DNA from: Syntrophales bacterium
Lineage (GTDB): Bacteria > Desulfobacterota > Syntrophia > Syntrophales > UBA2210
Direction of reading: 5' to 3'
DNA length: 64,000 nt
Assembly: GCA_963666365.2 (NCBI GenBank)
Contig: CAXXNF010000001.1
Span: forward strand, 1,472,442-1,536,441
How positions within the stretch are numbered: position 1 is the stretch's first letter; every line of letters begins with the position of its first letter. Of this stretch, positions 1-64,000 are shown piece by piece. The notes beneath the pieces were generated by a model. It did not search any database. It saw only the letters and a program-made list of their open reading frames with translations, and was not told the origin of the DNA. The position numbers and the translations under genes are program-made.

Positions 1-1
1 G

Positions 2-187
2 GGCCTGCTTACGGCAGAGGAGGTGCTCGAGGTTGTCGAGGCAAAGCCGGAGACGGTCGAACTGGTGCTGACCGGCCGGGACGCCGATCCGCGGATTGTG
101 GAGAGGGCCGATCTGGTAACGGAGATGATCGAAATCAAGCACTATTTCAATCAAGGTGTGCAGGCACGAAGGGGCATTGAACAGTAA
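2..187 (+). CDS. cobO: Cob(I)yrinic acid a,c-diamide adenosyltransferase (CobO/BtuR), C-terminal part; 5' end outside the window
   Basis: Manual translation from position 2 gives ...VELVLTGRDADPRIVERADLVTEMIEIKHYFNQGVQARRGIEQ*. LVLTGR, ADLVTEM and KHxFxxGxxARxGIE are the CobO C-terminal signature. It lies upstream of cobU/T/S. Confidence 0.9.
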   Translation, partial: GLLTAEEVLEVVEAKPETVELVLTGRDADPRIVERADLVTEMIEIKHYFNQGVQARRGIEQ

Positions 188-188
188 T

Positions 189-258
189 TTGGTCCTTCTG
201 GTCTATTCGGTCCTTTGGGTCTATTCGGTCCTTTTGGTCTATTTGGTTCATTTGGTCG
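189..258. repeat. 9-bp tandem satellite (GGTCT[A/G]TTT-like; reverse CAGACCAAA type)
   Basis: About 7 degenerate units directly after the cobO stop. The same satellite recurs near 2705, 5631, 13917, 14904, 29710, 42295, 45785, 50337, 52815 and 53045. Confidence 0.85.
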
Positions 259-302
259 AATGGGAGTTTGGTTCGCAACGCAATTTACCATTTTGGGAGA
301 GG

Positions 303-1090
303 GTTGTCTCGACGACCACAGCGTCCTTGCGGGAGAACAAAAAAGAAAAAGCATTTCGCGCAGAGCCGCCGAGGCGCAGAGGAAGAGAGAAAAGAAAAAT
401 ATAAATAGGTTTTCTCAGCGTTCCTGCGCCTCTGCGGGAGGAAAAGAAGGTAAAAGAAAGAGACGCAAGATCGCGCAGGGGCATAGAAAACAAGATAGAC
501 CAAGGAAAATATCTAAAAGTTGTCTCGACGACCACAGCGTCCCTGCGGGAGAACAAAAAAGAAAAAGCATTTCGCGCAGAGCCGCCGAGGCGCAGAGGAA
601 GAGAGAAAAGAAGCATATAAAAAGGGTTTTCTCAGCGTCCCTGCGCCTCTGCGGGAGGAAAAGAAGGTAAAAGAAAGAGACGCAAGATCGCGCAGGGGCA
701 TAGAAAACAAGAGAGACCAAGGAAAATATCTAAAGGTTTTCTCGACGACCACAGCGTCCCTGCGGGAGAACAAAAAAGAAAAAGCATTTCACGCAGAGCC
801 GCCGAGGCGCAGAGGAAGAGAGAAAAGAAAAATATAAATAGGTTTTCTCGGCGTTCTCCGCGCCACTGCGGGAGGAAAAGGAGGTAAAAGAAAGAGACGC
901 AAGATCGCGCAGGGGCATAGAAAACAAGATAGACCAAGGAAAATATCTAAAGGTTGTCTCAACGACCACAGCGTCCCTGCGGGAGAACAAAAAAGAAAAA
1001 GCATTTCGCGCAGAGCCGCCGAGGCGCAGAGGAAGAGAGAAAAGAAAAATATAAATAGGTTTTCTCAGCGTTCCTGCGCCTCTGCGGGAG
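303..1090 (+). repeat. Tandem array of about 3.6 x 217-bp units built from family-A palindromes (CGCAGAG.CGCCGAGGCGCAGAG / CCTGCGCCTCTGCGGGAG)
   Basis: Units start at about 303, 519, 736 and 953 (GTT[G/T]TCTC[G/A]ACGACCACAGCGTCC). They are near-identical and have no unique spacers. Confidence 0.95.
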
Positions 1091-1122
1091 AAGAAAAAGG
1101 CAATAATAAAGGGGCATTCCAA

Positions 1123-2070
1123 GTGGAAAATAAAGAAGATGACATTTTGTATGAGGTAAGGGACCGATTCTCCGAGGCGGTGAGGAGAACCCATGCCCAG
1201 GGCATCCTCTTTTCCGGGGGGCTCGATTCCGCCCTGGTAGCGGCCTATGCACGGGATGCAGTTGCCCTTTCCGTGGGGCTCCTCCCGGGCAGTGACGATG
1301 AGCCCTATGCCGAGGCCGTGGCAACGCATCTTGGTCTCGATCACCGCCCTGTGCGGATAACGCCTGATGAGGCGCTGGAAGCGATTCCCGCCGTTGTCAC
1401 GGCGCTGCGAAGCTTTGACCCGGCCATCCCCAATGATGTGACGATCTATCTCGGTCTTTCCCATGCAAAGGAGAGGGGTATGGCGAGTGTGATGACCGGT
1501 GACGGCAGTGACGAGGTTTTTGCCGGCTATTCCTTCATGCGGGAAATGGACGACCTTGAATCGTATATGGACAGAATGCATTCGTCCATGAGGTTCAGCG
1601 CCTCTATACTCGGGGCGGCTCTGGGCATCGATGTGCGGCAGCCCTTTCTGGACGAAGCATTTTTTACCTTTGCAAAAACGCTTGATCTTTCCTGGAAGAT
1701 AGGCAAAGAAAATGGCACTGTCCGGGGAAAGCTTATTCTCCGCAGGGCCTTTGAGGGGGTGCTCCCGCCGGCAATACTATGGCAGCGCAAGCGGTCTCTG
1801 GAGTATGGATCGGGCATGACACGTCTGAGAGGGATTATTGAATCGATGATCGCCGACAGTGAATACGAGAAGGCACAGGAAAAATATTCCATCCGGTTTC
1901 GCAGCAAGGAGCATTTTTACTATTATCGTATCTACCGGGATGTGGTTGGTGAGATTCCCGCGCCTGAAACGGGGCAGAAGCGCTGCGCAGGATGCGGCGG
2001 CGGCATGAGCCCCGACGCCTTTCACTGCAGCATATGCGGCAATGTAGAGAACTGGAGGACAGGGGCATGA
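1123..2070 (+). CDS. Asparagine synthase-like PP-loop ATPase (synthetase domain only) with C-terminal CxxC...CxxC zinc ribbon
   Basis: Motifs LFSGGLDS, TGDGSDEVFAGY, RQPFLD and GKLILRRAF; C-terminal CAGC...CSIC; no N-terminal glutaminase domain. Confidence 0.8.
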   Translation: MENKEDDILYEVRDRFSEAVRRTHAQGILFSGGLDSALVAAYARDAVALSVGLLPGSDDEPYAEAVATHLGLDHRPVRITPDEALEAIPAVVTALRSFDPAIPNDVTIYLGLSHAKERGMASVMTGDGSDEVFAGYSFMREMDDLESYMDRMHSSMRFSASILGAALGIDVRQPFLDEAFFTFAKTLDLSWKIGKENGTVRGKLILRRAFEGVLPPAILWQRKRSLEYGSGMTRLRGIIESMIADSEYEKAQEKYSIRFRSKEHFYYYRIYRDVVGEIPAPETGQKRCAGCGGGMSPDAFHCSICGNVENWRTGA

Positions 2071-2183
2071 GCGGTTTCGTATTCTGGAGCGGCGGAAAAA
2101 GCGCGGCGCCGGCCTGCGGGGGTGTGGAGGGCTATCGCCCGTCCTGCCTTTTCATAATGGCCCGGAAGGAAGAGGGACTGTGA
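2067..2183 (+). pseudogene. 38-codon remnant resembling the N-terminus of a Dph6/DUF71 (diphthine-ammonia ligase-like) PP-loop ATPase
   Basis: MSGFVFWSGGKSAAPACGGVEGYRPSCLFIM resembles xSWSGGKDSxxA...G....L..M. It is translationally coupled on both sides (ATGA at 2067-2070, GTGA at 2180-2183). Confidence 0.5.
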
Positions 2184-2695
2184 TTATTTTTGTGACCGGC
2201 GGCGCCCGGAGCGGTAAAAGCGATTTTGCGCAGGATCTGGCTGAGAAGAGGAGCGGGAGGCGCCTCTTCGTGGCGACGGCGGAGGCCTTTGATGACGAGA
2301 TGCGCGCCCGCATTTTGAACCATAAAAAGCGGCGGGGAGATCGCTGGGATACGGTGGAGGAGGCGATTCATCTCGGAAAGGTAATGAAAACGTCGGCCCA
2401 AGGCTACGACACTGTGTGTATCGATTGTTGCACCCTCTGGATGTCGAACCTTATGGGCGCCTACCCTCAGGAAACTGAAAGGGCGGAAACTGTAATTGAC
2501 GAATTCTTCGCTGGTCTCGAGGGATTCAAAGGCACTCTTATTGTGATATCAAACGAAGTCGGCCTGGGGATCGTGCCGGAAAACGCGCTTGCGCGGGAAT
2601 ACCGGGATCGACTGGGATTTCTGAACCAGCGCATGGCCAGAAGGGCGGACAGGGTCTATTTCATGATTGCGGGGATGCCGCTGGCAGTGAAATAA
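2180..2695 (+). CDS. cobU: Bifunctional adenosylcobinamide kinase / adenosylcobinamide-phosphate guanylyltransferase
   Basis: Motifs TGGARSGKS, EMRARIxxHxxRR, SNEVGLGIVP and RxYRDxLGxLNQ. Confidence 0.95.
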   Translation: MIIFVTGGARSGKSDFAQDLAEKRSGRRLFVATAEAFDDEMRARILNHKKRRGDRWDTVEEAIHLGKVMKTSAQGYDTVCIDCCTLWMSNLMGAYPQETERAETVIDEFFAGLEGFKGTLIVISNEVGLGIVPENALAREYRDRLGFLNQRMARRADRVYFMIAGMPLAVK

Positions 2696-2720
2696 ACAGA
2701 GGATTGTCTGGTCTGTTTGA

Positions 2721-2752
2721 CCCCGGTGAAATAGGCTTCGCATTTCACGGGG
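2721..2752. repeat. Family-G hairpin CCCCGGTGAAATAGGCTTCGCATTTCACGGGG embedded in 9-bp satellite
   Basis: Near-identical copies at 5649-5678 and 14924-14953, and inverted copies at 29680-29710, 45754-45784 and 53013-53044. Confidence 0.9.
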
Positions 2753-2806
2753 TAAATCTGTCTGGTTCGTTTGAAGTTGTTACTATACACTGTGGGTGAA
2801 GTGGGT

Positions 2807-3871
2807 ATGATGCAAGAATTGGAAAAAGTACTTAAATCTATCGAGCCGTTGGACAGCGAATGGCTCACGAGGGCGCAGGGCAGGCTGGATTCGCTTACAA
2901 AACCGCCGGGAAGTCTGGGAAAACTGGAGACCATCGCCCGTCGCTATGCGGCAATCAAGAAGGATTTGAAACCCTCTACGGGAAGGAAAATGATCGTGAC
3001 CTTCGCCGGCGACCATGGTGTGGTGGTTGAAGGGGTAAGTGCCTTTCCTCAGGCGGTGACGGTGCAGATGGTGCGAAATATGCTTGAGGGCGGGGCCGCC
3101 GTGAATGTGCTTGCCCGTCATGCCGGTGCGGAAGTGACCGTGGTTGATATAGGCGTAAACTATGATTTCGATCCGACCGAAGGGGTGTGTATCAGGAAGA
3201 TCGGCTACGGGACACGGAATTGCGCCCTCGAACCGGCCATGACCCGAGATGAAGCCCTTCGGGCCCTTATGACGGGCATCGAGCTGGCAAAGAATCTGGC
3301 ACGGGAAGGATACGACATGCTCGGAACCGGTGAAATGGGAATCGGAAATACAACTCCTTCCAGTGCCCTGTTTGCCGTGATGGCGGGGTTGCATCCCCGG
3401 GAGGTGACGGGAAGGGGGACCGGTGTTGATGACGAGGCGCTGAAAAAAAAGATTGCCGTGATTGAAAAGGCGATAGCCCTGAACCGGCCCGATCCGACGG
3501 ACCCTCTGGATGTGCTGGCCAAGGTGGGGGGCTATGAAATAGCCGGGATCGCCGGGCTGATCATCGGGGGGGCCGCCTCGCGACTGCCCGTGGTGGTCGA
3601 TGGATTTATCTCCACTGCCGGTGCATTGATCGCCCTGGCGCTGAATGCCGTCATCGACGACTATGTGTTTTACTCCCACCTGTCGGCGGAGGCGGGGCAT
3701 AGACGCATGCTTGACTATCTGCATCAGGCGCCGATCATGAACCTCGACATGCGACTGGGGGAGGGAACAGGGGCCGCGGTGGCCATGACGGTTATCGAAG
3801 CCGCCATATCCGTCATGAAGGATATGGCAACCTTTGAATCGGCAGGTGTCGAGGGAAGGCCTACGCGGTGA
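2807..3871 (+). CDS. cobT: Nicotinate-nucleotide--dimethylbenzimidazole phosphoribosyltransferase
   Basis: Motifs LTKPPGSLGKLE, FAGDHGV, GEMGIGNTT, VVVDGFIS and LDMRLGEGTGA. ATG at 2807 chosen over the upstream TTG, which abuts the repeat. Confidence 0.96.
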   Translation: MMQELEKVLKSIEPLDSEWLTRAQGRLDSLTKPPGSLGKLETIARRYAAIKKDLKPSTGRKMIVTFAGDHGVVVEGVSAFPQAVTVQMVRNMLEGGAAVNVLARHAGAEVTVVDIGVNYDFDPTEGVCIRKIGYGTRNCALEPAMTRDEALRALMTGIELAKNLAREGYDMLGTGEMGIGNTTPSSALFAVMAGLHPREVTGRGTGVDDEALKKKIAVIEKAIALNRPDPTDPLDVLAKVGGYEIAGIAGLIIGGAASRLPVVVDGFISTAGALIALALNAVIDDYVFYSHLSAEAGHRRMLDYLHQAPIMNLDMRLGEGTGAAVAMTVIEAAISVMKDMATFESAGVEGRPTR

Positions 3872-4608
3872 GGGGACTGATAACGGCACTGCAGTTTTTG
3901 ACGATCATTCCGCTTTCCCGGAAGAGAGAGTGTTCCCGGGAGGAACTGGCGCGATCCATGGCCCTGTATCCCCTGGCGGGTCTTATTATCGGGATGTGTC
4001 TAGCGGCGGTTCATTGTATCTGCCGTCTCGTATTTCCTCCCCTGGTGACCGATGTGATGATCATCGGGGCGCTGGTCGTGATAACGGGGGCGCTTCATCT
4101 CGACGGGTTCGCCGACACGGTGGACGGACTGGCCGGCGGCGGTGACCGGACCCGGGTGCTTGCCATCATGAAGGACAGTAAGATCGGGTCCTTCGCTGTG
4201 GCGGGGATCTGTCTTCTTATGGTTCTGAAAATTTGTGCGCTCGGCGCCGTTCCCGAGGCGGTAAAGATAGAGGCCCTTATTGTGATGCCGGTGGTGTCGC
4301 GATGGTCACTGGTGCTGCTTGCAGCCTCTTTCCCTTACGCCAGAGACGAAGGGGGCACGGGGGCGCTCTTTGTCAGTCGTGTCGGAGGTTTTGAAATGGC
4401 GGTATCATCCATAATTGTACTGGTGATCGTGGCGGGATGTTTCCTTTTAAAAGGAATGGTGATATGGGTGGCCGCAGCCGCAATAACCGGCGCCCTGGGG
4501 TTGTGGTTCCGAAGGCGGATCGGCGGGATTACGGGGGATATTATGGGCGCCGTCAACGAGGTGAATGAAGTGGCGGTGCTTCTCGCCGTGGCGGCGATTT
4601 TGCCATGA
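3868..4608 (+). CDS. cobS: Adenosylcobinamide-GDP ribazoletransferase (cobalamin synthase)
   Basis: Motifs ALQFLTIIP, TGALHLDGFADTVDG, MKDSxIGSFAV and GGITGDIMGA; polytopic membrane protein. Confidence 0.95.
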   Translation: MRGLITALQFLTIIPLSRKRECSREELARSMALYPLAGLIIGMCLAAVHCICRLVFPPLVTDVMIIGALVVITGALHLDGFADTVDGLAGGGDRTRVLAIMKDSKIGSFAVAGICLLMVLKICALGAVPEAVKIEALIVMPVVSRWSLVLLAASFPYARDEGGTGALFVSRVGGFEMAVSSIIVLVIVAGCFLLKGMVIWVAAAAITGALGLWFRRRIGGITGDIMGAVNEVNEVAVLLAVAAILP

Positions 4609-4715
4609 GAGCGCCCGCTGCCGTCACCAGGGCATTGTGGGGGATGCGGCAAAAAGATGGAATCCTTTTTAAACGATCTGTGCACATTATTCCGCGGGAC
4701 CGCGATGGTAAAAAT

Positions 4716-5630
4716 ATGAGCATTGTGCCTTACAACAGAATGGGCGGCATCCTGTGCATGCTGATAGTGTGGTGTCTCTCGACAAATCCGGCCTGTTCGG
4801 CAACGATCACCGATGAAATGGGGAGGGAACTGACCCTTTCGTCCCTTCCCGTGCGGATTGTCTCACTGGCGCCGAGCATTACGGAGACGCTCTTTGCCCT
4901 GGGACTCGATCGCGAAATCGTCGGGGTGACCCGTTTCAGCAATTATCCCGAGGCGGTACGGTCAAAACCGAAAGTGGGCAGCTTTATAGGCCTTTCTCTT
5001 GAGAAGATTGTCGCCCTGAGGCCCGACCTGGTGATCGGTACCGCCGACGGAAACAAGCGGGAAACGATCGATCAGCTTGCGCAGATCGGCATTCCTGTAT
5101 ATATTACCAATCCTACCACCCTGGAGGGTATCTTCGAAACAATTGCCGGCCTTGGCGCCATCACGGGACGGTCCGATGAAGCCCGCGCCGTGGTGAGAGA
5201 GCTTCGGCGCCGGGTGGAGAAGGTCGGTAATGCGGCAGGAAAACGCGCCCATCGGCGGGTCTTTTTTCAAATCGGCATACATCCCATTGTGTCGGTGGGG
5301 CGCGGAACACTGCACGACAGATTGATCACGCTTGCCGGCGGGATCAATGTGGCTGGAAATATCGACGTTACCTACCCGAGGATGAGCATTGAACAGATAA
5401 TCGCCGCCATGCCCGACATCATCATTGTTTCGTCGATGAAAAGGGGGGGCGATTTTAATGAGGTCGGCAGGACCTGGGAGCGATGGAAAGAGATCCCTGC
5501 GGTAAAGAACAATAAAGTATTTACCATCGACAGTGATATTGTCGATCACCATTCGCCGCGCATTGTTGACGGCCTGGAGGCCCTTGCAGCGCTGATTCAT
5601 CCGGAGTGCGCCGCTGCCGGGGGGAAATGA
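4716..5630 (+). CDS. btuF: Cobalamin/iron-chelate ABC periplasmic binding protein (BtuF-like)
   Basis: Motifs RIVSLAPSITETLFALG, EKIVALRPDLVI and PRIVDGLE, with a signal-like hydrophobic stretch. Start uncertain; the ORF is open from 4605. Confidence 0.8.
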   Translation: MSIVPYNRMGGILCMLIVWCLSTNPACSATITDEMGRELTLSSLPVRIVSLAPSITETLFALGLDREIVGVTRFSNYPEAVRSKPKVGSFIGLSLEKIVALRPDLVIGTADGNKRETIDQLAQIGIPVYITNPTTLEGIFETIAGLGAITGRSDEARAVVRELRRRVEKVGNAAGKRAHRRVFFQIGIHPIVSVGRGTLHDRLITLAGGINVAGNIDVTYPRMSIEQIIAAMPDIIIVSSMKRGGDFNEVGRTWERWKEIPAVKNNKVFTIDSDIVDHHSPRIVDGLEALAALIHPECAAAGGK

Positions 5631-5779
5631 CGGTCTGGTCCATTTGGTCCCGGTGAAATAGGCTTGCATTTCACGGGGTAAATCTGTGTGGTCGAATGAG
5701 GGAGAACAAGTAAATTCCCTGGGAGTCGAAAGATCAGGCTCATTGCAGATTTTTCCGGGTGTGAAAGGAAGAAAAAACC

Positions 5780-6400
5780 ATGCTGGAGTACTTTTATCAG
5801 GGAGGGCCGGTTATGTACCCCCTGCTCTTCTGTTCCATCCTTTCCCTTACCATCGTTATCGAACGGGGAATGTTCTGGATCAGAGAGAGAAAAAGGCGGG
5901 ATCGGCGACGCCTGGATCTCATGATGGATCTTTTTGAAAAAAAAGATCTCGAGGGGGCAAAAAAGGTTGCTGCGAACACGGCGGATTTCGTAATCCGGGT
6001 GCTGGTATGCGGCATTGTGCACCGGGAGTTTTCCCTTCGCGACGCCCTCAGGATGGCTGCCGACGAGGAGATAAGCCGCATGCGCCGCTATCTGCCGATT
6101 CTGGATACGATGATTACCCTGGCGCCCCTGCTGGGCATTCTCGGAACGGTCACCGGCATTATCTTTTCCTTTAATATGCTGGGAGTCGTGGGGGTGGAAG
6201 ATCCCCGTGCGATTACGGCAGGCATTGCCCAGGCCCTTATTACTACGGCCTTTGGACTGGCCGTGGCCATTTTGAGCCTGATTCCTTACAACTATTTTAT
6301 AAGCCGGGTGGAAAAGGCGGCCCTTGAAATTGAACAATACGCCACCAGTCTGGAAATTCTTGTTGAAAAAAACAAAAACGCTTCGGAGTTCCTCTCATGA
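5780..6400 (+). CDS. exbB: MotA/TolQ/ExbB proton channel protein
   Basis: Motifs APLLGILGTVTGII and GIAQALITTAFGLAVAI; followed by exbD and tonB. Confidence 0.9.
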   Translation: MLEYFYQGGPVMYPLLFCSILSLTIVIERGMFWIRERKRRDRRRLDLMMDLFEKKDLEGAKKVAANTADFVIRVLVCGIVHREFSLRDALRMAADEEISRMRRYLPILDTMITLAPLLGILGTVTGIIFSFNMLGVVGVEDPRAITAGIAQALITTAFGLAVAILSLIPYNYFISRVEKAALEIEQYATSLEILVEKNKNASEFLS

Positions 6401-6798
6401 AGCTGGATACACACTATATGAAAAAGGCGCGCATCGAAATGATTCCCCTTATCGATGTCATTTTTCTTCTCCTCGTAACCTTTATTCTCTTTACCATGTC
6501 TATGACGGTGCACCGGGGCGTGCCGGTTGCGCTTCCCACGGCTTCGACAGGAACGATTGAGAAAAAAAATGTGATTGATATCTCGGTCCGCCAGGACGGC
6601 AGCATCTTTATAGAGGGGGAGAAGATTCTTATTCCCCGGCTGGCGGTCAGGATTGCGGCACTGCACCGGACCGCGCCGGAAAAGATTGTCTTGATTTCGG
6701 GGGACAGGAAAACCTCCTACGAAGTGATGGTTGCCGTGATGGATGCGGTGAGAAAGGCGGGCATCGCCGAAGTGTCTCTGGAGACGGTGTGGAAGTAA
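6397..6798 (+). CDS. exbD: ExbD/TolR biopolymer transport protein
   Basis: Motifs MIPLIDVIFLLLVTF and ISGDRKTSYEVMVAVMD. Confidence 0.9.
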   Translation: MKLDTHYMKKARIEMIPLIDVIFLLLVTFILFTMSMTVHRGVPVALPTASTGTIEKKNVIDISVRQDGSIFIEGEKILIPRLAVRIAALHRTAPEKIVLISGDRKTSYEVMVAVMDAVRKAGIAEVSLETVWK

Positions 6799-7589
6799 CG
6801 CGTGTATCTGATCTGTGCGTAGCGGTACTGTGTGCCCTGGCGATTCACGGGGGTATTGCCGCGATGCGAGTTTCTTTTCCCTCTGTTATGCCGGAGGCGG
6901 GGCCTGCCGTTAAGAGACCCCTGAACGTGCGGCTTGATGCCGCCATGATCGAGGTGCCTGAGGAGGAACAGGCGATGCCTCCCGAGGAAAGGATTGTTCC
7001 GGTCGTTGAGAGACGGGAAAATATTGAGAAACAGACGCCGGCCCTGCCGGATGTCGCCGTCCCGATGGATCGGAAAGAGATGGTAAAAGAGGAGGCAGCC
7101 CCCATAGCGCAGTCTCCCGCAGTTGATGAGGGAAGGGTGAAAAAACCCGCCGAGAGGGCGATCACAGAATCATCGGAAAAGGCTCAGCCGACCACAGAGG
7201 TAAAAAAGAAACGCCCCGTCGCATCCTCCGAAAAGCATCCAAGTCAGGTTACGGCAGAACCTGTCCCACCGCAGAAGGTGTTGACCGCAAAGAGCCCCGC
7301 CCGTCCCGATGTGGTGGCCGCCGTTCCCCGATACCGGGACAATCCGCCCCCCCTCTATCCTTCCGTTGCACGACGGAGGGGATACGAGGGTCTGGTGATA
7401 CTCTCCGTGGTGGTGCGTAGCGATGGCACGGTAGGCGATGTCCGGGTGAAAGAATCATCGGGAAAGAAAATACTTGATCGCGCCGCGGTCAGCGGTGTAC
7501 GGGCATGGCGTTTCGAGCCGGGTTCACGTGATGGAGTGGTGTGCGAAATGACTGTTGACGTGCCGATCCGTTTCGTCTTACAAGAATAG
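6789..7589 (+). CDS. tonB: Energy transducer TonB
   Basis: N-terminal anchor with His (ALAIHG), a Pro/Glu/Lys-rich linker, and a C-terminal domain with YPxxARRRGYEG...SSG..ILDRAA...WRFEP. Confidence 0.88.
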   Translation: MEVTRVSDLCVAVLCALAIHGGIAAMRVSFPSVMPEAGPAVKRPLNVRLDAAMIEVPEEEQAMPPEERIVPVVERRENIEKQTPALPDVAVPMDRKEMVKEEAAPIAQSPAVDEGRVKKPAERAITESSEKAQPTTEVKKKRPVASSEKHPSQVTAEPVPPQKVLTAKSPARPDVVAAVPRYRDNPPPLYPSVARRRGYEGLVILSVVVRSDGTVGDVRVKESSGKKILDRAAVSGVRAWRFEPGSRDGVVCEMTVDVPIRFVLQE

Positions 7590-7612
7590 GGAGATGACCA
7601 CAGGAGGAAAAA

Positions 7613-8188
7613 ATGGAAAGTAATGATATGAAAATGCGGCTTGCTGAAATGATTTTGAAGAAATCCTTTCGCTACAGCGACAATCCCCCCTTTACCCTGG
7701 CTTCGGGAAAGAAGAGCAATTATTATTTTAATTGCAAGCCCACCACGCTGGATCCCGAGGGAATGTACCTGATCGGCAATGTCATCTTTGCTATGCTGGA
7801 AACATCAGACATTACCGCGGTGGGGGGGCTGACCCTGGGGGCCGATCCCATAGCCAACGCAATTTCGATTATTTCCTACCAGCGGGGACGGCCCATCAAG
7901 GCCTTTATTGTGCGCAAGGACGTCAAGGCCCATGGCACGCGCAGCGCCGTAGAAGGGAATGTCGAAGCGGGGGAACGGGTGATCGTGCTTGACGATGTCA
8001 TCACTACCGGAGGATCAACGATTCAGGCAATCGAAAAGGCCAGGGAGGCAGGACTCATTGTTGACGGGGTAATCGCCCTCATCGATCGTCAGGAGGGGGG
8101 ACGGGAGAATATAGAGCGCGTTGTTTCCAATGTGCGGGCGGTCTTTACCCGTGAGGAAATCATGGAGCATTACCGGCGGGAAGACTGA
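7613..8188 (+). CDS. pyrE: Orotate phosphoribosyltransferase
   Basis: Motifs FTLASGKKSNYY, VRKDVKAHG and VLDDVITTGGS. Confidence 0.93.
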   Translation: MESNDMKMRLAEMILKKSFRYSDNPPFTLASGKKSNYYFNCKPTTLDPEGMYLIGNVIFAMLETSDITAVGGLTLGADPIANAISIISYQRGRPIKAFIVRKDVKAHGTRSAVEGNVEAGERVIVLDDVITTGGSTIQAIEKAREAGLIVDGVIALIDRQEGGRENIERVVSNVRAVFTREEIMEHYRRED

Positions 8189-8199
8189 GAGTATAGCAC

Positions 8200-8343
8200 G
8201 CTTTGCATAATGCATCTTTCTGTCATTCCGGGCGTGACCCGGAATCCAGAAAGTGCGTGAAAAAACTAGATACCTCCCGGACTTGATCCGGGACCTGCCG
8301 GTATGACGAAATTGGCGATTTTATGAGATTCTGCAAAGGTTTC
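8200..8343 (+). mobile_element. Family-B miniature element: ~140-150 bp, (GAGA)CCTTTGC...GCAAAGGT[C/T]TC-like ends enclosing GTCATTCCGGG..CCCGGAATCCAG palindromes
   Basis: Homologous copies at 52609-52755, 52831-52984, 54242-54370 (inverted), 46399-46530 (right end missing) and 57918-58058. Confidence 0.75.
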
Positions 8344-8387
8344 GGAGTAAACGGTCAGTATGCCGAACGCATCCACAGGAACGTCTC

Positions 8388-8434
8388 CTGCGGAAGGGGT
8401 GGTTTCACATCGAGCAGTGAATCCTCTTCCGCAG
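8388..8434. terminator. Stem-loop between convergent pyrE and small ORF
   Basis: CTGCGGAAGGGG...TCAC / GTGA...CCTCTTCCGCAG imperfect inverted repeat. Confidence 0.45.
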
Positions 8435-8465
8435 CATGAAATCAAGTTTTTATCCGGAAGTTTTT

Positions 8466-8627
8466 TTATTCGGTTTTTTTCGCTTTTCTCCCCCGGCTTT
8501 CTTTCTTTAGTATGCCCATATTAACAAGGTATTTTTTCAAAGGCACTATTTCCTTGTCGATTTCTTCCCTTTGCTTCAATAATTCTTCGTAGCGCTTTTT
8601 TGCAACGTTTCTGAATTCACTGTCCAT
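8466..8627 (-). CDS. Small basic coiled-coil hypothetical protein (53 aa)
   Basis: Strong RBS (GGAGG) before ATG 8627. Sequence MDSEFRNVAKKRYEELLKQREEIDKEIVPLKKYL...KKESRGRKAKKTE. Confidence 0.65.
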   Translation of the reverse strand: MDSEFRNVAKKRYEELLKQREEIDKEIVPLKKYLVNMGILKKESRGRKAKKTE

Positions 8628-8785
8628 TATTTTTTTACCTCCATTTTTTATGGTCAAACGAAAGGTGATATTATCACATATTATCTCAAAAATACCACCA
8701 GCTTTTTAACCGTTAATAAATGCACTTTATTGCATGTTTTGAGTGTGCTAAAATTACGTTCCGACAAAGAAAAAAGGAGGAATGT

Positions 8786-9058
8786 ATGTACGATGTCAAA
8801 TGTACGGTGAAATCCGTAAAAGGATTCTGTTCGGCGGGGTACAAAGCGGGTGATTATTTTTATGTAAAAGATGGATTGATGATAGAGGCGGCAACGCCGA
8901 AGGGCATATGCATGTACGCCCTGCCCGCGCTGCTCCCCTATCTTACCGCCTATTGCCGTGAAACGCCCGAAGGCGACTGGATCAACACGGTCGGGGAATT
9001 GCAGTGCCCCGACAGTGCCAATACGGTGATATTCGAAATTGAACGAATTGAAATATAG
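8786..9058 (+). CDS. TIGR04076-like small Cys-containing protein
   Basis: RBS AAGGAGG; pattern VKGFCSAGYKAGD.F...GICMYA...QCPD...VIFEI. Confidence 0.75.
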   Translation: MYDVKCTVKSVKGFCSAGYKAGDYFYVKDGLMIEAATPKGICMYALPALLPYLTAYCRETPEGDWINTVGELQCPDSANTVIFEIERIEI

Positions 9059-9085
9059 CCAGGATTTGGGAGGGTGTACTATGTG

Positions 9086-9123
9086 AAAAAAGCCGGAGAC
9101 CTTTGAATCCGTCTCCGGCTTTT
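9086..9123. terminator. Bidirectional intrinsic terminator
   Basis: AAAAAGCCGGAGAC-loop-GTCTCCGGCTTTT between convergent genes. Confidence 0.85.
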
Positions 9124-9140
9124 GATAAAAACACCAGTGC

Positions 9141-10253
9141 CTAGCCCACAAGTTTGGACATATTTGCCAGCACTGCTTCCGCTTCTTTTGCGATAGTCTG
9201 AACCAATTCATCAACCGTGGGCATGCTGGTGATACGCTGGGCAATTTCACCGCCAGCCATCATGGCCTTTTCTTTGTCTCCCGTGTATACGGCATCAATT
9301 GACTCGTCCTCGTATTCAATAAGTGACCTGTCTTCCATGTCCATATAGCTGTCGGGGGTCCCGAGGTACACTCCGGGCGACTTTTTCAGGGTGTTGATCG
9401 CGTGCGCTTCACTTCGGGCGTTTCTCAACCACCGGGCCGGGCCCACATAACCCCGTGCGACTAAGGTGCCACGGTCTTGGGCGTCTACGACGGCTTGTTT
9501 CCAGAGCGGGGGGAAATCACTTTCCTGCGTGGCGAGGAAGCGGGTACCCATCAGTGCTCCGTCGCAGCCCAGGGCCAGAGTGGCTGCCAGGCTCTTGCCG
9601 TCGCCGACTCCTCCGCCACCGACCACGAGCGTGTTCTCATCGGAGACAGCATCGACCACGGCGGGGAACAGCACCATGGAGTGAAGCGGTTCCCAGTGTG
9701 TATGGAAGCCGCCTTCATGACCCGAGGCAACGATTACGTCAACACCCGCCTTCTTGCAACGCTGGGCGGCTCTAACGGAAGGAATGATATGAATCCATTT
9801 GAATCCGGCCCCCTTGATCATGTCTCCCCAGCCCATCGGGTCGCCGGCGGAGGTGTACATTACCTTGAGGGTGTCTTTCATGTCGGGATTCTCTTCCCGC
9901 ACCTTGATGGCCGTTTCGATCATAACTCTCGAGTTCTCTTTGAGCTCCGCCGATACCATTACATTGGGTCCGAAAATGCCGCCTTTGTCTTTGACCAGGC
10001 GGTGGGTTCGTTTCAGAACCGATTCCAGCACCGTCGCCATATCGTCATCAAAGTTTGCCTCACCGGTCTCGCAAAAGGCTTTATAGACCAGGGGCTGAGT
10101 TTCTTTGTTGAAGACGCCGGCGGTGGAAAGCAGTCCGAGACAGCCGGCATTGGCGGCGGCAACACAGAGATTGTTGTTGCTGAAGGGGCCCATTCCCGCC
10201 TGAATGATGGGATATTTGATTCCAAGTAAATCACACAGTCTTGATTTAATCAT
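9141..10253 (-). CDS. Nitronate monooxygenase / FabK-like FMN-dependent oxidoreductase, copy 2
   Basis: Motifs LGIKYPIIQAGMG, GHEGGFH, GGGVGDGKS..A..ALG.DG..MGTRF and AGGEIAQRI. Confidence 0.85.
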   Translation of the reverse strand: MIKSRLCDLLGIKYPIIQAGMGPFSNNNLCVAAANAGCLGLLSTAGVFNKETQPLVYKAFCETGEANFDDDMATVLESVLKRTHRLVKDKGGIFGPNVMVSAELKENSRVMIETAIKVREENPDMKDTLKVMYTSAGDPMGWGDMIKGAGFKWIHIIPSVRAAQRCKKAGVDVIVASGHEGGFHTHWEPLHSMVLFPAVVDAVSDENTLVVGGGGVGDGKSLAATLALGCDGALMGTRFLATQESDFPPLWKQAVVDAQDRGTLVARGYVGPARWLRNARSEAHAINTLKKSPGVYLGTPDSYMDMEDRSLIEYEDESIDAVYTGDKEKAMMAGGEIAQRITSMPTVDELVQTIAKEAEAVLANMSKLVG

Positions 10254-10419
10254 AAAACATAACCTCCAAGTTATACGTATTGCAGTTTCACAACCATTCT
10301 TCGGGTATTCACAGTCAAGGAAGGCCCTTTACTTAAAAAGGAAGAAGGCAAATGCCTCCGTCATATTCGAGGGTGAAAGAATGAAAAATGAACACAGCGT
10401 AAATGAAAAATAATGTATC

Positions 10420-10455
10420 AAAAGCCGGAAACGTTTGAAAACGTCTCCGGCTTTT
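10420..10455 (-). terminator. Intrinsic terminator duplicated with the NMO-like gene
   Basis: AAAAGCCGGAAACG-loop-CGTCTCCGGCTTTT, homologous to 9086-9123. Confidence 0.8.
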
Positions 10456-10472
10456 GATTAAAACACTAGTGT

Positions 10473-11585
10473 CTAGCCCACAAGTTTGGACATATTTGTC
10501 ATTACTGCTTCCGCTTCTTTCACGATAGTCTGAACCAATTCATCAACCGAGGGCATGCTGGTGATACGCTGGGCAACTTCGCCGCCGGCCATCATGGCCA
10601 TCTCCTTGTTTCCTTCGTATACCGCCTTAATCGACTCGTTCTCGAATTCGATCAGCGACATGTCTTCCATGTCCATATAGCTGTCGGGGGTGCCGAGGTA
10701 CACTCCCGGTGACTTTTTCAGGGTATTGACCGCATGCTCTTCACTTCGCGGGGTTCTCAACCACCGGGCCGGGCCCACGTAGCCCCGTGCGACCAGGGTG
10801 CCCCGGTCTTGTGCATCAACCACGGTTTGCTTCCACAGCTGGGGGAAATCGCTTTCCTGTGTGGCGAGGAAACGCGTACCCATCAGCACTCCATCACAGC
10901 CCAGCGCCATGGTGGCTGCCAGGCTCTTGCCGTCGCCGACGCCGCCTCCGCCGACCACGAGTGTGTTTTCATCGGATACCGCGTCGACCACTGCGGGGAA
11001 CAGCACCATGGAGTGCAGCGGTTCCCAGTGCGTATGGAAGCCGCCTTCGTGACCCGAGGCGACGATGACGTCAACGCCCGCCTTTTTGCAGCGCTGAGCG
11101 GCTCTGACGGAGGGGATGATATGCACCCAGATAAATCCGGCGCCTTTGATCATCTCTCCCCAGCCCATCGGGTCGCCGGCGGAGGTGTACATTACCTTGA
11201 GAGTGTCTTTCATCTCGGGGTTTTCTTCACGCACCTTGATGGCCGTTTCGATCATAATTTTCGAGTACTCTTTGAGTTCCGCCGATACCATAACATTGGG
11301 TCCGAAGACGCCGCCTTTGTCTTTGACAAGGCGATGGGTTCTCTTCAGCACCGATGCCAGCACCGAGCCCATGTCGTCATCCGGATTTGCCTCTCCGGTT
11401 TCGCAAAAGGCGTTATAGATCCAGGGCTGGTCGTGTTTGTTGAAGAGACCGCTTGTGGAAAGCAATCCGAGGCAACCTGCATTTGCTGCGGCGACGCAGA
11501 GATTGTTGTTGCTGAAGGGACCCATTCCCGCCTGCATAATAGGATACTTGATCCCAAGCAGATCACACAGTCTTGATTTAATCAT
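10473..11585 (-). CDS. Nitronate monooxygenase / FabK-like FMN-dependent oxidoreductase, copy 1
   Basis: Same length (370 aa) as 9141..10253 and highly similar to it. Confidence 0.85.
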   Translation of the reverse strand: MIKSRLCDLLGIKYPIMQAGMGPFSNNNLCVAAANAGCLGLLSTSGLFNKHDQPWIYNAFCETGEANPDDDMGSVLASVLKRTHRLVKDKGGVFGPNVMVSAELKEYSKIMIETAIKVREENPEMKDTLKVMYTSAGDPMGWGEMIKGAGFIWVHIIPSVRAAQRCKKAGVDVIVASGHEGGFHTHWEPLHSMVLFPAVVDAVSDENTLVVGGGGVGDGKSLAATMALGCDGVLMGTRFLATQESDFPQLWKQTVVDAQDRGTLVARGYVGPARWLRTPRSEEHAVNTLKKSPGVYLGTPDSYMDMEDMSLIEFENESIKAVYEGNKEMAMMAGGEVAQRITSMPSVDELVQTIVKEAEAVMTNMSKLVG

Positions 11586-11816
11586 AAAAAAACCTCCAAG
11601 TTGATATAGTTATTGCAGTTTCATAACCACAATTGTTGGTGTAACGGCAGTTACGGTGTCCTCTAAGTATAACCTGTCCACCCGTGATGACATCGGTGAG
11701 ATGCGATGGTGCGATCCGGTTGTTTCATTTTTTTACAGGTCACTTTGTGACCGAAAGAACATATACAATAACAACACCCGTTGTCAAGAAATATCAAAGA
11801 GAATTGAGATCTTTTA

Positions 11817-11966
11817 TTGAACCCGGTCCTGTAAAAAGTTTGCAATCATCCTCTCCCCTGGGGGTGAGGGTGATAAATAAATAAATTAATTACGAATGAT
11901 TAAAAATCCTCTTCACCTTCCACCAGGGGAGGGGGGGTATACTATGAATTTTTACGGGTCCGTCAA
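11817..11966. mobile_element. Family-D miniature element (TTGA[C/T]GGACTCGTAAAAAGT...[A/G]ACTTTTTACG.G.CCGTCAA-like ends) carrying CCTCTCCCC/GGGGAGGGG palindromes
   Basis: Ends match 44143-44278, 58095-58250 and 52256-52276; the left end here is degenerate. The right end contains the nfi stop codon. Confidence 0.6.
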
Positions 11967-12658
11967 GATTCCGATTGCCCTGCCCGAAGTCGAAGTCTGT
12001 TGACGGCGAGGTGCGCCTGTCGTGTCGGTTCCGGAAGTTTATATCCCCTCATGGAGGACAGGACAAGGGCAATCGCCGACTCGAGGCCGATTTTGTGCCC
12101 CTGCGACACAAAAACAGGTTTTACCCCCTTTTTGGTCCTCAGGACGGCGCCCACGGTGTTGCCTTTATGCCGGAGGGGCGACCAGTCCCCGGGATTCTCG
12201 CCGGGAATGTCGCCTGCGCCCACGAGCCTGCGCTTGGCACAGCCGATTGTGGGAATGTCAAGAAACAGCCCAAGGTGAGAGGCAAGGCCGACACCACGGG
12301 GATGGGCGATTCCCTGGCCGTCGAATATAGCGACGTCGGGTCTGTGGCGAAGTTTCTCCCAGGCCTTCAAAAGGGGCGGTCCTTCCCTGAAGGAGAGCAG
12401 GCCGGGAATATAGGGAAAATCCACGGGCCCCTGCCATGATGCCTCTTCCATGACCTCCATGCTGTGGGCATCCAGGGCAACTACCGCGGCAAAAAAGAAT
12501 TTGTCGCCCCTGGAATAGGAGATATCGGCCCCGGCGATACAGGTGATGCGGTCAGGGCGCCCCCTGTCTTCAAGAACCAGTTGTCCGGCTATGTCGCGCT
12601 GAATTGCCGCCGCTTCTTGATATGTCACATTCCAATCGTGAAGATATCTTATATTCAT
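11963..12658 (-). CDS. nfi: Endonuclease V
   Basis: Motifs IAGADISY, FPYIPGLLSFRE, DGQGIAHPRGVGLASH, PVFVSQGH and LPEPTRQAH. Confidence 0.95.
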   Translation of the reverse strand: MNIRYLHDWNVTYQEAAAIQRDIAGQLVLEDRGRPDRITCIAGADISYSRGDKFFFAAVVALDAHSMEVMEEASWQGPVDFPYIPGLLSFREGPPLLKAWEKLRHRPDVAIFDGQGIAHPRGVGLASHLGLFLDIPTIGCAKRRLVGAGDIPGENPGDWSPLRHKGNTVGAVLRTKKGVKPVFVSQGHKIGLESAIALVLSSMRGYKLPEPTRQAHLAVNRLRLRAGQSES

Positions 12659-12673
12659 GGGGCTGCACAGGTT

Positions 12674-13627
12674 TCACGATGAATGATTCGTATCATCCCG
12701 GGCTTCGACGGCAAGGATTTCTTTTCCCCGCAGGATGTCCCTTTGAATCTGCGCCATCAGTTCCTCCGGTCCGGTGAATTTCATCTCGTCCCGCAACCGT
12801 TCTACAAAAAGGATCGTCACTTCCTTCCCGTAGATGTCGCCCTGAAAATCAAATAAATGGCCTTCCACGGACAGTTCGTTGTTCCCGAAGGTGGGGTTGT
12901 ACCCGATGTTGAGCACGCCTTCGTAACGGCTCCCCTCGATGAGTGCGTAGATTACATAGACGCCCTTTTTCGGGATCACCTTTTCCGATTGTATGTTTGC
13001 CGTGGGGAATCCCATGTCGGTGCCCCTCCGATATCCCCGTACGACTGTTCCGGAGATATCATAATATCGTCCCAGCATTTGAGAAACAGACCGAACATTT
13101 CCATCAAGAATCGCCAGACGGATGTTGGTGCTGCTCGAAATCTTTTCGCCGGCGCTCACGGCGGCAATCTGCTCTACCTCGAACCCCAGTTTTTTCCCGT
13201 AGCCGGTAAGATAGTCTGCGTTGCCCCCTTTGTCCTTCCCGAATTTGTAATCGTAGCCGATAAAAATCTTTCGAAGACGGAGCTTTTCCCACAGGATGTC
13301 TCGAATGAATTCTTCGGCGGTGGTGCGGGCGAATGCCATGGTAAACTCGATGAGTATCACGGCGTCGATGCCGCAGGATTCTATGAGTCGCAGTTTTTCT
13401 TCAACCGTTGTAAGAAGAAAAAAGGGCCGTCGTTCAGGATGGATTATTTTTTTGGGGTGGGGATCAAAGGTAATGACAACGGTCTTTCCCCCGTTGGTGT
13501 GTGCATCTTCCACCATGCGCGCGAAAATTTGCTTGTGTCCCAGATGAATGCCGTCAAAGTTTCCAATGGTGACGACTGCACCGGAAAGTTCCGCGGGAAT
13601 GGAGTCGAGTGATCTGTATACGTTCAT
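12674..13627 (-). CDS. ribF: Bifunctional riboflavin kinase / FAD synthetase
   Basis: Motifs TIGNFDGIHLGH, ISSSTNIR, GFPTAN, NIGYNPTF and RLRDEMKF. Confidence 0.96.
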   Translation of the reverse strand: MNVYRSLDSIPAELSGAVVTIGNFDGIHLGHKQIFARMVEDAHTNGGKTVVITFDPHPKKIIHPERRPFFLLTTVEEKLRLIESCGIDAVILIEFTMAFARTTAEEFIRDILWEKLRLRKIFIGYDYKFGKDKGGNADYLTGYGKKLGFEVEQIAAVSAGEKISSSTNIRLAILDGNVRSVSQMLGRYYDISGTVVRGYRRGTDMGFPTANIQSEKVIPKKGVYVIYALIEGSRYEGVLNIGYNPTFGNNELSVEGHLFDFQGDIYGKEVTILFVERLRDEMKFTGPEELMAQIQRDILRGKEILAVEARDDTNHSS

Positions 13628-13730
13628 ATGTAATCCATGCGTGGTTTTTATAGTTATTCCGTATGTTTTTAATTAATGCTTGAAAGTGTGAACCATAACA
13701 TGTATGGCAATATTTTCAAATATATTTTTC

Positions 13731-13758
13731 TTGACAATGCCGGGGGTGAGAGTATAAG
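13731..13758 (+). promoter_or_regulatory. Sigma70-type promoter of the tRNA gene
   Basis: TTGACA (13731) - 16 bp - TATAAG (13753), just upstream of the tRNA. Confidence 0.6.
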
Positions 13759-13776
13759 TTGCCTACAATTTCAAGT

Positions 13777-13863
13777 GCCGAAGTGGCGGAATTGGTAGAC
13801 GCGCTAGGTTCAGGGTCTAGTGGGCGTACGCCTGTCCGAGTTCGAGTCTCGGCTTCGGCACCA
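13777..13863 (+). tRNA. tRNA-Leu(CAG)
   Basis: GCCGAAG acceptor pairs with CTTCGGC and is followed by ACCA. D-loop GGAATTGGTAGAC, anticodon loop TT-CAG-GG, long variable arm, GTTCGAG T-loop. Confidence 0.97.
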
Positions 13864-13866
13864 TAT

Positions 13867-13908
13867 AAAAAACCAGGGGCGTTCCTCATGCGGGATGCCC
13901 CTTTTTTG
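13867..13908 (+). terminator. Intrinsic terminator after tRNA-Leu
   Basis: AGGGGCGTTCC-loop-GGGATGCCCCT followed by a T-tract. Confidence 0.75.
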
Positions 13909-13980
13909 TGGGCGGATGTCTGGTCTGTCTGGTCTATCTGGTCTGTCTGGAGGATTCTTTCTGCGAGCGATGGCCCGCTG

Positions 13981-14044
13981 CAGAACATAGAACGCAGAAC
14001 ATAGAACATAGAACATAGAACGTAGAACGCACAACATAGAACAT
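13981..14044. repeat. 7-bp tandem satellite (AGAAC[A/G][T/C]) x ~9
   Basis: cagaacatagaacgcagaacatagaacatagaacatagaacgtagaacgcacaacatagaacat. Confidence 0.9.
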
Positions 14045-14063
14045 GATCCAAGGGGGACGTGGC

Positions 14064-14900
14064 ATGAAGCATCAAGAGGGAACATTCAAAGGATCGGCTG
14101 GGGGCGATATTTATTATCAATGGTGGCTTCCCGATGAGGCGCCGAGGGCGGTAATCCTCATTGTCCATGGATTGGCCGAACACAGTGGTCGTTACGGCAA
14201 TGTGGTCGATCACTTTGTTCCGCGCGGCTATGCCCTTTTCGGATTCGATCTTCCGGGGCATGGAAAATCTTTCGGAAGGCGGGTGCATGTGCACAGGTTT
14301 AAGGATTACACGGACACGGTCGATCGATGTCTCAGTATGGTGCGCACCTCCTTCCCGGACATACCCCTATTCCTCATCGGGCACAGCATGGGAGGCCTGA
14401 TCGCCGCCACATACCTGCTTGAACATCAGGACCGACCGGCGGCTGCGGTTCTTTCCGCGCCGAGTGTCAAGGCACATGACAATCTATCGCCCCTGACTGT
14501 TGCCCTGGGGAAGGTGCTGTCCTTCCTGATGCCCGGGGCCGGGATATTACAACTGGAGGCTGAAGGGGTCAGCCGTGATACAAACGTCGTGCAGGCCTAT
14601 GAAAAGGATCCTCTGGTATATCGGGGGAAGGTAACGGCCCGCCTTGCCGCAGAGCTTCTTGCGGCAATGCGGCGCCTCTCGGCGGAGGCATCGCGGATCA
14701 CGCTTCCTCTCCTGCTGCTGCAGGGAAGCGCCGACAGACTCGTCGATCCTGAAGGCGCCCGGCGCCTCTATGACAAAGTCAGTTCCTCCGACAAAAAGAT
14801 CCTGATATACGAGGGGTTGTACCACGAAGTGTTCAACGAGCCCGAGCATGCACGAGTGCTGCAGGACGTTGATGACTGGCTGGAATTGCACCTCCGGTGA
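14064..14900 (+). CDS. Alpha/beta hydrolase (lysophospholipase / monoacylglycerol lipase family)
   Basis: Motifs VHGLAEHSGRY, DLPGHGKS, GHSMGG and GLYHEVFNE. Confidence 0.9.
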   Translation: MKHQEGTFKGSAGGDIYYQWWLPDEAPRAVILIVHGLAEHSGRYGNVVDHFVPRGYALFGFDLPGHGKSFGRRVHVHRFKDYTDTVDRCLSMVRTSFPDIPLFLIGHSMGGLIAATYLLEHQDRPAAAVLSAPSVKAHDNLSPLTVALGKVLSFLMPGAGILQLEAEGVSRDTNVVQAYEKDPLVYRGKVTARLAAELLAAMRRLSAEASRITLPLLLLQGSADRLVDPEGARRLYDKVSSSDKKILIYEGLYHEVFNEPEHARVLQDVDDWLELHLR

Positions 14901-14903
14901 GGG

Positions 14904-15285
14904 GTCTGTCTGGTTCGTTTGGGCCCGGTGAAATAGGCTTCGTATTTCATGGGTAAATCTGTTTGGTTCGTTGGATGCGTTAATAGCGTTATGATCGTTA
15001 AGAACGTTACGATCGTTGAGAACGCTCTTTTCTTTTTTCCTCTGCGCCTCGGCGTCTCTGCGCGAGAAGCTTTTTTTATTTCCCGCAGAGACGCAGAGTC
15101 CGCAGAGAAAGCCTTTTTATATCTCTCAAATCCTCTGCATTCTCTGTGCCCCTGCGCGAGCATGTTTTTTTGTTCTCCCGCAGAGGCACGCCGAGAACAA
15201 CTTGTTATTATCCCTTAAATCTCTGCGCGATATTTCCCACGCTTCTTACTCTTCCTACTTTTTGACTTTTCTTACTTTTTTCCCC
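14904..15285. repeat. Composite repeat tract: 9-bp GGTCTGTTT satellite, family-G hairpin, 9-bp CGTTAATAG satellite, family-A palindromes (15039-15230), TTCCTACTT satellite
   Basis: Each module matches copies elsewhere in the window. Confidence 0.85.
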
Positions 15286-15304
15286 CTGCAGGAGAACAAA
15301 AGTG

Positions 15305-15751
15305 TTACTTCAATGCCCTGAGATTTACATGGGCGATCCACTGCCATCGACCATCGGTCTGTGTCCATACACTGAGACGTGTTGCCGGAGCCGAGGAGAG
15401 GCGTGTGTTATCGATCGTTTCTTCCACAGATACAAAATAGGTCACGACGATCACCCCGCCCTGTTCCGTCACCTTGAAATTACTCAAGGTGTAGTTTCCG
15501 AGCGCAAGGCCCTTTATGAGCGCAATTTCTCCGTCGCGGTCCCGGGCGCCGTCTACATGGGCCGATTGAAATGCTGGGGCAATCTTTTCCGATACGCTGT
15601 TCCAGTTCCGCGCCTTAATATCTTTCCACATCTCCCGTTCCAGTTGTTCCCCGAGAGTCATATCGCCGGCGCATATGGGACCGCAGAGAGGTCCCAGCAT
15701 GAGGAGCATACCAATAAAGAGGCTCGCGAAGACCGGTTTTGTCAATGTCAT
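15305..15751 (-). CDS. Exported NTF2-like / DUF4440-type protein
   Basis: Signal peptide followed by LEREMW...; C-terminal RLSVWTQTDGRWQWIAH. Confidence 0.7.
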   Translation of the reverse strand: MTLTKPVFASLFIGMLLMLGPLCGPICAGDMTLGEQLEREMWKDIKARNWNSVSEKIAPAFQSAHVDGARDRDGEIALIKGLALGNYTLSNFKVTEQGGVIVVTYFVSVEETIDNTRLSSAPATRLSVWTQTDGRWQWIAHVNLRALK

Positions 15752-15769
15752 TTACTGTTTCCTTTCCTG

Positions 15770-17575
15770 CTAATCGTTGAAAAGATTATCCGTTGCTTCG
15801 ACGGTAATGCCTTCCGCCGTTGTCAAGGTAATTGCCAGCCCCCTGATCTTGGGCAGCTCATAGCCGAAGTGATACTGCATGGTGAGCAGCTTGCCTTTGT
15901 AAAAATCGACGTCTTCCGCCGGAGGGTTGCCGTCGAGGGCCTTCTGGGCGACGATGGAAACCTTGAGCAACTGCCAGGCAATACAGATATACCCGAAAAA
16001 TTCAAGATAGACCGTTGCGTCGGCCAGAAAGTAGTCGGGTCCTCTCTTCCCGGCGATGTCCGCCAGCGAGGCCGTTACCTGCTGCAGCAGCGTCATGGCC
16101 TCCTGAAGCGCAGCGGCGTATTTTTTCAATGAATCAAAGGTCTCGGCTTCCTTTACGGTCTTCTGCACTTCTTCCATGTATAACTGCGCCGCCTTGCCGC
16201 CCTTCATCATCATTTTCCTGCCCAGGAGGTCCATTCCCTGAATGCCCGTCGACCCCTCATGAATCGGGTGGATGCGCATGTCGCGGAAATGCTGCTCCAG
16301 GGGAAATTCTTCGCAGTAGCCGTAGCCGCCCAGGCACTGGATTCCGGCGCTCGTCGCCAGAATTCCCATTTCCGATGGATAGGTCTTTGCCACCGGGGTC
16401 AGGAGTTCGAGGAGCAGATTGTATCGTTCCTTTTCCTCTCCTTCGGTGGCATGATCAAGGTCGTGATACATCGCGCACTGTGTCAAAAGCGCCAGTGATC
16501 CTTCCACAACGGCACGCTGCAGCAGCAGCAGCCGTTTGATGTCGCTGTGCTCGATGATGGGAATCTGGGACGTGGTGGGATCTTTCTGGGAAAGCTTGCG
16601 TCCCTGCAGCCGCTCTCTCGCGTACTGCAGTGCGGCGTAATAGGCGGCGGAGGCGATGCCCGTGGCGCCGAGACCGACATCGATGCGGGCGCCGTTCATC
16701 ATCTGGAACATGTAGGCAAGGCCTTTATGGGGTTCTCCTACCAGCCAGCCGCGGCAGTCGTTTTCTTCGCCCAGACTCAGCTGGACGATGGGGGATCCCC
16801 GATAGCCCATCTTATGGTAGATGCCGGCGGAATGGACATCGTTGAATTCGAGGCTGCCATCGTCTGTGTAGCGTTCACGGGGCACCACAAAGAGAGAGAT
16901 TCCCTTGACGCCGGCCGGGGCGCCTTTGATTTTGGCCAGAAGGAGGTGCACGATATTGTCCACGCCGTCATGATCCGCGGCCGAAATAAAGATCTTCTGT
17001 CCCTTGAGTTTGTAGTATCCTTCCTCGGTGGGTTCCGCCGTTGTGGCGATATCGGAAAGCGAACTGCCCGCCTGGGGTTCCGTAAGCGCCATGGTGCCCT
17101 GCCACTCGCCCGCCATCATTTTGGGCAGGTACTTTTCCTTCATCTCATCGGTGCCGAAGCTGTTGATCAGTCCGGCGGCGCCCGTGGTAAGTCCGGCGAA
17201 TACGGAGGCCGAGTAGTTTGCGGCGTTGAATATATACGCAGCAAGGAGATTTATTGTGAGGGGGAGTTGCTGACCTCCGACCTCATAGGGGAATTCAGCG
17301 CCGATCCATCCGCCGGCCCCGTTTTCTCTCATGATCGTTCGTACGTGGGGGTGGACCTTGACCCTCCCGTCCACCAGTTCTACGGGCAGGCGGTCCATTT
17401 CCTCGAAATAGGGCTTGTACAGATCCTCTCCCATTTTCAGCGCCGTATCGAGCACCATATCGAATGTTTCTCTGCTGTGATCCGCATAATAGGGATACTG
17501 GGTGAGTTGGGCAACATCAAACACATCATGGATCAAAAACTTAACGGTTTTTTCACTTACGAATTTCTCTGCCAT
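15770..17575 (-). CDS. Acyl-CoA dehydrogenase (long, ~600-aa type)
   Basis: Motifs GTMALTEPQAGSSL, GQKIFIS, KGISLFVVP, MFQMMNGARI and GGYGYCEEFPLEQHFRDMRIHPIHEG. Confidence 0.93.
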   Translation of the reverse strand: MAEKFVSEKTVKFLIHDVFDVAQLTQYPYYADHSRETFDMVLDTALKMGEDLYKPYFEEMDRLPVELVDGRVKVHPHVRTIMRENGAGGWIGAEFPYEVGGQQLPLTINLLAAYIFNAANYSASVFAGLTTGAAGLINSFGTDEMKEKYLPKMMAGEWQGTMALTEPQAGSSLSDIATTAEPTEEGYYKLKGQKIFISAADHDGVDNIVHLLLAKIKGAPAGVKGISLFVVPRERYTDDGSLEFNDVHSAGIYHKMGYRGSPIVQLSLGEENDCRGWLVGEPHKGLAYMFQMMNGARIDVGLGATGIASAAYYAALQYARERLQGRKLSQKDPTTSQIPIIEHSDIKRLLLLQRAVVEGSLALLTQCAMYHDLDHATEGEEKERYNLLLELLTPVAKTYPSEMGILATSAGIQCLGGYGYCEEFPLEQHFRDMRIHPIHEGSTGIQGMDLLGRKMMMKGGKAAQLYMEEVQKTVKEAETFDSLKKYAAALQEAMTLLQQVTASLADIAGKRGPDYFLADATVYLEFFGYICIAWQLLKVSIVAQKALDGNPPAEDVDFYKGKLLTMQYHFGYELPKIRGLAITLTTAEGITVEATDNLFND

Positions 17576-17587
17576 GGCATTCTCCTC

Positions 17588-18871
17588 CTATTCGACAATT
17601 TTTATGATCACGTAGCTTTTTTTTCCTTTGCGTAAGCGTATTTCTCCGTAGTCGTCGAGCTGACCGATTCCGATTATATCGTCAAACCGACCGATTGTTG
17701 AGCCGTTGGCATAGGCGCCGCCCTGCGCAATGAGACGCCGGGCCTCTCCCCGAGACGAGCATAGTCCCACTTCTTCAAAAAGTTCGAATGCGGCGATGCC
17801 TTTTTCCAACTCTTTCCTGGATTTGTTGATGGTGGTAATTGCCGAGCGGTCGCCGGTGAGCGCCCGGCGAGGAATGGCGCTTGAAGGGAAGAGTTTCGAG
17901 TCCACGGGCCGCAGGTTGAAGGCGGCGGCGGAGGCCTTCCATGCCGACAGGGCCGCCTCCTCGTCATGGGTGATTTTTGTCGCCTCAAAGGCAAGTACCG
18001 ACTTTGCCATATTCAGTTCCGCATCGACCAGCGTCCGCACCACCCTGATTTCCTCCATGGGCAGGAAGGTAAAAAGGGCGAGAAACCGTTCCACATCGGC
18101 ATCTTCCGTGTTGATCCAGTATTGAAAATAGTCGTAGGGAGAGGTGAGGGCGGCATCGAGCCATACCGTTCCCTTTTCCGTTTTACCCATTTTGTGGCCC
18201 TGAGCGGTCGTAAGCAGGGGAAAAGTGATACCGTACACCCTTGTTTCTTCCAGTCTTCGGGTGAGATCGATGCCGGCGACGATATTTCCCCACTGGTCGT
18301 TCCCCCCCATCTGAAAGGTGCAGCCGTAATGTTTGTTCAGATAGTAAAAATCGTAGGACTGGAGCAGCATGTAATTGAATTCGATGAAATTAAGACCCGT
18401 TTCCATCCGCATACGGTAGCTTTCGGCGGAAAGCATTCGGTTGACGCTGAAGTGCCTTCCGATATCTCTCAGAAATTCTATGTAATTGAGCTCGGTCAAC
18501 CAATCAGCGTTGTTCAGAAGGAGAGCCTTTTCGTCATTGAAGTCAAGGTACCGCGCCAGCTGCTGCTTGATGGCCCCGGCATTTGTGTCGATTTCATCGC
18601 GGGTGAGAATGCGGCGCATTTCCGATTTGCCGCTGGGATCTCCGATAAGGGCCGTGCCGCCTCCCACAAGGGCGATCGGTCTGTGTCCCTCCCGCTGCAT
18701 GTGGACCAGCGACATGATGGGCACAAGGCTTCCAATGTGGAGACTCGTCGCCGTAGGGTCGAATCCTATGTAGCAGGTGACGGCGTGCCGCGCCAGCATA
18801 TCTCTGATAAGTGCTTCGTCGGTGACCTGTTCGATAAATCCCCGCTCGGCCAGTGTGTCATAGACGCTCAT
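17588..18871 (-). CDS. tyrS: Tyrosine--tRNA ligase
   Basis: Motifs YIGFDPTATSLHIG, GGNDQWGNI and KMGKT; C-terminal S4-like domain. Confidence 0.97.
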   Translation of the reverse strand: MSVYDTLAERGFIEQVTDEALIRDMLARHAVTCYIGFDPTATSLHIGSLVPIMSLVHMQREGHRPIALVGGGTALIGDPSGKSEMRRILTRDEIDTNAGAIKQQLARYLDFNDEKALLLNNADWLTELNYIEFLRDIGRHFSVNRMLSAESYRMRMETGLNFIEFNYMLLQSYDFYYLNKHYGCTFQMGGNDQWGNIVAGIDLTRRLEETRVYGITFPLLTTAQGHKMGKTEKGTVWLDAALTSPYDYFQYWINTEDADVERFLALFTFLPMEEIRVVRTLVDAELNMAKSVLAFEATKITHDEEAALSAWKASAAAFNLRPVDSKLFPSSAIPRRALTGDRSAITTINKSRKELEKGIAAFELFEEVGLCSSRGEARRLIAQGGAYANGSTIGRFDDIIGIGQLDDYGEIRLRKGKKSYVIIKIVE

Positions 18872-18903
18872 TATAAATACCCTTCACATATTATAGTGTA
18901 TAT

Positions 18904-19710
18904 CTAAAAGAGAGACGCGCCTGAGCCGTCCTCTCTCACGTGTACGCGCGTGATGTGCAGGCCTCTTCCGCTTTCATCGTCAATTTCGACAATCACGCCC
19001 TGGAGACGTACATCCCTCTTGGCAACGTCGAACTTATTGGGGCGCGAGGTCAGAAACCGTTCGATGACGATATCCGTTCGCATTCCCAGAATGGAATCAA
19101 AGGGTCCCGTCATCCCCGCGTCGGTAATGTAGGCAGCGCCCTTGGGAAGGATCCCTTCATCAGCCGTTTGCACATGGGTATGGGTCCCGATAACGGCGCT
19201 GACCCGGCCGTCGAGAAACCATCCCATGGCCTGCTTTTCCGATGTTGTTTCCGCGTGTATGTCCACGATTACCACGGGAGTTTCAGTCCTGAGAGATGCA
19301 ACTTCACGCTCGGCCGCCCTGAAGGGGCAATCCAGGGGGCGCATGAACACCCTTCCCTCAAGGTTGAGTACGGCGATGGGTGGTCCGCCTTCCTTGCACT
19401 GCGCCACGATGCTTCCCCGACCCGGCGTACCTTCCGGATAATTTATCGGACGGAGAAGCATTCGATATTCATCAAAGCAATCCACCATTTCCTTTTTGTC
19501 CCAGATGTGATTGCCCGAGGTAAACACGTCGATAGGATTTTGAAGAAGTTCATCCATAATATCGCGGGTCACGCCAAACCCCCCGGCGGCATTCTCACAG
19601 TTGGCAATCACGAAATCAATTGCATTGCCTTCGATTATGCCGGGCAGTAATCGCTTGATGGCCCTTCTCCCCGGTTTTCCGACGATATCCCCTATAAACA
19701 ATACCTTCAT
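18904..19710 (-). CDS. ymdB: YmdB-like metallophosphoesterase (TIGR00282)
   Basis: Motifs FIGDIVGKPGR, NCENAAGGFG, SGNHIWD, DIHAETTSEK and GTHTHVQTAD; follows rny. Confidence 0.93.
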   Translation of the reverse strand: MKVLFIGDIVGKPGRRAIKRLLPGIIEGNAIDFVIANCENAAGGFGVTRDIMDELLQNPIDVFTSGNHIWDKKEMVDCFDEYRMLLRPINYPEGTPGRGSIVAQCKEGGPPIAVLNLEGRVFMRPLDCPFRAAEREVASLRTETPVVIVDIHAETTSEKQAMGWFLDGRVSAVIGTHTHVQTADEGILPKGAAYITDAGMTGPFDSILGMRTDIVIERFLTSRPNKFDVAKRDVRLQGVIVEIDDESGRGLHITRVHVREDGSGASLF

Positions 19711-19722
19711 GTCCCATCGGTC

Positions 19723-21288
19723 CTATTTCGCAAAGTCGGACACCCTCATTTCCCGTATCACCGTTACCTTAATCTGTCCGGGGTAGGTGAGTTCCGATTC
19801 GATTTTCTTAATGATATCTCTGCAAAGTATCACGGCTTCATTTTCCGAAGTCTTTTCGTTTTCCACAAGAATGCGTATTTCGCGGCCCGCCTGAATCGCA
19901 AAACACTTATCCACTCCATTGAAGGAATTGGCGATTCGTTCCAGATCGGTGAGACGTTTGACGTAGGATTCCAGCATCTCTCTGCGGGCGCCCGGCCGTG
20001 CCGCGGAAAGGGTGTCGGCGGCCTGTACGAGAACGCCCAGCAAGGTGTTGTTGCGGCCGTCGTCATGATGCGAGGCGATTGCCTGTACAATATTTTTTGA
20101 TTCCCCATATTTTTTGGCATATTCGGCGCCGATGGCCGCATGGGTCCCTTCAATCTCATGATCGAGGGCCTTTCCTATATCATGAAGGAGACCGGCGCGT
20201 TTTGCCTCCTTTATGTTCAGTCCCAATTCAGCGGCCATCATCCCGGTAAGATTGGCCACTTCAATAGAGTGTTCCAGCACGTTTTGTGAATAACTCGTTC
20301 TGAACCTGAGTTTTCCAATCAAGTTAAGGAGTTCGGGGTGAATGTCGTGTATGCCGCTATCGAAGGCGACACGTTCTCCCGTTTCGCGGATCACCGTTTC
20401 TACTTCCGCCTTTACCTTCTGGACAATATCCTCGATTCTGCCGGGGTGAATGCGTCCATCGCTTATGAGCCGTTCAAGCGACTTTTTTGCCACCTCGCGA
20501 CGAATCGGGTCAAAGCTCGAAAGCACCACCGCCTCCGGCGTATCGTCAATAATCAGATCCGTTCCCGTCGCCGCCTCGATGGCCCGGATATTCCTTCCTT
20601 CCCGCCCTATAATCCTCCCTTTCATTTCATCGGAGGGAAGATTCACCACCGAAACGGTATTTTCCGCTACATAATCGGATGCATACCGCTGCACCGCATA
20701 GGCGACAATTTCCCTCGACCGGCGTTCCGCCTCTCTCCGGGCTTCGTCCTCTATCGTTCGAATGGTTCCCGCCGCATCCCGTTTTGCGTCGGACACCATG
20801 GCCTGCACAAGATATTCCCGGGCTTCGTCGGCGGTAATGCCGGCAATCTTTTCCAGTTGCTGTTGCTGTTCCTGAATTGTCTTGTCAAGGGCCTGATGCT
20901 TTTCGGAAAGGAGGGTTTCCTTGCCGACGAGAGACTTCTCCCGGGTCTCGATGTTGCTTTCCTTCTGGGCGAGCGTGTCCATGCGCTTATCCAGATTTTC
21001 CTCTTTAAGTCGAATCCGTTTTTCTAATTTATCGAATTCCCCCCTCTTTTCTTTCGATTCCAGCTCGAATTCACTTTTTGCCTTCAGCAGGTAGTCTTTT
21101 GCCTGCAGGATCGCTTCCTTTTTTATGTTTTCCGTTTCCTTTTTTGCTTCTTCGATGATGCGCTGTGCAAGGCTTTCCGATGATTCCAGCATTTTTTTTG
21201 AAAGCCGCACCCTGAGAAGATAGCCCCCCAAAGATCCACAGGCAATTGCAATTATTACAATTGCCGCTAATAATTCATAACTTACCAA
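19723..21288 (-). CDS. rny: Ribonuclease Y
   Basis: N-terminal TM helix, coiled coil, KH domain ([13 protein letters not shown]), HD domain (LLHDIGK), [12 protein letters not shown] start after GAGG. Confidence 0.96.
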
Positions 21289-21463
21289 TGTGCCTACCTC
21301 CTTGCCGCAACCCCTCTTGCGAAGTTGCACTAAATCGTGATACCGCTATGATAGAGGCGATTAGAGGGAAGGTATGTGAAGGGCGAGTTCTCTAAAGATA
21401 TGCAAGTAATTCGATACACACCACGGTCAAAGCAGGAATTCGACGCACCGCCGCGACCGAAAT

Positions 21464-21660
21464 AATCCCCCGCATATGCCGTGTCAACCCTATTTTTGAA
21501 CCTTATACAAAGAGTGGATTCTCTGTTGCTGCTTTAGGCTTTCCGCAAAATTCCCCGAAGGGACCGAAACGGACGTGCTCACCACAGGCAAGGAAGAGCT
21601 TCCGCGCACAAGGCTGTTGGATCAAAAAACAAAAGTTAATCACGAACATCGCAGGGGATT
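21464..21660 (-). ncRNA. ssrS: 6S RNA
   Basis: About 195 nt directly downstream of zapA. The ends are complementary (AATCCCCTGCG...TGCGGGGGATT on the minus strand), as expected for the rod structure, and the synteny is canonical. Confidence 0.85.
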
Positions 21661-21663
21661 TCC

Positions 21664-21957
21664 TTATACTATATGCTCTTTCGTTATTATATAATCTATC
21701 AACTCTGCCGTTCTGTTTTCCATTTGGCTGTAAAACCGATCTTTCTGACCTCGCTCTTCAAACAACTCGTCTGCAATATTTAACGCAACCAGTATGGCAA
21801 TATCTAAATTGGTGCTGTCTTTTACTACCTTCCTTGTTTCCGTTGCCCTCTCGTTTACGTATCTGACGACACGCGCTACATATTCATCCCCTTTATCACT
21901 CAGGATTGAAAATTCCTGCTCCATTACCGTGATGTCGAAACGCTTCTTCAATATCAC
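21664..21957 (-). CDS. zapA: Cell division protein ZapA
   Basis: Motif IAILVALNIADEL; size and synteny fit. Confidence 0.88.
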   Translation of the reverse strand: MILKKRFDITVMEQEFSILSDKGDEYVARVVRYVNERATETRKVVKDSTNLDIAILVALNIADELFEERGQKDRFYSQMENRTAELIDYIITKEHIV

Positions 21958-21969
21958 TTTCCTTCCGAC

Positions 21970-22200
21970 TTATTGCGGGACATCCACTCCGCTCAGTCGT
22001 TCAAGCAGCGAATCAATCTTAGTACGGACAGTATTCCTTTCTTCGCTCAGGGTCCTAATTCTCCCCTGCGCCTCCTCCAGTTCCCCGGTTTTCCCTGCCA
22101 GCAACGCTTCCAACTCTTCATTTCTCTGTTTGAGCTGCACATATTGATCTACAATCGTTTTTATCTTTACTTCAAGTTCGTCGAATTTTTGTAATTCCAC
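21970..22200 (-). CDS. zapB: ZapB-like coiled-coil protein
   Basis: FDELEVKI...ERNTVRTKIDSLL coiled coil, upstream of zapA. Confidence 0.7.
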   Translation of the reverse strand: MELQKFDELEVKIKTIVDQYVQLKQRNEELEALLAGKTGELEEAQGRIRTLSEERNTVRTKIDSLLERLSGVDVPQ

Positions 22201-22402
22201 GTCTGCTGCTACCCTTCCATTTTTAAATTTTTTGTCTTCAAAATCAACCGTTAGCCCTATCTATACCAGCTCTGTAAGAAAAGTCAAGGCGTTTTCTCCG
22301 GCATTATTGTGATGCAATCACTTGATATTTCGGTATAAATCTCTTTGTGACCGGCCGATTGGTATGGGGAAAGAGACCCGTAACGGAGGCGATCTTTTTC
22401 AA

Positions 22403-23416
22403 TTATTCGTCCGATGATCCAATGTCTCGCCCCTGAAGGGCGCCGCCATCGATGTCAGGGGAATGAAGAAAAGAGTGGAGAAGGTCGAGTAAGGTTTCAA
22501 GATCTTTGATCATGGTGGCGGCGTTCCTGAATTGCGCGCCTCCCGGCAACCCCTTGGTATACCAGAGGAGGTGTTTTCTGAAGCTGCGAACGCCTGCCGT
22601 CTCTCCATAAAGGGCGATTGACATTTCCAGGTGTGCAATGATGGTAGCTTCCCGTAACGCCGGTCTCGGAGGCGGCGGATGAATCCCCCTGTTCAAATAT
22701 GCCTGGATTGCTTCGAAAATCCAGGGATTCCCCAGGCTTCCCCTGGCGACCATAACGCCGTCACATCCCGTCGAATCCAGAACTTTCCGCGCGTCTTCCG
22801 GCGTCCAGAGATCCCCGCTGGCAATTACGGGGATTGAGACGGCCCTCTTGACCTCCTCGATCAATTTCCAGTCCGCACATCCCTGAAATCCCTGTGATGC
22901 CGTTCGCGGGTGCACCGTAACACTGTCGGCGCCGCTGTCTTCTGCAATTCGGGCGATATCGACCACATTCACCGAATCCCGACGCCATCCCGCTCTCAAT
23001 TTTACCGTGACGGGAAGGTCTGTGGCACGCCGTACGAGGGCGACGGCCAGTGATACCTTAGCAGGATCCTTCATCATGGCGGCGCCGGCGCCTGACTTTA
23101 CCACCTTTTTCACGGGACACCCCATATTGATGTCTATCAGATCGGCTTTTTCATCCGTGGCGATGCGGGCCGCCTCGGCCAGTATGTGAGGGTCAGCCCC
23201 GAACAGCTGAGCGCCCAGTGGTCTGTCCTCCGGTGAAGAGGCAAGGTAGCGACGGGTGCGCGCCGACTGCCTGGCAAGTCCCACCGCGCTGATCATTTCC
23301 GTAAAGCAGAGCGCCGCGCCGAACCTGTGCGCAACTGTGCGAAAGGCGAGATCAGTGATCCCGGCCATGGGCGCCAGAAAAACATTGTGCCTCAACTTCA
23401 GCGTGCCGATACGCAT
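22403..23416 (-). CDS. dusB: tRNA-dihydrouridine synthase B
   Basis: Motifs LAPMAGITD, DINMGCPVKKV, PVTVKLRAGW, HPRT and GSLGNPWIF. Confidence 0.93.
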   Translation of the reverse strand: MRIGTLKLRHNVFLAPMAGITDLAFRTVAHRFGAALCFTEMISAVGLARQSARTRRYLASSPEDRPLGAQLFGADPHILAEAARIATDEKADLIDINMGCPVKKVVKSGAGAAMMKDPAKVSLAVALVRRATDLPVTVKLRAGWRRDSVNVVDIARIAEDSGADSVTVHPRTASQGFQGCADWKLIEEVKRAVSIPVIASGDLWTPEDARKVLDSTGCDGVMVARGSLGNPWIFEAIQAYLNRGIHPPPPRPALREATIIAHLEMSIALYGETAGVRSFRKHLLWYTKGLPGGAQFRNAATMIKDLETLLDLLHSFLHSPDIDGGALQGRDIGSSDE

Positions 23417-23439
23417 ATCTATAACGACATTCCCTCTTC

Positions 23440-23962
23440 TCCCTCAGAGCCGCCGAGCCCGCAGAGAAAACCTATTTTCTATTGTCTTTTCTCTTTTCCT
23501 CTGCGCCCCGGCGTCTCTGCGCGAGATGCGTTTCTTTTTTTTGTCTCCCGCAGAGGCGCAGAGTCCGCAGGGAAAGCCTTTTTATATTTCTCAAATCCCC
23601 TGTATTCTCTGTGCCCCTGCGCGAGCATGTTTTTTTGTTCTTCCTCAGAGGCGCCGAGCCCGCAGGGAAAGCTTTTTATATCTCATAAATCCTCTGCATT
23701 CTCTGTGCCCCTGCACGAGCATGTTTTTTTTGTTCTCCCGCAGCCGTCGAGCTCGCTGAGAAAACCTATTTTATATTATCTTTTCTCTTTTCCTCTGCGC
23801 CTCGGCGTCTCTGCGCGAGATGCGTTTCTTTTTTTTGTCTCCCGCAGGGCCGCAGAGACCGCAGGGAAAGCCTTTTTATATCTCTCAAATCCCCTGTATT
23901 CTCTGTGCCCCTGCGCGATTTTCCTACTTTTCCTACTCTTCCTACTCTTCCTACTTTCCTCA
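23440..23962. repeat. Cluster of family-A palindrome doublets followed by TTCCTACT[T/C] satellite
   Basis: Repeated CGCAGAGGCGCAGAG...CTCTG[C/T]GCC[T/C]C[G/T]GCG modules; 23460-23620 recurs at 23758-23918. Confidence 0.9.
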
Positions 23963-24176
23963 CTCTTCAACTTTTCACTTTCCTTATCATGCGAGGAGAT
24001 CGAGGCGCAAGATCGGGTTTCGAGGTGCGAGTCCAATCCAATTCTTGCGTGAATAATGTGATTTGTGTAAGATGTGAGCGCACTGCAGATGTTCTGCCGG
24101 CGCCTTCCGCCCGAGGCGTTCTCCGGAAGGTGCGTGGGTGTCAAAAATTTTTTGCTGATAAAAAAAGGAGCGAATC

Positions 24177-25031
24177 ATGGATAAAAAAGCACTGATCGAT
24201 ATGTTGAACAGAGATCTTGCCGATGAACACGCGGCGGTACTGCGGTATCTGATTCATGCCTATCAGGAGGGCGAGGATACCCCTGTCGGGGCAAGCCTCC
24301 TTTCCCGTTCTCGCGAGGAGATGTGGCATATGCACTGGCTCGGAATGATCATCGGCGGATTGGGTGGCGAGCCCGATTTCACAATAGGACCCTACCCCTT
24401 TGATCCCACGTCAAGAGCGACCATGCTCAAATCCTACATTGAGTATGAGGAAAAATTAATTCCCCATTACAACATAGAAGCGGAAAAGGTCGACGACCCC
24501 CATATAAAGCGCGTTCTGCAGAGGGAGGCCTGGGAATCGGCCATTCACGCGCGACGCTTTCACCGGCTGCTCGACAAGCTTTCACCGGAAGTTGCCGATG
24601 GCCTCCCCGAAGGGGATCATGAGCTGCCGGCGGCATTTACGGACACACTCACGAAGGAACTCCTCCTGAAATATACGGAAATGCTGCAGCACATCCGGAC
24701 CTCCTGGGTGTTTCAGGCGGAAGATGCCCTGGGGTGGAAAATTATGGATCAGGCCATGGAAAAGATGAAACATCTCGCCATGTTTGCTGAAGCGCTTGCC
24801 GAAGACGGGGCCGGACTTTCATTTAACGCGGGGGCGATCGATACAAGCCGGGCGATCGGAGACGCACTGAAAAAGGCGCTGGAAGATCTTCAAAGGGTCG
24901 GCGCCCGCTATGAGGAGCTGAGAAAAGACGGAGAGTTTGTAACTCACGCGGGTCTTGTCATGAAAATGGATCTGGCGGTGCAGCAGATCGACTATCAGAC
25001 CGATGAAATTAAAGAATGGCGAAAGAAGTAG
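24177..25031 (+). CDS. Ferritin-like protein with two tandem di-iron-type domains
   Basis: LNRDLADEHAAVLRY, EEMWH and ESAIH in the first half; EKMKH in the second half. Confidence 0.75.
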   Translation: MDKKALIDMLNRDLADEHAAVLRYLIHAYQEGEDTPVGASLLSRSREEMWHMHWLGMIIGGLGGEPDFTIGPYPFDPTSRATMLKSYIEYEEKLIPHYNIEAEKVDDPHIKRVLQREAWESAIHARRFHRLLDKLSPEVADGLPEGDHELPAAFTDTLTKELLLKYTEMLQHIRTSWVFQAEDALGWKIMDQAMEKMKHLAMFAEALAEDGAGLSFNAGAIDTSRAIGDALKKALEDLQRVGARYEELRKDGEFVTHAGLVMKMDLAVQQIDYQTDEIKEWRKK

Positions 25032-25034
25032 CAT

Positions 25035-25490
25035 ATGATAGACATTCGAAGAGCCAAAAAAGAGGATAAAAACAGGGTGATTGAACTTCTCGGCCAGTTT
25101 CCACCTGAGGAAATTTCCCTTGACTGGGAAGCCGCGGCTGCCGCATACCTCCGGCTTGTGGATGATCGGGAGCGCTACAGCATTTTTGTGGCAGACGAGG
25201 ACGGGGAGATTCAGGGAGTGATTACCATGTCCTACCCCATGGCGATCCGGTGCTGCGGCGTCTACAGCTGCATCGAGGAATTCATAGTCGCCGCCGGCGG
25301 GCGGGGCAAGGGGGTGGGCGGCACACTCCTTGCCGCGGCGCTGGAAGAAGCCGAATCAAGAGGATGTGACGAACTCCAGGTCAACAATCCCAGTGCGGCG
25401 GGCTATCCCGTGTATTTAAAATACGGATTCAAGGATCTGGGCAAACACCTGAAGATCATGTTTCCTCACAATGCCCATCCGGGTGCGTAA
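25035..25490 (+). CDS. GNAT family N-acetyltransferase
   Basis: IEEFIV...RGKGVGGTLL acetyl-CoA motif; YLKYGF. Confidence 0.85.
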   Translation: MIDIRRAKKEDKNRVIELLGQFPPEEISLDWEAAAAAYLRLVDDRERYSIFVADEDGEIQGVITMSYPMAIRCCGVYSCIEEFIVAAGGRGKGVGGTLLAAALEEAESRGCDELQVNNPSAAGYPVYLKYGFKDLGKHLKIMFPHNAHPGA

Positions 25491-25496
25491 GAGCAC

Positions 25497-25890
25497 AGCA
25501 TGTTTTTTTGTTCTCCCGCAGAGGCGTTGAGAGCGCTTTGATCATTAATAGCGTTTGGATCGTTAGTATCGTTAAGAACGTTATGATCGTTGAGATCGTT
25601 ATTTTTTTTATCCTCTGCGTCTCGGCGTCTCTGCGCGAGATGCGTTTCTTTTTTTTGTCTCCCGCAGAGCCGCTGGAAGCGTTTTGATCGTTAATAGCGT
25701 TTGGATCGTCAGTATCGTTAAGAACGTTCTGATCGTTCTTTTTTCTTATCCACTGCGTTCCCTGCGACTCTGCGCGAATTTTCCTACCCTTCAAATCCCC
25801 CTCAATCCCCCTTTACAAAGGGGGAAGTCGACGATTCCAACGTTCTAAACAAACCCAACACTTTCTACCCTTCCTACTCTTCCTACTTTT
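25497..25890. repeat. Composite repeat tract: family-A arms, CGTTAATAG/AACGATCGT 9-bp satellites, family-C arm (25793-25832), TTCCTACT satellite
   Basis: Modules match other loci; the tract lies between convergent genes. Confidence 0.85.
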
Positions 25891-27407
25891 TAACTTTTTC
25901 CTTCGAACGATACGAAATTCAGACCAGAATCCGCGTCGAAGCGCACGGTTCCATTTCGCCCTACCAGTTCGACCTGTTCCATGCGCAGTAAATCTTCGGC
26001 GGGCGCATCGATGTGGGCGAGGGTGCGGCGGCCGTTTTCCAGCCGTCCGACAACAGTGCCACGGTCGGGGCGGTTCGCTTTGTCATGGCGAATGACATAG
26101 GCCTCTACGGTGAGCATTCCAAGGGCCTTTTCGACCGGTTCGGGGAGGGCCGTTTCGTCGACGGCCCTCTGCTGGGCACTGTTATCAAGATCATTCCACC
26201 AGGGTCGCGTGGGCGGCTCTCCACCATAGATGCCGACGGCCTGCTTCGTCAGGTACCACCCGTTTGCGGTGATCATGGCCTTAAGGCGCCGTTGCGCGCG
26301 AATGCGCTCCACCGCGGAGGCGATGGCGTGCATGGTGTAGTTGTTGCCCGGTCCGCCGAAATAGGAAAGTCCTCCGGTGACCGAGAGGTCCCGACTGTCT
26401 TCTTCGGGAATGCCTATTTCGACCCGGGCGATTTCCACGACGACGGGGAAACAGCTGTAAAGGTCGAAGAGGCCGATATCGTCAAGCGACAGATCCGCCT
26501 GTTCGAGGCACCGGCGGGCGCAGATGCCAATTGCCGGCGATCGATGGAGCTGAGGCCGCCGTGAGACGTACCAGACATCATTCAGGCCGTATCCTGCCAG
26601 GGGATAGACCCAGCGCGCGGGATCGATCTGAAGCTTCCGGGCTGTTTCCACTGTGGTCATGATCAGGGCGGCCGACTGGTCCACATCGATATTGGCGTTC
26701 ATCCTTTTGGTATAGGGATATCCGATATAGCGGTTCTCGGCGCTTGTGAAGGCGATGTCGGAAGCCGAATAGGCCTTTGCATACCAGGCATAGGGATTGG
26801 ACGCAGCAATTTCCGAGAGGCGGGTGCAGAGCTGACCCATATATCGCTGATGCTCTTCAGGGGTGTAACCCTGCCGGGCCCTGAAGGCCGTTTCGAAGAG
26901 CGGATACATATAGGAGGGAAGGAACAGGTCGTATCGTCCTTCCAGATCGTTGAGGCCGGACCGGTTGTCCCCCTCGATGTGCTCCGGCGGTTCCGCCTCG
27001 GGCCATTGCAGTACAACCTCTCCTTTGAGGGCCCGTCGAAGCGCATAAAAGGCCTCAGCCCCGGTCATCAGCACCGCCCTGCTCTCGCCTGACGCGAGAG
27101 ACCGGGCCGCCTTTGCCACCAGCATCTGCGGCGTATTGCCGCCGACGGCGGTGTAGTAATTCTTGCGACAATTAAGGGCAAGTCGCTGCGCCAGCATCCC
27201 CGGCGCGTCGCGGTACGACCATTGGAACAACTGGATCACATGCAGTTCGTCTATCAACGCGCCTATGCCTGCATTCCCCGTATCGGCCAGGGCCTTCCGG
27301 CCCGCCCGTTCCATAAGTCCCAGAGGATCAAGAGGCGCTTCAGCGTCTTTTGCCTGCCGATACTGTGCGGCCCCTACTATCACGGGTATCCGTTCAGGAT
27401 TCATCAT
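25890..27407 (-). CDS. Thiolase-like protein (acetyl-CoA acetyltransferase-related, non-canonical)
   Basis: Motifs PVIVGAAQ, GGNTPQ, YPYTKRMNA, DLYSCFP and TGGLSYFGGPGNNY. Confidence 0.8.
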   Translation of the reverse strand: MMNPERIPVIVGAAQYRQAKDAEAPLDPLGLMERAGRKALADTGNAGIGALIDELHVIQLFQWSYRDAPGMLAQRLALNCRKNYYTAVGGNTPQMLVAKAARSLASGESRAVLMTGAEAFYALRRALKGEVVLQWPEAEPPEHIEGDNRSGLNDLEGRYDLFLPSYMYPLFETAFRARQGYTPEEHQRYMGQLCTRLSEIAASNPYAWYAKAYSASDIAFTSAENRYIGYPYTKRMNANIDVDQSAALIMTTVETARKLQIDPARWVYPLAGYGLNDVWYVSRRPQLHRSPAIGICARRCLEQADLSLDDIGLFDLYSCFPVVVEIARVEIGIPEEDSRDLSVTGGLSYFGGPGNNYTMHAIASAVERIRAQRRLKAMITANGWYLTKQAVGIYGGEPPTRPWWNDLDNSAQQRAVDETALPEPVEKALGMLTVEAYVIRHDKANRPDRGTVVGRLENGRRTLAHIDAPAEDLLRMEQVELVGRNGTVRFDADSGLNFVSFEGKS

Positions 27408-29185
27408 CAGTTGCGTTGGTCTCCTTTTCTTGCTTCCCGGACCAGAGAACGGTTGATAACGGCCTTGTTGTAGGCCGAAAAAATATCTCTTCTGGAGAGA
27501 ATGCCGATGATCTTGCGAGGATTGGCGTCGTCGACCACGGGAAGCTGTTCTATGTTTTTGAATCCGATTTTTTCAAGGGCCTTGTCCAGACTTTCGTTCT
27601 GCCTGATCGTGACGACGCCTGCCGTGGCAATGTCCTTGACGATGATCAGATTGTCCAATTCTTTTTCCATCATGATTTCCTTGAAATCCTGAAAACTGAT
27701 GATGCCGCTTAAAAGGCCCTTTTCATCAACGACGGGAAAGCTGGCGTGCTTGCTCGAAAGCGTTGAATCCATTAGTTTATTCAGATGCATCTGCTCCGAG
27801 ACGACCTCTACCTCTTTCGTCATGGCGTCTTTGACGCGGATGGACTTCATGATGTTGACCTCCCGTCCCGCCCGTATATCCGTGCCACGACGGATCAGTT
27901 TAAGGGTGTAAATCGATTCCCGTTTTATGTGACTCGCGACGATTGTGCCGATGATGCAGGAAAGCATAAGCGGCAGAATAATCTTGTAGTCGCCGGTCAT
28001 TTCGAAAAGTATGAAAATCGCGCCCAGAGGACCATGGGTGGTGGCCGATACAAGGGCGCCCATGCCGACCAGGCTGTAGGCGCCCGACGATGCGGTGATG
28101 TTGGGGAAGAGAGCGTGTATGGCGCACCCGAAGGCGCCTCCCGTCACGGCGCCGATAAAGAGCGAGGGTGCAAAAATTCCACCGGAGCCCCCCGATCCGA
28201 TGGTAAGTGATGTGGCGACTATTTTCAGAAAAATGAGAGCAAGCAGGACATACCAGGCGAGCTTTTCAATCAGGGCAAGACCGATGGCATCGTACCCGAC
28301 GCCGAAAATATGAGGGAAGAACATGCCGATTGTGCCGACCAGTATCCCACCGATGGCGGCCTTGGTATAATCGGGAATTTTGATGGATGAAAACATGTCT
28401 TCGGTGCGGTACAGCAGCGTGGTGAATATGACGCCGGCAAGGCCGCTGACCACCCCCAGAAGGATATAAAACGGTATCTCCCAATAACTCACGAGGCTGT
28501 AGTGGGGGACGAGAAAGGCAGGATAATTGCCCAGGTAGGCGCGGGAGACCGCCGTCGCAATAACCGAGGAGACCACGATAGGGCTGAAGGTGGCGATGCC
28601 GAATTCTCCCAGAATGATTTCCATGGCGAACATGACTCCGGCGATGGGGGCATTGAAGGTTGCTGCAATGCCCGCAGCCGCGCCGCAGCCGACAAGGGTG
28701 CGCATCCTGTCCGCCGATACATTCATAAGCTGGCCGAAGGCGGAACCGATGGCCGCGCCGATCTGCACGATGGGTCCTTCCCGTCCCACCGAGCCTCCCG
28801 ATCCAATGGAGATCGCCGACACAAGAGACTTGATGAGAACCACCCGCTTTCTGATGATGCCCCCCTTGAGGGCGACGGCCTCCATAACCTCGGGAACGCC
28901 GTGGCCTTTGGCCTCACGGGCAAAGAAGTACACAATGGGACCCACCAGCACTCCGCCGATGATCGGTGGAATGAGTTTTTTATACCAGGGAAGATTGATT
29001 AAAAGAGAAAGGGAGTTGTCCGATCCCATTCCAAAAAAGAGCACATTGAAGAAATGAATCAACCATCTGAATCCCACCGCACCGTATCCGGCCAGAAGCC
29101 CCACAATTGTGGCCATGGCGATCATCACCGCGAATTCATTTTTCTTAATGTCCCGGAACATCGTGCCGAGAGGCGCAATTTTCAT
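27407..29185 (-). CDS. ClC family chloride channel/transporter with C-terminal CBS pair
   Basis: Motifs GHGVPE, GREGP, FNAPIAG, GGIFAP and EMTGDY, plus CBS domains. Start uncertain. Confidence 0.92.
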   Translation of the reverse strand: MKIAPLGTMFRDIKKNEFAVMIAMATIVGLLAGYGAVGFRWLIHFFNVLFFGMGSDNSLSLLINLPWYKKLIPPIIGGVLVGPIVYFFAREAKGHGVPEVMEAVALKGGIIRKRVVLIKSLVSAISIGSGGSVGREGPIVQIGAAIGSAFGQLMNVSADRMRTLVGCGAAAGIAATFNAPIAGVMFAMEIILGEFGIATFSPIVVSSVIATAVSRAYLGNYPAFLVPHYSLVSYWEIPFYILLGVVSGLAGVIFTTLLYRTEDMFSSIKIPDYTKAAIGGILVGTIGMFFPHIFGVGYDAIGLALIEKLAWYVLLALIFLKIVATSLTIGSGGSGGIFAPSLFIGAVTGGAFGCAIHALFPNITASSGAYSLVGMGALVSATTHGPLGAIFILFEMTGDYKIILPLMLSCIIGTIVASHIKRESIYTLKLIRRGTDIRAGREVNIMKSIRVKDAMTKEVEVVSEQMHLNKLMDSTLSSKHASFPVVDEKGLLSGIISFQDFKEIMMEKELDNLIIVKDIATAGVVTIRQNESLDKALEKIGFKNIEQLPVVDDANPRKIIGILSRRDIFSAYNKAVINRSLVREARKGDQRN

Positions 29186-29324
29186 CAGATCAGCCGTTTC
29201 CGAATTGTTGATACTGCGGAAATAAAAAGTCCTTTTTACATAAGCCTTACCTTTCCATTTTGCAACTGCAAAATATTTCCCGGTATACCCCGGGAATTCA
29301 TTGTGATATGAAAGTGGCAAAAGC

Positions 29325-29735
29325 AGGAAGAGTGAAAAAAGTAGGAAAAGTAAGAAAAGTAGAAAGAGTGGAAAATACCGCGCAGGGGCGCGGACAACGC
29401 AGGGGATTTATGATATAAAAAGGCTTTCTCTGCGGACTCAGCGCCTCTGCGGGAGACAAAAAAAAGAAAAGCATCTCGCGCAGAGACGCCGAGGCGCAGA
29501 GGAAGAGAGAAAGGAAAAATATACAATAGGTTTTCTCAGCGGTCCCTGCGCCACTGCGGGAGATAAATAGGTAAAATCAAGAAAAACACATTCGCGCAGT
29601 GATGTAAGAGAAAAGAACGATCATAACGTTCTAAACGATACTAACGCTATTAACGCTCTCAACGATCAAAACGATTTATCCCGTGAAATGCGAAGCCTAT
29701 TTCACCGGGGCCAAACAGACCAAACAGACCAAAAT
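29325..29735. repeat. Composite repeat tract: AAGTAGGAA satellite, family-A doublets, AACGAT 9-bp satellite, family-G hairpin, CAGACCAAA satellite
   Basis: Same modules as 14904-15285, in reverse order and orientation. Confidence 0.85.
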
Positions 29736-29739
29736 GACC

Positions 29740-30351
29740 ATGAAAATAACATCCGCTGAATTTATAAAGAGTGCCGTCAAAGCCGCTCACTATGCTGAAG
29801 GGCCTTTTCCTGACGTGGCCTTTGCGGGACGGTCGAACGTGGGAAAATCCTCCCTCATCAATGCGCTGCTGGAAAGGAAGCGTCTTGCCCGTACCAGCAG
29901 TACGCCGGGACGCACGCAGCAGATCAACTTTTTTCTCGTGAACGGGAGTTTCTATTTTGTTGATCTCCCCGGATACGGTTTTGCCAAGGTTCCCCTTGCC
30001 GTCAAAAAGCAGTGGGGACCCATGGTCAACGACTATCTGCGGACACGAGCGAATCTCAGGATGGTGGTGATGATACTCGATGCGAGAAGAGACCCTTCGC
30101 CCGAGGATATTACCCTGAAAGAATGGCTTGAACATTACGGTATTCCCGTGGCCTATGTGGTGACAAAAATCGACAAGCTGTCAAAGAGCGCCGGCGCCGT
30201 GCGCTACAAAAAAATAGGCGCCTCTCTGAATGGGTCGTCCGAGGTTCCCCTGTTCCCCTTTTCGGCCAAAACAGGGCAGGGAAAAGAGTCCCTCTGGAGG
30301 GCGATATCCTCCGCGCTGGGGGAAGGTAGCGGGGACGCAGTCGGGCGCTAA
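29740..30351 (+). CDS. engB: Ribosome biogenesis GTPase EngB/YihA/YsxC
   Basis: Motifs AFAGRSNVGKSSLIN, TPGRTQ, DLPGYG and TKIDK. Confidence 0.95.
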   Translation: MKITSAEFIKSAVKAAHYAEGPFPDVAFAGRSNVGKSSLINALLERKRLARTSSTPGRTQQINFFLVNGSFYFVDLPGYGFAKVPLAVKKQWGPMVNDYLRTRANLRMVVMILDARRDPSPEDITLKEWLEHYGIPVAYVVTKIDKLSKSAGAVRYKKIGASLNGSSEVPLFPFSAKTGQGKESLWRAISSALGEGSGDAVGR

Positions 30352-30513
30352 GGGATTGGCTAAGTACTTAGTCCATATCCTGATATTTGGAAATATGGCT
30401 TGACATAAATTTGAAATTTTGTTAGCGACTTCACGGTTGATGATTTTAAAAACTCTCCGTTGAGAGTACTCATAGAATGTTCCTTAGAAAATACGCACGA
30501 GGTGTAAAGGCAA

Positions 30514-33500
30514 GTGTTAAAAGATAGCGAAAAAATCGGCGCCGTAATGGTAGTGGGTTCGGGAATCGCGGGCATACAAGCCTCTCTTGACCTCGCAAAC
30601 TCCGGTATGAAGGTGTATCTGGTCGAAAACGACATCAGCATCGGCGGTGTCATGGCCCAGCTTGACAAAACCTTCCCCACAAACGACTGCTCTGCCTGCA
30701 TCCTTTCACCAAAACTCGTGGAGGTGGGGCGACATCCCAATGTAGAGATAATGACGCAACGAACGGTAGACGCCGTCGAGGGGGAACCGGGGAAATTCAC
30801 TGTGTCGCTGACCAGGGCGCCCCGGTACATCGATCTCGACAAGTGTACCGGCTGCGGCGACTGCGCCAAGGTATGCCCCGTGACGGTTCCCAACCGCTTT
30901 AATGAGGGGCTTGACGAGCGCAAGGCCACCTACCGCAAATTCCCTCAGGCGATTCCCAGCGGATTTGCCATCGATAAAATTGGCACCGCTCCCTGCAAGG
31001 CGGCCTGCCCCACGCACATAAGCGTGCAGGGCTATGTGGCGCTCATTGCCGACGGGAAATACAAGGAAGCCCTCAAACTGATCAAACAGGAAAACCCCTT
31101 CCCGTCGGTCTGTGGAAGGGTCTGCAACCATCCCTGCGAGAGCGCCTGCAAGCGCGCCGAAGTGGATGATCCGATCGCCATCATGTACCTGAAACGGTTT
31201 GTGGCCGACCTCGATCTGAACGATGAGACGAAATTTGTTCCGGAGATAAAAGAAGACAAGGGAAAGAAAGTCGCCATCGTCGGCGCCGGTCCCGCCGGTC
31301 TGACTGCGGCCTACTACCTGGCCATCGAAGGCTATAAGGTCGCTGTCTTTGAGGCCCTTCCCGTAGCCGGGGGCATGCTCACGGTGGGTATTCCCGAGTA
31401 TCGTCTTCCCAAGGACGTATTGAACGCCGAAATAAAGACCATGGAAGAGATGGGCGTCGAAATCAGGCTGAATACAAAAATAGGGACGGACATTACCCTT
31501 GAGCAGCTCAGAAGCGACTACGATGCGCTCTTTATCGGCGTGGGCTCGCACGTAAGCAGCAAACTCAATGTGCCCGGCGAGGAAATGGAAGGCGTGGTGC
31601 ACGGCATCGACTTCCTGCGCAGGGTCGCCCTGGGAGAGAAGGTCTTCCTGGGGAACCGCGTTGCCGTCGTCGGCGGCGGAAACGTTGCCATGGACGCTGT
31701 CCGGACGGCGCTTCGAACCGGTTCGAAAGAGGCCTTTGTCCTCTACCGCCGGACCCGTGCCGAAATGCCCGCAGCCGATGAAGAAATTGAAGAGGCCCTT
31801 CACGAAGGGATCAATATGGAATTTCTTGCCGCCCCTGTGCGTGTCATCGGCGACGGCAAGGTGACGGGTATCGAATGCATCCGGATGGAGCTGGGAGAAC
31901 CCGATGCGAGCGGCCGCCGGCGGCCCGTACCCGTGAAGGGATCGGAATTTACGATCGAATGCGACGCCGTCATTCCCGCCATCGGACAGACCAGCGACAT
32001 GTCCTTTGTCGAAGAGAAAATGGGCCTTTCCATTAACAAATGGGACACCTTCGATGTCGATCCCGTGACATTCGCCACCAATGTGGAGGGCATTTTCGCC
32101 GGAGGCGACGACGTGACCGGTCCCGCCACCGTGGTGGAGGCAATCAATGCCGGCAAAGAGGCGGCCAAGTCGATCGACCGTTACCTGCAGGGCCAGGATG
32201 TTGCCCTGGGCCGCGCCCGCGACTGGAAGCAGGGTCTTGCCGACAAGGGCGATGTGAGCTGGATGGAGAAGGGCGCCCGTCCGCAGTTGAGGGAACTCGA
32301 TCCGAGCGAGCGGAGGACCCACTTTAAAGAAGTGGTGCAGGCATACACCGAAGAAGAAGCGGTGGCCGAGGCGAAGCGCTGCCTCAGTTGCGGCATCTGT
32401 TCCGAGTGTTACCAGTGCGTCGAGGCCTGTATCGCCGGCGCCATCAACCACGACATGAAAGAAGAAAAAGAATCCATAGACGTGGGTTCCATTATTGCGG
32501 CGCCCGGATTCGAGATATTCGATGCCTCCTTGAGAGGCGAGTACGGATTCGGCATCTATGAAAACGTGGTGACCAGCATCCAGTTCGAACGAATCCTCTC
32601 CGCATCGGGTCCCTATTTCGGGCACGTACAGCGCCTTTCCGACGGAAAGGAGCCGAAGAAAATCGCCTTCATCCAGTGCGTCGGTTCCCGCGACGTGAAC
32701 TGCGGCAACAGCTGGTGTTCGTCGGTCTGCTGCATGTACGCCACCAAAGAGGCCATCATCGGCAAGGAGCACGCCAAGGGACTCGAACCGACCATCTTTT
32801 ATATGGATATACGGGCCTATGGAAAGGATTTTGACCGCTTCGTCAATCGGGCGAAAAACGAATACGGCATCCGCTATGTCCGTTCCATGCCGTCGACCAT
32901 AAAGGAATTGCAGCAGTCGAAAAACCTTCTCATGACCTACGTCCAGGAAGACGGCACCCTGGTCGAGGAAGAATTCGACATGGTGGTGCTCTCCGTCGGT
33001 CTGACGCCGCCCAGAGATGCGGAAAAACTGGCCGCGGCCCTTGGTGTCGAACTGGAAGAGCACGGTTTCTGCAAAACTTCACTGGAAAATCCCGTTCAGA
33101 CCAGCCGCGAGGGTGTCTTTGTATGCGGCGCCTTCGGCGGGCCGAAGGATATTCCCGAAACGGTCATGGAGGCAAGCGGCGCCGCCGCCTGTTCACAGGG
33201 CCTGCTGGCATCGCGCCGGGGCACCATGATTACCGAAGAAGTGCTCCCCGAGGAAATGGATATGCGAGGCGTCGGGCCGAGAGTCGGCGTCTTTGTCTGC
33301 CACTGCGGCATCAACATCGGCGGCGTCGTCAATGTGCCCGAGGTGGTGGAATACGCCAAGACACTGCCCAATGTCGTCTACGTCATGGACAACCTCTTTA
33401 CCTGTTCTCAGGACACGGCGGTCAAGATGGGCGAAGTGATCAAGGAAGAGAACCTGACGCGGGTCGTGGTCGGGTCATGCTCTCCCCGGACGCACGAGCC

Positions 33501-34938
33501 GCTGTTCCAGGAAAACTGCGAGAAGGCGGGACTCAACCGTTATCTCTTCGAAATGGCGAATATTCGGGACCAGGATTCCTGGGTGCATATGAATGAACCG
33601 GAGGCGGCCACCGAAAAGGCAAAAGACCTGATCCGCATGGCCGTCGCCAAGGCGCAGTTCCTGAAACCGCTGAAACCGGGCCAGCTGGGCGTCAACAAAG
33701 CGGGCCTGATCATCGGCGGCGGCCTCGCCGGCATTACGGCGGCCCTGTCGCTGGCCGACCAGGGCTTCGAGTCCTATCTTGTTGAAAAGGAAAAGGAGCT
33801 GGGCGGCAACTACAGGAACCTGTACTATACGCTTGAGGGACTGGATACGAAGCAGCATCTGGCGAAACTTCTCAAGAAAGTCGAAGAGAAGAAAGATTTG
33901 ATCCACGTGATGACCGATGCCTCGATCAAGAATATCGAAGGGTTCATCGGCAATTACAAGTCTACGGTGACCGCCGGCGCGAAGGAAACGCAGTTCGAAC
34001 ACGGCGTGGTTATTATCGCCACCGGTGCCTACGAGAATGAGACTACGGAATATCTCTACGGCCGGAACGACAGTGTGCTGACGCAGCGTGAACTGGAAAA
34101 GCTCATTGCCGAAGGCGGTGAAAAGGTAAAGTCCGCCAAGAAGGTCGTTATGATTCAGTGTGTAGGCTCCCGTTGCGACGAGCGCCCCTACTGCAGCCGC
34201 TACTGCTGCAGCGAGGCGATCAAAAACGCCTTGAAGCTGAAAGAAGCCGATCCTGAGGCCGATATCACCATTATCTATCGGGATATTCGAACCTACGGTC
34301 TGAAAGAGGACTACTACAAGAAGGCCCGCGAGGCCAACATCAAATTCGTCCGCTATGAAGAAGATCTGAAACCGGACGTGACAGCCGACGGTTCTAAACT
34401 GCGGATTTCCACCTTCGATTACATCCTGAACGAAAAGGTGGAACTGGAAGCCGATCTTCTTGCCCTGAGCGTAGGCACCGTGCCGAATCCTGGCAACGAG
34501 CAAATAAGCAAATTCCTCAAGGTTCCCATCAATCAGGACGGGTTTTTCCTTGAGGCGCATGTGAAACTTCGCCCAGTCGATTTCGCCACCGACGGTGTCT
34601 TCTTCTGCGGTATGGCCCACTCGCCCAAGATGAGCGACGAGTCCGTGACCCAGGCGAGCGCAGCCGTTTCCCGAGCCTGCACGATCCTCACAAAGGATTT
34701 CATCGAGGCGGAAGGGAAGACGGCCTATGTGATCAAACAGCGCTGTATGGCCTGTGGGCTTTGTGAAGCCAACTGCCCCTACGGTGCTATCGAGGTGGAT
34801 CAGAAAGAGGGCTGTGCAGTGGTCAACTCGGTCCTGTGCAAAGGCTGCGGCGTCTGTACCGCATCCTGCAGAATGAATGCCGTTGACCTGAACGGATTTA
34901 ATAACGAGGAAATTCTGGCGCAGATTGGAGCCTTCTAA
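30514..34938 (+). CDS. hdrA: Large HdrA-like flavoprotein (HdrL type): two HdrA cores plus an inserted GltD/NfnB-like NAD(P)-binding domain
   Basis: LDKTFPTNDCSAC; insert APCKAACP...CGRVCNHPCE...VGAGPAG...GGGNVAMD; two QCVGSR/CSxxCC cores; VFVCHCGINIG; FFLEAHVKLRP; C-terminal 2x[4Fe-4S]. Confidence 0.92.
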   Translation: MLKDSEKIGAVMVVGSGIAGIQASLDLANSGMKVYLVENDISIGGVMAQLDKTFPTNDCSACILSPKLVEVGRHPNVEIMTQRTVDAVEGEPGKFTVSLTRAPRYIDLDKCTGCGDCAKVCPVTVPNRFNEGLDERKATYRKFPQAIPSGFAIDKIGTAPCKAACPTHISVQGYVALIADGKYKEALKLIKQENPFPSVCGRVCNHPCESACKRAEVDDPIAIMYLKRFVADLDLNDETKFVPEIKEDKGKKVAIVGAGPAGLTAAYYLAIEGYKVAVFEALPVAGGMLTVGIPEYRLPKDVLNAEIKTMEEMGVEIRLNTKIGTDITLEQLRSDYDALFIGVGSHVSSKLNVPGEEMEGVVHGIDFLRRVALGEKVFLGNRVAVVGGGNVAMDAVRTALRTGSKEAFVLYRRTRAEMPAADEEIEEALHEGINMEFLAAPVRVIGDGKVTGIECIRMELGEPDASGRRRPVPVKGSEFTIECDAVIPAIGQTSDMSFVEEKMGLSINKWDTFDVDPVTFATNVEGIFAGGDDVTGPATVVEAINAGKEAAKSIDRYLQGQDVALGRARDWKQGLADKGDVSWMEKGARPQLRELDPSERRTHFKEVVQAYTEEEAVAEAKRCLSCGICSECYQCVEACIAGAINHDMKEEKESIDVGSIIAAPGFEIFDASLRGEYGFGIYENVVTSIQFERILSASGPYFGHVQRLSDGKEPKKIAFIQCVGSRDVNCGNSWCSSVCCMYATKEAIIGKEHAKGLEPTIFYMDIRAYGKDFDRFVNRAKNEYGIRYVRSMPSTIKELQQSKNLLMTYVQEDGTLVEEEFDMVVLSVGLTPPRDAEKLAAALGVELEEHGFCKTSLENPVQTSREGVFVCGAFGGPKDIPETVMEASGAAACSQGLLASRRGTMITEEVLPEEMDMRGVGPRVGVFVCHCGINIGGVVNVPEVVEYAKTLPNVVYVMDNLFTCSQDTAVKMGEVIKEENLTRVVVGSCSPRTHEPLFQENCEKAGLNRYLFEMANIRDQDSWVHMNEPEAATEKAKDLIRMAVAKAQFLKPLKPGQLGVNKAGLIIGGGLAGITAALSLADQGFESYLVEKEKELGGNYRNLYYTLEGLDTKQHLAKLLKKVEEKKDLIHVMTDASIKNIEGFIGNYKSTVTAGAKETQFEHGVVIIATGAYENETTEYLYGRNDSVLTQRELEKLIAEGGEKVKSAKKVVMIQCVGSRCDERPYCSRYCCSEAIKNALKLKEADPEADITIIYRDIRTYGLKEDYYKKAREANIKFVRYEEDLKPDVTADGSKLRISTFDYILNEKVELEADLLALSVGTVPNPGNEQISKFLKVPINQDGFFLEAHVKLRPVDFATDGVFFCGMAHSPKMSDESVTQASAAVSRACTILTKDFIEAEGKTAYVIKQRCMACGLCEANCPYGAIEVDQKEGCAVVNSVLCKGCGVCTASCRMNAVDLNGFNNEEILAQIGAF

Positions 34939-34966
34939 AATTTAGCCGATATTAAACGAGGATGGT

Positions 34967-35404
34967 ATGACAGAACGTAACGAAAACAAAAACTGGGAGC
35001 CTAAGATTGTTGCCTTTGTCTGCAACTGGTGTACCTACGCCGGCGCCGATCTGGCCGGCATCAGCAGAATTCAGTATCCGCCCAATGTACGGTTGATTCG
35101 GCTCCCCTGTTCAGGCAGGGTGAATCCCTTCTATGTGGTAAAAGCGCTTCAGGAAGGTGTGGACGGAGTGCTTGTGTCGGGGTGTCATCCGGGAGAGTGC
35201 CATTATATTTCAGGCAATCTGTCGGCGCGAAGGAAATTTGCCATGTTAAAGAGTTTCCTTTCCTATATAGGATTTGAAGCGGACAGAACCATATTTACGT
35301 GGGTTTCCGCCTCTGAGGGGGAAAAGTTTGCCAACGTCATCAAGGGCGTGACCGCAAAGGTGAAGGCCCTGGGTCCCGCCAGGAAGATGATAAAGCAAAT
35401 CTAG
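34967..35404 (+). CDS. mvhD: MvhD/FlxD [2Fe-2S] subunit
   Basis: Motifs FVCNWCTYAGADLAG, RLPCSGRV, GCHPGECHY and WVSASEG. Confidence 0.93.
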   Translation: MTERNENKNWEPKIVAFVCNWCTYAGADLAGISRIQYPPNVRLIRLPCSGRVNPFYVVKALQEGVDGVLVSGCHPGECHYISGNLSARRKFAMLKSFLSYIGFEADRTIFTWVSASEGEKFANVIKGVTAKVKALGPARKMIKQI

Positions 35405-35441
35405 TCCAAATGAGAAATAACAGAGCGAGGAATCAGATACT

Positions 35442-36449
35442 GTGGAAAATATAGAAAAGAAACTGCGGGAAGAAGCCAAGAAACTGCTTTCTGAAAAGAA
35501 GGTGGATGCGCTGGTAGGGTATGAAGAAGGGACACTTCCCTTTCAGGCCTCACCCTGTATCATCACGGAACCGGAAGAGGCCGACAGGCTGGTATGGAAT
35601 GCCTACTGTTCCGTGAATCTGGCAAAATACGTTCATGATATCATCTATCGGCACCGGGAATCGCAGATGCGGGCAAAGCCGGAAGACCGGACAAAGAAGA
35701 TCGTGGGCGTCGTTGGCCGGGGATGCACGACGAGATCGATCATCATTCACCTGCAGGAAAAACAGTATGAAAGAGACGAAGTGGTGATTATCGGTGTTCC
35801 CTGCACCGGCTACATTGCGAAGAAAAAATTGTCCAGGGCCGTGAAGGGAAAAGAAGTCATCGAATGCGCCGTCGAAGGAGATTCGGTGACCGCCGTTACA
35901 TCTGAGGGCAGCACCAAAATTCCTCTGAAAGAGATCCTCTCCGACAGCTGCCTCACCTGCCGTTATAATAACCCCGTCATTTCCGATCTGATGGTAGGTG
36001 ATCCGGCGCCGCCGATGAATCCGGAAAAAGAATATGAAGAGGTCGATGCCTTTGAGGGGCTTTCGGAAGAGGAACGGTGGGCCTATTTCACCAAAGAAAT
36101 GGCAAAGTGCATTCGCTGTTACGCCTGCCGGAACACCTGCCCCTCCTGCTACTGCAAGCAGTGCTTTGTGGAGCAGAATCAGCCCAAGTGGGTCGGCATG
36201 GGCATCGACGAGACGGACACGCAGGTTTTCCAGATCATGAGAATGTTTCACCAGGCGGGGCGGTGCGTCGATTGCGGCTCCTGCATAGAGGTCTGTCCCA
36301 TGGGCGTTGACCTGCGGAAATTTCTCAAAAAGCTCGATAAAGACGGGTTCGATCTCTTTGCCCACCGGGCGGGAGAAGCGCTTGAGAGTCCCCCGTTCCT
36401 GAGTGCACATTCGGCGAATGACAAGGATGAATTTATTTTCGAACCCTAA
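35442..36449 (+). CDS. flxC: 4Fe-4S dicluster protein, FlxC-like
   Basis: Motifs KCIRCYACRNTCPSCYC and GRCVDCGSCIEVCP; follows mvhD/flxD. Confidence 0.75.
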   Translation: MENIEKKLREEAKKLLSEKKVDALVGYEEGTLPFQASPCIITEPEEADRLVWNAYCSVNLAKYVHDIIYRHRESQMRAKPEDRTKKIVGVVGRGCTTRSIIIHLQEKQYERDEVVIIGVPCTGYIAKKKLSRAVKGKEVIECAVEGDSVTAVTSEGSTKIPLKEILSDSCLTCRYNNPVISDLMVGDPAPPMNPEKEYEEVDAFEGLSEEERWAYFTKEMAKCIRCYACRNTCPSCYCKQCFVEQNQPKWVGMGIDETDTQVFQIMRMFHQAGRCVDCGSCIEVCPMGVDLRKFLKKLDKDGFDLFAHRAGEALESPPFLSAHSANDKDEFIFEP

Positions 36450-36467
36450 AGGAGTCGCGGAGATACT

Positions 36468-36992
36468 ATGAGTACCTTTTTAGAAGAAGTAAATACACGA
36501 ATCAACGGTGTTCCCATCCAGGCCTGTTACCACTGCCGGAAGTGCACGGCGGGGTGTCCTCTGGCCTTTGCCATGGAGTACAATCCGAACAAGGTAATCA
36601 AGATGATCCAGATGGGGATGAAAGACAAGGTGTTGAGCAGCTCCACAATCTGGCTCTGTGCCTCCTGCGAAACCTGTGTGACACGGTGCCCGAACAATGT
36701 GGATATCGCCCGCATGATGGACGTACTGAGAGAAATGGCGATAGAAGAAAAGGTTGCGCCCAAAGAGAAGAACATCGCGAAGTTCCATGAGGCGTTCCTC
36801 TCGAGTATAAAATCGGGCGGTCGTATCAATGAGCCCATGATGATTGTGAATTACAAGCTGAAGTCGGGTGATTATTTCTCCGATATGGCGATGGGCATGA
36901 GTATGTTCATGAAGGGGAAAATCACGCTGTTTTCGCCCAAAACAAAGGACATAAAATCGGTACGGCAAATATTTAAGTCAACAAGCAAGTAG
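36468..36992 (+). CDS. hdrC: Heterodisulfide reductase subunit C-like
   Basis: Motifs CYHCRKCTAGCP and IWLCASCETCVTRCP. Confidence 0.9.
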   Translation: MSTFLEEVNTRINGVPIQACYHCRKCTAGCPLAFAMEYNPNKVIKMIQMGMKDKVLSSSTIWLCASCETCVTRCPNNVDIARMMDVLREMAIEEKVAPKEKNIAKFHEAFLSSIKSGGRINEPMMIVNYKLKSGDYFSDMAMGMSMFMKGKITLFSPKTKDIKSVRQIFKSTSK

Positions 36993-37045
36993 CTGGAATG
37001 GTAGTCATACAATCGCCGTTTGCGCTATCTTTAAGGAGGCTGTAG

Positions 37046-37894
37046 TTGAAAGTTTCATATTATCCGGGATGTTCTCTTCACGCGACAGGGAAGGAATACG
37101 ACCTGTCTGTAAAGGCGGTCAGCAAGGCTCTGGATATCGAACTGCAAGAGGTTGATGACTGGTCCTGTTGCGGTGCGTCGTCGGCACATATGACGAATTA
37201 TAAATTATCCGTCGCCCTGCCCGCGAGGAATATCATTGCCGCAGAAAAGAACGAGTGGGATGTGATGGTCCCCTGCGCCGCCTGTTTTAACCGCTTCAAA
37301 ATGGCACAGCACCACATGCGGGAAGATGAGGCGCTGAAAAAAGAAGTGGAAGGCATGGTGGGAGGGAAATTTTCCGATAGCGTATCTATAAGGAATCCCA
37401 TCGACATTCTTTACAATGATATCGGCGTTGATACCCTGAGCGGAAAGGTCAGAAAGAAGCTGGCGGGGCTCAAACCGGTCGCATACTATGGCTGTCTCCT
37501 TCTGAGACCGCCCGAGGTGTGCGAGTTTGATGATTATGAGAACCCCTTTATGCTGGACAAGATTATGGCGGCGCTCGGGGCGGAACCGCGCAACTGGTCC
37601 TGCAAAACGGACTGTTGCGGGGGCAGCTTGACGCTCGGTAAAACGGAGGTCGTCGTCCGGCTGGTGGATAAGCTGATGACCATGGCGCGTGAGGCGGGCG
37701 CCAACTGCCTGGTAACGGCATGCCCCGTCTGCTTTGCGAACCTGGATACGCGGGCGAGTGAAAACGTGCAGCTTCCCGCATTTTACTTTACCGAGATCAT
37801 CGCCCTGGCTTTGGGTCTGGAGGGACCGGAATCGTGGTTCAAGATTCATAACGTCGATCCGAGACCGTTATTGAACTCGCTGGGGCTGTTGTAG
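37046..37894 (+). CDS. hdrB: Heterodisulfide reductase subunit B-like
   Basis: YYPGC, two CCG motifs (WSCCGA, DCCGG), YYGCLLLRP and ACPVC. Confidence 0.92.
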   Translation: MKVSYYPGCSLHATGKEYDLSVKAVSKALDIELQEVDDWSCCGASSAHMTNYKLSVALPARNIIAAEKNEWDVMVPCAACFNRFKMAQHHMREDEALKKEVEGMVGGKFSDSVSIRNPIDILYNDIGVDTLSGKVRKKLAGLKPVAYYGCLLLRPPEVCEFDDYENPFMLDKIMAALGAEPRNWSCKTDCCGGSLTLGKTEVVVRLVDKLMTMAREAGANCLVTACPVCFANLDTRASENVQLPAFYFTEIIALALGLEGPESWFKIHNVDPRPLLNSLGLL

Positions 37895-37969
37895 TGTAGG
37901 GTAGAAGGGTAAAAGCTCTACTGTTTTCCATAATGAGATAAAAAAATAATCAGTTCACTAAGGGAAGAT

Positions 37970-38995
37970 ATGGAAACGAGAATAATAAAGAAGGATACCC
38001 TGGCCGGCATCGTTAAAAAGCTGTCCGAAAGCATGCTGGTCTATGCGCCGGTTCAGGAGGAGGATAACGTGCTCTATAAGGCCCTTGAAAAAGGGGTGGA
38101 GCCGCTGATCGAGTTTGACAATGCGAAAAATGCTCCGAAAAACTTTTTCTTCCCCCAAACGGAGACGATGATGCGCTACCTGAAGGGCGAGCGGGGCGAG
38201 GAGATTTCGCAGATTCCCGAAGAGGCCCGCGACGCGGTTCTCTTCGGCGTGAGACCCTGTGATGCCCGAAGCTTTGTCCTCCTTGACAATATATTCAACG
38301 ATCCGAAATACCGTGATCCCTACTATGTCGAGAGGCGTGAAAAGACCACGATTATATCGCTTGCCTGTGTAGAGCCGCCCTATACGACCTGTTTCTGCAC
38401 CTCCGTGGACGGCCATCCCATGGCAACTGAAGGCGTCGATATTTCGCTTGTCGACTTGGGCGATGCGTTCCTGGCGGAATGTGTGACCGAAAAGGGCGAA
38501 GCGCTTCTCGCGAAGATGGGCGACCTTCCGAAGGCGGACGACGACGCGCTCGCAAAAAAGGAAACCCTCGCCGCCGAGGCAGCCGGCAAAATAAAAATGG
38601 AGATTCCCGGCCGCGCGATTAAACCGTGGCTCGATGAAAACTTCGACCACCCCTTCTGGGATACCATTCACCAGAGCTGTCTCGCCTGCGGGACCTGTAC
38701 CTATCTCTGTCCGACCTGTCATTGTTTCGACATTACCGACGAAGTGAAAAAAGAGGAAGGAAAGAGGATCAGATCGTGGGATTCCTGTATGTACTGGCTC
38801 TTTACCATGGAAACGTCGGGACACAACCCGCGGCCTTCGCAGAAGGAACGCTGGCGGCAGCGGCTTATGCATAAATTCAAATATTTTGTGGACAACTTCG
38901 ACGCCATTGCCTGTGTGGGATGCGGCAGATGTGTGATGTATTGTCCCGTCAATATCGATATACGAAAAATCGTTCAGGATATTTCGAAACTATAG
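37970..38995 (+). CDS. flxB: AsrA-like 4Fe-4S protein, FlxB-like
   Basis: Motifs FGVRPCD, CFCTS, CLACGTCTYLCPTCHCF, RSWDSC and CVGCGRCVMYCP. Confidence 0.82.
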   Translation: METRIIKKDTLAGIVKKLSESMLVYAPVQEEDNVLYKALEKGVEPLIEFDNAKNAPKNFFFPQTETMMRYLKGERGEEISQIPEEARDAVLFGVRPCDARSFVLLDNIFNDPKYRDPYYVERREKTTIISLACVEPPYTTCFCTSVDGHPMATEGVDISLVDLGDAFLAECVTEKGEALLAKMGDLPKADDDALAKKETLAAEAAGKIKMEIPGRAIKPWLDENFDHPFWDTIHQSCLACGTCTYLCPTCHCFDITDEVKKEEGKRIRSWDSCMYWLFTMETSGHNPRPSQKERWRQRLMHKFKYFVDNFDAIACVGCGRCVMYCPVNIDIRKIVQDISKL

Positions 38996-39007
38996 TATGT
39001 GGAGATC

Positions 39008-39853
39008 ATGATGCAAAGAAATCCCTATGTGCCCATACCCGTTGATGTAGCAAAGATAGTTACGGAGGTGTCAACGAAGGATATCAAGACCTTTCGTTTT
39101 ACCTTCGTGAACAAGGAAGATGAGGAGCAATTTGCATACCTGCCGGGGCAGTTTGCGGAGCTCTCCATTTTCGGAAAAGGTGAATCGCCCATAGGCATCG
39201 CCTCATCGCCCACCCAGCGGGGTTATATTGAATTCACCGTTCAGAAGGCGGGCGTGGTGACGTCGGAGCTTCACAGCATGGAGGAAGGGACGAGAATGGG
39301 TGTCCGGGGACCACTGGGGAATACCTGGCCTATCGAGTACCTTCAGGGAAAGAACATCGTGGTGGTGGGAGGCGGATTCGCCTTTACGACGCTGCGATCG
39401 CTCATCAACTACATGCTCTATGAGGAAAACCGCTCCAAGTTCGGGAAGATCACCGTGGTCTACGGCGCCAGGGACCCGGGGCTTCTCATCTATAAAGACG
39501 AACTTACGCTTTGGGAAAAACGGGACGATATCGATCTTAACGTCACCGTGGACAAGGGGGATGCAACCTGGACGGGAAGAGAGGGCTTTGTCCCCGCGGT
39601 GTGCAAAGAAGTGGCGCCCAGTTCAGAGAATGCCGTGGCCGTCATCTGCGGGCCGCCCGTCATGATCCGCTTTACCCTTCCCGAGTTTTTTAATCTGGGA
39701 TTTTCGAAGGAGAATATTTACACATCCCTTGAAATGAGAATGAAATGCGGCATCGGCAAGTGCGGTCGCTGTAACGTGGGGAACAAGTACGTCTGCAAGG
39801 ACGGTCCCGTCTTTTCACTGGCCGAACTGGATACGTTGACAAAAGAGTACTAG
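39008..39853 (+). CDS. flxA: AsrB-like FAD/NAD(P)-binding [2Fe-2S] oxidoreductase, FlxA-like
   Basis: Motifs PGQF, RGPLGN, CGPPVM and LEMRMKCGIGKCGRC...CKDGPVF. Confidence 0.85.
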   Translation: MMQRNPYVPIPVDVAKIVTEVSTKDIKTFRFTFVNKEDEEQFAYLPGQFAELSIFGKGESPIGIASSPTQRGYIEFTVQKAGVVTSELHSMEEGTRMGVRGPLGNTWPIEYLQGKNIVVVGGGFAFTTLRSLINYMLYEENRSKFGKITVVYGARDPGLLIYKDELTLWEKRDDIDLNVTVDKGDATWTGREGFVPAVCKEVAPSSENAVAVICGPPVMIRFTLPEFFNLGFSKENIYTSLEMRMKCGIGKCGRCNVGNKYVCKDGPVFSLAELDTLTKEY

Positions 39854-39867
39854 GCATATGCACACAA

Positions 39868-39901
39868 CAGGTCAGGCGCGCATCAGGGACCGCCTGACCT
39901 G
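39868..39901 (+). terminator. Stable hairpin after flxA (terminator or RNA-stabilising stem)
   Basis: CAGGTCAGGCG-12 nt-CGCCTGACCTG perfect 11-bp stem with only a short T-tail. Confidence 0.5.
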
Positions 39902-40059
39902 TTTCGATACCCCCCTCAACGCGCAGTGTCACAACCCTGCCCTGCGTACATACACGAAGATTTTCTGTAGTGCAGACAATGGCGCCGGCGGCATGCTGTG
40001 GGTACATCCGGGGTGGTACATATGCTGCGGGTCTCATGTTGAAAGGAGATACCAATACC

Positions 40060-40899
40060 ATGAATCTGATAAAAGACGCTGTCTATCTCTCTCCGCAGGT
40101 GATCAAAATGACCATCGAGGCGCCGGATATCGCCGCCGCGCGAAAGGCCGGCCAGTTTGTGGTGCTCATGACCGATGAGCGGGGGGAGCGCATTCCCCTT
40201 ACGATTGTCGATTCGAATGCGCACGAGGGGACTATTGTCATCATTTTTCAGATTGTGGGCAAGACGACAACCTGTCTTGCCGATATGAAGGCGGGCGATC
40301 AATTGTACAGCGTGCTCGGACCGCTCGGTCAACCGACGGAGATTGAACGCTTCGGCAGAGCGGTCTGCGTCGGCGGCGGCGTGGGGATCGGCGTGGTCTA
40401 CCCCATTGCCCGGGCTTTGAAGGAAGCGGGCAACGAAGTAGTCTCCATCATAGGGGCGCGCACAAAGGATATACTGATTCTGGAAGAGGAAATGCTGGCG
40501 ACAAGCGATACCCTCCTGATCGCCACGGACGATGGAAGTTACGGATTTCACGGGTTTGTAAGCCAGGTCCTTCAGGGGATGATCGATGAGGGACAGAACA
40601 TCGACAGAGTCTTCGCCGTGGGACCTGTTCCCATGATGAGGGTGATCTGCGACGTGACGCGCCCTTACGCAATTCCCACGGTGGTGAGCCTCAACCCCAT
40701 AATGGTCGATGCCACGGGTATGTGCGGCGCCTGTCGTGTGTCGATCGACGGCGCCACAAAGTTCGCCTGCGTGGATGGACCGGAATTCGACGGGCATCAG
40801 GTCGATTTCGACCTGCTTATGAATCGCCTTCGCATGTATTATTTCAATGAAAAAGAGGCGATGGAATCGTTCAAGTGCAGGTGTGATCATGGAAAATAA
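40060..40899 (+). CDS. nfnA: NfnA/SudB small subunit of NADH-dependent ferredoxin:NADP+ oxidoreductase
   Basis: Motifs GERIPLTI and SLNPIMVDATGMCGACRV...FACVDGPEFD (Asp-ligated [2Fe-2S]); RBS AAGGAG. Confidence 0.9.
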   Translation: MNLIKDAVYLSPQVIKMTIEAPDIAAARKAGQFVVLMTDERGERIPLTIVDSNAHEGTIVIIFQIVGKTTTCLADMKAGDQLYSVLGPLGQPTEIERFGRAVCVGGGVGIGVVYPIARALKEAGNEVVSIIGARTKDILILEEEMLATSDTLLIATDDGSYGFHGFVSQVLQGMIDEGQNIDRVFAVGPVPMMRVICDVTRPYAIPTVVSLNPIMVDATGMCGACRVSIDGATKFACVDGPEFDGHQVDFDLLMNRLRMYYFNEKEAMESFKCRCDHGK

Positions 40900-42295
40900 A
40901 AAGAAGCGGGAAAAAGTGCCCCGTCAGGCGATGCCCGAGCAGGACCCGTCGGTCCGCCGGCATAACTTCGATGAAGTGCCCCTTGGATATACGGAAGAGC
41001 AGGCGGTGATCGAAGCCTCCCGGTGCCTGCAGTGCAAGAAACCCCTCTGCGTGGCGGGGTGTCCCGTCGATGTGGATATCCCGGGGTTCATAAAACTGAT
41101 TACCGAACGAGAATTCGCGCTGGCGGCACGGTGGATCAAGGAGACCAACAGCCTGCCCGCAGTGTGCGGCCGGGTCTGCCCGCAGGAAGTGCAGTGCGAG
41201 CAGCTCTGCGTGCTGGGCAAGAAACAGGAGCCCGTTGCCATCGGCAGGCTCGAGCGGTTTGTAGCCGACTACGAGCGGGCGTCGGGGGATGTGCCGATAC
41301 CGAAGGTGGCCGGGGCGACGGGAAAACGAGTGGCCGTCGTGGGATCGGGACCCGCCGGCCTTACCATTGCCGGCGATCTCATCAAGCAGGGGCACGAAGT
41401 GACCGTGTTTGAGGGTCTTCACAAGGCGGGCGGAGTGCTCATTTACGGTATTCCCGAATTCCGGCTGCCCAAGGCCATCGTGGACGCCGAGGTTGACTAT
41501 CTGGTAAGGCTCGGAGTCGAGATACGGGCCAACATGGTGATCGGCCGCGGCAAAACCGTCGATGATCTCCTCAGTGAGGGATATGACGCGGTCTTTCTGG
41601 GGGTGGGGGCCGGCGCGCCCGTGTTCATGGATATTCCCGGGGAGAACCTCAGCGGCATCTACTCGGCCAACGAGTATCTGACCCGTTCCAATCTGATGAA
41701 GGCCTACCGGTTTCCTGAATATGACACCCCCATCGCGCAGGGGAAAGAGGTGGCCGTGCTGGGGGGCGGCAATGTGACTATGGACTCGGTGCGCACGGCC
41801 CTTCGTCTCGGCGCGCGCAACGCCTATGTCGTCTATCGGCGGACGGAAGCGGAGATGCCCGCCCGTCTGGAGGAAATCCATCACGCGAAGGAAGAGGGCG
41901 TGCAGTTTCAATTCCTCACCAATCCGGTGGAATACCTCGGCGACGACCAGGGGTGGGTGAAAGGAATGCGGTGCATCCGCATGGAACTGGGCGAACCGGA
42001 TGATTCCGGGCGGCGGCGCCCCGTGCCTATTCCCGACTCGGAATTTGTGATTGACGTCGACATGGTGGTAGTGGCCATCGGCACCATGGCGAATCCCGTC
42101 ATCCCGGCCACCACGCCGGGGCTGGAGACCACACGGTGGGGCTACATCGTCGCAAAGGATGAGACGGGTGAGACCAGCCGCACAGGGATCTTTGCCGGCG
42201 GCGACATCGTCACCGGTTCAGCCACAGTCATTCTGGCCATGGGTGCGGCCAAAAAAGCGGCTCGCGCCATCGACGCCTATCTGCAGGGGAGATAG
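40889..42295 (+). CDS. nfnB: NfnB/SudA large subunit (GltD-like)
   Basis: Motifs EASRCLQCKKP.CVAGCPV, CGRVCPQE.QCE, YGIPEFRLPK, SANEYLTR.NLM and GSATVILAMG; paired with nfnA. Confidence 0.9.
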   Translation: MENKKKREKVPRQAMPEQDPSVRRHNFDEVPLGYTEEQAVIEASRCLQCKKPLCVAGCPVDVDIPGFIKLITEREFALAARWIKETNSLPAVCGRVCPQEVQCEQLCVLGKKQEPVAIGRLERFVADYERASGDVPIPKVAGATGKRVAVVGSGPAGLTIAGDLIKQGHEVTVFEGLHKAGGVLIYGIPEFRLPKAIVDAEVDYLVRLGVEIRANMVIGRGKTVDDLLSEGYDAVFLGVGAGAPVFMDIPGENLSGIYSANEYLTRSNLMKAYRFPEYDTPIAQGKEVAVLGGGNVTMDSVRTALRLGARNAYVVYRRTEAEMPARLEEIHHAKEEGVQFQFLTNPVEYLGDDQGWVKGMRCIRMELGEPDDSGRRRPVPIPDSEFVIDVDMVVVAIGTMANPVIPATTPGLETTRWGYIVAKDETGETSRTGIFAGGDIVTGSATVILAMGAAKKAARAIDAYLQGR

Positions 42296-42487
42296 GTCAA
42301 TCTGGTCTATTTGGTTCGTTTGGTCTATCTGGTCGGTTTGGTCGACTTCCCCCTTTGAAAAAGGGGGACTGAGGGGGATTTAGAAAAAGACGTTACCGCA
42401 CAGGGTCGCAGGGAACGCTGAGGATGAAAGGAAAGAACGTTCTAAACGATCGTAACGTTCTTAACGCTACTAACGCTCTCAACGCTC
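42295..42487. repeat. Composite repeat tract: GGTCTATTT satellite, family-C arm (42341-42381), family-A-like arm, AACG 9-bp satellite
   Basis: Modules match other loci; the tract lies between convergent nfnB and rfbC. Confidence 0.8.
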
Positions 42488-42488
42488 C

Positions 42489-42944
42489 CTATCCGTCCTT
42501 CCGATCCCAGTCGTAGGGGATATCCTTTGAATGGGGGTCAACCCTGAATTCATCGGGGTCGCCGTATGCATAGTGCTCCGTCGGTGTGTTGATCACCACG
42601 GCCTCTTCCGAAGAAATGCACTTGAATCCGTGATACACAAAGGGGGGAATGTGCACCAGCACGGGGTTGTGCTCGCCGGCGAAAAATTCGTTTACCTCCC
42701 CGAAGGTGGCCGAGTCCCTGCGCCCGTCATAGAGGACGATCTTCATCATGCCCTTCACGACGGCCATGTTGTCATACTGCTTTTTGTGGTAGTGCCACCC
42801 CTTTACCACACCGGGATAGGCGGTGGTCATGTAGACCTGACCGAACCCGCGGAACATCTCATCGTCGTTGCGGAGAATCTCCATCAGCCGTCCCCGCTCG
42901 TCGGGAATAACCTTCAGTATTTTTACCATCACGCCGTCAATCAT
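42489..42944 (-). CDS. rfbC: dTDP-4-dehydrorhamnose 3,5-epimerase family (cupin)
   Basis: Motifs DERGRLME, GVVKGWHYH, DGRRDSATFG and IPPFVYHGF. Confidence 0.85.
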   Translation of the reverse strand: MIDGVMVKILKVIPDERGRLMEILRNDDEMFRGFGQVYMTTAYPGVVKGWHYHKKQYDNMAVVKGMMKIVLYDGRRDSATFGEVNEFFAGEHNPVLVHIPPFVYHGFKCISSEEAVVINTPTEHYAYGDPDEFRVDPHSKDIPYDWDRKDG

Positions 42945-42978
42945 GTTTCGTCTCCTATATTGAAGTGCGAGGTGCGGG

Positions 42979-43400
42979 GTATAGGGTACAGGGTGTGAGG
43001 GTTTTTTACCACAAGCCTGAACCTTGAACCTCATACCTTAAACCCTGTGCCTCATACCTTGTATAGGGTACAGGGTGTGAGGGTTATTTATCACAAACCT
43101 GAACCTTGAACCTCATACCTTAAACCTCATACCTCAAACCCTGTGCCTCATACCTTGTATAGGGTACAGGGTGTGAGGGTTATTTATCACAAACCTGAAC
43201 CTTGAACCTCATACCTTAAACCCTGTGCCTCATACCTTGTATAGGGTACAGGGTGTGAGGGTTATTTACCACAAACCTGAACCTTGAACCTCATACCTTA
43301 AACCCTGTGCCTCATACCTTGTATAGGGTACAGGGTGTGAGGGTTTTTTACCACAAGCCTGAACCTTGAACCTCATACCTCAAACCCTGTGCCTCATACC
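42979..43400. repeat. Five tandem ~82-bp hairpin-forming units with internal 7-bp periodicity
   Basis: ATAGGGTACAGGGTGTGAGG at 42981, 43063, 43159, 43241 and 43323 (periods 82, 96, 82, 82). Confidence 0.95.
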
Positions 43401-44122
43401 TTATTTGCCCCCGTCTCTGCCACCATATTGCCGGCGTACTGCAGCGAGGAAAAGGTGCCCGCATCGGTCCACCAGCCGTCGAGTATATCATAGGTAATGG
43501 CGCCTTCCCTGATGTAGAAATTGTTGACGTCGGTAATTTCCAGTTCTCCCCGCTCCGATGGCTTAAGCGTCTTTATAAAATCGAACACGGCGGCGTCATA
43601 CATGTAGATGCCGATTACCGCATAGGAAGAGGCTGGTGTGACCGGTTTTTCATCGATGCGGACGATGCGGTCCCCTTCCAGGGTGGGAACACCGAAGCGC
43701 TTGGGGTCGGGTACTTCTTTCAGCAGAAGCTTTGCCCCCTTTTCCTGTGTTCTGAAGGATTCCACGGCGGGAATAATATTATTTTCAATTATGTTGTCGC
43801 CCAGCACCACGACAATTTTATCGCCGTCGGCAAAAAATTCGGCAAGACTCAGGGCTGCGGCGATGCCGCCTTCACCCTCCTGATAGGTGTAGTTCAGGTG
43901 TTTCAATCCGAAGTCTTTTCCGTTGCCGAGAAGCTTGAGAAAATCGCCGGCGTTGTTGCCGCCCGTCACAATCAGTATCTCATCGATGCCCGCATTGACA
44001 AGTGTCGTAATCGGATAATAAATCATCGGCTTGTCATAGACGGGAAGCAGATGCTTGTTCGTTACCTTCGTAAGTGGATACATGCGGGTGCCGAGCCCGC
44101 CGGCAAGTACAACACCTTTCAT
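43394..44122 (-). CDS. rfbA: Glucose-1-phosphate thymidylyltransferase (short form)
   Basis: Motifs LAGGLGTRMYPLT, KHLLPVYDKPMIYYP, LGDN, RGELEITDVN and WWTDAGT. Confidence 0.92.
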   Translation of the reverse strand: MKGVVLAGGLGTRMYPLTKVTNKHLLPVYDKPMIYYPITTLVNAGIDEILIVTGGNNAGDFLKLLGNGKDFGLKHLNYTYQEGEGGIAAALSLAEFFADGDKIVVVLGDNIIENNIIPAVESFRTQEKGAKLLLKEVPDPKRFGVPTLEGDRIVRIDEKPVTPASSYAVIGIYMYDAAVFDFIKTLKPSERGELEITDVNNFYIREGAITYDILDGWWTDAGTFSSLQYAGNMVAETGANKV

Positions 44123-44142
44123 AACTACAACCCTCGTGATTT

Positions 44143-44278
44143 TTGATGGACTCGTAAAAAGTCGATCTTTATCTCTTTCGTCATTACGGGCCTGACCCGG
44201 AATCCAGTCTCGTTAATGGGTTATGGATTCCTGCCTCCGCAGGAATGACACTATTCTGACTTTTTACAGGATCGTCAT
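44143..44278. mobile_element. Family-D miniature element enclosing a family-B palindrome doublet
   Basis: TTGATGGACTCGTAAAAAGTC ... GTCATTACGGGCCTGACCCGGAATCCAG ... TGGATTCCTGCCTCCGCAGGAATGAC ... GACTTTTTACAGGATCGTCA. Confidence 0.7.
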
Positions 44279-44563
44279 TTTTGTTTCTTCTGCTTTTTTT
44301 CTTTTGTTCTCCCGCAGGGGCGCAGGGACCGCTGAGAAAACCTATGATCATTTTTTTTCTCATCCTCTGCGTCTCAGCGTCTCAGCGCGAGAATGTTTTT
44401 CTTTTTTTGATTTCTTGCTTTCCCCCATACCACACCTGGGCGGTCCTTCTCAACAGAAGACTTGCAGTACAGACGCCGGAGGGAGGCGAACTTCTTTACA
44501 GAACGTTTCACCTATAGTATAGGTAGGGGCGCTTGAAGACTGTCACACATTTCAGGAGCGCCG

Positions 44564-45673
44564 ATGCAGGAGCAGGACAGCACATACATGAAAAGAGCCC
44601 TGGCGCGTGCGCGCCGGGGCGAGGGAAAGGTGAGCCCGAATCCCATGGTGGGGGCTGTGATCGTAAAAGAGGGCAAGGTGATCGGTGAGGGGTATCACCG
44701 CCGGTATGGAGGAAACCACGCCGAGGTGGATGCCATTGCAGGCGCCACGGAATCGATTGCCGGGGCCGATTTCTATGTGACACTTGAGCCCTGCAGCCAT
44801 TACGGGAAGACGCCCCCCTGCGTCGATCGCCTCATTGAGCTGCGGCCGGCGCGGGTCATTATTGGGACTGCCGATCCGAACCCGCTGGTGGGAGGACGGG
44901 GGATCGCCGCGTTGCGACGTGCCGGTATCGGGGTCGACGTGGGTGTGCGTGAGGTCGAGTGCCGCAGGCTCAATGAAAAATTCTTTACCTTTATGGAAAA
45001 AAAGCGGCCCTTTGTTACAATAAAATATGCCCAGACCATCGACGGCAGAATTGCCGGCGCCAGGGGAGATTCCAAGTGGATCAGCTCGGAGGCGTCCCGA
45101 AAATTCGCCCACAGGCTTCGAAGCCTCCACGACGGGGTGCTTGTGGGGATCGGCACGGTCTTTCAGGATGATCCGGACCTGACGGTGCGGCTGGTGCGCG
45201 GCAGAAATCCGGTGCGCATCGTCGTGGATTCGTCCCTCCGCATACCGCTGAACTCCCTGGTGCTTGCACACCAGGACCGGGCCCGGACCATGATCGTTAC
45301 CTCGCCGCAGGCGGATGCCGAAAAGGCCGCCCTGTTGCAGGAGAAAGGCATCGAGATCGTGCGAGCTGCCACGACCGAAGATGGCCGCATTGATATTGAA
45401 GCACTCTTGTCCGTCCTAGGGGCGCAGGGGATCTCGTCGCTGCTGCTTGAGGGGGGCGCCACCCTGATCACCTCCTTTCTCAAGGCCCGCATAGCCGACC
45501 GATTGTATATAGTGACGGCCCCGCGAATCCTGGGGCGGGGCATCGAGGCCGTAGGGGACCTGGGGATCGAAAAAATTGCCCAGTCCATCGAGCTTCACGT
45601 GGACGGATTGATGCGAAAAGAAGGCGACATTATAATAAACGCACGCATTAAAGAGGGACACTTCCCTATTTAA
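44564..45673 (+). CDS. ribD: Bifunctional diaminohydroxyphosphoribosylaminopyrimidine deaminase / reductase
   Basis: Motifs PNPMVGAV, HAEV, TLEPCSHYGKTPPC, DDPDLTVR and LLEGG. Confidence 0.96.
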   Translation: MQEQDSTYMKRALARARRGEGKVSPNPMVGAVIVKEGKVIGEGYHRRYGGNHAEVDAIAGATESIAGADFYVTLEPCSHYGKTPPCVDRLIELRPARVIIGTADPNPLVGGRGIAALRRAGIGVDVGVREVECRRLNEKFFTFMEKKRPFVTIKYAQTIDGRIAGARGDSKWISSEASRKFAHRLRSLHDGVLVGIGTVFQDDPDLTVRLVRGRNPVRIVVDSSLRIPLNSLVLAHQDRARTMIVTSPQADAEKAALLQEKGIEIVRAATTEDGRIDIEALLSVLGAQGISSLLLEGGATLITSFLKARIADRLYIVTAPRILGRGIEAVGDLGIEKIAQSIELHVDGLMRKEGDIIINARIKEGHFPI

Positions 45674-45674
45674 T

Positions 45675-45845
45675 CGTGAGGATCGTTAATAGCGTTAGCA
45701 ACGTTTAGATCGTTGGAACCGTTTATCTGGTCCCTTTGGCCAAACAGATTTAACCCGTGAAATGCGAAGCCTATTTCACAGGGGCCAAACAGACCAGATA
45801 GACCAAACGAACCAAATAGACCAGATAGGCCAAACAGACCAGAGA
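45675..45845. repeat. Composite tract: CGTT 9-bp satellite, family-G hairpin, CAGACCAAA satellite
   Basis: Fills the ribD-upxY spacer up to the start codon. Confidence 0.8.
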
Positions 45846-45852
45846 AACCAGC

Positions 45853-46356
45853 ATGTCATGGTATGCCGTATATACGAAAAGCCGCTATGAAGATAAAGTG
45901 TTGAGCGGCCTGCTGCAGCGATCGGTGGAGGTCTATCTCCCGAAGATCGAGGTGTGGAGCAAGAGGAAGGACAGAAAAAAACGAATCCGCATCCCCATGT
46001 TTGCGGGCTATCTATTTGTAGACCTTGAGGACCTTACCAACGAGAAGAAGCTCAGCGTGCTGACCACGCCCGGCGTGGTCAGAATGCTGGGAAAACCGAG
46101 AAGCAGCGAGCCCTTTCCCATCCCGGATGCCCAGATTGAAGCCATTCAGCGCCTCACCGCCTCCGGTGTGGAACTGCAATCATGGCTCTACCCGCGGGTG
46201 GGTGAACGGGCCAGGATCATAAACGGCCCCTTTACCGGTATCGAAGGGGTGGTGCTTCAGACGGATCTGAAAAAAAACATCTTTGTCGTTTCCATTGATC
46301 TTCTTCAACGTTCGGTGGCCATACAACTCGAAGGATTCCAGGTAGAGCGGATCTGA
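45853..46356 (+). CDS. UpxY/RfaH-like NusG-paralog transcription antiterminator
   Basis: WYAVYTKSRYE, WSKRKDRKK, PMFAGYLFV; KOW motif IINGPFTGIEG. Confidence 0.88.
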   Translation: MSWYAVYTKSRYEDKVLSGLLQRSVEVYLPKIEVWSKRKDRKKRIRIPMFAGYLFVDLEDLTNEKKLSVLTTPGVVRMLGKPRSSEPFPIPDAQIEAIQRLTASGVELQSWLYPRVGERARIINGPFTGIEGVVLQTDLKKNIFVVSIDLLQRSVAIQLEGFQVERI

Positions 46357-46398
46357 AGAGGGACACTTCCCTATTTAATGAAAAGCGTGAAGAACGTT

Positions 46399-46530
46399 GA
46401 GACCTGGCATAACTCTTCTCTTCGTCATTCCGGGCACGCGAAGCGCGACCCGGAATCCAGAAAGTGTTTAAAAACACTGGATGCCGGATCAAGTCCGGCA
46501 TGACGACATTGAAGCCAAGGGGGATTTTTC
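46399..46530 (+). mobile_element. Family-B miniature element, right end missing
   Basis: Closely matches 57918-58058 up to GGGATTTTTC, then gives way to the DUF559 cassette. Confidence 0.7.
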
Positions 46531-46539
46531 CTCCAGCAG

Positions 46540-46994
46540 CCTCCCCCTTTGAAAAAGGGGGATTGAGGGGGATTTCACCAGAGCGAGTTTTTACAAAATG
46601 GAAAAGTACGAGAAAGGACTCAAACAGAAAGCCAGGGCCTTAAGAAAAAACATGACCGACGCTGAACAGGTGTTGTGGAGAAAGATCAGAAATAAACAGA
46701 TAGAGGGGGTGCAATTTTATCGTCAAAAGCCCTTGCTATCGTTTATTGTTGATTTTTATAGCCCCAAGGCTCGACAGGTAATCGAGCTGGACGGTTCTCA
46801 ACACTTTGAGGCGTATCATCAAGAAAAGGACCGTTGGCGGGATGCCAAGCTGACTGCATTAGGACTACGGACTCTGCGTTTCGATGATCGACAGGTGCTT
46901 ACCGAAATCGATGCTGTAATGGAGGTAATTTGGCGAGAAGTGAACGATGCGTTGAATAAAATCCCCCCCGCCCCCCCTTTTTCAAAGGGGGGAG
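46540..46994. mobile_element. Family-C inverted arms enclosing a DUF559 nuclease gene
   Basis: CTCCCCCTTTGAAAAAGGGGGATTGAGGGGGATTT (46541-46575) and inverted AAATCCCCCCCGCCCCCCCTTTTTCAAAGGGGGGAG (46959-46994). Confidence 0.7.
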
Positions 46995-47014
46995 AGCATA
47001 GTTCTGCTTTGTAA
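46598..47014 (+). CDS. DUF559 / Vsr-like endonuclease
   Basis: ARALRKNMTDAEQVLW, FYRQKP, IVDFY, IELDGSQH, DRWRD..L...G...LRF. Confidence 0.9.
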   Translation: MEKYEKGLKQKARALRKNMTDAEQVLWRKIRNKQIEGVQFYRQKPLLSFIVDFYSPKARQVIELDGSQHFEAYHQEKDRWRDAKLTALGLRTLRFDDRQVLTEIDAVMEVIWREVNDALNKIPPAPPFSKGGEHSSAL

Positions 47015-47118
47015 AAGGAGTACATTAAATAGCTTCTCCCTTTATAAACAAAATAACTTCTTTTCAGCTTTTTTCACGCCTCTGTAGGAGGAAAAAAACA
47101 GCGTTACGGGTATTTCGA

Positions 47119-48006
47119 ATGACCATAGGCGATGTGCTTTCAGAAGCGGCGACACAATTTCACGCCGCAGGGATCCCTACGGCGCGGCTTGACGCCGAGG
47201 TGTTGCTGGCCTGCTGCCTCGGCTGTGAACGGGTGGAATTCATCAAGAGCCCCGCAAGGACCATTGAAGGGGAGGATCTGACCCGTTTCACGACAATGGT
47301 TGCGAGGCGGCTGGCAGGCGAGCCTGTGGCCTACATTACGGGGCGAAAGGCCTTCTGGAGTTTCACCCTGGAAGTAACCCCCGATGTCTTGATTCCCCGG
47401 CCCGATACGGAAGTGCTCGTCGAAGAGGCGCTGGCCATTTGTCGGAAAGAGGGATGGATAGGCCCCCGCATTGCAGATATTGGTACGGGCAGCGGGGCGA
47501 TCGCCCTGGCCCTTGCCTCTGAACTGCCTCAGGCTCACATCACGGCAACAGACGCCTCGCCGGCGGCACTGAAACTGGCCGAAAAAAACACGCGGCGCCT
47601 TGGGCTGCACAAGGCGATTTCATTTCATTGCGGTGACCTGCTGGCCCCCCTCGACGGTCTGTGGGACATGATTGTGTCCAATCCCCCCTATATTGCAGCG
47701 CGGGAATACGACGCCCTGCCCCGGGGCGTGCGCGACTATGAGCCGAAAGAAGCGCTTTGGGCGGGAGAGAACGGCCTGGAATTCTATGAAAAAATAATAT
47801 CTCAGTCCCCCATACACCTTAAAGAGGAGGGCTGGCTTGTACTGGAAATCGGTGCATCACAGGCAGATGCTGTCTGTGGCCTTCTGGAAAAGGCGGGATG
47901 CTACGATCGCATAGACATTCGGTGCGATTACGCAGGCCTTCCCCGGGTGGTGAAGGCAAAAAAGAGGGACACTTCCCTATTTATGGACGGCAACTGTTTA
48001 ATATAA
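47119..48006 (+). CDS. prmC: Release factor glutamine N5-methyltransferase
   Basis: Motifs RRLAGEPVAYI, LIPRPDTE, DIGTGSGAIA and SNPPY. Confidence 0.95.
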   Translation: MTIGDVLSEAATQFHAAGIPTARLDAEVLLACCLGCERVEFIKSPARTIEGEDLTRFTTMVARRLAGEPVAYITGRKAFWSFTLEVTPDVLIPRPDTEVLVEEALAICRKEGWIGPRIADIGTGSGAIALALASELPQAHITATDASPAALKLAEKNTRRLGLHKAISFHCGDLLAPLDGLWDMIVSNPPYIAAREYDALPRGVRDYEPKEALWAGENGLEFYEKIISQSPIHLKEEGWLVLEIGASQADAVCGLLEKAGCYDRIDIRCDYAGLPRVVKAKKRDTSLFMDGNCLI

Positions 48007-48057
48007 TTAATGTAATACGCTAATGGGATTGCAAAAAATAGGGAAGTGTCCCTCTTT
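47961..48057. mobile_element. Family-E ~97-bp miniature inverted-repeat element
   Basis: Terminal inverted repeats AAAGAGGGACACTTCCCTATTT / AAATAGGGAAGTGTCCCTCTTT. An inverted homolog lies at 49575-49671, with solo ends at 45651-45673 and 46356-46379. Confidence 0.85.
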
Positions 48058-49050
48058 AAAGGCGCGCGCCGCTTCTTCGTGTAAAAGGTGCTCCCGCCCT
48101 TTATATTTCGGGGAGAGGTGAAAAATGACCATCTGTTTCGCCCCGGCCTCCTTCGCAAGACAGCCGGCCTGATGGGCGGTAAGATGATATTTTTCGGCGG
48201 CGATGCGGGCATCTTCCTCCAGAAAGGACGCCTCGATAAAAAGAATATCCACGTTATGGGCAATAGAGAGGATTGCGTTGGCATTTTCCCTGCTGTAGCG
48301 GGCATCGGCGATGTAGCAGATCTTTTTTCCCGGCGACACTTTTACCAGCTCCTCTTTCAGCATCCCCAGCGACACATTGCACGACTGGAGCGCACCGCTT
48401 TTTGTCTGCTGCAGGACGGAAAGACGCCGATCCTCCGAATCATTCCGGCGGATGCCGTCTTTCAGTTCCTCGAGCCACGGACCGGGGACGAGTCCCCGCT
48501 CACTGAGGGCGTTTTTCATGATATTGATATGTTGCCGCTCTTCAATCACATAGGCCAGACTGGGAATCCGGTGGTCGAGAGCAGTTGCTTTTACGAGGAA
48601 ATCCGGTCGTTCCACAATGATATCATGGTACCCGCCGGGCGCAACCTGCCGGTTTTCCGCTTTAAAGCCTTTTCGGCAGTGGTAGTCTACCGAAATTGTT
48701 TCCTGCGCGCCGAGTTCCGTGACGGAAAGGAGAAACTCGTTTGTATAGTTCGTGACAAGATTCCAGGTGTATCCCGCAAGCTTTCCCTCTACGTTTTCGA
48801 TAAACCCCGGAGGGCCGAACAGCCTGATGTGGGCGTCTCTACCCAGGCAGATGCGCAGCAGATGGTCAAACCCTATAAAGTGATCCACGTGGGTATGGGA
48901 AAGAAAGGCATGGCTGATTCTCAGAATCTGACGGGGCGCGAGATTGTGAAGTTCTCCCATGTCGAAAAGGAGCGCTTCCCTTCGGTGCTTTAATTTTACA
49001 TATACCCCTGGATCGGAAAGCGGATCGTTGATAAGATGGGCAAGAAACAT
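48007..49050 (-). CDS. Ribonuclease Z-like metallo-beta-lactamase-fold nuclease
   Basis: Motifs SHTHVDHFIG, FGPPG, LDHRIP, YIAD, HLTA and FHLSPKY. Confidence 0.82.
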   Translation of the reverse strand: MFLAHLINDPLSDPGVYVKLKHRREALLFDMGELHNLAPRQILRISHAFLSHTHVDHFIGFDHLLRICLGRDAHIRLFGPPGFIENVEGKLAGYTWNLVTNYTNEFLLSVTELGAQETISVDYHCRKGFKAENRQVAPGGYHDIIVERPDFLVKATALDHRIPSLAYVIEERQHINIMKNALSERGLVPGPWLEELKDGIRRNDSEDRRLSVLQQTKSGALQSCNVSLGMLKEELVKVSPGKKICYIADARYSRENANAILSIAHNVDILFIEASFLEEDARIAAEKYHLTAHQAGCLAKEAGAKQMVIFHLSPKYKGREHLLHEEAARAFKEGHFPIFCNPISVLH

Positions 49051-49063
49051 GGGATCTCCTTGA

Positions 49064-49162
49064 GAGCGTTAGTATCGCTGAGATCGTTCATAGCGTTTGG
49101 AACTTTACTAACGCTCGCAACGATCTAAACGATACTAACGCAAATAACGCTTTCAACGCTAT
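49064..49162. repeat. 9-bp satellite, two arms in inverted orientation (AGCGTTAGT.. / ..AACGCT)
   Basis: CGTT-periodic arm followed by AACG-periodic arm, between divergent genes. Confidence 0.75.
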
Positions 49163-49164
49163 TA

Positions 49165-49638
49165 ATGGATTTTTATATGACTCTATTTACCGTTTCTCCG
49201 GAAAAAGAGAAAGCCCTTCTTGAAAAAATGAAAGAGCTGGGGGTGCGTGAGGAGGATCTGAGAGAGACCTTCATCCGGGCGTCCGGCTCGGGCGGTCAAA
49301 AAGTGAACAAAACGTCCTCCTGTGTTCAGCTTACCCATGTGCCCACGGGTCTTTCCGTCAAATGCCAGCGCGAGCGGTCTCAGGCTTTGAACCGTTTTTT
49401 TGCCCGCAGACTCCTCCTTGACCGCATAGAAAGAATTCAGAAGGGGATCGCATCGGAACAACAGAGGCGGATAGAGAAAGTGCGGCGGCAGAAACGGAAG
49501 CGGTCGAAGCGGGCCAAAGAAAAGGTCCTCGAACTCAAACATCGGCAATCGGAAAAGAAAGCACTCCGAAACATAAAGGGGGACACTTCCCTATTTTTTG
49601 TGATCCCATTGGTGTATTACATTAATTATATTATATAG
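49165..49638 (+). CDS. Small GGQ peptidyl-tRNA hydrolase (ArfB/RF-1-domain-like)
   Basis: RASGSGGQKVNKTSS and CQRERSQALNR, with a basic C-terminal tail and no codon-recognition domain. Confidence 0.85.
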   Translation: MDFYMTLFTVSPEKEKALLEKMKELGVREEDLRETFIRASGSGGQKVNKTSSCVQLTHVPTGLSVKCQRERSQALNRFFARRLLLDRIERIQKGIASEQQRRIEKVRRQKRKRSKRAKEKVLELKHRQSEKKALRNIKGDTSLFFVIPLVYYINYII

Positions 49639-49671
49639 TTGCAACTCAAAAATAGGGAAGTGTCCCTATTT
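49575..49671. mobile_element. Family-E miniature element, second copy
   Basis: Same terminal repeats; its interior is the reverse complement of the interior of 47961-48057. Confidence 0.85.
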
Positions 49672-49674
49672 AAA

Positions 49675-49716
49675 AAAAAGAGGGAAGGCTTCTGGGTATC
49701 TGCCTTCCCTCTTTTT
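49675..49716. terminator. Bidirectional intrinsic terminator
   Basis: AAAAAGAGGGAAGGC-loop-GCCTTCCCTCTTTTT between convergent genes. Confidence 0.85.
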
Positions 49717-49734
49717 GCTATGATGCCGTTTTTA

Positions 49735-50106
49735 CTAGCCGGCCAGGAGCTTGAACACCGGGTTGGCGTACAGGATAACCAGCGAAATAACCAACGCGTA
49801 GATCGCGATGGATTCCGTCATAGCCATACCAACCATCATGGTCAAAAGCACCTTGCCCTGGGCGTCAGGGTTTCTCCCGACGGCACTTGCCGCACCGCTT
49901 GTTGCCTGTCCCATTCCGCTTCCTGCGCCGATTGCCCCGAATCCGATCGCCATGCCGGCTGCAATTACGCTGCAACCAAGTACGATTGCCGCTGCATAAC
50001 CGCCACTTCCCGCTGCTTCATCCGCCGCCAGTGCAAAAGAACTCGAAACCATCAAAAGACCAACAACCATCAGACAGAATACAACACCCTTTAACCCTTT
50101 TCTCAT
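49735..50106 (-). CDS. atpE: F0F1 ATP synthase subunit c, stand-alone, with N-terminal signal-like extension
   Basis: GxGxGxG (GAGSGMG), RNPDA loop, MTESIAIYALV; RBS AAGGAGG. Confidence 0.92.
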   Translation of the reverse strand: MRKGLKGVVFCLMVVGLLMVSSSFALAADEAAGSGGYAAAIVLGCSVIAAGMAIGFGAIGAGSGMGQATSGAASAVGRNPDAQGKVLLTMMVGMAMTESIAIYALVISLVILYANPVFKLLAG

Positions 50107-50334
50107 GACTCTTTCCTCCTTTAGAAAGAACGATTTATTACGGCTCTTCGAGTCGACACCCCTCATACTTAAGGTTCCCTTTTATTGTTACTTAAGCACG
50201 CTCCGATATCGCGAAAGCCGCATCAACCTTGTACTTAAGGACAAGGGCAAAAGTCAAGAAATATTTTGACCTCCCCTGGAAAAAAATGTACAAGCCCCTG
50301 AAGGCGTTGAGATCGTTAATAACGTTTAAATCGT

Positions 50335-50859
50335 TTGACAGACCAGACAGACCAAATGGACCAGACAGACCAAATGGACCAGACAGACCAAACAAACCAG
50401 ACCGACCGCCGCATATCCCACATGCTTGAGGGCGATATCGGTACGGGTAGGCACCCCTTTCGATCTATCGCCGACACCTGCGGAATCAGCGAGGAGGAGG
50501 TGCTGGAGCGGATTCACCGCATGAAGGAAGCGGGGATTATCCGCCGGTTCGGCGCCGTGCTCCGGCACCGGAAGGCAGGTGTCACCGAAAATGCACTGGT
50601 CATGTGGGCGACGCCTCCCGGACAGTCCGAGCGTGTGGGCGCCCTGCTCGCCTCCCATGACGAGGTGACCCATTGTTACGAGCGCCGTCCGGCATTCGGT
50701 GGGAAATATACCCTTTTTTCCATGATTCAGTGTCGCAAGGGGACTGTTGAAGCCTTTGTGCGCACTCTGGCGCCGGCCCTGGGCATTGACGACTATCTGA
50801 TCCTGCATAGCATGGAAGAATTCAAAAAGGAAAGCATGGAGTATTTCGGCAATGAGTAG
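50335..50859 (+). CDS. ahbB: Siroheme decarboxylase beta subunit (AhbB/NirH, Lrp/AsnC-like)
   Basis: [34 protein letters not shown]; overlaps the hemL start. The N-terminus is encoded by a 9-bp satellite, so the start is uncertain. Confidence 0.8.
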
Positions 50860-52141
50860 AACCTCGAAGGAGTTGTGTGCCCAGGCCTCGGCGGTCATTC
50901 CCGGAGGAGTGAACAGTCCCGTGCGCGCCTTCGGCGCCGTCGGTCGTTCCCCCATATTTATCGACAGGGCGGCCGGATCGAAAATCTACGACATAGAGGG
51001 GAAGGAATATATCGATTACGTGGCGTCCTGGGGGCCCATGATCCTGGGACACGCCCATCCCCGGGTGGTTGAGGCGATTGCCGGGGCGGCGGCCCGCGGG
51101 ACAAGCTACGGCGCATCCACCGAGGGTGAAGTGACGATGGCGGAAATGATTGTGGATGCCTTCCCCTCCATCGATATGGTCCGCATGGTCAATTCCGGCA
51201 CCGAAGCGACCATGAGCGCCATCAGACTGGCCCGCGCCTATACCGGGCGGGAGCGTATCATTAAATTCGAGGGCTGCTATCACGGTCATGTCGATTCACT
51301 GCTTGTCAAGGCCGGTTCCGGTGTGGCCACGCTGGGCATTCCCGGCAGCCCCGGCGTACCCCCGGCGCTTGCGGAACTGACGATCACCGTGCCCTACAAC
51401 AACCTCGACGCGGTTAAAAAGACCATCGACACATCGGGCGACGACGTGGCCTGCCTGATTGTGGAGCCCGTTGCCGGCAATATGGGCGTGGTGCCCCCGG
51501 TTCCCGGCTTTCTCGAAGGGCTGCGGACACTGACGGCGGAAAAGGGCATTGTGCTTATCTTTGACGAGGTGATTACCGGATTCCGTCTTGCCTTCGGCGG
51601 CGTACAGACCCTGTACGGGATCGAACCGGATCTGACCTGTCTCGGCAAAATCATCGGGGGAGGGCTTCCCGTGGGCGCCTTCGGCGGCAGGCGGAAGATC
51701 ATGGAGATGCTGGCCCCCGCGGGTCCCGTCTACCAGGCGGGCACCCTTTCCGGAAACCCCCTGGCCATGGCGGCGGGCACGGCCACGCTGCGCATTCTTC
51801 GGGAAGATCGCGATATCTATACCCGCCTGGAGCGCACCACCGCCTCCCTGTGCGCGGCACTGGAAGATATTTTCACGCACGCGGGCATCCCCTTCTCAAT
51901 AAACCGCATGGGCTCCATGTGCACGCTCTTCTTCTGCCCGGAAAGGGTCACCGATTTCGCCTCGGCGCAGCGGGCGGACACGGCGCTCTTCGCCCGCTAT
52001 TTCGCGGCCATGATTGAGGAAGGCGTCTACATCGCCCCGTCGCAGTTCGAGGCGACCTTTGTGTCGGCGGCCCACAGTGACGAGGATATAGACAAGACGC
52101 TGGCCTGCGTAAAAAGGGCGTTGCAGAAGTTGAAAAGGTGA
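50852..52141 (+). CDS. hemL: Glutamate-1-semialdehyde 2,1-aminomutase
   Basis: Motifs [46 protein letters not shown] and PSQFE. Confidence 0.97.
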
Positions 52142-52145
52142 AGAG

Positions 52146-52276
52146 CTCCCTCTCCCTTGCGGGGAGAGGGTTGGGGTGAGGGCGATTAATAGTGCTATTA
52201 CAATCAGTTGCTTCCCCCTCCCCTTCATCCCCTCCCACCAGGGGAGGGGAAAAATGACTTTTTGCGAAACCGTCAA
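52146..52276. repeat. CTCCCTCTCCC/GGGGAGAGGG palindrome doublet followed by a family-D end
   Basis: Homologous in layout to 11848-11966. Confidence 0.7.
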
Positions 52277-52324
52277 AAAGTCAGAAAAGTTGAGAAAATA
52301 GGGAGGGTTGAAAGGCGCAAAGAC

Positions 52325-52449
52325 GAGATTGCCGCGCTCCCTCCGGTTGCTCGCAAAGACAGGCCTTGAGGCATTGGAGGAGCGCAGTGACGAAGCACTC
52401 TCTCCCCCCCGTTGTCTTTGCGAGGGAGCTTTGCGACCGAAGCAATCTC
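52325..52449. repeat. Family-F palindromes (GAGATTGCCGCGCTCCCT.CGGT.GCTCGCAAAGAC ... GAAGCAATCTC)
   Basis: Two more tandem copies at 62064-62249 and a degenerate piece at about 57851-57905. Confidence 0.8.
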
Positions 52450-52608
52450 ATTGGATATGGAATGTACCTCTTACCCTGTTGTGCGCCTTTGCGGGATACC
52501 ACATTTCAGTGATTGACATGAGTGCCCAAGTTAGGTAGAAACCAACATTCAACCATGTAATATGCTCGGGGTAGTATATCCTCTCTGAGCGGCTGTGATA
52601 TACGAAGC

Positions 52609-52984
52609 GAAACCTTTGCATACTTTCAAAATCCGTCATTCCGGGCGTGACCCGGAATCCAGGAAATGCATAAAGAACCGGATGCCCCCCGGACGTGATC
52701 CGGGATCTGACGGTATGTCGAAATGAATGCATGCATGAAGTGCCGCAAAGGTGTCCTCAACTCCTCGACGGGGGGATTCGCTCTTTTTTGTAATCCAGGA
52801 AGCGGAGCTGTATCAAAACAGACCAAACAGGAGACCTGGTTTGCATAATTTCTTTTTCCGTCATTCCGGGCTTGACCCGGAATCCAGAAAGTGTGTGAAC
52901 AAACTGGATACCTCCCGGACTTGATCCGGGACCTGCCGGTATGACGAAAGTGACGATTTTATGAGGTTCTGCAAAGCAGGTCTC
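52609..52984 (+). mobile_element. Two family-B miniature elements (52609-52755; 52831-52984)
   Basis: GAAACCTTTGCA...CGCAAAGGTGTC and GAGACCTGGTTTGCA...TGCAAAGCAGGTCTC ends around GTCATTCCGGG palindromes. Confidence 0.78.
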
Positions 52985-53094
52985 CCTATTTCACCGGAAC
53001 CAAACAGATGTACCCCGTGAAATGCGAAGCCTATTTCACCGGGGCCAAATAGACCAAATAGACCAAACAGACCAGAAGGACCAAACGGTGCACA

Positions 53095-54042
53095 ATGACA
53101 GAACATCAGGAATGCAACACGCAAAGAAGCTACGAAATGCCCGAAGAAGACGAAATCAATCTTCTCGATCTCTTCATCACCCTTCTGAAATATAAATGGA
53201 TGATATTTTTTATCGTCTTTTTTACCGGTCTGGCCGCGGTGATCATCACCCTGCAGATGACGCTGATCTTCCGTTCGGAAGCCACCATCGTGCCCACCAC
53301 CCAGGAAAAGGGGAGCGGCCTGGCCGCGCTGGGCGGCTTCGGCGCCATGATCGCCTCAGAGGCGGGAATCAGCGCGAGCGGCTCGCTGGAACAGTTCGAA
53401 GTGGTGCTCAAAAGCCGTGAACTGACGCACAAAATCGTGAAGGAGCACAACCTTCTGCCCATTCTCTTTGAAGACGGCTGGGATCCGGAAAAGAAGGTCT
53501 GGAAGGACGAGCCCCCCAAAACCGAGGACATTTACAATGCGGTGCAAGGCCCTTTGCAGTTTAATTCCGATAAGAAAAAAAATGTCATGACGATTTCCTT
53601 TCAATCAAAGGATCCGGAGATGGCGAAGCAGATGGTAGAGTATTTCATTGTGGGCCTAAGCGAGTTTCTGCGGCAGCAGACGCTGAAGGACGCCGAGGCG
53701 CAGCAGAGTCATTTGTACCAGCAGCTGTCGCAGACCACCGATCCGCTGCTTAAAAACAGGCTCTATGAATTGATCGCCAGGCAGATCGAGCAGGAGACGC
53801 TGGCAAAGGTCCAGAAATACTACAGCTTCAATATTATCGATCCGCCCTTTGTCCCGGAGCGGAAGTTCAAGCCGAAGCGGGCGCAGATCTGTGTGCTTTC
53901 CGTAGTGGTGGCCTTCTTCCTGGCCGTCTTTCTCGCCTTCTTCAGAGAGTACGTGACAAAACTGCGGGAGAATGAAGATCCCGAACGACTGGCCGCGCTA
54001 CGTAAATACATAAGCCTGCGTCCCGGTAAGAAGAAAGAATAA
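53095..54042 (+). CDS. wzz: Wzz/FepE-type polysaccharide chain-length determinant
   Basis: EDEINLLDLF, N-terminal TM, and IIDPPFVPERKFKPKR followed by a C-terminal TM. Confidence 0.85.
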   Translation: MTEHQECNTQRSYEMPEEDEINLLDLFITLLKYKWMIFFIVFFTGLAAVIITLQMTLIFRSEATIVPTTQEKGSGLAALGGFGAMIASEAGISASGSLEQFEVVLKSRELTHKIVKEHNLLPILFEDGWDPEKKVWKDEPPKTEDIYNAVQGPLQFNSDKKKNVMTISFQSKDPEMAKQMVEYFIVGLSEFLRQQTLKDAEAQQSHLYQQLSQTTDPLLKNRLYELIARQIEQETLAKVQKYYSFNIIDPPFVPERKFKPKRAQICVLSVVVAFFLAVFLAFFREYVTKLRENEDPERLAALRKYISLRPGKKKE

Positions 54043-54241
54043 AAAAACATCTCGCGCAGCGACGCCGAGAAAAAAAGAGAACAAAAAGAAAAAGCATCCC
54101 GCGCAGAGCCGCCGAGGCGCAGAGGAAGAAAAGAGAAAAATAAGGTTCATCCGGTTTTTGCGTACTTATTGGCTTTGAAAGGTTGGGGATAAGGAAACGA
54201 ATAAAACCTTTTGTGTTCCCGGGGACAGCGCCGTCATTCTG

Positions 54242-54370
54242 GAGACCTGCAGAACCTCATAAAATAATCAATTTCGTCATACCGGCGAAAGCCGGTATCC
54301 AGTTTTTTCACGCACGTTCTGGATTCCGGGTCAAGCTCGGAATGACAGAAAAGGGAATTATGCAGATCTC
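54242..54370 (-). mobile_element. Family-B miniature element, apparently nested in the left arm of the GIY-YIG cassette
   Basis: GAGACCTGCAG...TGCAGATCTC ends; reverse-complement homolog of 8200-8343; flanked by CCGTCATTCTG and TTTCCGGCGTATGCCGGAATCCAG. Confidence 0.72.
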
Positions 54371-54409
54371 TTTCCGGCGTATGCCGGAATCCAGAAGAGG
54401 CCGCGGTGT

Positions 54410-54700
54410 GTGGATAAGCAGCCTGCTGTATACATTTTAGCAAGCAAAAGAAATGGCACCCTGTATACAGGCGTCACATCAGATCTGCTGAAGCGGGTTT
54501 GGGAACACAAGAATGATCTGGTTGAGAGCTTTACAAGAAGGCATCATGTCCATTCCCTGGTATGGTACGAGCTTCACGAGACCATGGAATCGGCGATTCT
54601 GAGGGAGAAGAGAATAAAGGGATGGAAACGAGAGTGGAAGTTGCGATTGATTGAAAGTGCCAACCCCAGTTGGAAGGACTTATATCACAGCATTGTTTGA
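54410..54700 (+). CDS. Small GIY-YIG nuclease (YhbQ/UPF0213-like)
   Basis: AVYILAS, GTLYTGVTSDL.KRVWEH, LVWYE, AILREKRIKGWKREWK..LIE..NP.W.DL. Confidence 0.92.
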   Translation: MDKQPAVYILASKRNGTLYTGVTSDLLKRVWEHKNDLVESFTRRHHVHSLVWYELHETMESAILREKRIKGWKREWKLRLIESANPSWKDLYHSIV

Positions 54701-54884
54701 CTGGATTCCGGGTCGCGCTTCGCGTGCCCGGAATGACGAACAAGGAAGAGATGCTTCATAAAAAAAATTAAGTACGGATCAACCGGGTGAAAAAAAATAA
54801 TGAGGTCTTGTCAGCGTCCCTGCGCCCCTGCGGGAGGCAAAAAATAATTACCTTGAAAATTACCTTTATAAAAAAGGTGGAAGT

Positions 54885-57827
54885 GTGAACATGACATGTA
54901 AAAAAAGATCGTATGCACTGCAACTCGCAATAATGGCAGGTGTTCTTTTCATGCTTACGTGTACGTGCATACCCGGTCTGCCCGGTCTGTGGGCGCAAAA
55001 TTCGAGCGCATCAGCCGCGTCGTCTGCCCAGGTGTCCGGTGTGACCATGCTTCCGTCGGTCACGGGAATGACGCCGGATCAGGCCGCCGCGGCCCGGAAT
55101 CTGACCCCGGCCCAGAAGGGGGCGATAGCCCAGGAATTGGAAAAGACGGGCGGGAAGCTTACCCCGGGGGCTGTTGACGCCCTGAAAGGACGGCCGGAAT
55201 TTGAGGGACTCTCTCCCGAAGAGGTGGCAAAGGGCAAAGAACTGATCGAGCAGGCGGAGAAAAAACAGCCCGATCGCGCCGCCGACAGGGGGCCAAAACG
55301 GACAATTACCGATCTTCCCAAGGGAGAAACCCTCTTCGAACGGGCGCAGATGCTCGGTTCCTACCAGAATATCCCCCTCGATCTTCGGCCCTTCGGGTAC
55401 GACTTTTTCCGCGAGGCGGCGATCAAAGTCATCACGGACCGCAAGGACATCCCCGTTCCTCTGCAGTATGTCGTCGGCCCGGGAGACGAAGTGCGCATTG
55501 TCTTGTGGGGGAGGGTAAACGCTTCCTACACACTGACCGTCGACCGCGACGGTAAAATCGCTATTCCCGACATCGGACCTCTGAATGTGGCGGGGATGAC
55601 CTTCGAAGAAATGTCCGGACATCTGACCAGTCAGGCCCAGCAGATCACCGGCACCAACGTCGATATCACCATGGGCGCGCTCAGAACGATCCCGATTTTC
55701 GTCCTGGGCGATGTGCGCAGACCCGGCGCCTACACGATCGGCGCACTGGCGACCATCACCGACGCCCTGCTCCTTTCGGGCGGCCCTTCCGAGATAGGCA
55801 CCATGCGCACCATACAGCTGAAGCGCAGCGATACAATAATCAAGCAGTACGACCTGTACGACCTGCTCTTGAAAGGTGATAAATCTCAGGATATGACGCT
55901 GCAGGCCGGCGATATCGTATTCGTGCCCGTCATCGGCCCCTATGCGGCCATTGCGGGCAATGTAAAGCGGCCTGCCATCTATGAATTGAAGGACGACTAC
56001 ACCCTCGCCCACCTCTTCGACCTTGCCGGCGGGATCATCCCCACCGCCTACACCCAGCAGATACAGGTGGAGCGCACCATCAAGAACGAGAAGAAGATCG
56101 TCGTCGATATTGACGACAAGAATCTCAGCCGCGCCAAGGGGATATTGCTGCAGGACGGGGATATCGTCAAAGTGTTTCCCATTGTGGAGAAAGATGTCAA
56201 CGCCGTCTATCTGCAGGGCAACGTCAAGCGGGGCGGCAAGTACGCACTGACGCCGGGAATGCGCCTCAAGGACATTCTCAAGAGCGAGCAGGAACTGCTG
56301 CCGGACACCTACTTCGACTATGCCCTGATCAAGCGCGTGCAGCCGCCCGGGATGGAGACGACGCTGGTACCCTTCAGCCTCGAAAAGCTGCTCCTGCGCA
56401 ATGATCCAAAGAGCAATCTGCCGCTCGAGCCGCAGGACCAGATTTTTGTCTTCAGCAAGTGGTTCTTCAGGGACAAACCCTATTACGCCGTCAGCGGTGA
56501 GGTGCGGCAGGGCGGCCGATTCGATCTGGAGGAAAACACCCGCGTAAAGGATGCTATTCTTGCCGCCGGCAACGTGACCAAGGACGCCTTTCTGGAAAAG
56601 GCCGAATTGATTCGAGTCAATGAGAAAAAGGAATATTACACCATATATTTTAATGTGGCGGAGGCACTGGCGAATAATCCGCAAGAAAACCTGCTGGTGC
56701 ATGACCAGGACAGTATCATTATCCATTCTGTATGGGAGCAAGTGAACAAAGAAGAGGTCTATGTTGACGGTGATGTGAAAAATCCGGGCGCCTATTTGTT
56801 AACGCAGGGAATGACCGTGAAGGATCTTATCTTCAAAGCGGGCAATCTTCTCGATTCGGCGTTTGTAGGAGAAGCGGAAATAACCTCGCTGGTGGTCGAT
56901 AACGCGCAGGTTGCAAAAATGGAAAGAAAAACAATAGACCTGCAAAAAGCCCTGGCGGGAGATTCCGCCCATAACATCATCCTTATGCCCTATGATCGTC
57001 TGCAGGTAAAACGCATTCCCGATTGGCACGAGGCAAAATTTGCCAGCATTGAAGGCGAGGTAACCTTTCCGGGACGCTATTCCGTCAAAAAAGGCGAGCG
57101 GCTTTCCTCACTGATCGAGCGGGCCGGCGGCTACACCGACTTAGCCTATGCGCGAGGGGCCGTGTTTACGCGAGAAAGCGTCCGGGCGATGCAGCAGAAG
57201 AGTCTCACTGAAATGGTGGAACGTCTGGAGCGCGAACTGGTCAGCCAGAGTGCCGTGGAAATGTCAACGGCCGTGTCAAAAGAGGCCATAAGCGCCACAC
57301 AGGCGGAGCTGGAGCAGAAGCAGAAATTTCTTGCCTCTCTGAGAGAACTGAAGGCCACGGGCAGAATGACCGTCCGGATCGGGCATTTGCGCCTGTTGAA
57401 AGGGAGCGAATACGATATACTTCTCGAGGATGGCGACAGGTTAACGATTCCGCCCAGAAACGACGTGGTGACCGTGGTGGGATCGGTGATGACCCATGGC
57501 AGCTATATCTATTCCGAAGATTACGACTATGAGAACTACATCGACATGGCCGGGGGCTATACGAAATTCGCCGACAAAAAGAACGTGTTCATCGTAAAGG
57601 TCGACGGCAGTGCGAGGAAGGCCAGAGGCGACGTCAGCTGGAATCCCTTCAAGGAGCGGTGGGAGATGACCGCCTTCGGCGAGAAGATCAAGGAGATCGA
57701 GCCAGGGGACACTATCGTCGTGCCGGAGGAAATCGGCCGCATCGCCTGGCTGCGCGAGTTCAAGGACATCACCCAGGTCTTGATGCAGCTCGCCGTCACC
57801 GCCGGCGTTGTGTACAACATGTGGTAA
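54885..57827 (+). CDS. Polysaccharide export protein with multiple SLBB domains, paralog 1 (980 aa)
   Basis: Signal peptide; FGYDFF, YVVGPGDE and VDRDGKI Poly_export domain; repeated GxVxxPGxY...AGG modules; PGDTIVVP. Confidence 0.88.
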   Translation: MNMTCKKRSYALQLAIMAGVLFMLTCTCIPGLPGLWAQNSSASAASSAQVSGVTMLPSVTGMTPDQAAAARNLTPAQKGAIAQELEKTGGKLTPGAVDALKGRPEFEGLSPEEVAKGKELIEQAEKKQPDRAADRGPKRTITDLPKGETLFERAQMLGSYQNIPLDLRPFGYDFFREAAIKVITDRKDIPVPLQYVVGPGDEVRIVLWGRVNASYTLTVDRDGKIAIPDIGPLNVAGMTFEEMSGHLTSQAQQITGTNVDITMGALRTIPIFVLGDVRRPGAYTIGALATITDALLLSGGPSEIGTMRTIQLKRSDTIIKQYDLYDLLLKGDKSQDMTLQAGDIVFVPVIGPYAAIAGNVKRPAIYELKDDYTLAHLFDLAGGIIPTAYTQQIQVERTIKNEKKIVVDIDDKNLSRAKGILLQDGDIVKVFPIVEKDVNAVYLQGNVKRGGKYALTPGMRLKDILKSEQELLPDTYFDYALIKRVQPPGMETTLVPFSLEKLLLRNDPKSNLPLEPQDQIFVFSKWFFRDKPYYAVSGEVRQGGRFDLEENTRVKDAILAAGNVTKDAFLEKAELIRVNEKKEYYTIYFNVAEALANNPQENLLVHDQDSIIIHSVWEQVNKEEVYVDGDVKNPGAYLLTQGMTVKDLIFKAGNLLDSAFVGEAEITSLVVDNAQVAKMERKTIDLQKALAGDSAHNIILMPYDRLQVKRIPDWHEAKFASIEGEVTFPGRYSVKKGERLSSLIERAGGYTDLAYARGAVFTRESVRAMQQKSLTEMVERLERELVSQSAVEMSTAVSKEAISATQAELEQKQKFLASLRELKATGRMTVRIGHLRLLKGSEYDILLEDGDRLTIPPRNDVVTVVGSVMTHGSYIYSEDYDYENYIDMAGGYTKFADKKNVFIVKVDGSARKARGDVSWNPFKERWEMTAFGEKIKEIEPGDTIVVPEEIGRIAWLREFKDITQVLMQLAVTAGVVYNMW

Positions 57828-57917
57828 GAAAGTAGGGAAAAGTATGTCCTTACGAGGCGCGCAGCGGCGAACGACGAAGTACTCTCTCTCCCCGCTGTCG
57901 TTGCCAGAAGTGAAACT

Positions 57918-58058
57918 GAGAGCTTAGCATACCTCTTCTCTTTGTCATTCCGGGTACGCGGAGCGCGACCCGGAATCCAGGAAGTCTCTAAAATACTGGA
58001 TGCCGGATCAAGTCCGGCATGACGATATTGAAACCAAAGGGGATTTTTCAAAGCTCTC
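57918..58058 (+). mobile_element. Family-B miniature element
   Basis: GAGAGCTTAGCA...TCAAAGCTCTC ends; interior nearly identical to 46399-46530. Confidence 0.75.
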
Positions 58059-58094
58059 GGTCGCTCACAGAGACGGGGCTTTGAGTCATCAAAA

Positions 58095-58250
58095 TTGACG
58101 GACTCGTAAAAAGTACAAAATCAGGCGGCGGTTTAAAAAGGCCGAGATCAAGGCTCGTAAATCTCGAGGAATGATAAGTACTTACGGTACGCCGCAGTGA
58201 CGAGAGATGCAGCGTAAAGCAGAGATCGGACTTTTTACGAAGCCGTCGAA
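58095..58250. mobile_element. Family-D miniature element with a different interior
   Basis: TTGACGGACTCGTAAAAAGT ... GACTTTTTACGAAGCCGTCGAA. Confidence 0.65.
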
Positions 58251-58275
58251 ATGACTTCTATAAAAAGGTGGAAGC

Positions 58276-61200
58276 GTGAACATGATGTATAGAAAAGGGT
58301 GGCATGTAGTCCGTATTGTAATAATGGCAGGTATTCTTTCCATGGTTACATATCTCCCCGGCGCGTGGGCACAGAATACGGGAACATCCGCCGCGCCATC
58401 CGGGGTGACTGTGCTTCCGTCGGTGACGGGGATGACGCCGGATCAGGCGGCTGCGGCCCGGAATCTGACCCCGGCGCAGAGAGGGGCGATCGCGCAGGAA
58501 CTGGGGAAAACGGGCGGAAAGCTCACGCCCGAGGCGGTTGACGCCCTGAAGGGGAAGCCGGAATTTCAAGGCCTGTCGCCTGAAGAGGTGGCAAAAGGGA
58601 AAGAACTGATTGAACAGGCCGAGAAACAAAAGGCCGATACCGCCGCCGAGCAGATAAAGAAACCTGCCGAAGAGGAGAAGGCCGATGCCGCCGCGGCCGA
58701 GAAGGCCGAAAAACCTACTGAAGCGCAAAAGCGGACCATTACCGACCTCCCCAAGGGGGAGACGCTCTTCGAACGGGCACAGCTTATCGGTTCCTACCAG
58801 GATATCTCCCTCGATCTGCGACCCTTCGGCTACGACTTCTTCCGCGAGGCGGCGGTCAAGGTGATCACGGACTGGAAGGATATCCCCATTCCTCTGCAGT
58901 ACGTCGTCGGCCCCGGCGACGAGGTGCGGATCATGCTGTGGGGGAGGGTGAACGCCTCCTACAAGCTGACCGTCGACCGCGACGGCAAAATCGCCGTTCC
59001 CGACATTGGTCCCCTGAACGTTGCGGGCATGACCTTTGAGGAAATGACGGGCTATCTTACCAAACAGGCCCAGCAGATCACCGGCACCAACGTCGATATT
59101 ACCATGGGCGCGCTCAGGACGATCCCGATTTTCGTTCTCGGTGATGTGCGCAGACCCGGCGCCTACACGATCGGCGCACTGGCAACCATCACCGACGCCC
59201 TGCTCCTTTCGGGCGGCCCTTCCGAGATAGGCACTATGCGCACCATACAGCTGAAGCGCAACGATACAATAATCAAGCAGTACGACCTGTACGATCTGCT
59301 CTTGAAGGGTGATAAATCTCAGGATATGACGCTGCAGGCGGGTGATATCGTATTCGTGCCCGTCATCGGCCCCTATGCGGCCATTGCAGGCAATGTCAAA
59401 CGGCCTGCCATCTACGAGTTGAAGGATGATTATTCCCTGGCCCACCTCTTCGACCTTGCGGGCGGGATCATCCCCACCGCCTACACCCAGCAGATACAGG
59501 TGGAACGTACCATCAAAAACGAGAAGAAGATTGTCGTCGATATTGACGACAAGAACCTCAGCCGCGCCAAGGGGATTTTGCTGCAGGACGGAGATATCGT
59601 CAAAGTGTTTCCCATTGTGGAAAAAGATGTCAACGCCGTCTATCTGCAGGGCAATGTGAAGCGGGGCGGCAAGTACGCATTGACGCCGGGAATGCGCCTC
59701 AAGGACATTCTCAAGAGCGAGCAGGAACTGCTGCCGGACACCTACTTCGACTATGCCCTGATCAAGCGCGTGCAACCGCCCGGGATGGAGACGACGCTGG
59801 TGCCCTTCAGCCTTGAAAAGCTGCTCCTGCGCAATGATCCGAAGAGCAATCTGCAGCTCGAGCCGCAGGACCAGATCTTTATTTTCAGCAAGTGGTTCTT
59901 CAGGGACAAGCCCTATTACGCCGTCAGCGGTGAGGTGCGGCAGGGCGGCCGATTCGACCTGTCCGAAAACACCCGGGTGAAAGATGCCATTCTGACCGCC
60001 GGCGACCTGACGAAAGAAGCCTACCTGAAAAAGGGCGAGCTCATCCGCGTCGACAAAAACAAGGAGTTTCGAACGCTCTACTTCAACGTCGCCCGGGCCA
60101 TGGCAGGCGATCCCGCCGAGAATATCCTGCTGCAGGATGAGGACAGGATCATCATCCATTCGCTCTACGAAGAAAAATGGCGGGAAGAGGTGTCGATTGC
60201 CGGTGAAATCAAAGATCCGGGCACGTTTCTGCTGACGGAGAAGATGCGCATCAGCGACCTCTTTTTCAAGGCGGGGGGGCAGACGCGCGACACGCTGCTC
60301 GAGGAGGCGGAGCTGTACCGGACCGACTGGAAGACGAAAGAGGTGACCCTGGTCAAACTTGATCTTGGGAAAGCGTTGGCCGGCGATCGGACCCACAACA
60401 TCGCCTTGCAGGACCTGGATCGCCTTGTGGTGCATTCGACATGGGAAAAGGTATTTAAAAAGAGCGTGTCCGTCGACGGTGAAGTGCGCAAGCCCGGCAC
60501 CTACCAGTATGCCGACAATATGACGGTGCGGGATCTGATGTTTGCCGCGGGCGGCGAGACACGGGACACCTACTTCGAAGAGGCGGAGCTGTACCGGACC
60601 GACTGGCGGACAAAAAAGGTGACCCTCGTGAAACTGGACCTTGGGAAAGCGCTGGCCGGCGATCCAAAAAATAATATCGTGTTACAGGACCTGGACCATT
60701 TTATTGTGCACTCCATGTGGGAGCAGGAGTACAGAAAAATGGTCTTTATCGAAGGCCTGGTGCGGAATCCCGGCGAATACCGCTTTGCCGACAATATGAC
60801 CGTCCGCGATCTGATTTTTGCCGCCGGCAATGTTCTGGAATCGACGTCGCTGGAAGAGGCGGAGCTTTCCTCCCGGATCATCAACGAAGAGAACAAGGCG
60901 GAAGTCGTGCACAGGAACCTCGATCTGGGCAAGGCCCTGGCGGGAGATCCTGCCCACAATGTGACGCTTAAGCCCTACGACCGGCTCTTCGTCAAACAGA
61001 TTCCCAACTGGCGCGACGCGGAAAAGTACGCGACCATCGCCGGCGAGGTGGTCTATCCCGGGCGCTATGCGCTCGCGAAGGGGGAACGGCTTTCCTCGCT
61101 GATCGAGCGGGCCGGCGGTTACTCCGACCTGGCCTATACGCGGGGCGCCGTCTTTACCAGGGAAAGCGTGCGGGCCATGCAGCAGAAGAGCCTCACCGAG

Positions 61201-61815
61201 ATGGTGGAGCGGATGGAGCGTGAACTGGTCAGCCAGAGCTCTGTTGAACTGTCAACAGCGGCGTCGAAAGAGTCGATAAGCGCCACGCAGGCGGAGCTGG
61301 AACAGAAGCAGAAATTCCTTGTCTCACTGAGAGAACTGAAGGCCACGGGAAGAATGACCGTCAGAATCGGGCATCTGCGTCTGTTGAAGGGGAGCGAGTA
61401 CGACATCATGCTTGAAGACGGCGACAGCCTGACGATTCCGCCCAGAAACGACGTCGTGACCGTGGTGGGATCAGTGATGACCCACGGCAGCTATATCTAT
61501 TCAGACGAATACAGCTATGACAACTACATCGACATGGCCGGCGGCTATACGAAATTCGCCGACAAAAAGAACGTCTTTATCGTAAAGGTCGACGGCAGCG
61601 CGAAGAAGGCCCGAGGCGCCGTCAGCTGGAATCCCTTCAAGGAGCGGTGGGAGATGACCGCCTTCGGCGAGAAAATCAAGGAGATCGAACCGGGCGACAC
61701 CATCGTCGTGCCGGAAGAAATCGGCCGCATCGCCTGGCTGCGCGAGATCAAAGACGTCACCCAGGTCCTGATGCAGCTCGCCGTCACCGCCGGCGTCGTG
61801 TACAACATGTGGTAG
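58276..61815 (+). CDS. Polysaccharide export protein with multiple SLBB domains, paralog 2 (1179 aa)
   Basis: Long stretches nearly identical to paralog 1, plus two extra ~92-aa SLBB modules (EEAELYRTDW twice). Confidence 0.88.
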   Translation: MNMMYRKGWHVVRIVIMAGILSMVTYLPGAWAQNTGTSAAPSGVTVLPSVTGMTPDQAAAARNLTPAQRGAIAQELGKTGGKLTPEAVDALKGKPEFQGLSPEEVAKGKELIEQAEKQKADTAAEQIKKPAEEEKADAAAAEKAEKPTEAQKRTITDLPKGETLFERAQLIGSYQDISLDLRPFGYDFFREAAVKVITDWKDIPIPLQYVVGPGDEVRIMLWGRVNASYKLTVDRDGKIAVPDIGPLNVAGMTFEEMTGYLTKQAQQITGTNVDITMGALRTIPIFVLGDVRRPGAYTIGALATITDALLLSGGPSEIGTMRTIQLKRNDTIIKQYDLYDLLLKGDKSQDMTLQAGDIVFVPVIGPYAAIAGNVKRPAIYELKDDYSLAHLFDLAGGIIPTAYTQQIQVERTIKNEKKIVVDIDDKNLSRAKGILLQDGDIVKVFPIVEKDVNAVYLQGNVKRGGKYALTPGMRLKDILKSEQELLPDTYFDYALIKRVQPPGMETTLVPFSLEKLLLRNDPKSNLQLEPQDQIFIFSKWFFRDKPYYAVSGEVRQGGRFDLSENTRVKDAILTAGDLTKEAYLKKGELIRVDKNKEFRTLYFNVARAMAGDPAENILLQDEDRIIIHSLYEEKWREEVSIAGEIKDPGTFLLTEKMRISDLFFKAGGQTRDTLLEEAELYRTDWKTKEVTLVKLDLGKALAGDRTHNIALQDLDRLVVHSTWEKVFKKSVSVDGEVRKPGTYQYADNMTVRDLMFAAGGETRDTYFEEAELYRTDWRTKKVTLVKLDLGKALAGDPKNNIVLQDLDHFIVHSMWEQEYRKMVFIEGLVRNPGEYRFADNMTVRDLIFAAGNVLESTSLEEAELSSRIINEENKAEVVHRNLDLGKALAGDPAHNVTLKPYDRLFVKQIPNWRDAEKYATIAGEVVYPGRYALAKGERLSSLIERAGGYSDLAYTRGAVFTRESVRAMQQKSLTEMVERMERELVSQSSVELSTAASKESISATQAELEQKQKFLVSLRELKATGRMTVRIGHLRLLKGSEYDIMLEDGDSLTIPPRNDVVTVVGSVMTHGSYIYSDEYSYDNYIDMAGGYTKFADKKNVFIVKVDGSAKKARGAVSWNPFKERWEMTAFGEKIKEIEPGDTIVVPEEIGRIAWLREIKDVTQVLMQLAVTAGVVYNMW

Positions 61816-62249
61816 AAAGTGGGGAAAGTAGGAAGCGTTGAGAGCGTTTTGATCGTTAATATCGTTTGGAACGTTGGAACCGTCCCCGTCGACCTCCCCC
61901 TTTGAAGAGGCTGTGTCGCAATGATAAAATCCTTTAAATCCCCCTCCATCCCCCTTTTTCAAAGGGGGGCAGGGGGGATTTCATATCCTCTGCGAAGGCC
62001 TTTCCCCTCTGTGTGCCTATTATGAAACAGCCTCCAAAAAGGGGGAATGAGGGGGATTTGGATGAGATTGCCGCGCTCCCTTCGGTCGCTCGCAAAGACA
62101 GGTCCTTGAGTCGTTGCGAGGAGTGTAACGGCGAAGCAATCTTATAGGCCGCAAAGTGGTGCAAGGATGAGATTGCCGCGCTCCCTTTGGTCGCTCGCAA
62201 AGACAGGTCCTTGAGTCGTTGCGAGGAGTTTAGCGACGAAGCAATCTCA
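61816..62249. repeat. Composite tract: AAGTAGGAA and CGTT satellites, family-C arms (61888-61981, 62032-62059), two family-F units (62064, 62169)
   Basis: Modules match other loci. Confidence 0.82.
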
Positions 62250-62294
62250 TAGATTAAACAACATATAAAGGTACCCAGAGGAGAGTGTGATAAT

Positions 62295-64000
62295 TTGCGT
62301 GTAGTTCCGATTGTGGCGGCGGTTGTTATTCCCTGCATGCTCGTCCTGTCCCTTCTCTGCACGCACGCCCTCGGCGGCGATGCCCCCTTCACCGCTCCCT
62401 CAAACTGGGGCGGCACGGGGCTTCTGGAAACGCCCACGGCGCGCATGATGGAAGCGGGCGCCTACCGCGTCGGCGTCAGTAACATCGATCCCTACTGGTA
62501 CTACTACGGCACCCTCAGCCTGCTGAAGAACCTCGAAGTAAACGGAAGAATCACCAAAGTGGAGGGGATTCCGGCCCTGACCGCCAACTATGGCGATACC
62601 AAGGACAAGGCCGTCGATATCAAATACCGTCTGTGGAAAGAGGGAAAGTTCAGGCCCGCACTGGCCGTGGGTATCATGGACCCCCACGGTACCCGGCTCT
62701 ATGCCGCACAGTACCTGGTGGCCAGCAAGCAGATCTACCCCTTCGATTTCACCATCGGTCTCGGCAACGGGCGATTCGGTAAAACCCCCCTCCCTGCGGA
62801 AGCCCAGGGGTTCAGGGTGGAGATGTTCAACAATCCGAAAAGCTGGCTCTCGGATGCGCAGTTCTTCGGCGGCATCCACTTTGCGCCGTCCGAAAAATTC
62901 CGCTTCATGGTGGAATACAGCCCCATCGACTACCATCGGCAGACCAACGACCCGGCGCAAGGGAAATACTTTCGGGAACCCGTGCCCTCTCACTTCAATG
63001 TCGGGTTCAGCTGGAAGCCCTACCCCTGGTCGGAGATCGGCATAAGCTATCAGCGGGGCGAACAACTTGGGATCAATCTCTCCGTCGCCTTCAACGTAAA
63101 AGAGCCCCTGGTGCCCATCTACGACCACCCCTACCGGGAGGAGGGCAGCGAGTCATCGGACCCGCTGATCGACCGGCTGGTCAGGGCGCTGCATGTCTCC
63201 GGCTTCAGCGATATCGGCATTTCCCTGCAGGGGGACGCGCTGAAAATCGACGTCCAGAACGACAGATACTATTACACCCCCCGGGCCATCGATGTGATCA
63301 TGACGCTGCTTGCCGATATCGCGCCCGAGTCCGTCCATGACATTCGCATCATTCTGAAAGAAAACGGCATCCCCGTAGTTGCCTTCGACACCACCCGCGA
63401 CGACATTGCCGAGCTCTACGCCGGGGAATTGACCTTCGGGCAGTTTTTTACGCTCGCGTCAATGGATACCGCGGTACAGGATGTGCCGGCGGGGGAGAAA
63501 TACCACCGGAGGCGGCTGAGTTACGGCATTAAGCCGGCCTTTCGCACCTTTCTCAACGATCCCTCCGGCTTTTTTAAATACCGGTTGGGAATTTCCACCT
63601 GGGCGGGCATCCATCCATGGAAGGGCGCCTCGGTGGTTGCCGCACTTGAGGCCTACCCCGTCAATACGGTGTCCACGTCGAATAAGCCGATACCCAACGC
63701 GGTACGGTCGGATATCGTGTCCTACCAGGAGGAAACAGTGGCGCTGCAGGCATTGCTTTTCGGGCAGATACTCAAGGGGGCCCGCGACATCCATATGCGC
63801 GGCGCCGCCGGCCTGCTGGAAGTGGAGTATGCGGGCATCGACGGCGAGATTGCCATGCCCCTTCTGGATGGAAGATTTCTGGTGGGAGTGAGCGGCGCTG
63901 CCGTGAAGAAACGGGAGCCGGGTTCCCCCTTTGCACTGAAGGACACCCCCGAAAAGGACCTGTATACGACGTCCTTTTTCAATACACGCCTGAACATTCC
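62295..64000 (+). CDS. yjbH: YjbH/GfcD-like outer-membrane exopolysaccharide protein, truncated by the window end
   Basis: Absent from the ORF track because there is no stop in the window. TTG start after GAGGAG, signal peptide, NWGGTGLLETPTARM, DKAVDIKYRLWKE, QYLVASK, DFTIGLG.GR. Confidence 0.82.
   Translation, partial: MRVVPIVAAVVIPCMLVLSLLCTHALGGDAPFTAPSNWGGTGLLETPTARMMEAGAYRVGVSNIDPYWYYYGTLSLLKNLEVNGRITKVEGIPALTANYGDTKDKAVDIKYRLWKEGKFRPALAVGIMDPHGTRLYAAQYLVASKQIYPFDFTIGLGNGRFGKTPLPAEAQGFRVEMFNNPKSWLSDAQFFGGIHFAPSEKFRFMVEYSPIDYHRQTNDPAQGKYFREPVPSHFNVGFSWKPYPWSEIGISYQRGEQLGINLSVAFNVKEPLVPIYDHPYREEGSESSDPLIDRLVRALHVSGFSDIGISLQGDALKIDVQNDRYYYTPRAIDVIMTLLADIAPESVHDIRIILKENGIPVVAFDTTRDDIAELYAGELTFGQFFTLASMDTAVQDVPAGEKYHRRRLSYGIKPAFRTFLNDPSGFFKYRLGISTWAGIHPWKGASVVAALEAYPVNTVSTSNKPIPNAVRSDIVSYQEETVALQALLFGQILKGARDIHMRGAAGLLEVEYAGIDGEIAMPLLDGRFLVGVSGAAVKKREPGSPFALKDTPEKDLYTTSFFNTRLNI

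Follow-up and report, generated by a model that had tools for sequence, protein, structure and literature searches.

The window, by which is meant the whole stretch of 64,000 nucleotides that was analysed, carries at 54410–54700 an ssn-like gene predicted to encode a 96-aa, single-domain GIY-YIG nuclease, and this gene is flanked on both sides by inverted hairpins (hereafter arms) that resemble the Ssn-related motif (SRM). The left arm is interrupted and not truncated (54233–54239 plus 54372–54394), and the right arm begins at the base directly after the stop codon. The features of the locus are the following:

54233–54239, plus strand: 5' stub GTCATTC of the left SRM-like arm, split from its remainder by insertion of a MITE
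54242–54370, no strand assigned: 129-bp MITE with IS5-type ends (GAGACC-TGCA ... TGCA-GATCTC), which splits the left arm and aligns with the other copies of the element
54276–54302, plus strand, and 54319–54346, minus strand: inverted hairpin pair within this MITE, with arms of 27 and 28 nt
54372–54394, plus strand: left-arm remainder TTCCGGCGTATGCCGGAATCCAG, formed by the hairpin TTCCGGCG-TAT-GCCGGAA and then TCCAG (DNA fold -8.3 kcal/mol, z -5.3)
54395–54400, plus strand: AAGAGG, 9 nt 5' of the GTG, likely the ribosome-binding site as read from the sequence
54410–54700, plus strand: ssn-like gene, predicted 96-aa single-domain GIY-YIG nuclease, GTG start, TGA stop
54701–54737, minus strand: right arm CTGGATTCCGGGTCGCGCTTCGCGTGCCCGGAATGAC, a 37-nt SRM-like hairpin, GTCATTCCGGGCACGCGAAGCGCGACCCGGAATCCAG on the minus strand (-13 kcal/mol, z -4.7)

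The first-pass annotation had placed the gene within its own palindrome doublet. The position between two inverted arms has been confirmed, as has the claim that the right arm (54701–54737) is the reverse complement of the arm at 46424–46460, which is exact over 37 nt. However, the left arm belongs to a 27-nt type and the right arm to the 37-nt type, a combination not seen in any gene-less pair of the genome, so that the gene does not strictly lie in a doublet of its own. As for the interrupted arm, the same 15-nt leader (cccggRgacagcgcc) precedes both the stub GTCATTC and one intact 27-nt arm of the left-arm type (C2:1476193-1476219), and no exact target duplication was seen on reading the flanks of the 129-bp MITE. 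Although the published SRM string does not find the right arm, this arm retains GTC, the palindrome ATTCC/GGAAT and the C after it.

The surroundings of the gene point to an insertion. In G030, an order-level relative that provided the only usable site found by a search with the wza-like protein, the stop codon of a wzz-like gene overlaps the start of a wza-like gene (ATGA), whereas here 842 nt lie between the two genes, a stretch taken up by the two arms (the left one interrupted), the MITE and the nuclease gene. The wza-like genes of both genomes are about 60% and 54–57% identical over two stretches. On the evidence of this one site, the comparison shows the wzz–wza spacer of the window to be derived, the timing of the insertion not being given by it. 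When positions 53095–57827 of the window were searched as DNA against the same-genus genome (G001), only two short matches and no orthologous site were obtained.

The nuclease and the Ssn family

The Ssn family has been described as GIY-YIG nucleases of about 94 aa that are associated with NTS/SRM hairpins (CGTCATTCC..GGAATCYRG) (Chenal et al., 2025, Nat Commun, PMC11893778). The Neisseria Transformation Sequence (NTS), CGTCATTCCCGCGMAVGCGGGAATCYRG, is the long form of dRS3, and about half of the dRS3 copies are NTS (Chenal et al., 2025); the resemblance of the local arms to Neisseria dRS3, noted in the first-pass annotation, is real. According to the same paper, SsnA (94 aa, cd10448) binds the hairpin only as single-stranded DNA (ssDNA) and cuts a few bases upstream of it, on one strand; double-stranded DNA is not cut and the RNA form is not acted on by the assayed enzymes, and no joining activity is reported there. 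Cutting depends most on the three bases 5' of the palindrome and binding on the C directly 3' of it, and homologs of three other species act likewise on their own hairpins, which makes four enzymes assayed (Chenal et al., 2025); the members with measured activity are those of Neisseria and Wolbachia. An SRM flanks 71% of the ssnA homologs on at least one side and 42% of them on both, and in N. meningitidis SsnA lowers transformation by repeat-carrying DNA (Chenal et al., 2025). In the Discussion of that paper the NTS-ssnA-NTS arrangement is likened to an IS, and also to IS200/IS605 transposases and to REP/BIME, with citation of work on REP-associated systems (Nunvar, 2010; Ton-Hoang, 2012), and domestication together with repeat expansion is put forward as a hypothesis.

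In the protein of the window, the GIY-YIG model PF01541 spans residues 6–77 of 96 (E 3.8e-15) and is the sole Pfam domain, a separate DNA-binding domain of the type present in GIY-YIG homing endonucleases being missing. Residues Y8, Y19, R29, H33 and E66 are invariant across 15 aligned homologs of the protein, and those that are invariant in the family (Y8, Y19, G21, R29, H33 and E66) are all intact, N85 being nearly invariant. With an offset of two residues, Y8, Y19 and E66 would correspond to the residues Y6, Y17 and E64 that were mutated in SsnA of N. meningitidis (Chenal et al., 2025). The small GIY-YIG gene is single in the 4.0-Mb genome (one copy by tblastn), in which the Pfam GIY-YIG model finds, besides the ssn-like gene, a match within a 665-aa open frame and one sub-threshold hit. 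Judged by its best and only sequence match in the PDB (1zg2, E 0.006), the protein is not close to the UPF0213 branch. No NCBIfam model was found above its cut-off with the 96-aa protein, and a PADLOC search found nothing. A homolog with 67% identity to the protein (locus L118) has flanks that fit the published NTS consensus exactly.

Taken against the published system, the 96-aa protein is, on indirect evidence, very likely a member of the Ssn family. It is likewise a single-domain GIY-YIG protein of about 95 aa; its flanking hairpins are inverted, with GTCAT 5' of an ATTCC..GGAAT palindrome and then CYRG; these hairpins are multi-copy in the genome, and hairpin variants pair with protein variants. 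In addition, the local arms keep the positions described as critical, namely GTC, ATTCC/GGAAT and the following C (Chenal et al., 2025). The partnership between nuclease and hairpins is of a kind already published in 2025 and is not a discovery, and the first-pass statement that such a system lacked mechanistic characterisation is out of date, as SsnA is known to bind NTS and to cut beside it in ssDNA only (Chenal et al., 2025). What this locus adds is a set of hairpin variants that the published string misses, doublets carried by MITEs, and a cassette arm damaged by a MITE. In fact, the local cores and loops (CCGGG..CCCGG, arms of 37 and 42 nt) differ from those covered by the published SRM search string, and here most hairpins form convergent pairs carried by IS5-type MITEs; neither "MITE" nor "doublet" is used in the main text of Chenal et al. 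(2025). Another difference is that one arm of the cassette is disrupted here. With the Neisseria dRS3 / NIME repeats, the local arms share the ATTCC..GGAAT palindrome family and differ in host phylum, in core sequence and in that the repeats are here packaged in MITEs.

Arms, doublets and IS5-type elements

The arms share a design consisting of GTC, a palindrome that starts with ATNCC and ends with GGNAT, and then CCAG. The pattern GTCATNCC-N6-30-GGNATCCAG has 53 matches in the genome, against 0 for a control pattern read backwards, and allowing one mismatch gives 88 hits, about a dozen of which are visibly unrelated to the arms. Among these 88 hits there are 31 convergent pairs, in which the CCAG ends point towards one another across gaps of 12–16 bp (exactly 16 bp in 21 pairs), not the 15–20 bp given in the first-pass annotation. 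At least seven arm sequence types exist in the genome, with lengths of 27, 28, 37 and 42 nt. As single-stranded DNA the arms fold into hairpins (z -4.7 to -6.1, with one decayed arm at -2.3). The published SRM string is found once in the window and 41 times in the genome, compared with 14–25 times in five dinucleotide shuffles, and it matches only the 27-nt arm types here; the gene's right arm and most of the local arms are outside the published SRM definition. No Rfam family was matched at E <= 1 in 44000–58500, except for two chance-level eukaryotic hits.

Doublets that enclose no gene had been reported at seven places in the window, and these positions proved correct. Six are convergent pairs (the one at 54276–54346 lies in the MITE of the cassette arm) and the one near 52635 is degenerate. 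Those outside the cassette are listed below, none with a strand assigned:

8222–8307: gene-less doublet with a 28-nt arm, a 16-bp spacer and a 42-nt arm, in a MITE of the 52860 type
44180–44249: gene-less doublet with a 28-nt arm, a 15-bp spacer and a 27-nt arm, in the second element type, with ends CGTAAAAAGTC / GACTTTTTAC
46424–46504: gene-less doublet with a 37-nt arm, a 16-bp spacer and a 28-nt arm, its left arm being identical to the gene's right arm
52609–52755: MITE with the degenerate doublet at about 52635, the second arm decayed
52860–52945: gene-less doublet with a 28-nt arm, a 16-bp spacer and a 42-nt arm, in a MITE of the same family as 52609–52755
57918–58058: MITE with ends GAGAGCTTAGCA / GAGAGCTTTGAA, which holds the doublet 57944–58023 and lies between two paralogous wza-like genes

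When 27 elements were aligned on the commonest arm, the repeated unit was found to exceed the doublet. In it, GAGACCTTTGCATAA is separated by about 12 nt from an arm, which is followed by a 16-bp spacer and an inverted arm and, after about 28 nt, by TGCAAAGGTCTC, the common ends of the aligned copies being GAGACCTTTGCA ... TGCAAAGGTCTC. The terminal inverted repeats GAGACCTTTG(C/A)ATAA and GAGA(G/C)CTTTGCA are found at the ends of the MITEs and of both copies of a 1.41-kb IS. These two copies, C2:1214978-1216389 (1412 bp) and C2:1216598-1218011 (1414 bp), are likewise bounded by the inverted 12-mer pairs and are flanked by 5-bp direct duplications (TCTAC and ATACT), and each of them codes for a 352-aa protein in which DUF772 (E 2.5e-23) is paired with DDE_Tnp_1 (E 1.9e-15), the copies being 97% identical. 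We take this domain pair to be that of IS5-family transposases.

The association of arms with these ends was quantified with the terminal repeat scored at three mismatches or fewer. A terminal repeat lies within 62 nt outside the GTCAT end in 38 of the 88 arm hits, compared with 111 of 5000 random sites. Of the 31 doublets, 22 have it on at least one side (both sides in 9, one side in 13), and the other 9 have no IS5-like end at this threshold. Among 17 MITE candidates, that is, short elements with both ends and at least one arm, identical flanks of at least 4 nt occur in 5 and of exactly 5 nt in 3, the chance of a 5-nt flank match being about 1 in 1000 per site; 12 of the 17 lack a clean duplication. 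A second, rarer element type with different ends is represented by 44180–44249 and two other elements. The IS5-family terminal repeats, together with some 5-bp duplications, indicate that the doublets probably move as MITEs. Most gene-less doublets here are thus probably cargo of IS5-type MITEs of 130–165 bp, and we infer that the DDE transposase mobilises these doublet-bearing elements. As in other IS5-derived MITEs, the elements are short and non-coding, with terminal inverted repeats and, in some copies, 5-bp duplications that match those of the resident DUF772 + DDE_Tnp_1 IS; they differ in that the interior is a hairpin pair and not a deleted IS remnant, only about 15–25 nt per end resembling the IS.

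This packaging is largely a feature of the present genome. The end-plus-arm pattern was counted 18 times here, with no more than 3 occurrences in any of 40 relatives, and the IS5-family element is present in 7 of 41 genomes, this one included. The MITE form was not seen in the arm-rich relatives G038 (70 arms), G040 (53), G019 (55) and G025 (94), and the arms of these genomes must therefore have been acquired in some other way.

Inverted hairpin doublets with a short conserved 5' tag, and a single-copy gene flanked by such hairpins, are also known from the REPIN-RAYT and REP-BIME systems; in REPIN-RAYT repeat and protein are cognate, and the protein is an HUH/Y1 transposase. The arms described here are similar in that the doublets are inverted (31 convergent pairs with gaps of 12–16 bp), in that a single-copy gene lies between hairpins of the arm family and in the pairing of repeat with protein; they differ in that the protein is a GIY-YIG nuclease and not an HUH/Y1 transposase. 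A RAYT or other Y1 transposase carrying the same arms, which would have spoken against the nuclease as their partner, was looked for and rejected: the genome has 16 Y1_Tnp hits, the nearest of them 4547 bp from an arm.

Distribution of gene and arms

A homolog of the nuclease is found at E <= 1e-5 in 16 of 41 related genomes (this one counted), the same-genus genome having none. Nearly all of the 19 homolog loci printed from related genomes have an upstream GTCAT-hairpin and a downstream inverted copy, and more distant protein lineages have different arm sequences in the same design. In a scan of one genome per species, at least 598 relatives were confirmed, the best 80 of which (61–77% identity) were analysed; these belong to the Deltaproteobacteria, Beta-/Gammaproteobacteria, Chloroflexi, Planctomycetes, Nitrospirae, Cyanobacteria, Acidobacteria and others. 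For these loci an arm had to show GTC, then a stem of 7 or more in which one mismatch was tolerated, a loop and C[CT]A, and the controls were 2044 intervals of 288 bp taken from the same loci at 700 nt or more from the gene. The expected enrichment of arms beside the homologs is strong: an arm lies within 80 nt of the gene at 71 of the best 80 loci compared with 61 of the 2044 control intervals, and inverted arms lie on both sides at 44 of the 80 compared with 2 of the 2044. The CCAG ends face the gene at 37 of these 44 two-sided loci and the GTCAT ends do so at 7; 9 of the 80 loci are without any arm near the gene. The genes that neighbour the nuclease in the window were found at none of 105 homolog loci, and some genomes hold two or three copies of the gene.

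Arm and protein were also compared along a quick maximum-likelihood tree of 97 homolog proteins, on which the arm class was scored for the 80 that had a detectable arm. The arm class requires 34 changes on this tree, compared with 46.5 +/- 2.0 when labels are shuffled, and none of 1000 shuffles reached 34; for the two commonest arm classes there are 8 changes compared with 16.3 in the shuffles. The co-phylogeny of arm and protein that had been suggested is thus borne out in the sense of co-inheritance, as related sequences share labels by descent: on this tree the arm class follows the protein, which shows co-inheritance and does not amount to proven co-evolution. Together with the flanking hairpins, these results support the view that the arms are the cognate partners of the GIY-YIG protein.

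The relation between the number of arms and the presence of the gene, which had been expected to go together, is looser. By hand count, the 15 relatives that have a homolog carry a median of 16 arms and the 25 that lack one a median of 2, and the same-genus genome, where the gene is absent, has 1 arm compared with 53 here; in such counts fragmented assemblies may lose repeat-flanked genes and the related genomes are not independent. On the other hand, a search of 10 gene-less relatives with a family profile found only distant members in 4 of them (E 2.7e-12 to 2.6e-6) and no small GIY-YIG gene in the other 6, which nevertheless have 26, 35, 94, 10, 9 and 22 arms; the relative with 22 arms is a one-contig genome rated 99% complete. 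The link of arm count to homolog presence is loose. Furthermore, gene and repeats share descent, so that the co-occurrence and tree counts overstate the link between them.

Function of the cassette and spread of the hairpins

The reading that we consider probable is that of an Ssn-type ssDNA endonuclease encoded in a hairpin-gene-inverted hairpin cassette, most doublets of this genome being cargo of IS5-type MITEs. The gene would encode a site-specific single-stranded-DNA endonuclease of the single-domain GIY-YIG type, and the arms would be variants of the published NTS/SRM recognition hairpin (GTC 5' of an ATTCC...GGAAT palindrome, then C). If it acts like the four enzymes that were assayed (Chenal et al., 2025), the protein would bind these hairpins in ssDNA. 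The single-stranded state could arise in uptake, conjugation, replication or repair. The cut would fall, again by analogy, a few bases 5' of GTC and on that strand only, and its outcome would be that repeat-carrying ssDNA is fragmented or marked. The gene-less doublets would be of different origin, probably amplified in trans by the IS5-family DDE transposase and not by the GIY-YIG protein. One of these MITEs would have inserted in the left arm of the cassette, parting the GTC needed for cutting from its hairpin, and the cassette itself would be an insertion at the wzz-wza gene junction.

An alternative that we regard as unlikely is that the GIY-YIG nuclease itself copies or moves the hairpins and the cassette in a RAYT-like manner, the cassette being autonomous and the doublets its non-autonomous derivatives. 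The cassette does resemble an IS, and a hypothesis of this kind is raised in the Discussion of Chenal et al. (2025). Several features of the distribution agree with it, namely the close homologs (61–77% identity) across many phyla, the patchy occurrence of the gene (16 of 41 genomes, absent from the same-genus genome) beside neighbours that are never the same, the two or three copies in some genomes, the arm class that tracks the protein tree and the arm medians of 16 and 2 with and without a homolog, the gene-less genome of the same genus having 1 arm against 53. However, most doublets here have the ends of a DDE-type IS, some of them with target duplications, and six of the ten gene-less relatives searched by profile have no small GIY-YIG gene and yet carry 9–94 arms. 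The gene is present in a single copy between arms of two types that no empty doublet matches, and the published enzyme cuts one strand of ssDNA, with no joining activity reported (Chenal et al., 2025). In turn, the co-occurrence and tree counts that favour such spreading are inflated by the descent that gene and repeats share. The first-pass proposal that the nuclease is both partner and spreader of the repeats is therefore retained in its first half, as a cognate pair, and loses ground in its second, and for most doublets here the spreading role would be better assigned to the IS5-type transposase than to the nuclease.

GIY-YIG is the classic fold of homing endonucleases, such as the free-standing I-TevI and Seg proteins, and the gene of the window has a similar catalytic core in a small, horizontally mobile gene. 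This raises another alternative, in which a selfish homing-type endonuclease gene would land in hairpin doublets that already exist, its enzyme cutting the empty site and repair then copying the gene in. The gene does occupy the position of a doublet spacer, an architecture shared by 37 of the best 80 homolog loci, and the arms could give short homology for repair. We consider it very improbable: the 96-aa protein is a bare catalytic domain with no DNA-binding extension, in which it differs from I-TevI and Seg proteins, as it does in its flanking inverted hairpins, and the arms are oppositely oriented at 7 of the 80 loci. In addition, 31 empty doublets are still unfilled here and none combines the gene's two arm types. 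A further difference from the homing enzymes is that the assayed Ssn relatives cut ssDNA only and do not cut double-stranded DNA at all (Chenal et al., 2025). Finally, that the arms are merely regulatory or structural hairpins (terminators, mRNA stabilisers) beside a housekeeping nuclease gene, as their stable folds directly before the ribosome-binding site and after the stop codon might suggest, is hardly credible and was already disfavoured, given that the sequence of the arms and not just their structure is conserved across phyla, that they are multi-copy away from the gene, that they match no Rfam family in 44000–58500 and that the published enzyme is inactive on the RNA form (Chenal et al., 2025).

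Under the preferred reading of an Ssn-type endonuclease with MITE-borne doublets, the locus bears on the family in several ways. The hairpins of the family are more varied than the published string allows, and counts based on this string probably underestimate them in such lineages. Recognition hairpins can be amplified second-hand, in MITEs whose mover is apparently an unrelated DDE transposase, which is relevant to the question of how such repeats become numerous and makes it less safe to assume that the nuclease is their necessary spreader. The MITE-damaged arm of the cassette provides a natural example with which to ask if the gene depends on the hairpins at its sides. Beyond this, it is conceivable, if rather doubtful, that the hairpin-ssn-hairpin cassette is an autonomous mobile element that travels through ssDNA, with its GIY-YIG nuclease making the cuts. 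If so, it would represent a class of transposon without an HUH, DDE or serine/tyrosine enzyme, and it would seed recognition hairpins in new genomes, where other elements, here an IS5-type MITE, would capture and amplify them.

Polysaccharide export genes around a hairpin MITE

The wza-like polysaccharide export gene of the window (980 aa, 54885-57827) is followed directly downstream by a second copy, recognized as two matching stretches that are 87% and 72% identical (58711-60279 and 60517-61812) and that both fall in a single open frame of 1183 aa. A hairpin MITE, a miniature transposon with an inverted arm pair inside IS5-type ends, is located between the two copies. In the order-level relative G030 (locus L133, G030:C1:85105-89580), the match of the wza-like gene is split over two frames; a gap of about 400 nt with a repetitive stretch rich in Lys, Glu and Asp separates them. 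The wzz-like gene of this genome is likewise found as two matching frames.

Hairpin elements and transposase genes

Another hairpin-carrying element and two recurring motifs have been located in the window:

44141-44290: second hairpin-carrying element, with outer inverted ends GGACTCGTAAAAAGTC / GACTTTTTAC
54806-54840 and about 44290-44320: GC-rich motif CCCTGCGCCCCTGCGGGAG and its complement, recurring immediately outside two different hairpin elements
54047-54125: purine-rich stretch 3' of the wzz-like stop, in which a motif like CATCYCGCGCAG..CGCCGAG occurs twice

Ends resembling GGACTCGTAAAAAGTC / GACTTTTTAC also adjoin ssn homologs in two other genomes (loci L040 and L043). Elsewhere in G000, the genome holding the window, two IS5-family elements that are 97% identical are separated by 208 bp (G000:C2:1214978-1218011), and at least eight hairpin MITEs are present in the same stretch (C2:1.20-1.26 Mb). 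This genome also contains a cluster of four Y1_Tnp (IS200/IS605-type) hits within 9 kb (G000:C2:1171347-1180471); a hairpin arm was found near none of its 16 Y1_Tnp hits.

Arm arrangement at ssn homologs

The orientation of the arms is reversed, with the GTCAT ends toward the gene, at 7 of the 80 best loci among at least 598 ssn relatives, including L050, L056, L057, L059, L067, L075 and L078. Since the GTCAT ends face the gene in this arrangement, the predicted cut sites would fall between arm and gene. In the flanks of four homologs (L010, L021, L088 and L107), tandem partial copies of the 5' half of the arm (GTCATTCC...) adjoin a complete arm. This pattern looks like the outcome of repeated rounds of cutting and re-seeding at the 5' end of the arms.
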